The position numbers and the translations under genes are program-made. From the NCBI GenBank assembly GCA_033762295.1, contig JANRLW010000120.1, forward strand, positions 1 to 18,235: a DNA stretch of 18,235 nt. Reading direction: 5' to 3'. The notes beneath the pieces are model-generated. The model saw only the letters and a list, made by a program, of their open reading frames with translations, did not search any database and was not told the origin of the DNA. The DNA comes from Capsulimonadales bacterium (GTDB lineage Bacteria > Armatimonadota > Armatimonadia > Armatimonadales > Armatimonadaceae). Of this stretch, positions 1-18,235 are shown in pieces (the first letter of the stretch is position 1; each line of letters starts with the position of its first letter).

Positions 1-867
1 GTGGTCTTTTTCGCACAGGAAGAGGCCGGCAGGCTGGGCGAGAACTACGTATCGACGGAACACCTGCTCCTGGGACTGGTTCGAGAGAATGACAGCGTGG
101 CGGCACGGATTCTCGACCGGCTCGGGGTAAGCCTGGGACGGGTCCGCTCGGAGATCGAAAGACAGGTAGTTCGGGGCGACGGACGTCCGGGGCAGGATAT
201 GCAACTGACGTCGCGCGCCAAGCGGGTGATCGACCTGGCATTTGACGAAGCGCGACAGCTCAACAATAACTATATCGGTACCGAACACCTGCTTCTGGGC
301 TTGATCCGGGAGGGCGAGGGGTTGGCCGGTCGGGTCCTCAACAAACTGGGCGTCGATCCGGAGCGGACCCGGCGCGAGGTGATTCGGTTGCAGGAGGCCG
401 AACCGGGGGAAATTCCGACGACTCCGAAGGCGGAAACAACGGAACGGGTGGACCGTCCGCAGTACCTGCCCGGTTTGCTCGGAACCGCGAAAAACGACGA
501 CGGGCGGGACTACATCGAAGTCGCCCTCGATACCGCCACCTTTCTCCAGCTTATCGACGTTTTCCAGGCGAAGGATTCCTTCGGCTACCGCGCCCTCCTC
601 CAGGGAGACCAGACCATGTTCGCCATCCCGGTCGGCACTCCCCTGAAGATCCTGGTCGTTCCCGCAGACGGAGCGGTGGTCGGCGAAAAGATCGGCTTTT
701 ACGTCCGCGTCCTTGGGGGCCACTATGCCGGGTATGCCGGATGGATCTTCCGAGATTACTTCGAAACCGTCGGGCCGGATCACGCCGTATTCCCGCCGCC
801 CATCGATCCTCCGGCCGTCGACGGCGGCGGGGCAGAAGAGGTCGGTCAGGCCGGTCAAGGAGAATGA
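1..867 (+). CDS. Clp repeat (ClpC N-terminal) domain protein with an unrelated C-terminal domain and no AAA+ ATPase; probably 5'-truncated by the window edge
   Basis: Two Clp-N repeats (AQEEAGRLGENYVSTEHLLLGL and AFDEARQLNNNYIGTEHLLLGL) span about aa 1-131. The ORF opens mid-motif, about 11 aa into a typical ClpC start. It stops at 867 with no Walker A/B. Confidence 0.85.
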   Translation: MVFFAQEEAGRLGENYVSTEHLLLGLVRENDSVAARILDRLGVSLGRVRSEIERQVVRGDGRPGQDMQLTSRAKRVIDLAFDEARQLNNNYIGTEHLLLGLIREGEGLAGRVLNKLGVDPERTRREVIRLQEAEPGEIPTTPKAETTERVDRPQYLPGLLGTAKNDDGRDYIEVALDTATFLQLIDVFQAKDSFGYRALLQGDQTMFAIPVGTPLKILVVPADGAVVGEKIGFYVRVLGGHYAGYAGWIFRDYFETVGPDHAVFPPPIDPPAVDGGGAEEVGQAGQGE

Positions 868-928
868 GGTTTCGACGCCGAAACGTTCCCTACCGCTGCG
901 GGCGTCGCTCGCCCGAAGGAGACGTTTA

Positions 929-1945
929 ATGGCTGTACGAAAAGCCCTGCTCGTGGGAGCGGGCGGAATGGGACGCGGATGGGGTCGGAACCTCAAAAAT
1001 AACGGGGATGTCGCCGAAATCGTCGGCTGGGTCGACATTCGCCCCGATGCCGCCGAAGCCGCCGCGCACGAACTGGAACTGTCCGGAATCCATACCGGCG
1101 ACGATCTCGAAAAAGCGATCGTCGAAACCCGGCCCGATTTCGTCGTCGATATCACCGTGCCCGAGGCCCACCGGGATGTGACCCTGACCGCCCTCAAACA
1201 TGGCCTGCCGGTTCTCGGCGAGAAACCGATGGCCCACTCGATGGAGGCGGCCCGCGAAATGGTCGCGGCCTCCGAAAAGGCCGGCAAACTCTACATGGTC
1301 AGTCAAAGCCGGCGTTACGACGGACGGATCCATGCCTACCGGAACCTGATCCGCGATACCGTCGGCCCTCCCGGCATTCTCAACTCCGACTTCTATATCG
1401 GCGCGCACTTCGGCGGGTTTCGCGACGAAATGGCGCATGTTCTCCTCCTCGACATGGCGATTCACACGTTCGACGCCGCCCGGTTCCTCACCGACGCGGA
1501 CCCGGTCGCCGTCTATTGCGAGGAGTTCAACCCCGCCTGGTCCTGGTATCAGGGCGCCGCCTCCGCGACCGCTCTCTTCGAGATGTCGAACGGACTGCGC
1601 TATACCTACCGTGGCTCCTGGTGCGCGGAGGGCCGGATGACCTCCTGGGAAGCCGACTGGCGCGCGGTCGGGCCGCAGGGCACCGCGACCTGGGACGGAC
1701 ATTCGTCACTGATTGCCGAAAAGGTCGTCGAGTCCGGGCACTTCCATTCCGAAACCGAGAAGATCGAGGCGCAGCCCCTGACCATGCCGGGCGGGATTCA
1801 CGGCAGCCTTCTCGATTTTATCCATGCTCTGGATACCGGCGCGACCCCGATGGGCGAATGCCACGACAATATTCGGTCCCTCGCCATGGTCTTTTCGGCG
1901 ATCGAATCGGCACAGACCGGACAGCGTATCGAGATCCGCTGGTAG
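929..1945 (+). CDS. Gfo/Idh/MocA family oxidoreductase
   Basis: N-terminal Rossmann motif LVGAGGMG, EKP motif (VLGEKPMA) and DMAIH motif. Start moved to ATG 929, which follows an AAGGAG SD at 916-921. Confidence 0.92.
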   Translation: MAVRKALLVGAGGMGRGWGRNLKNNGDVAEIVGWVDIRPDAAEAAAHELELSGIHTGDDLEKAIVETRPDFVVDITVPEAHRDVTLTALKHGLPVLGEKPMAHSMEAAREMVAASEKAGKLYMVSQSRRYDGRIHAYRNLIRDTVGPPGILNSDFYIGAHFGGFRDEMAHVLLLDMAIHTFDAARFLTDADPVAVYCEEFNPAWSWYQGAASATALFEMSNGLRYTYRGSWCAEGRMTSWEADWRAVGPQGTATWDGHSSLIAEKVVESGHFHSETEKIEAQPLTMPGGIHGSLLDFIHALDTGATPMGECHDNIRSLAMVFSAIESAQTGQRIEIRW

Positions 1946-2140
1946 CGATCGGTTTCCGGATTTCCGGCAAAAATTAGCGTAAGGCCCCGTTATGCGGTAA
2001 ACACTAAGGAAAGACGGGGCCGTCCTCCATCGCCCCGAAGGAACCTTGCCCGCCCGCCGCGACGTACCCGAAAGGTACCGGTCACTCGTGCCCGATCGTT
2101 TTACCGCCTTGCCGGTATCGTCAGCCGTTTAGTCAGGAGT

Positions 2141-5100
2141 ATGCCCATCCTCATGCAGTTCGATCTTTCGACGCATCCGACGCGTTTCCCGATCAGTCGG
2201 GTCCTTTCGGTAACCGCCCTGATTTTCGGGATGAACGCCGTGGCGTTCGCCCAGAACCCGCCGCCCGCACCGAAGGGAACCCCGCAAAACGCCCCCGCCG
2301 TGACGCAACCCGCTGCCAAAACCGTGCTTGTTTACCGGGCGCAGGCGGGACAGGTTCGCAAAGGGCGTGGCATGGCCAGTCTGACGCTCTCCCCCGGCGG
2401 ACAGAAAGTTTCTCTGGACATTCGGGAAAGCAGCAAACAGACCTACAAAAGCGTCGCACCGAACGGTGACATCACCTATGAGGAGACCACCGAATCCTCC
2501 GAAACCCTGGTGAACGGACGAAAACCCGAAACCCCGGAAGAAGATCAGAACAAGGATGTCAATACGATCACGATCCGCCCGAACGGAATGCTCGTCTCCT
2601 ATACCTCCACCAAAGAGGATAAGGACGACCTGAAGTTTCAGGGCCGCCTGTACTACGCGACCAATATCGTCTTTTCCGAGAAACCGGTCGGCAAGGGCGA
2701 CAAATGGACCGTCGATATCAAGCCGAATGAGGACCTCGGAGTTCGCGCGTCCAAAATCGAATACGAAGTGGTCGATACCAAACGGATCAACGATACCGAC
2801 ACCGTCATGATCCGTTTCTCCTTCGCCGAGAACACGTCCGGCGGCATCTCCAGCAAAGGCAACCTCCTGATCGAGGCCAATTCCGGCGATACCCTCTCCG
2901 CCGATATCAATATCGAAGGCGTTCCTCTCGGACCGCCCGGACAGGAAACCCCCGCCACCGGGAAACTGATCACCGAACGGGTGGAGGGCGGCCCGCTCCC
3001 CGGCGCGAAGAATGTCGCCGCCGCCCGGACCGAGAAGAAAGATAAAACCATCGATGAAACGGTGAAGGATTTCGAGAAGATGCCCGGAATCCTCACCCTT
3101 TACCGGAAGAAGGAATCCAATCGGGAGACCATCTACCTCGAGATTCCCGAGGCGAAACTGGACAAGCCGTATTTCCTGCAGGTGACCGCCGCCACCGGGA
3201 CGGGTCAGGAAATCATTGCCGGAGACGCGATCAACGATATTGTCTTCAAATTCTCGCGCAACGGCGACGATAAACTTCTGTTGATCACTCCCAACTGGCA
3301 GAACCAGGCCGACCCGACGACCCCGATCGGCAAAGCGGTCGAACGATCCTTCTCCGAAAGCTACCTCCAGTCGTTCAAGATCGAGGCGAAACAGCCCGAA
3401 CGGAAATCGCTACTGATCGATATCTCCGACCTGTTCCGGTCCGACTTCGCACAGATCACGCGGGCGCTGAGCGGTGGGGACGGTCTCGCGGGGCTTCTCG
3501 GAATGCCGTCCGGCGGCGGCGCGGGACTTGACCGCGAAAAAACCTATATCCGGTCGATCAAGAACCTCCCCGAAAACCTGGTCGTCTTTACCCAGTACCA
3601 CTTTCTGCGCGGTGGACGCGTCGCTCGTGGCGCCTCCGCGCCGGCGGACCCCCGGAGCCTTCCACTGGTGGTTGCCTACAACCTGATCGCGCTGCCCAAC
3701 GACGAAAATCTGCGGCCTACCAACGGTTACGTCCCCCGCAAAGCCGATCCGCGCGTCGGTTACTTCACGACGGAGTACTTCGACTACACCGACGACACCC
3801 GGGACGAGTTCATCAACCGCTACATCACCCGCTGGGATCTTCGCAAAAAGGACCCGAACGCTCCCCTTTCCGAACCGGAAAAACCCATCGTCTTCTGGCT
3901 TGACAATGCGATCCCCACGCAATATCGGGAAGTCACCCGCCGAGCCATCCTCGTCTGGAACAAAGCGTTCGAAAAAATCGGGTTCAAGGACGCCATCCGC
4001 GTCGAGCAGATGCCCGACAAACCCGATTTCGACCATGCGGACCTTCGTTACAATGTCGTTCGCTGGGTCGTGACGCCGCCGGACTCCCCCCGCAACGGCG
4101 TTGCGGTCGGTCAACTGCGCGCCAACCCGCTGACCGGGCAGATTCTGAATGCCGCCGTATCGATCGACGCCGAGTGGACGCACTACTCGCGAATTTTGCA
4201 CCGCAACCTGATCGACCCCGCCGCCCGGTTCCGGGAAGGCGCGAACCTTGATATGGAAGAAGCCCTTTCGGGCGTCGTTCCCGTGTCCGAGGAACTGGCC
4301 GCGCGTATCGCCCGCCGACGCAGCGGAGCGGACGCCCGCCGGTGCGAGATTTCCGCCGGTCTCGGTGAGAAAGCCGTCTTCGGCCTGATGGCGCTCGACC
4401 TCTCGGAACCCGCCGGTCTGACACCGGCGCGGGAAAAGGACTACACCGAGCAGCTTCTTCTGGAAACCGTCACGCATGAGATCGGACACGTCCTCGGCCT
4501 GACACATAACTTCATCGCCTCGACGCAATTGACCCTGGAGCAGTTGAAGAACCCGCAGGTGGTCCGCGAGCAGGGAATCAGCGCGTCGGTGATGGACTAC
4601 AACAACTTCAATATCTCGGCGATCGGCGCGCCCGGAGTCGATTTCTACTCCCAGACCGTCGGCGTCTACGACCTCTGGGCCATCCGCTACGGCTACTCGA
4701 CCTTCGCTCCCGGCGCCGAGACCGCCGGCCTGAAGGAAATCGCGTCCCAGAGCAACCGTCCGGGACACGCCTACGAAGAGGACATCACCGCGTTCATCGG
4801 ACTCGATCCGCGCGTCGTTCAGTACGACATTTCGGGTCAGCCCCTCGATTACTGGGAGCGCATGCTTCAGCTTTCCCGACGGCTGATCCTGACCCTCGAT
4901 GCCCGCGAACCGAAAATGGGCGAATCCTACTGGGAGTTCACCAAACGCCTGAACCTCCTGCTCGGGCAGTATGCACGGGCGGCGGGCGTCACCTCCCGGT
5001 TCATCGGCGGAATCCGACTGAACCGGAACCACCGGGGCGACGCCAACGAACAGGCGAATACGCTTCCGGTCAGCGTTGCCGACCAGAAGCGCGCACTCAA

Positions 5101-5758
5101 CCTGTTGAACACCTACGTCTTTGCGCCGACCGCCATGACGCTGCCCGAACGGTACTACGGCCATCTCACCAACGACCCGTATAATCCCTCCTTCTCCCAG
5201 GACCAGCCGATCGGCGACGCAATCTCCAACGTTCAGACCAGCGCCGTGCGCCGCGTTTTCGCGCCGTCGGTGCTTCGTCGGCTGCAAAACGCCGAGTTCA
5301 AGATGGGAGAGGGAAGCAGCAAAGCACTGACCCTCCCCACCCTGTTCGACAGCGTGCGCGATAACATCTGGGCCGAGGTCCGGACGGTTGCCGTAACCCG
5401 TGTGGCCGCCGTACGATCGGTCCCCCCGGCGACCAGAGCAACGCCGATCCGTATTCCGCTCCTGCGCCGACAGCTCCAGAGAGCCTACCTCGACACCATG
5501 ATCGATATGGCGACCAAACCGACCGGTGCGCCGGACGACGCCCGGATGCTTGCCTGGGAACAGTTGCGGCAGATGAAAACGCGACTCCTCGCCGCCCGAA
5601 CCGCACCGACCGCCGACGAGTACACGCGTCTGCACCTGCGCGACTCCCTGGACAAGATAAACCGGGCTCTGGAAGCCAAACTGACCCTCGGCGCAGCGAC
5701 CCCTTCCGGTTCGGACTCGAACCTTCTGCGAATGCTTCTCGGCGGAAAAGGACCGTAG
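2141..5758 (+). CDS. Secreted zinc-dependent metalloprotease (metzincin; EcxA-like, DUF5117/DUF4953-type architecture) with an extra N-terminal domain
   Basis: Signal-peptide-like N-terminus ending AVAFA-Q, HEIGHVLGLTH zinc motif (4475-4507), SVMDY Met-turn, family motifs PRKADPRVGYF, KPIVFWLD and GVYDLWAIRYGY. Start is ambiguous between ATG 2141 and ATG 2153. Confidence 0.88.
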   Translation: MPILMQFDLSTHPTRFPISRVLSVTALIFGMNAVAFAQNPPPAPKGTPQNAPAVTQPAAKTVLVYRAQAGQVRKGRGMASLTLSPGGQKVSLDIRESSKQTYKSVAPNGDITYEETTESSETLVNGRKPETPEEDQNKDVNTITIRPNGMLVSYTSTKEDKDDLKFQGRLYYATNIVFSEKPVGKGDKWTVDIKPNEDLGVRASKIEYEVVDTKRINDTDTVMIRFSFAENTSGGISSKGNLLIEANSGDTLSADINIEGVPLGPPGQETPATGKLITERVEGGPLPGAKNVAAARTEKKDKTIDETVKDFEKMPGILTLYRKKESNRETIYLEIPEAKLDKPYFLQVTAATGTGQEIIAGDAINDIVFKFSRNGDDKLLLITPNWQNQADPTTPIGKAVERSFSESYLQSFKIEAKQPERKSLLIDISDLFRSDFAQITRALSGGDGLAGLLGMPSGGGAGLDREKTYIRSIKNLPENLVVFTQYHFLRGGRVARGASAPADPRSLPLVVAYNLIALPNDENLRPTNGYVPRKADPRVGYFTTEYFDYTDDTRDEFINRYITRWDLRKKDPNAPLSEPEKPIVFWLDNAIPTQYREVTRRAILVWNKAFEKIGFKDAIRVEQMPDKPDFDHADLRYNVVRWVVTPPDSPRNGVAVGQLRANPLTGQILNAAVSIDAEWTHYSRILHRNLIDPAARFREGANLDMEEALSGVVPVSEELAARIARRRSGADARRCEISAGLGEKAVFGLMALDLSEPAGLTPAREKDYTEQLLLETVTHEIGHVLGLTHNFIASTQLTLEQLKNPQVVREQGISASVMDYNNFNISAIGAPGVDFYSQTVGVYDLWAIRYGYSTFAPGAETAGLKEIASQSNRPGHAYEEDITAFIGLDPRVVQYDISGQPLDYWERMLQLSRRLILTLDAREPKMGESYWEFTKRLNLLLGQYARAAGVTSRFIGGIRLNRNHRGDANEQANTLPVSVADQKRALNLLNTYVFAPTAMTLPERYYGHLTNDPYNPSFSQDQPIGDAISNVQTSAVRRVFAPSVLRRLQNAEFKMGEGSSKALTLPTLFDSVRDNIWAEVRTVAVTRVAAVRSVPPATRATPIRIPLLRRQLQRAYLDTMIDMATKPTGAPDDARMLAWEQLRQMKTRLLAARTAPTADEYTRLHLRDSLDKINRALEAKLTLGAATPSGSDSNLLRMLLGGKGP

Positions 5759-5766
5759 ACCGCCTT

Positions 5767-5795
5767 ACCTCCGGGAGGATTGATCTCCCGGAGGT
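5767..5795 (+). terminator. Stem-loop after the metalloprotease stop (putative terminator or mRNA 3'-end hairpin, no U-tract)
   Basis: Perfect 11-bp inverted repeat ACCTCCGGGAG / CTCCCGGAGGT with a 7-nt loop, 8 nt after TAG. Confidence 0.6.
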
Positions 5796-5938
5796 GAACG
5801 CCATAAGATGCCCCGGCTGTTTCCAAAAAGAAGGGAAACCCGCGACCGGCTCCCTGACTCTTGACTATTGTTCGTATGTTTGCCTCCCCGCAGTCACGTG
5901 GCGTACCGCGACCGACCTGCCCGAGGCGAGGAGGGTAC

Positions 5939-6643
5939 GTGTTACAAAAGGGATTCGAGTTTCTTCTGCGCGGCGGCTGGATCATGTGGCCGCTGTTTGT
6001 GTGCGCCATTCTGTCCGTCGCTGTGATGATCGAACGCACCTGGGTCCTGCGTCGCCAGGAACGGGAGGCGGACACGGCATCCGAACGCGTTCTCCACGCG
6101 CTTCGGCAGGGGAACGCCGAAAATGCCCTCACGGAAGCCCGGAAATCGAACGGCGCGGTCGGCAAGGTGCTGGCCGCCGGACTGTCGCGGCGGAGTCAGG
6201 GATCGGAAGCGGTCGAACAGGCCATGCAGGCCGCCGGCCTCCGCCAGTTGCGCGTGCTCAATGAACGCCTCGGGTGGCTCGATACCATCATTACCATGGC
6301 GCCGCTCCTCGGACTGCTGGGAACCGTCACGGGCATGATCAGTGCGTTTCAGGTCGTCGCCACCGCCAGCGGCGCGTCCGCCGCTCCCGCCATTACCGGG
6401 GGCGTCGCCGAGGCCCTTATCGCCACCGCCACCGGCCTCGCGATCGCCGTCGCAACCCTCCCGGTTTATAACCATCTCACCGAAAAGGTGAAGGAACTGA
6501 CCAACGACATGGAGGCGGCGGCGACCGAAACCCAAAGTCTGCTGGCCGGACTGCCGAACGTCGATGCCGAAGCCGCCTCGCAGGACGGATCGGCGGCTTT
6601 TCCGGAGGAGGCGATCCGTGCGTCTGCCACAGCAACCCGCTAG
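5939..6643 (+). CDS. exbB: MotA/TolQ/ExbB proton channel family protein
   Basis: GGWIMWPL in TM1, APLLGLLGTVTGMISAF in TM2 and GGVAEALIATATGL in TM3, with the conserved Thr/Glu/Thr channel residues. GTG start at 5939 follows a GAGGAGG SD. Confidence 0.93.
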   Translation: MLQKGFEFLLRGGWIMWPLFVCAILSVAVMIERTWVLRRQEREADTASERVLHALRQGNAENALTEARKSNGAVGKVLAAGLSRRSQGSEAVEQAMQAAGLRQLRVLNERLGWLDTIITMAPLLGLLGTVTGMISAFQVVATASGASAAPAITGGVAEALIATATGLAIAVATLPVYNHLTEKVKELTNDMEAAATETQSLLAGLPNVDAEAASQDGSAAFPEEAIRASATATR

Positions 6644-7049
6644 AAAAGGGCGCATCGAGATCATTCCCATGATCGACGCCATCTTCTTCCTGCTGGTCTT
6701 CTTTATCATGACCAGCCTTTCCATGATCCGGCTGGAAACGCATGGCGCGACACTGCCCGGCAGCCGGACGACCGTCGCCCAGTCCCTCACCGGCGACCGA
6801 CTGGTCGTCGTTCTTCGGCGGGATCAGGCGATCTTCGTCGATAAGAACCCGGCCAGCGAAGCCGATGTTTTGCGGATTGTCCGTGAACGGGTCGCCGCCA
6901 CGCCGGACCTGCCCGTCCTTCTCACCGCCGACCGGGAAGCCGATGTCACCCGGTTTTTACGACTCTTCGACCTGGTCAAACAGGCCGATGCCCGGAATGT
7001 CATCGTCGCCACCGAACTGACCCCGTCCGCCCCGACACGAGGCAACTGA
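6618..7049 (+). CDS. exbD: ExbD/TolR family biopolymer transporter (copy 1)
   Basis: IEIIPMIDAIFFLLVFF TM motif with the essential Asp and a C-terminal LTADREA motif. GTG start at 6618 follows GGAGGAGG and overlaps the end of exbB. Confidence 0.92.
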   Translation: MRLPQQPARKGRIEIIPMIDAIFFLLVFFIMTSLSMIRLETHGATLPGSRTTVAQSLTGDRLVVVLRRDQAIFVDKNPASEADVLRIVRERVAATPDLPVLLTADREADVTRFLRLFDLVKQADARNVIVATELTPSAPTRGN

Positions 7050-7549
7050 TGCGCCTGCCGAAAACGCCGCCGAAACGCGCCCGAATCGAAATCGTGCCGA
7101 TGATCGACGCGATCTTCTTTCTGCTCGTTTTCTTTATGTACAGTTCGCTTTCGATGGTCAAACTCAACGGTCTTCCCGTCGCGCTACCCCAGGTGCCCGG
7201 CAGCGGAACCCCGAGGCCCGGCATCGCAAAGGAGGCCCCGCACCTCCTGGTCGCTTTACGTTCCGACGGGTCCCGTACCGTGCGCGGCAACCCCGTCGCC
7301 GACACCGATCTCCTCGCTGCCGTGCGCAACTACCTGAACGAAAAACCCGAGACGCTCGTGGTACTGCAGGCCGAAAAAGGAAGCGGCATTCAGGACCTTG
7401 TCTCCGTCATGGACGCGCTGAATACCCTTCGCCTCGCCGATGGTCGGACACCTGCCATCCTCGTCGCCACTGAGGCCGTCACACGACCGGACCGGGCGGT
7501 GGCCGCTCCCGGAAACCCAACCGGGCCGATCCAAGGACCGAAACCATGA
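7049..7549 (+). CDS. exbD: ExbD/TolR family biopolymer transporter (copy 2)
   Basis: IEIVPMIDAIFFLLVFF motif, periplasmic domain VVLQAEK...LVSVMDAL, and a TGATG overlap with the first exbD. Confidence 0.92.
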   Translation: MRLPKTPPKRARIEIVPMIDAIFFLLVFFMYSSLSMVKLNGLPVALPQVPGSGTPRPGIAKEAPHLLVALRSDGSRTVRGNPVADTDLLAAVRNYLNEKPETLVVLQAEKGSGIQDLVSVMDALNTLRLADGRTPAILVATEAVTRPDRAVAAPGNPTGPIQGPKP

Positions 7550-10500
7550 AAAACTCTCCCCTTTTCAAGGGTTCCATCGCCCTTTCGTTCGTTGTGAACC
7601 TGACCGCCGTGACCGTCCTCGGGTACGCGAAACTCCATGAAACCGTTCCGGCTCTGCCGACCGAGTCGAAGACCTTCGGACCGATCCGCTTCGGTGTGAT
7701 TCATCTTCCCACCGCCACTCCGACACCGAAGATCAGTTCCCCCACACGCCTTTCCGAAGCCATCGCTCGCGGCATTCAGGTCGGTAAGGGCGATGACGAC
7801 GATGACCGACCGGCGTCGATGGCCGATTCGTCCTCCGGGGGAGCGAACGCGAAACCCGGCATCGGACGGGACACCGGTGCCGGACGCAAGGGGAGCGAAG
7901 GAGCCGTCGGTAAGAGCGCGGGCCGGGGGGAGGAGGGCTCCGCCGGGAAGGATCGGACGGCAATCGCGAACAACACCGGCACGGCAACGCGGGAAGCGGC
8001 GAAATCCGGAGCGGCGAACGGCGATCGGTCGAAACCGGAAGAAAGCCGGTCGGTGGCGTCCGGCGAACGGACATCCCGGTCGGATAGGACCCTCCGGCCC
8101 GGCAAAGGCTCCGCCGCCGCGCCCGGTGGAATCCCGCTTACGGAGAATCGGGGGACGCCGCGCGCCGAAACCGCGGCGAGAGGAAATCGACAGGGGAAAG
8201 CGTCGGATAAGGACGGAGCGGAAACCGTCAACGGTCGGGAGGAAGGGGCAGGGGCGACCGAAAAATCCTCCGAAACGACCGCCGGGACCGGCACCTTCGT
8301 CATGCCCCGGGTCGCTCGTATGTGGAGCGTTCCACCCGGACAGCGCATCGTACTGCCCGAAGGCCTCAAACTGACGCTTCCCAAAGAACTGCCCGTTATG
8401 GCGGCGGCTAACCCGCTGTCTCGCGAACAGATCGAACAGTTGCGGAAAATGCTTCAGGGGCAAAATCTCCGCCGTATGCAGGGTCTGACACGGGAACAGC
8501 TCAAACGGATGCTCGCCACGCGCAAGGAATCCGAACGGCTCATCTCCCCGGAACCGGCCTCCGCCCCCGCTGCGGAGCCAACCCCGAAACCGAAGGCGGC
8601 CGCGAAGCGGGACAAACGCTCACCTTCGGAACGGGACCCGAAACCGTCCGTGGCATCGCTTCCGCCCGGTCTGAACTCCCCCTTCCGTTATCGCCCCTGG
8701 AGCCCGGTCTGGCAGCAACGGTACGCTCCTCTGCTGAACCGGGCCACACCCGATCGAACGACGGTCGCCGGACTGGCAGGAAAGGCCGAACGCCCCCCGA
8801 CGCTCTCCCCCGAACCCCGATTCACCGGAGTTCAGGTGGCCCGTGCCGACCGACCGCCGCAGACCGCCGAACCGCCATCGCCGGAAGGAAAAACAAACGG
8901 CACCGGAACGCCCGATCAGACCGGTCCGTCGGGTCAGGCAGGTCAGGCAGGTCAGGTCGCTCAGGCCGGTCAGGCCGGTCAGGCCGGGGACAACAACCGG
9001 AACACGGCTCCGTCCTCGACTTCCGCCACCGGCGCGAATGGCGGACGCCCCTCCGGAAAACCGCAGGGGAACGGCTCGACGGCGGCGGGCGGCGGCAACG
9101 GCGTTCCGATCGATCGGAACGCCGGGGCGAACACCGCGGCGGATGGCGGCAGCGGTTCGGGCAACGCGACGGGTAACGGAACCGGTCAGGCACAGGGAGG
9201 AAAAGGCAACAGTTCCGGTTCCGGCCAGGTCCTCGGCGAGGGACAGGGCAACAACGGTACCGGCGGCGGCAACGGGACGATCAATGCAAATCAGGCCGCC
9301 GGAACCTCCGATGGCCGACAGAACGGTAGCGCCGGGACCGCCTCCGCTCTGGGCGTCGGAGACGGCGCGGCGGGTAGCAACGGCGGAAACAATAACACCG
9401 CCGGTGCCGGGAACGCCGGAAACGGCGGAGAGGGTAAAGGCGGAAACGGCGGAGCGCTCGGAGAGGGCGGTGGCGCCGGGAGCGGAAACGGCGGGGCGGG
9501 TTCCGGGGGCGACACCGGCGGAGGCGGCGGCGAGGGGGGGACCGGCGGAGGCGGCGGAGCCCTCGACGGGTTCGTGGGCGGCGAACTGACCGACAACGGC
9601 GAAGGCATTGCCGGAGAACCCGGCGCGGATAGCGGTGAGGCGAACGGGATCGATACCGGGCATACCCCGGCCGTCGGCGTCCCGCCCAACTTCCCGGAGC
9701 ACAAACACCACCTTCGGAAAGGCATTCCCGGCGCGCTCGTCCTGCCGCCTCTCCCGCCGGTCGGAACCGACAGGGGGCGACCGATCCGCCCGAAGGAGAT
9801 TCAAAGGAGCCGGATCGAGGAACGCGCCGCGCCCCGTGGCGCGACCGATCCGCAGGTAGCCGCACGGGCTGCCGATGCCCGGAAGCCCGTGCCCGATAAC
9901 GCCTCTGCGAAGAAACCGGCCCCGCCCCCGCTCGTGACCGTCGTCGGGTCCGCCAGTCGACGCGGAACCGTTTCGCTCCTCCGACTGCCGAAAGCCGAAG
10001 CGACCACCGGCGAAACGGTCCGATTCCCGGCGGACGCTCCGCTCGCCGCGGTTCCGGCAGGCAGGACGCCGGTCCGCTCCGTCGAGGAATCGGTCGCCCG
10101 TCCCGCACGGCGAACCGCCGCACCTCAGTCGGCGAGTACGGAACGGAAAGAATCGCCGGTCGGTGCCGCACAGGCGCGACAGGAGACCCGGGAACGCAAA
10201 ATCGCCAACAGCAAGGGCATCCGGCAGGGGTCCAAAACGCCGATCCCCCCGACTCCGCTGCCCGACAGCGATGCGGAACTGGGCGACGGTTCGGGGCTTC
10301 GCGGCGAATACTACCTCGGCCGTAACTTTGAACAGTATCAGTTCTCCCGTGCCGACTTCGATCTGGACTTCTTCTGGGGCGCGGACCGCTCCCCCAGTCC
10401 CCGTCTTCCCGTCGGGGCCGACTGGTCCTGCCGATGGACCGGGAAGATCCAGCCGCGCTACACCGACACCTACACGTTCTACGCGGTCGCCGACGACGGC

Positions 10501-10767
10501 GTCCGGGTATGGATCGATTACAAACTGGTCATCGATGACTGGACGCTGCATCCCCTCCTGGAATACTCCGGAACGGTCAAGCTCGAAGCGGGGAAACAGT
10601 ACGATATCCGCGTCGATTACTTCGAAAGCGGTGGGCCGCCGGCCTCTCTCGGCATCTACTGGGAATCGGCGAAACAGGTGAAGGAGTTTATTCCCCAGGA
10701 ATGTTTCTTCTATCCGCTGGCCGGAAGCAAAACGGAACTGGAGAAATATGAAAAGCCCCGCTGGTAA
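7546..10767 (+). CDS. TonB-like membrane-anchored protein with a long low-complexity linker and a C-terminal PA14 domain
   Basis: N-terminal TM (SIALSFVVNLTAVTVLGY), about 860 aa rich in Gly/Ala/Pro/Arg/Asn, and a PA14 domain at about 10282-10716 (GLRGEYY...RWTGKIQPRYTDTYTFYAVADDGVRVWID...LEAGKQYDIRVDYFE). ATGA overlap with exbD copy 2. Confidence 0.82.
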   Translation: MKNSPLFKGSIALSFVVNLTAVTVLGYAKLHETVPALPTESKTFGPIRFGVIHLPTATPTPKISSPTRLSEAIARGIQVGKGDDDDDRPASMADSSSGGANAKPGIGRDTGAGRKGSEGAVGKSAGRGEEGSAGKDRTAIANNTGTATREAAKSGAANGDRSKPEESRSVASGERTSRSDRTLRPGKGSAAAPGGIPLTENRGTPRAETAARGNRQGKASDKDGAETVNGREEGAGATEKSSETTAGTGTFVMPRVARMWSVPPGQRIVLPEGLKLTLPKELPVMAAANPLSREQIEQLRKMLQGQNLRRMQGLTREQLKRMLATRKESERLISPEPASAPAAEPTPKPKAAAKRDKRSPSERDPKPSVASLPPGLNSPFRYRPWSPVWQQRYAPLLNRATPDRTTVAGLAGKAERPPTLSPEPRFTGVQVARADRPPQTAEPPSPEGKTNGTGTPDQTGPSGQAGQAGQVAQAGQAGQAGDNNRNTAPSSTSATGANGGRPSGKPQGNGSTAAGGGNGVPIDRNAGANTAADGGSGSGNATGNGTGQAQGGKGNSSGSGQVLGEGQGNNGTGGGNGTINANQAAGTSDGRQNGSAGTASALGVGDGAAGSNGGNNNTAGAGNAGNGGEGKGGNGGALGEGGGAGSGNGGAGSGGDTGGGGGEGGTGGGGGALDGFVGGELTDNGEGIAGEPGADSGEANGIDTGHTPAVGVPPNFPEHKHHLRKGIPGALVLPPLPPVGTDRGRPIRPKEIQRSRIEERAAPRGATDPQVAARAADARKPVPDNASAKKPAPPPLVTVVGSASRRGTVSLLRLPKAEATTGETVRFPADAPLAAVPAGRTPVRSVEESVARPARRTAAPQSASTERKESPVGAAQARQETRERKIANSKGIRQGSKTPIPPTPLPDSDAELGDGSGLRGEYYLGRNFEQYQFSRADFDLDFFWGADRSPSPRLPVGADWSCRWTGKIQPRYTDTYTFYAVADDGVRVWIDYKLVIDDWTLHPLLEYSGTVKLEAGKQYDIRVDYFESGGPPASLGIYWESAKQVKEFIPQECFFYPLAGSKTELEKYEKPRW
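8932..8985 (+). repeat. In-frame 9-bp tandem repeat, 6 imperfect copies encoding (GQA)n
   Basis: ggtcaggca ggtcaggca ggtcaggtc gctcaggcc ggtcaggcc ggtcaggcc. Confidence 0.85.
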
Positions 10768-13459
10768 GGGCCTGAAGGGGATGCTTCTCCTGCTGACGGC
10801 AGGGGTTTGCGTTCCCGCGCCGGCCCAGGAAACGCCGCGTCCGACCCCCGCGCCCGTGGTCCGTCCGAGGACCGCGCCGGACGGCAACAACGCTCTGATC
10901 GCCGCGATTCGCGACAACGACCCGGTACGCCTCGCCGCCGTTCTGGAACGTGGCGGAAATGTCAACGCCACCGACGCCAACCTTTCCACCCCGCTCATGC
11001 AGGCCGCCGCCGCCGCCGGTCCCGAGGTCGTCCGGCTGCTGGTGGAGAAGGGAGCGGAAGTCCGGGCGCGGGACAAAACCGGCTTTACACCGCTCATCAT
11101 CGCCGCCTACTCCGGAAAGCCCGAGGTCGTCCGCTACCTGCTGGAACGCGGAGCGGACCCGAACGACGCCGATAATGATCGGCGAACGGCCCTGATGGGG
11201 GCCGCCTACTCCGGCCGGGAAGACGTCGCCCTGCGACTTCTCGAAAGCGGCGCGGAAATCAACGCAACCGATAAGGATGGGTTCACCCCGCTGATGGTCG
11301 CGTCCGGAACCAGGAACGCCGCCCTCGTTCGACTGCTCCTCGACCGGGGCGCGAACATCAATGCGCCTACCCGTTCCGGCTTCACTCCGCTGATGCAGGC
11401 GGCGGGCGCAGGCCAACCCGCGGTCGTTGCCGTGCTCCTGGAACGAGGAGCCGAAGTCAATGCCCGCTCGCAGAAACGCGCCACCGCCCTGCTGGTCGCC
11501 GCCTATGCCGGAAACGCCGAAATCGCCCGGCTGTTGCTCGAACGCGGAGCCACCGTCGAAGTGGCCGATTCCGTGGGTCACACGCCCCTGATCGGAGCCG
11601 CCTACTCCGGAAATGTCGCCATCGCTCGTTCCCTGCTGGATCGGGGAGCCAGTATCAAATCGAAAACGACCGCCGGCCTCGATGCGCTGATGCAAGCCGC
11701 CTATTCCGGACGCCGTGACGTCGCCGCTCTTCTCCTCGCTCGTGGCGCGGCGGTCGATTCACGGACCGTTCGCGGTCTCACTCCCCTGATGCAGGCGGTC
11801 GGCGCAGGAAACGCCACCACCGCCCGGCTCCTCCTCGATTACGGCGCGGATGTCAATGCTGAAGACAGTTCCCGGCAGACACCCGCTGTCTGGGCGCGTA
11901 AACGCGGTCACGAAGAGATGCTGCCTCTGCTGCGCCAGGCCGGTGCCGTGATCGACGGAAAGACCGCTTCCGCTCCCGTCCCGGTGCCGTCCACCACCGC
12001 TCCGTTCTGTCAAAAACAGTTAGCCCTGTCTCCCCCTTCGGTCATCCCGGAAATCCACGGGCCGCACGTCCTGGGGATGTCCCCCGGACGCCCGTTCGTC
12101 TATCGCATTCCGGCGACCGGCAAAGGAAAACTCCTCTTTTCCGCGACGGGACTTCCCGCCGGCGTCCTTCTCGACAAAACGACCGGCATCCTTCGCGGTA
12201 AAATCGCCGCGCCGGGCCGGTACCCGACCGTTCTCAAAGCCGGAAAGGACGGCAAACCGTTTGCACTGACGCTTATCTGCGCGAAAGGAAAGATCGGACA
12301 AACCCCGCCGCTCGGATGGAGCGCCTGGAACCTGTTCGGAGACACGGTCGATTTCGAAAAGGTTCGGGAACAGGCGGATTGGCTGATCCGCTCCGGTCTG
12401 GCCGCGCACGGGTTCAACTACATTCTGCTCGACGACGCCTGGCAGGGCCGCCGCGATCTTCGGACCGGCGAACTGACCGCCAATCAGCGGATGCGCAGCA
12501 TCAAGGCTCTGGCCGATTACCTGCATGCCCGCGGCCTGCGCCTGGGAATCTACTCGTCGCCGAATGAGGAGACCGGCGGTGGCTACACAGGAAGCCAGGG
12601 CCGGGAGGAACAGGATGCCCGAACGTTCGCCGCCTGGGGCGTCGATTACCTGAAATATGACTGGACCGATAACAAACAGGGACGCCTGAACGTCGATCGG
12701 GAAACCGTTATCGCGGCGTTCGCCCGGATGCGCACGGCTCTCGATAAGACCGATCGTGACATCTTCTATGCCATCACTCCGTACGGGTTCGGAGGAGTAC
12801 AGCCGTGGGGCGACCCGCCGGTTTCCGCCAATAGCTGGTGGACCTCCCTTCAGGTCGTCGAAAGCTGGGACGCGATGTCGCGGAACGGCTTCCGCCTGGG
12901 CGTCGGGTTCGGTCAACCCGCCGGTCCCGGCCACTGGAACGACCCCGGATGGCTGCTCGTCGGGAAGATCGGATCGGCAAGCATCAACCCGCACTTCACC
13001 GCACTGACAGCCGACGAACAGAAAACGCAGATCTCCCTCTGGACCGTGGTGGCCGCGCCGTTGATCCTTTCCTGTGACCTGCGGCAACTCGACCCCAATC
13101 GCTTCTTTCCGATCACGACCGCCCTGCTCACCAATGACGAAGTCCTCGCCGTTCACCAGGACGCTCTGGGCAAGCCGGGCGAGCGGATCGGGACGCAGGG
13201 ACGGGCGGAAATCTGGGCGCGTTCCCTCGCCGATGGCACGATCGCGATCGGCCTGTTCAACCGGGGCGACTCCGAACAGAAGGTAACCGTGGATTTCGAA
13301 AGCCTGAAGGAGTGGGACGGCGGGGAACGCACGGGACCGCAGCCGGTTCGCGACCTCTGGTTGCGTCAGGATAAGGGAACGGCCACGGACTCCTTTTCCG
13401 CGTCCGTTCCCGCCCACGGGGTCGTGCTGATCCGCCTGGGAAAGCCGACCACGCCTTAA
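10748..13459 (+). CDS. Secreted ankyrin-repeat / Ig-like (He_PIG) / GH27 alpha-galactosidase-like fusion protein
   Basis: Signal peptide ending VPAPA-Q, 11 ankyrin repeats (10880-11947), He_PIG-like segment (FSATGLPAGVLLDKTTGILRG), GH27 barrel (TPPLGWSAWN, LDDAWQ, GIYSSP, WGVDYLKYD, GHWNDP) and C-terminal beta-sandwich (VRDLW, VPAHGVVL). Confidence 0.9.
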   Translation: MKSPAGKGLKGMLLLLTAGVCVPAPAQETPRPTPAPVVRPRTAPDGNNALIAAIRDNDPVRLAAVLERGGNVNATDANLSTPLMQAAAAAGPEVVRLLVEKGAEVRARDKTGFTPLIIAAYSGKPEVVRYLLERGADPNDADNDRRTALMGAAYSGREDVALRLLESGAEINATDKDGFTPLMVASGTRNAALVRLLLDRGANINAPTRSGFTPLMQAAGAGQPAVVAVLLERGAEVNARSQKRATALLVAAYAGNAEIARLLLERGATVEVADSVGHTPLIGAAYSGNVAIARSLLDRGASIKSKTTAGLDALMQAAYSGRRDVAALLLARGAAVDSRTVRGLTPLMQAVGAGNATTARLLLDYGADVNAEDSSRQTPAVWARKRGHEEMLPLLRQAGAVIDGKTASAPVPVPSTTAPFCQKQLALSPPSVIPEIHGPHVLGMSPGRPFVYRIPATGKGKLLFSATGLPAGVLLDKTTGILRGKIAAPGRYPTVLKAGKDGKPFALTLICAKGKIGQTPPLGWSAWNLFGDTVDFEKVREQADWLIRSGLAAHGFNYILLDDAWQGRRDLRTGELTANQRMRSIKALADYLHARGLRLGIYSSPNEETGGGYTGSQGREEQDARTFAAWGVDYLKYDWTDNKQGRLNVDRETVIAAFARMRTALDKTDRDIFYAITPYGFGGVQPWGDPPVSANSWWTSLQVVESWDAMSRNGFRLGVGFGQPAGPGHWNDPGWLLVGKIGSASINPHFTALTADEQKTQISLWTVVAAPLILSCDLRQLDPNRFFPITTALLTNDEVLAVHQDALGKPGERIGTQGRAEIWARSLADGTIAIGLFNRGDSEQKVTVDFESLKEWDGGERTGPQPVRDLWLRQDKGTATDSFSASVPAHGVVLIRLGKPTTP
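10880..11947 (+). repeat. Ankyrin repeat array (11 units of about 33 aa)
   Basis: Repeated G-x-TPL-xx-AA-x-x-G-...-LL-x-x-GA-x-VN pattern at 33-aa periodicity. Confidence 0.93.
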
Positions 13460-14463
13460 CCGGCCGTCGGGCGCGTCTTCCAGGCGGAAAGGACCGTTTG
13501 TTCCTTCTCGCGCGTCAGCGTGTTCCGATAGGTCCCCTCCTTCGGTCGGCCCAGGTCCCAGAGGAGCGTGTCATGCACCGTTTCGGATAATGGCCGGATC
13601 GACAGGCCGTGCTTCAACGCCTTCGCGATCGAGATCGTGTCGAAACCGCGGCCCATCTCCGATGGCACCCAGAGCGGTAGTTCCGACCACGGGGTAACCC
13701 CCTGTTCCTGCAGAAAGTCCTCCGAAACGTAGGTGAACGTCGCGTCGCTGCTGGTGACCGTGCGGCAGGTATCCATCAGTTCATCCATCGTCAACGGATA
13801 GTCCGGTCCGCAGACATTGAAGGTACCGGTAACGCCTCGCTCGATCAGGCGAATATTCCATTCGGCCAGGTCGCGAACGTCGATGATTTGCACTCCGCGT
13901 TCGGGGTCGTCCGGAACGAGCACCTCCCCGCCCTCCGCGATCCGTTTCGGCCAGTAGGAGAACCGGTCCGAAACATCGTAAGGCCCGACAATCAGACCGG
14001 GCCGCAAAACCTGAGTCCGACCCGGCAATGCCGCTTCCGCCGCCCTTTCGCAAAGCGCCTTCAGCGGCCCGTAGGTGTCTCCGTTCACCTCCTCGACGGT
14101 CGGGTCGTCCATCGTCCCGAGTGCGGCGGACTCGTCCATGTTCTCCGTCCGATAGTCCCTGTAGACGGAAACGGACGAAATGAAACAATACAGCTTCGTT
14201 CGGTCGGCCAGAAGCGATGCCGACGCCGTCACTTCCCTGGGAATGTAACCGCAGGTATCGATCACCGCGTCCCATTCTCGTTCCGCCAGCGGCCGCAGTT
14301 CCTCCGGATTTCGCCGGTCTCCCCGGATCTTTTCCACCTCCGGAAACCAGTCCGGATTATGCTTTCCCCGATTGAATAGCGTCACCTCATGGCGACGTTC
14401 GAGCGCGGCCTCCGTCAAATGACGGCCCAGAAAAATCGTCCCGCCCAGGATCAGAATTCTCAT
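13456..14463 (-). CDS. NAD-dependent epimerase/dehydratase family protein (atypical SDR, isoflavone-reductase-like)
   Basis: MRILILGGTIFLG Rossmann motif, YCFISSVSVY, YGPLK (YxxxK) and LRPGLIVGP. Its stop overlaps the stop of the convergent GH27 gene (TTAA). Confidence 0.92.
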   Translation of the reverse strand: MRILILGGTIFLGRHLTEAALERRHEVTLFNRGKHNPDWFPEVEKIRGDRRNPEELRPLAEREWDAVIDTCGYIPREVTASASLLADRTKLYCFISSVSVYRDYRTENMDESAALGTMDDPTVEEVNGDTYGPLKALCERAAEAALPGRTQVLRPGLIVGPYDVSDRFSYWPKRIAEGGEVLVPDDPERGVQIIDVRDLAEWNIRLIERGVTGTFNVCGPDYPLTMDELMDTCRTVTSSDATFTYVSEDFLQEQGVTPWSELPLWVPSEMGRGFDTISIAKALKHGLSIRPLSETVHDTLLWDLGRPKEGTYRNTLTREKEQTVLSAWKTRPTAG

Positions 14464-14475
14464 GCTCTCACTATA
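14464..14475 (-). promoter_or_regulatory. Putative -10 box for leaderless transcription of the epimerase gene
   Basis: Minus strand reads TATAGT-gagagc-ATG, a TANNNT box 6 nt before the start codon, with no good SD. Confidence 0.6.
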
Positions 14476-14514
14476 CCGCCGTTCGAAAGACGGCGATCCC
14501 TTCCCGTACGCGAA

Positions 14515-14543
14515 TTCCCAAACAAAGGGTCGTGCTGTATAAT
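14515..14543 (+). promoter_or_regulatory. Putative sigma70-type promoter for the ASCH-HIT genes
   Basis: TTCCCA (14515-14520), 17-nt spacer, perfect TATAAT (14538-14543). Confidence 0.6.
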
Positions 14544-14588
14544 CCGTACATTACATCGGAGCCAGATGAGACAGGGGCATTTGCCGGG

Positions 14589-14957
14589 ATGTTTGCACTC
14601 AACTTTTATAACGAACTGTACGGCGACGCGATTCGCAAAGGCCGCAAGACAGCGACGATTCGCCTCGGAGACAAATCCGATAAGTATCAGACCGGGCAGA
14701 TCGTCTGGGTCACGATGGGGCAGCGTTTCGGACGCCATACCAAAATCTTCACCGCAATCCTTGATGCCGTGGAAGTCAAACCCCTGGGCGAACTCTCGCC
14801 GCGAGATATCCAGCGTGAGAACCCTGAGTTCCGGAACCATGACGACATCCTCCAGGTGCTCTCCCGCATCTACGACCGGGTCGTCACCCTGGAAGACACC
14901 GTGACCATCATCTACTTTTCTCCCGTGGATGAATACGGACTGGAAGGAATCGGCTGA
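14589..14957 (+). CDS. ASCH domain protein
   Basis: ASCH signature IRKGRKTATIR (GxKxxTxR) near the N-terminus and a later LSPRDIQRE motif. ATG 14589 is chosen because the ORF-track GTG 14532 lies inside the promoter. Confidence 0.85.
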   Translation: MFALNFYNELYGDAIRKGRKTATIRLGDKSDKYQTGQIVWVTMGQRFGRHTKIFTAILDAVEVKPLGELSPRDIQRENPEFRNHDDILQVLSRIYDRVVTLEDTVTIIYFSPVDEYGLEGIG

Positions 14958-15382
14958 TGGCTCTGACGCATGTTCCCGACCCGAATTGGCAAATCGCCGA
15001 AACGTCGACCTGGGCGGTCGTTCTCAATACCGATCAGTCGCTTCTGGGACGCTGTTTCTGCCTGCTGAAGCGACCCGAAACCGACGTGACCGCGCTTACC
15101 GACGCGGAACTGGCATCGCTCTGGGAACTGACCCGCCGGGTCAAACAGGCGCTGGAAGATGCCTGGGAACCGGACCATTTCAACTATGCCTTCCTCATGA
15201 ACCTCGACAAACAGGTCCACTTCCATATCATTCCCCGCTACCGGCATAAACGGGAGTTCGGCGGCGGCACCTACGTCGATTCCGAGTTCGGCAACCATTA
15301 CGGAACCGGCCCCGCCCGAAACCTGGAGCAGGTCGGCTACGATTCCATCCTCAACGAACTTCGGAAACGACTGAACGGCTAG
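14957..15382 (+). CDS. HIT family nucleotide hydrolase
   Basis: PDHFNYAFLMN...QVHFHIIPRY HIT-type motif, typical size of 141 aa, and TGATG coupling to the ASCH gene. Confidence 0.85.
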   Translation: MALTHVPDPNWQIAETSTWAVVLNTDQSLLGRCFCLLKRPETDVTALTDAELASLWELTRRVKQALEDAWEPDHFNYAFLMNLDKQVHFHIIPRYRHKREFGGGTYVDSEFGNHYGTGPARNLEQVGYDSILNELRKRLNG

Positions 15383-16268
15383 ACGCGGCGGCGGTCGCGT
15401 CCGCCGCCGCGTCCAGCAGCACCGGAGTTACCCGCTCGGACGGCAATTTCGCGGTCCCGTGGGTGATACATCCCAGACGGTTCGGTTTCGCCGTTCCATG
15501 AAAATCCGAACCGCCCGTCACCAGCAGGTGGTATTTCTGCGCCAGACGGAGCAGTTTGCCGCACATCGCCGTCGTATGCTCGGGATAATACACCTCGATG
15601 CCATCCATTCCGAGTTCCTCCAGTTGGCGAACACGGGTCTCCATCGTCTCGTGCTTCTCCAGTCGAGTTAACGCCGGGTGCGCCAGAAAACATAAACCGC
15701 CCGCCGAATGCACCAGCTCGATGCCTTCCGCACAGGTCAGTTCCTTTTTTTCCACATAGGCCGACCGCCCGTCCCCGAGATACTGTAGAAACGCCTGTTT
15801 CAGGTCCCGGACGTGGCCCTTGCGTAGCAGAAACTCGGCGAAGTGCGGACGCCCGACGTTCGCACCGGGCGGAGCCACCGCTTCCACCTCGCTCAGGGTA
15901 TACGACGTCTTCAGCAGCGTGTTCAAACGCTCCACGATGGCCAGATTCCGGGTTCGGCGGTCCTCCGAAACCGCACGCAACGTGGAATTCAGGGCGGGGT
16001 CCTCGTAACGAATCCCCAGTCCCAGAAGGTGGCACTTGCCCGGCGCCCCCTCCACCGATAGCTCGACTCCGGGGAGGATGCGAAGCGAGGTTCCTTTCGC
16101 CGCTTCCAGCGCTTCGGCGACGCCGGCCGTCGTGTCGTGGTCGGTGATGGCAAGGTACCCGAGTCCGGCGTTCAATGCCGCCCGAACCAGCTGGGTGGGG
16201 GTGTACGTTCCGTCGGAGGCTGTCGTATGGGCGTGAAAATCGACGTAAATCGGCTTTGGCGAGGGCAT
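15351..16268 (-). CDS. PHP domain metal-dependent phosphoesterase (TrpH/YciV-like)
   Basis: DFHAHTTASDG, AITDHD, GVELS, HLLG, GRPH, LAHP and TGGSDFHG motifs. Confidence 0.93.
   Translation of the reverse strand: MPSPKPIYVDFHAHTTASDGTYTPTQLVRAALNAGLGYLAITDHDTTAGVAEALEAAKGTSLRILPGVELSVEGAPGKCHLLGLGIRYEDPALNSTLRAVSEDRRTRNLAIVERLNTLLKTSYTLSEVEAVAPPGANVGRPHFAEFLLRKGHVRDLKQAFLQYLGDGRSAYVEKKELTCAEGIELVHSAGGLCFLAHPALTRLEKHETMETRVRQLEELGMDGIEVYYPEHTTAMCGKLLRLAQKYHLLVTGGSDFHGTAKPNRLGCITHGTAKLPSERVTPVLLDAAADATAAASSRSVVSEVR
15382..15413. terminator. Perfect 13-bp GC hairpin at the HIT/PHP convergence
   Basis: GACGCGGCGGCGG-tcgcgt-CCGCCGCCGCGTC starts on the last base of the HIT stop codon and lies inside the PHP 3' coding end. 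No U-tract. Confidence 0.5.
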
Positions 16269-16276
16269 ATCCCTCC

Positions 16277-16309
16277 CTTATACCATACCTTCCCACCGTG
16301 TGGTACGCT
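16277..16309. promoter_or_regulatory. Back-to-back extended -10-like elements for the divergent PHP and hemW genes
   Basis: Plus strand TGgTACGCT at 16301-16309. Minus strand TGgTATAAG at 16285-16277, which lacks the final T. Confidence 0.4.
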
Positions 16310-16334
16310 GATGGGGAACGCGACGAAAACGCCG

Positions 16335-17465
16335 ATGCAATCCGCCGGAATCTACCTACATATCCCCTTCTGCTCGAAAAAGTGCGGATACTGCGACTTC
16401 AATGCCTATTCCGGATATAAGGACGGCACCAAGCGACGTTATGTCGAGGCGCTCTGCGCCGAAATCGCCGCCGCCGCCGAACCGATCCGCATTCCGACGA
16501 TCTTCTTCGGCGGAGGGACGCCGACCCATCTGGCCGCGGCCGACCTCGTCCGCCTGCTCCGGACCGTTCGGGAGTCGTTTCCGGTCGATCCCGACGCCGA
16601 AATCTCGGTCGAAGCCAATCCCTCGGATGTCGATGCCGGTTACCTCGAAACCTTGCGTACCGGCGGGTTCAATCGGATTTCGTTCGGGGTCCAGACCTTC
16701 AACGATTCCCTGCTGAAAACGATCGATCGCCTGCATACCGGCGCGGATGCCGAACAGGCGGTCGCGCTGGCCCGCCGGGCCGGTTTCGACAACCTGTCGC
16801 TCGACCTGATGTTCGCCCTGCCGCGTCAAACCCTCTCCGATTGGGACCGAACCCTTGATGCCACGTTCGCGCTGGACGTGCCGCACCTGTCGGTCTACGC
16901 GCTGATTCTGGAGGAAGGCACCCCCTTCTTCGCCCGACGAGAACGGGGGCGTTTGCGCCTGCCGTCCGAAAAGGTTGAAACCGCCATGTTCGCCCGCGCG
17001 ATCGAACGGATCACCGCGCGGGGCTACGAACACTATGAGATCAGCAACTATGCCCGTCCGGGCTACGCCTGCCGTCACAACCGGGTCTACTGGCGAAACG
17101 AACCCTATTTCGGATTCGGCGCGGGCGCCGTCGCCTACCGGAACGGCGTCCGCTCGACCAATGTTCGACGCCCGAGTCGGTACATCGAGGTCGTTCTCGC
17201 GGGCGGCGATCTGATCGAGGAACAGGAATCCGTCGCCCCGGAAGTCACCGTCGGCGAAACCGTCATGCTCGGACTTCGCCTGCGCGAAGGCATCGACCTC
17301 ACGGAGTTCGCCCGGCGTTTCGGAAGCGCCCCCGACGAACTTTTCCCGGACGTCGTGCGGAAACATACCGAATCGGGACTGCTCGAAATCGCTGACGGTC
17401 ACCTCCGGTTGACCGCTCGCGGACTCTTCCTGGCGAACGAAGTGATGGCGGATTTTCTTCCTTGA
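16335..17465 (+). CDS. hemW: Radical SAM heme chaperone HemW (HemN-like)
   Basis: YLHIPFCSKKCGYCDF (CxxxCxxC), FFGGGTPT, EANP, RISFGVQ, YEISNY and the HemW-type HNxxYW motif (HNRVYW). Start is ATG 16335, with ATG 16311 as an alternative. Confidence 0.92.
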   Translation: MQSAGIYLHIPFCSKKCGYCDFNAYSGYKDGTKRRYVEALCAEIAAAAEPIRIPTIFFGGGTPTHLAAADLVRLLRTVRESFPVDPDAEISVEANPSDVDAGYLETLRTGGFNRISFGVQTFNDSLLKTIDRLHTGADAEQAVALARRAGFDNLSLDLMFALPRQTLSDWDRTLDATFALDVPHLSVYALILEEGTPFFARRERGRLRLPSEKVETAMFARAIERITARGYEHYEISNYARPGYACRHNRVYWRNEPYFGFGAGAVAYRNGVRSTNVRRPSRYIEVVLAGGDLIEEQESVAPEVTVGETVMLGLRLREGIDLTEFARRFGSAPDELFPDVVRKHTESGLLEIADGHLRLTARGLFLANEVMADFLP

Positions 17466-17467
17466 CG

Positions 17468-17479
17468 TACAATAGGGGC
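17468..17479 (+). promoter_or_regulatory. Putative -10 box for leaderless transcription of the SRPBCC gene
   Basis: TACAAT-aggggc-ATG, a TANNNT box 6 nt before ATG 17480. Confidence 0.55.
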
Positions 17480-18073
17480 ATGCCTGCCAACAATTACCAG
17501 TTCTTTTCGCACTGGACCGCACCCGGTGCGACCGTCGAGGAAGTGTTCGCCGTGCTGAGCGATGTCGAAGGATTGTCCCGGTGGTGGCCCGCCGTTTATC
17601 TGGCCGTCACCCCCGTGCCGGGCGAGACCACGGAAACGCCGACCGGACGCCGGTTCGACCTTCGTACCAAGGGTTGGCTACCCTATACCGTGAATTGGCG
17701 TCTGACCGTCGGTGAATCGCAGCCGCCCGTTCGCTCCGTTATCCTCGCCTCCGGCGATTTCGAAGGACGCGGCGTCTGGAACTTCGAACAGACCGCCGAC
17801 GGCGTCAATATCACCTTCGACTGGAAACTGATCGCCGAAAAACCATTGCTCAAAATGCTGTCTCCGTGCCTCAGCCCGATGTTCGCCGCGAACCATACGT
17901 GGGCGATGGAGCAGGGACAGATCAGTCTGCTTCGGGAACTGGAACGCCGACGCGGGAAAGAGGCCCTGCCCCCGCCGCGTCCGACCACCTGGGAACCGTT
18001 TGCCGTGTTCGGAGCAGTTCTGGCCGTTCTCTTCGGCGTCGGTTTTGCGATCGTCCGACGAAAAAGGCGGTAA
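17480..18073 (+). CDS. SRPBCC / polyketide cyclase-like (START-fold) protein with a C-terminal membrane anchor
   Basis: EEVFAVLSDVEGLSRWWP, ASGDFEGRGVW and FAANHTWAM motifs, followed by a hydrophobic helix and RRKRR at the C-terminus. Confidence 0.82.
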   Translation: MPANNYQFFSHWTAPGATVEEVFAVLSDVEGLSRWWPAVYLAVTPVPGETTETPTGRRFDLRTKGWLPYTVNWRLTVGESQPPVRSVILASGDFEGRGVWNFEQTADGVNITFDWKLIAEKPLLKMLSPCLSPMFAANHTWAMEQGQISLLRELERRRGKEALPPPRPTTWEPFAVFGAVLAVLFGVGFAIVRRKRR

Positions 18074-18089
18074 GCCTGCGCTTACCGCC
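18061..18089. terminator. Hairpin overlapping the SRPBCC stop; intrinsic-terminator geometry on the minus strand
   Basis: Perfect 10-bp stem GGCGGTAAGC-ctgc-GCTTACCGCC (18066-18089) preceded by an A-run, which reads as a U-tract on the minus strand. Confidence 0.6.
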
Positions 18090-18235
18090 GTGTCACTCCC
18101 GAAAGTCCTCGAATTTCGAACTCTCGGGAGGGAAGACCTTCCCCCCCTTCTGTGAAATCCCTATAACCATCCCCAAGGGAGGCAGCCGCCTTCCGAAGAT
18201 AAAGCCCGCGACCCGTCCTGTTCCTCCCTACCACA

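Follow-up and report, generated by a model that had tools for sequence, protein, structure and literature searches.

The window that we analysed, meaning the whole 18,235-nt stretch of DNA from a Capsulimonadales bacterium (Armatimonadota; Armatimonadales; Armatimonadaceae; assembly GCA_033762295.1, contig JANRLW010000120.1, positions 1-18,235, forward strand), holds at 5939-13459 on the plus strand an operon of five co-oriented genes: exbB, exbD1, exbD2, a gene for a 1073-aa arm, and a gene for a 903-aa ankyrin (ANK)-GH27 protein. All four junctions overlap, by 26, 1, 4 and 20 nt. The features are these:

5765..5797, plus strand: GC-rich hairpin with a 14-bp stem, 3' of the upstream metalloprotease gene, marking the 5' boundary of the operon
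5939..6643, plus strand: exbB (234 aa), proton-channel pentamer subunit (Pfam MotA_ExbB, 3e-30)
6618..7049, plus strand: exbD1 (143 aa; Pfam ExbD, 1.6e-19)
7049..7549, plus strand: exbD2 (166 aa), heterologous second ExbD (Pfam ExbD, 9.6e-20)
7546..10767, plus strand: the arm (1073 aa), a putative TonB-like force transducer headed by PA14, its sole Pfam domain; 4-nt overlap with exbD2
7570..7632, plus strand: transmembrane helix of the arm, residues ~9-29, with S14-x3-N18 and L25 (arm alignment)
8290..8733, plus strand: conserved linker segment, residues ~249-396, long arms only (alignment)
10282..10716, plus strand: PA14 head of RsgI type, residues 913-1057, DcisD motif D983-D984 (AF2 pLDDT 80.5; Foldseek; phmmer)
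10717..10764, plus strand: acidic C-terminal tail behind PA14, long arms only (alignment; also found in full-length representatives)
10748..13459, plus strand: exported ANK-GH27 fusion (903 aa; Pfam Ank, He_PIG, Melibiase_2, Melibiase_C); 20-nt overlap with the arm gene
10886..11977, plus strand: ankyrin array, residues ~47-410, ~11 repeats (Pfam Ank_2, 3e-68)
12302..13438, plus strand: GH27 barrel and beta-sandwich (alignment to PDB 4nzj; orthologue alignment)
13456-14463, minus strand: convergent epimerase gene; 4-nt overlap with the stop codon of the ANK-GH27 gene

Gene calls and Pfam uphold what a preliminary description of this DNA had said of the five co-oriented genes and their overlaps, and both of the bounds that it named, the upstream hairpin and the convergent gene, hold up as well. 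The hairpin folds at -26.2 kcal/mol (z = -4.15; 0/200 shuffles fold equally well); it has no U tail and so is not a textbook terminator. The exbB start is a GTG preceded by a GAGGAGGG ribosome-binding site, and the GTG start of exbD1 is backed by orthologues with identical N-terminal residues. The motor residues, described as intact, are so in our alignments: the window ExbB, aligned with TolQ/ExbB, keeps the two ring Thr, and both ExbDs, which are 39% identical to each other, keep the Asp that aligns with Asp25 of E. coli ExbD. As had also been described, no TBDT, TolB, or Pal domains were found by Pfam in the window ORFs scanned.

What, then, does this motor drive? The same ExbB subfamily (46-60% identity) occurs elsewhere ahead of a ~300-aa TonB, a TBDT and a PKD lipoprotein (one such locus, L118, has by Pfam a TonB_C at 3.7e-9 and the TBDT domains CarboxypepD_reg, Plug and barrel), which argues that in a paralogous operon, the PA14 arm fills the place of tonB. 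The ExbB tree puts PA14-coupled and TonB_C-coupled ExbBs into one subfamily (support 91/95), and the window ExbB is 46-60% identical to the ExbBs of related loci vs 32-34% to the other ExbBs of its own genome. The membrane end of the arm also looks like that of TonB, judged by its residues: N18 and L25 are invariant, S14 of the S-x3-N motif is present in six of seven aligned arms, and the motif recurs in eight further arm representatives and in 8/8 TonB_C-type TonBs of the order, one of them encoded on contig C116 of this genome. In the SHLS motif of E. coli TonB, Ser16 and His20 touch ExbB, as one preprint describes (bioRxiv 10.1101/2024.10.08.617233), and, as another describes, His20 can be replaced by Asn with full function kept (bioRxiv 10.1101/2021.12.08.471779). 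The TM1 Ser and Trp of E. coli ExbB that make this contact align with Ala and Val in the window ExbB, so the E. coli contact is not simply transferable to the arm. Behind the helix come a short strand-like motif and a disordered, Gly/Ala/Pro-rich linker of ~870 residues, and at the far end, PA14 replaces TonB_C. That is, the earlier placing of the PA14 protein in the TonB slot has stood.

Might the arm be an ordinary TonB with an odd end, serving conventional TonB-dependent import beside a sugar-metabolism gene that happens to be its neighbor? It has every TonB feature but the C-terminal domain, and GH27 genes are common in these genomes. Yet Pfam found TonB_C in none of the nine arms scanned (seven of the PA14-arm family, namely the window, L028-L031, L128 and L129, and two of an SxxxH family, L130 and L131), and the other motor locus of the genome, on C116, has the genome's only TBDT together with its own TonB_C-bearing TonB. 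We consider this explanation very improbable, all the more for what the ANK-GH27 genes show below.

The head itself is PA14 (Pfam, residues 916-1047, 3e-23), and its top Foldseek matches are 6qe7 and 6qdi, the PA14 dyads of RsgI3/RsgI4, at 41-45% identity (phmmer against 6qe7, 1.2e-68). By these matches, its nearest relatives are the polysaccharide-sensing PA14 domains of clostridial RsgI anti-sigma factors, whose dyads bind pectin or xylan through the DcisD/Ca site and the loop CBL2 (PMC6852018). Across 18 aligned sequences, the DDG of the head is invariant and a Tyr is conserved as well, and the CBL2 loop differs between two subtypes of arm, long and short.

These relatives are sensors, not transport parts, which counts against glycan handling and makes signalling a serious rival to glycan pulling. 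In such a scheme, a PA14 head would report polysaccharide and the motor would power or gate signalling to gene expression, much as in TonB-dependent cell-surface signalling or RsgI sensing but with no receptor, and ANK-GH27 would be co-receptor or regulated product. Some neighborhoods fit: in four short-arm loci (L129, L143, L147 and L149), exbB is immediately preceded by a homologous gene, which in the last three is by Pfam a fusion of an ECF sigma factor with extracytoplasmic CarboxypepD_reg domains; L030 and L031 have, two genes upstream, an ORF that by eye resembles an ECF sigma. However, the cytoplasmic part of the arm is ~8 residues long and the arm has no anti-sigma domain, the scan of window ORFs turned up neither a sigma factor nor any other regulator, and none is conserved beside the long-arm loci. 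We therefore hold a sensor to be possible but rather unlikely.

Is the grouping of these genes more than an accident of one contig? Wherever a related locus has sequence on its upstream side, the arm gene lies behind exbB-exbD-exbD: this holds for 22/22, made up of the window, 16 loci in genomes of the order and 5 from metagenomes, and excludes chance grouping. Arms come in two subtypes: long arms, like that of the window, have an extra conserved segment and the acidic tail, and short arms lack both. Among loci with downstream sequence, ANK and/or GH27 genes follow the long arm in 9/9 (the window, L028, L029, L041, L161, L038, L039, L040 and L042) and lie near the short arm in 0/9; the genomes behind these counts are related, so the counts are not independent. 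The linkage put forward in the preliminary description is thus borne out for the PA14 arm and exbBD in every relative examined and for ANK/GH27 in every long-arm relative, but it fails for the short-arm loci, and ANK-GH27 is no universal part of the system; the partners are an add-on not needed for core function. The window and some other sequences have ANK and GH27 in one protein; in the remaining cases, two separate genes encode them in reversed order, and in G008, the GH27 gene is upstream of exbB. The extra linker segment (residues 249-396) co-occurs with the ANK/GH27 genes, and in a set of 1.84 billion proteins, its profile matches just 16 cluster representatives; at an AF2 pLDDT of 55, it does not fold independently. 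It is a candidate docking site for the ankyrin partner.

Orthologues of the ankyrin array are stand-alone exported ANK proteins, and besides the window, public data hold 11 ANK-GH27 fusions. The GH27 domain (Melibiase_2, 3e-44) keeps the nucleophile D638 and has W698 in place of a conserved Arg and Q702 in place of the acid/base Asp, which makes the earlier term “glycosidase-like scaffold” apt. The acid/base position is Gln in five and Glu in one of six locus-linked GH27s, and Gln in 12/12 ANK-fused proteins; it is canonical in 85 of 123 GH27 relatives surveyed. Loss of this residue need not mean inactivity; plant myrosinase, with Gln at its acid/base position, is active. The domain may be an alpha-galactoside-binding module or a non-canonical enzyme. 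All of this sits badly with a chance sugar-metabolism neighbor of an ordinary TonB: the linkage is kept through fusion, fission and changes of order and tracks two features of the arm, and the linked GH27s lack the acid/base Asp, unlike a paralogue on contig C101 that has no link to the motor locus and has canonical catalytic residues.

Could the arm instead be an envelope tether, a Tol-Pal substitute that grips the cell's own wall or outer-membrane glycan while PMF holds or remodels the envelope, for instance in division? The genome (94.5% complete) has Omp85 genes and no TolB_N or OmpA/Pal-type match, and its only TBDT belongs to the other motor locus. The patchy spread is hard to square with a housekeeping role, however: the ExbB search, at E <= 1e-20, had no match in 18 of the 71 genomes of the order (including 0/6 and 0/10 in two genera), and one genome has three arm loci. 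The divergence of the CBL2 loop between subtypes also speaks against it, and we judge a tether unlikely, more so than a sensor.

Least probable of all, in our estimate, is a surface device for adhesion or gliding like AglRQS/Glt, with the PA14 lectin head as adhesin. PA14 does form the adhesin tip in yeast and in a Marinomonas RTX adhesin (fold matches to the head at ~11-17% identity), and a gliding role is suggested for vWA-headed transducers in the published account of them (PMC12204202). But no outer-membrane conduit, Glt-like gene or adhesin-export gene is conserved across the loci, and the head, anchored in the inner membrane, has no evident route to the surface. Prepilin-like genes lie 3' of the ANK gene in L038 and L041, which might favor such a device, but they are very common in Armatimonadota.

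Essentially, the most likely explanation would be a PMF-driven, receptor-independent device that handles or senses a glycan. With moderate confidence, we favor a particular form of it: a dedicated second Ton-type proton motor whose head-swapped, TonB-related arm would hold or pull a glycan without a TonB-dependent receptor. We infer that an ExbB pentamer with a heteromeric ExbD1/ExbD2 pair would be the motor, that the S-x3-N helix would bind its side, and that the linker would cross the periplasm. At the tip, where TonB has its TonB-box-binding domain, would be the RsgI-type PA14, probably a Ca-dependent polysaccharide binder. In long arms, the conserved linker segment and acidic tail would most likely dock an exported ankyrin solenoid, which would bring the GH27 alpha-galactosidase-like domain (here by fusion), and the head, the GH27-like module or both would grip a glycan, either within the periplasm or on the outer membrane's inner face. 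The arm, pulled by proton flow, would then capture, release, move or strain this glycan. In a diderm cell, a periplasmic arm does not obviously reach extracellular polysaccharide, a point against pulling. A PA14-armed motor is a candidate new use of the TonB-type motor, and one that can be put to the test.

How does it compare with what is known? With ExbB-ExbD-TonB (of E. coli, and as exbB-exbD-exbD-tonB of other phyla), it shares the motor families, key residues, the gene order with a transducer in the tonB slot, a single N-terminal helix with Ser-x3-(His/Asn) and a disordered Pro-rich linker that spans the periplasm; it differs in having no TonB_C, no TBDT in the locus, a PA14 lectin-type head, a far longer linker, and ANK and GH27-like partners. 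Tol-Pal likewise belongs to this superfamily of PMF motors and works through a single-pass arm on the outer envelope, not on a transporter, but here, TolB and Pal are found neither in window nor genome, the arm has no TolA domain III and the distribution is patchy. RsgI3/RsgI4 of cellulolytic clostridia are also single-pass proteins with an extracytoplasmic C-terminal PA14, and the window head keeps their DcisD and stabilising Tyr; the arm, however, has one PA14 rather than a dyad, a different CBL2 loop, no cytoplasmic anti-sigma domain, a diderm host, and coupling to ExbBD rather than to sigI. The GH27 alpha-galactosidases with an N-terminal Ig-like domain (PDB 4nzj, 4ogz) match the partner in He_PIG, barrel and beta-sandwich (E = 5e-76) and in nucleophile Asp and DD sugar-binding pair, whereas the window protein has the two substitutions, acid/base Asp to Gln and Arg to Trp, and is fused to an 11-repeat ankyrin array and linked to a motor operon.

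The concept of a head-swapped transducer is already known, and to speak of a candidate new system, as the preliminary description did, was an overstatement. vWA-headed “motor-driven force transducers” have been described beside TPR-tolQ-tolR-tolR (Williams-Jones et al. 2025, Mol Biol Evol, PMC12204202), in a text where “PA14” has 0 occurrences. As described there, they too join a TonB/TolA-like helix and linker to a non-TonB globular head and have a solenoid-repeat partner gene, TPR there and ANK here. The window system differs in its PA14 head, in Asn rather than His in the motif, in having no TPR gene, in its ANK and acid/base-less GH27 partners and in its armatimonadotal host. The taxonomic order of the window's host also has a cassette of that published layout: locus L130, of a family distinct from the window's, with a TPR-like ORF (judged by eye), exbB, one exbD and a PA14-headed SxxxH transducer.

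Five co-oriented genes, each overlapping the next (by 26, 1, 4, and 20 nt in order), lie in the window between a strong hairpin and a convergent epimerase gene, the latter forming their 3' boundary. Gene calls and Pfam matches confirmed this unit as it had been described from the sequence alone:

Features of the five-gene unit
5765-5797: strong hairpin, 5' boundary of the unit
5939-6643 (+): exbB, Pfam MotA_ExbB
6618-7049 (+): exbD1, Pfam ExbD
7049-7549 (+): exbD2, Pfam ExbD
7546-10767 (+): the arm, 1073 aa, Pfam PA14 (residues 916-1047) its only domain
10748-13459 (+): ANK-GH27, 903 aa, Pfam ankyrin repeats, He_PIG, Melibiase_2, and Melibiase_C

Judged by its aligned residues, the motor looks intact, as the preliminary description had held: both exbD products have the Asp that aligns with Asp25 of Escherichia coli ExbD, and the window ExbB keeps the two pore-ring Thr. 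Also as described, no TBDT, TolB, or Pal is found among the window ORFs scanned. For the operon as a whole no sequencing run, RNA runs included, was listed. We think it very probable that the architecture is that of a motor-coupled force transducer with a swapped, lectin-type head, in a subtype equipped with an ankyrin adaptor and a GH27-like module. Directly upstream, at 2141-5758 (+), a secreted zinc metalloprotease of 1205 aa (DUF5117 and a DUF4953 Met-zincin) is encoded; the hairpin separates its gene from exbB, and the gene is not conserved beside related loci. At 1-867 (+), a 5'-open ORF encodes two Clp_N repeats and then ~150 residues without a family match.

Nutrient import, envelope upkeep, and gliding are all known to be driven by Ton/Tol-type 5:2 motors. 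Which other tasks these motors perform is a question raised explicitly in a 2025 survey of force transducers (PMC12204202), and the arm is where an answer might be sought. Its membrane helix, which has only ~8 residues ahead of it (with no Pfam match there), contains S14-x3-N18 and L25—that is, an Asn where the E. coli motif has His. The motif of E. coli TonB and TolA is Ser-x3-His-x6-Leu-x3-Ser, with Ser16 and His20 touching ExbB (bioRxiv 10.1101/2024.10.08.617233), and E. coli TonB with Asn in place of His20 is reported to be fully functional (bioRxiv 10.1101/2021.12.08.471779). N18 and L25 are invariant in seven arms and the Ser is present in six of them (the seventh, G035b, has Ala); S-x3-N recurs in 8 further arm representatives and in all eight of the TonB_C-type TonBs of the order that were compared, the genome's own included. 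Common to arms and TonBs, too, is a short alternating hydrophobic motif 25-35 residues past the helix, followed by prolines, which by analogy may be the counterpart of the "motor box" of the 2025 paper (PMC12204202). Some 870 residues of low complexity, rich in Gly, Ala, and Pro, join this membrane end to the head. The head had been proposed to stand in place of TonB_C, and a domain check of the window arm (Pfam, NCBIfam) agreed, matching PA14 and no TonB_C; neither did TonB_C appear in 8 further arms scanned, 6 of the window arm's family and 2 of an SxxxH family. In other words, the arm appears to resemble TonB at the membrane and lacks the domain by which TonB is defined.

Is this pairing of motor and arm an accident of one contig? 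Among related loci, some in genomes of the order and others on public contigs, an arm-relative gene follows exbB-exbD-exbD directly in 22 of the 22 that include upstream sequence (8 of these stop short of the arm C-terminus and are assigned by the linker segment only), so the linkage of the PA14 gene to exbBD, first proposed from the window, holds in its relatives. The window arm gene itself overlaps exbD2 by 4 nt. The arms are of two kinds, long ones with a linker segment and an acidic tail and short ones without either:

Loci and representatives, by kind of arm
Long arms: the window, L028, L029, L041 (the same locus as L135), and metagenome locus L161; in addition, five full-length cluster representatives
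Partial long-arm loci: L139, L140, L141, L144, and metagenome loci L158-L160 and L162 (L158-L162 being the five metagenome loci)
Short arms: L030, L031, L032 (the locus of genome G021, split over L123 and L032), L128, L129, L142, L143, L147, L149

The ExbB subfamily to which these motors belong (46-60% identity) is matched at E <= 1e-20 in 53 of the 71 genomes of the order, weaker paralogues included. Elsewhere the same ExbB subfamily is followed by a TonB of ~250-325 aa, a TBDT of ~900 aa, and a lipoprotein, an arrangement seen by ORF listing in 11 of the first 20 regions fetched and by tblastn in 6 of the 20 after them. The sole region of this type given to Pfam, L118, has TonB_C (3.7e-9), then CarboxypepD_reg, Plug, and barrel domains, and PKD. 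The PA14 arm therefore occupies the tonB slot of a paralogous operon. A tree of 28 ExbB rows puts PA14-coupled and TonB-coupled ExbBs in one subfamily (91/95 support) and does not resolve their order within it; as drawn it needs five changes, and its starred branches do not exclude a single origin of the PA14-coupled motors. A broad PA14 search of species genomes yielded 75 PA14 paralogues in other phyla, and ExbB and ExbD queries found no exbBD beside any of them, a result showing only that close relatives of the arm's head occur elsewhere without linkage to a motor. In genome G008, which has the ExbB most similar to the window's (60% identity), the end of a GH27 gene lies directly upstream of exbB and an IS3-type transposase pair comes right after exbD2 (L122:39-1254), where the contig ends.

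The kind of arm tells which loci have partners. The first feature of the long arms is a conserved segment, at ~residues 249-396 of the window arm (alignment A5). A search of 1.84 billion proteins with the profile of this segment yields no more than 16 representatives (12 with E <= 1e-10); every full-length match has the same layout of helix, segment, PA14, and tail, and the cluster members of the family are annotated only as "hypothetical protein." The second feature is the acidic tail behind PA14. Where the downstream sequence is complete (five long arms), an exported ankyrin protein follows in 5/5 and a GH27 in 4/5, L029 having the ankyrin protein only; four C-terminal fragments with a long-type tail (L038, L039, L040, L042) all have one or both. 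An ankyrin protein, a GH27, or both thus lie downstream of long arms at 9/9 loci and beside short arms at 0/9 in the flanks fetched, counts that overstate independence because the loci are kin. The ANK-GH27 partner had been described as part of the system; among the relatives its linkage holds for long arms and not for short ones.

The window's ANK-GH27 fusion has 11 counterparts among public proteins; L028, L040, L041, L042, and L161 have the partners as separate genes with the GH27 first, and in some loci the GH27 has a Laminin_G_3 domain. Linkage kept through fusions, fissions, and changes of order speaks for a function that arm and partners share; we consider it very improbable that the arm is simply an odd TonB with unrelated neighbours. 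Ankyrin grooves typically bind unfolded stretches of peptide. The linker segment, which modelled alone by AF2 shows no fold of its own (pLDDT 55, pTM 0.18), fits such a part and is our candidate docking stretch for the ankyrin partner; two arm features that predict which loci have partners make for concrete docking hypotheses. Prepilin-type N-terminal methylation motifs are encoded beyond the ankyrin gene at L038:2840-3403 and L041:14907-15716. Armatimonadota are very rich in genes of this sort, so these neighbours may be there by chance. The GH27 gene at L041:11760-13162 is matched in three frames, through either frameshifts or assembly errors.

The best solved relatives of the GH27 part are Bacteroides He_PIG-GH27 proteins (4nzj, 5e-76). 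The Melibiase barrel, the C-terminal beta-sandwich, and the nucleophile Asp (YLKYD; D638) are all present, and the WR..GD motif of 4nzj is altered, its Arg becoming W698 and its acid/base Asp Q702. At the acid/base position the six locus-linked GH27s have Gln five times and Glu once, and the Trp/Gln pair occurs in 12/12 ankyrin-fused proteins; 85 of 123 GH27 relatives surveyed are canonical. Canonical as well is an unlinked paralogue on contig C101 of the same genome, which has both the Arg and the acid/base Asp (27313-28707, minus strand; by eye, its N-terminal region resembles an NPCBM-type carbohydrate-binding module). With Gln or Glu in the linked proteins and a canonical unlinked paralogue, we take the linked GH27 to be a conserved non-canonical form. 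A decaying pseudogene was also considered and is ruled out, the Gln being kept in 12/12 fusions and the frame intact. Myrosinase, which has Gln at its acid/base site, works on an activated substrate. Going by its residues, the linked GH27 may serve as a module for binding, or it may be an enzyme whose chemistry is altered.

What, then, does the head hold? Modelled by AF2 from an 18-sequence alignment, the C-terminal 194 residues of the arm give a model that is confident over the domain (mean pLDDT 80.5), and its top Foldseek matches are the PA14 dyads of RsgI3 and RsgI4 (6qe7, 6qdi; E ~1e-14, TM 0.70, 41-45% identity); phmmer puts the head against 6qe7 at 1.2e-68. Far lower come toxin pro-domains, yeast adhesins, and a sugar-binding PA14 of Marinomonas. 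For adhesion or gliding as the role of the arm we see hardly any likelihood. The clostridial RsgI PA14 modules sense polysaccharides outside the cell and bind pectin or xylan by way of a DcisD-held Ca ion, a Tyr, and CBL2, the loop that determines specificity (PMC6852018). The alignment of arm heads shows an invariant DDG and retains the Tyr; where the Gln/Asn opens CBL2 the arm head has a Glu, and CBL2 itself differs between long and short arms. Since the Ca-site residues are kept and the RsgI relatives bind polysaccharide, a glycan is the likely ligand of the head.

One might go further and read the head as a glycan sensor. Its relatives are sensors, and a homologous gene lies directly upstream of exbB in four short-arm loci (L129, L143, L147, L149); in L143, L147, and L149 Pfam finds its product to join an ECF sigma to CarboxypepD_reg domains that are extracytoplasmic. 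TBDTs of the order have this domain too, at their N-terminus. The sigma fusions hint at motor-linked signalling, which as the function of the system we regard as unlikely; were the arm to act in this way, glycan signals would have a new way across the periplasm.

The window is contig C120 of a genome of 5.16 Mb (94.5% complete), whose other genes bear on what the motor could serve. Omp85 genes are present, and the genome is therefore diderm. Its sole other motor locus is on contig C116, with a TBDT-like gene, an ExbB-ExbD fusion, ExbB, ExbD, and a 641-aa TonB with a TonB_C match; the window ExbB is 32-34% identical to the ExbBs there. This conventional Ton locus (C116:6200-14700; the fusion is of 386 aa) adjoins the only TBDT match of the genome. 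TolB_N and OmpA/Pal-type domains gave no match in the genome at that completeness.

In our judgment there is an even chance that a glycan is captured, released, moved, or strained here by use of PMF and with no TBDT involved; a Tol-like envelope role for the window's motor seems to us quite improbable. A more specific, receptor-independent machine can be imagined, and we hold it to be a long shot: the TonB-like arm would grip a polysaccharide by its lectin head and carry the ankyrin adaptor and the GH27 module on its docking segment and tail; the GH27, having no acid/base, would keep alpha-galactosyl residues bound instead of turning them over, possibly in the form of a long-lived glycosyl-enzyme; and proton-driven pulling would supply the step lost from its chemistry, be it release, translocation, or cleavage. 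If that were true, this would be the first link of a 5:2 ion motor to work on a carbohydrate-active protein. If the arm works mechanically on a glycan or a glycan-bound protein, the reach of PMF-driven envelope machines would include the handling of carbohydrates without a TBDT. The locus is well suited to testing, being small and conserved, in a diderm phylum that has been little studied: motor and arm are recognisable from sequence, the family of the head has solved, ligand-defined relatives, and the partners, with their ankyrin solenoid and the Gln conserved at the acid/base site of the GH27, suggest that the target is a carbohydrate.

How does all of this compare with what is known? The arm is like TonB in its helix motif and its exbB/exbD neighbourhood and differs in having no TonB_C; no TBDT is in the window, the genome's single match being at C116. 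Tol-Pal has TolB and Pal as partners, whereas this genome (94.5% complete) has no TolB_N or OmpA-family match. Like the RsgI anti-sigma factors, the arm has an extracytoplasmic PA14 with the DcisD calcium-site residues, but those proteins begin with an anti-sigma domain in the cytoplasm and have sigI next to them; the arm is without the domain, and no sigma gene is among the window ORFs scanned. From GH27 alpha-galactosidases the window protein keeps barrel, beta-sandwich, and nucleophile, with the acid/base Asp and the Arg replaced. Among the papers searched, none describes a PA14 domain fused to ExbD or TonB; those that mention them together concern GH3 enzymes near TBDTs.

The closest published class is that of the "motor-driven force transducers" with vWA heads beside TPR-tolQ-tolR-tolR (Williams-Jones 2025; PMC12204202), a paper whose text has no mention of PA14. 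The arm shares with them a motif helix, a disordered linker, a globular non-TonB head, and tolQ-like and paired tolR-like genes; theirs is a vWA head with a co-occurring TPR, whereas the window has a PA14 head and an ANK gene, with no Pfam match to TPR in any ORF scanned. The order also has a second family of PA14-headed transducers (L130:25-6705 and L131), distinct from the window's, in which a TPR-like ORF (by eye), exbB, a single exbD, and an S-x3-H arm follow the layout of the published cassette; at L130 a glycogen phosphorylase gene comes after the transducer. Head-swapped, motor-driven force transducers with vWA heads are thus already known (PMC12204202). New here are the Armatimonadota S-x3-N family, with its RsgI-type head and its split into long and short arms, and a putative docking segment and a tail that track the ankyrin partner and the GH27 partner, the latter without its acid/base.

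Follow-up and report, generated by a model that had tools for sequence, protein, structure and literature searches.

The stretch of DNA analyzed here (the window; 18,235 nucleotides from a Capsulimonadales bacterium) raises the question of what an ExbB-ExbD motor acts on when the protein encoded in its TonB slot does not end like TonB. That protein, P0001 (7546..10767, + strand), has 1073 aa, which comprise a TonB-type anchor, a D-box-like strand, a low-complexity linker of ~850 aa, and a C-terminal PA14 domain, with no TonB_C. Its ATG overlaps the stop codon of exbD2 (ATGA) and is preceded by an AAGGA site. A first-pass annotation of the sequence had proposed that P0001 is a real energy transducer rather than a neighboring membrane protein.

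The genes upstream of P0001 encode a proton motor. An exbB/tolQ-type gene (5939..6643, +; PF01618, E=3e-30), for which the longest ORF begins at 5861 and homologs align from the GTG at 5939, is followed by exbD1 (6618..7049, +) and exbD2 (7049..7549, +), which both match PF02472 and encode the transmembrane Asp (PMID in ExbD1). This Asp is invariant in 28/28 ExbD1 and 28/28 ExbD2 sequences, and the equivalents of the channel threonines T148 and T181 of E. coli ExbB are kept in the window and invariant in 20/20 rows, so that the residues expected of a 5:2 proton motor are in place. In E. coli, Trp38 and Pro190 of ExbB contact TonB Ser16/His20 and link them to the channel, as described in a section of PMC12215075. 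Both residues are absent from all 19 lineage ExbBs aligned, including transporter-linked ones, and their loss does not single out the PA14 type. Across the lineage, this loss co-occurs with the change of TonB His to Asn described below, which is relevant to the gating network that has been proposed for Ton motors. In the ExbB alignment, many type-B sequences feature a Pro three residues further on.

Other observations concern the surroundings of the motor. Two different exbB genes occur within one locus at L047, L111, L112, L113, L009, L186, and L198, which suggests heteromeric pentamers. One genus (L043, L044, L090) has a gene for a PMT_2 glycosyltransferase-like protein immediately ahead of exbB, and the Thr/Pro-rich linkers encoded at these loci could be glycosylated. 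In the window, the gene directly upstream of exbB (2141-5758) encodes a secreted protein of the Met-zincin type (DUF4953/DUF5117/DUF5118) that is extended by an additional region at its N-terminus. We rejected this gene as part of the system because such a gene sits beside the motor in 1/23 loci. The product of positions 1-867 has two Clp_N repeats, a C-terminal part unrelated to them, and no ATPase domain. A promoter scan found no sigma-70-type site, and a search of RNA runs listed no match.

P0001 resembles TonB at its N-terminus. Residues 10-28 (7573..7629, +) form its sole strong hydrophobic segment (Kyte-Doolittle 1.72 over 19 aa), which leaves ~9 cytoplasmic residues. Neither a lipobox nor an AxA cleavage pattern was found there, which at the level of patterns indicates a single uncleaved transmembrane helix like that of TonB and agrees with the uncleaved anchor that the first-pass annotation had assumed. 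The motor-binding motif of TonB, Ser-x3-His (or Asn), is present as S14 (7585) and N18 (7597). Translation bears out these positions as they had been annotated, along with P46-I52 (PIRFGVI, 7681-7701), and the E. coli TonB sequence used for that comparison is correct. The full SHLS motif is not kept, with Leu at +7 in 7/15 and Ser at +11 in 2/15 PA14-type anchors; these two positions are described as poorly conserved in Ton (PMC12215075). Another claimed likeness to TonB, a Y-x3-H...LP segment, is present in P0001, but Y-x3-H appears in only 2/20 homologs and was rejected as coincidental. Direct BLASTP between E. coli TonB and P0001 residues 1-65 was not significant (8.5 bits, E=50). Therefore, the case cannot rest on that pair, and the motif was tested against relatives.

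Loci were gathered from 41 and 401 genomes, GTDB contigs, and metagenomes. The N-terminal part of the P0001 family is encoded by 23 distinct loci, with the window included and with further family loci that are cut at the 5' end standing outside this number; a metagenome scan contributed two added family loci among 79. Taxa named for such contigs are Armatimonadota, Capsulimonadaceae, and Abditibacteriaceae, and because the loci are related, the counts that follow are not independent. Asn occupies the His20 position in 24/24 readable family N-termini (the 23 loci and the close homolog P0153), and the residue four positions earlier is Ser in 22 and Ala in 2 of these, which sustains the conservation of S-x3-[HN] that had been put forward as a check, once Ala is admitted at -4. 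TonB-slot anchors of non-PA14 loci feature Asn in 31/32 cases and His in 1/32, with two further loci dropped from the set as yielding no anchor. The anchor-finding script sought N or H within a hydrophobic segment, so the N/H position in these counts is partly built in, but this holds neither for the preference of N to H nor for the Ser at -4. Two proteins with TonB_C in the host genome (G000), a 641-aa TonB on contig C116 and a second protein on contig C43, also carry S-x3-N, which indicates that Asn is the local form of His20. Judged from these sequences, Asn is the normal residue of the lineage and no special feature of P0001. The statement in the first-pass annotation that Asn can replace TonB His20 agrees with bioRxiv 10.1101/2022.09.26.509584, a passage of which describes full replaceability as a result of Swayne and Postle (2011).

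The anchor was also scored with a PSSM built solely from the 32 TonB-slot anchors of non-PA14 loci. P0001 scored 8.2 bits, compared to 10.8 for E. coli TonB, and ranked 11th of 26,868 six-frame ORFs in the host genome. Its score was reached by 6/44,358 TM-like windows, which suggests that the resemblance is above chance, though modest. Scores of PA14-type anchors ranged from -3.4 to 37.7, with 2/15 below zero. As a control, exb genes or the anchor motif were found in 0/61 other PA14 loci from the same search.

The strand that follows the anchor was compared to the D-box, which is described as hydrophobic-polar-hydrophobic-polar-hydrophobic-hydrophobic-polar between prolines (excerpt of PMC10907165). 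Within residues 46-55 of P0001 (7681..7710, +), IRFGVIH fits this Pro-flanked pattern exactly, and thus a D-box-like strand follows the transmembrane segment, as in TonB. The conservation anticipated for this strand stood in part: all ten residues at 46-55 are identical in P0153, though the preceding stretch and flanks have diverged, but the strict Pro-flanked form occurs in just 3/15 PA14-type proteins, along with 0/13 sister TonBs and 1/1091 control ORFs (65/1091 for the core alone). A shortened pattern, set after the data were seen, was found in 8/15 PA14-type proteins, 10/13 sister TonBs, and 44/1091 controls, and in 6/6 and 2/13 members of the remaining two of the four classes. When P0001 residues 28-63 were modeled together with the periplasmic domains of ExbD1 and ExbD2, the complex scored 0.09 against a mark of 0.32, which speaks neither for nor against binding.

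Among the PA14-type loci, exbD lies directly upstream in 22/23; the exception, L241, is an orphan that encodes a 309-aa protein in which a sister-type TonB N-terminus and a Pro-rich linker run straight into PA14. An ExbB tree of 57 rows resolved three clades, one of which (99/95, 32 rows) contains both PA14-linked and TonB_C-linked motors, apart from other Ton motors. A single origin of the PA14-linked motors was neither rejected nor demonstrated (AU p=0.62; 18 rows vs 18, with transporter-linked type A rows left out). The sister TonBs, which end in TonB_C, are 250-341 aa long, with a Pfam TonB_C match in 3 of the 4 scanned and homologous ends. A transporter gene adjoins the sister TonB in 10/13 loci, and the other three contigs end inside the TonB gene. 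By comparison, the PA14-type loci showed no transporter and no TonB_C match in 23/23 fetched stretches of 4-20 kb, and the P0001 C-terminus matched neither PF03544 nor TIGR01352, featuring PA14 instead. Taken together, this motor clade is followed either by a TonB_C-ending TonB and then a TonB-dependent transporter, or by a PA14-ending protein with no transporter nearby. The host genome also contains, on contig C116, a separate ordinary Ton locus with a transporter, two exbB-exbD pairs, and the 641-aa TonB with its TonB_C.

The gathered loci displayed additional arrangements. One complete genome (G035) contains three separate exbB-exbD-exbD-PA14 loci (L046, L047, L048) plus seven transporter matches. 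In the short PA14-type proteins of L238, L240, L048, and L237, the linker has a different conserved, apparently folded insert with Cys residues. On contig C100 of the host genome, the 484-aa product of L058:5168-6619 combines an S-x3-H anchor with a vWA domain at its C-terminus. The 12 kb fetched for this locus contained no exb genes, which makes the protein a candidate orphan vWA-type transducer. On contig C43 of the same genome, the 275-aa product of 89843-90667 (-; in L011) begins like a signal sequence, has a body that looks cyclophilin-like by eye, and matches TonB_C at its C-terminus.

The PA14 domain (10282..10720, +; PF07691, E=3e-23) is the sole Pfam match in P0001, at residues 916-1047, and 130 residues of its model reach a pLDDT of 90 or more. 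The closest PA14 structures are 6QE7 and 6QDI, which are domains of clostridial RsgI proteins, at 40-44% identity. RsgI PA14 domains are described as using a calcium site with an Asp-cis-Asp pair to bind pectin or xylan (PMC6852018, in part). An Asp-Asp pair of P0001, D983-D984 (10492-10497), occupies the calcium/sugar site of solved PA14 lectins and is invariant in 20/20 sequences, and the domain thus has the fold and, by residue identity, the acidic pair of a calcium-dependent lectin. By analogy, the ligand of the P0001 PA14 is most likely a glycan bound through calcium. When protein representatives were searched with a profile of the PA14 alignment, the best 150 matches were all multi-PA14 proteins.

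The linker between membrane and lectin spans 856 aa (17% Gly, 13% hydrophobic), which far exceeds the need of a periplasm of 15-40 nm. TonBs of 584-1095 aa, which are 2-4x the size of E. coli TonB and may reflect a wide envelope, adjoin transporters in this family (L009, L184-L201), so that a long linker does not disqualify P0001. Two short conserved motifs lie within it, at residues 727-734 (9724..9747, +) and at residues 799-811 (9940..9978, +). The latter, G-S-x-S-x-x-G, was found in 29/30 family sequences, 1/28 TonB_C-type TonBs (a sister), and 68/4226 control ORFs. Both were unfolded and not packed on PA14 in a model of residues 699-1073. A conserved internal region (8299..8715, +; residues ~252-324 and 378-390) is confined to long versions accompanied by ankyrin and/or GH27 genes: the region, residues 252-390 in P0001, is present in 11/23 loci, and an ankyrin and/or GH27 gene adjoins all 11. 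The other 12/23 loci feature neither gene, although L090 is truncated where its contig stops and little sequence is available downstream of L239. The region belongs to no known family; its model is weak (mean pLDDT 63, pTM 0.23) and had no Foldseek match, and ESM Atlas gave no usable match for residues 245-400.

In the long versions, P0001 included, the partner is a secreted ankyrin protein, usually with a GH27 that lacks the acid/base Asp. In the window, this protein (10748..13459, +) starts with a stretch that resembles a signal peptide (an assessment made by eye here and elsewhere) and contains ankyrin repeats, a putative Ig domain, and a GH27 fold. GH27 residues were counted on 6F4C, in which we take D130 and D185 to be the catalytic nucleophile and acid/base. 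The nucleophile Asp is kept (12659), but Gln stands in place of Asp at the acid/base position (12851), and neither the Arg nor the Asp that are conserved at the substrate site remains (the Asp is Gly at 12947). With the nucleophile as the only one of the two catalytic residues of a GH27 alpha-galactosidase, an active alpha-galactosidase downstream of P0001 was rejected. Three residues are lost in 14/14 family GH27s: the acid/base Asp (Glu instead in one case), the Arg before it, and the Asp within DPDM. Of these GH27s, 12 adjoin ankyrin or PA14 genes and two lie on other contigs of PA14-type genomes; 18/18 control GH27s, including a second GH27 of the host genome, retain all three. The family GH27s therefore look like glycan-binding pseudoenzymes, as judged by these residues. 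Several homologs add NPCBM or LamG lectin domains.

These results support the energy-transducer reading of the first-pass annotation through the conserved motif, the lack of a cleavage pattern, and the TonB slot within a motor clade, with transduction and ExbD binding as the inferred parts. We conclude that P0001 is probably a TonB/TolA-type force transducer for the upstream ExbB-ExbD1-ExbD2 motor in which a PA14 lectin replaces TonB_C. The anchor would dock on ExbB through S14/N18, and residues 47-53 would pass between the periplasmic domains of ExbD1 and ExbD2. The motor, turned by the flow of protons, would then reel in the long linker, and the force would reach whatever PA14 holds, most likely a calcium-bound glycan. 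Because the inner-membrane anchor appears uncleaved, PA14 should be periplasmic. For the long versions, the role of an outer-membrane transporter may be taken over by a partner complex in the periplasm, in which the ankyrin protein and the catalytically dead GH27 hold glycan. If P0001 is coupled to the motor, then we favor, at about half, a polysaccharide chain being pulled into or through the periplasm; tensioning or release of an envelope glycan comes next, at about a third, and surface adhesion or motility takes the rest. The full proposal is a proton-driven "glycan winch," in which ExbB-ExbD1-ExbD2 reels a lectin-tipped tether and applies force directly to carbohydrate, with help from a dead glycosidase and an ankyrin scaffold and with no TonB-box transporter. 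This proposal is more tentative, and we consider it somewhat short of an even chance. If true, Armatimonadota could use such a winch to ratchet polysaccharide chains across their envelope, or to power adhesion or movement at the surface.

Other readings of P0001 were weighed against these data. P0001 could be docked but passive or reversed, such that glycan tension on PA14 gates the proton channel or provides a signal, as in RsgI sensors. The identity of 40-44% to RsgI sensor domains and a floppy 850-aa linker, which seems a poor transmitter of force, are consistent with this possibility, as is the gating by TonB-linker tension proposed in a part of PMC12215075. However, transporter-linked TonBs have long linkers too, and P0001, with its ~9 cytoplasmic residues, contains no anti-sigma domain and was accompanied by no conserved sigma-factor gene among the neighbors scanned, which makes a sensor unlikely. 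Less probable still, P0001 might energize a TonB-dependent transporter encoded elsewhere, either by gripping its glycan substrate, in the manner of FusB, which binds its substrate directly (PMC7593965, in part), or through an unrecognized strand-binding site. At least one transporter is present in the host genome and in 5/5 other PA14-type genomes tested, and carbohydrate-active genes lie near several loci. Yet P0001 lacks TonB_C, a transporter is found in 0/23 PA14 loci, and the one transporter found in the host genome shares its locus with a motor and a TonB of its own.

The reading to which we give the least weight, and which we regard as very improbable, is that P0001 is an ordinary lectin, membrane-anchored or secreted, that is encoded beside exbBD by coincidence and whose TonB-like motifs reflect chance or relics. 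PA14 is common, with eight matches in the host genome, the pairwise match to E. coli TonB was not significant, and the orphan L241 has no adjacent motor genes. On the other hand, the slot and the motifs are kept across several families, the D-box of P0153 is identical though its flanks diverge, and none of the 61 other PA14 hosts carries the anchor motif or exb genes. Within the force-transducer reading, the docking signals of TonB combined with a sugar-binding end suggest, from the sequence, a motor that pulls sugar chains and not a gate. TonB/TolA-type transducers with a known target pull proteins by strand pairing, according to the parts of the literature cited here, and a natural swap within one motor clade, from TonB_C and transporter to lectin and dead glycosidase, points to sugar-pulling motors. 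A PA14-ended transducer would also provide a simple test bed for motor force, since its lectin offers a handle for tethering to a surface of glycan. No prior description of such a transducer appeared among the literature matches listed, from a search that most subscription papers lie outside.

By its sequence, P0001 is like a TonB at the membrane end and falls outside TonB at the C-terminus. It shares with the E. coli TonB-ExbB-ExbD system the Ser-x3-His/Asn anchor, the low-complexity periplasmic linker, and the position after exbB-exbD, with the D-box-like strand ~29 residues after the anchor compared to 25 in E. coli. Unlike E. coli TonB, it features PA14 in place of TonB_C, a linker of ~850 aa, and no transporter in the locus, and its motor has two different ExbDs and lacks Trp38/Pro190. 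TolA of Tol-Pal has the same anchor type and likewise a target other than a transporter, but no TolA-III/TonB-like domain was detected in P0001 and no tolB or pal among the neighbors scanned. The patchy spread of the family also argues against an essential envelope role like that of TolA: at E<=1e-45, at most 23/401 genomes match, a number that includes a generic PA14 protein without exb genes (G038) and an unchecked match (G241). In FusB, as is proposed here for P0001, a TonB homolog holds on to the cargo itself, but the substrate of FusB is a protein and FusB binds the TonB box of its transporter as well (sections of PMC7593965), whereas P0001 lacks TonB_C. RsgI3 and RsgI4 of cellulolytic clostridia (6QE7, 6QDI) similarly display PA14 with an Asp-Asp calcium site on a membrane-anchored linker, but with tandem PA14 domains, a cytoplasmic anti-sigma domain, and no ExbBD motor (PMC6852018, in part). 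The vWA force transducers, a predicted family of unknown function, differ from P0001 in having a C-terminal vWA rather than PA14 fold, His rather than Asn, TPR partners rather than ankyrin and dead GH27, and another lineage, and PA14 has no mention in the text and one supplement of PMC12204202. They match P0001 in their SHLS-type transmembrane motif, predicted motor box, disordered linker, and non-TonB C-terminal domain, and their genes often come after one tolQ-like and two different tolR-like genes (parts of PMC12204202), as P0001 follows exbB-exbD-exbD. By analogy, this predicted vWA family is the nearest precedent for P0001.
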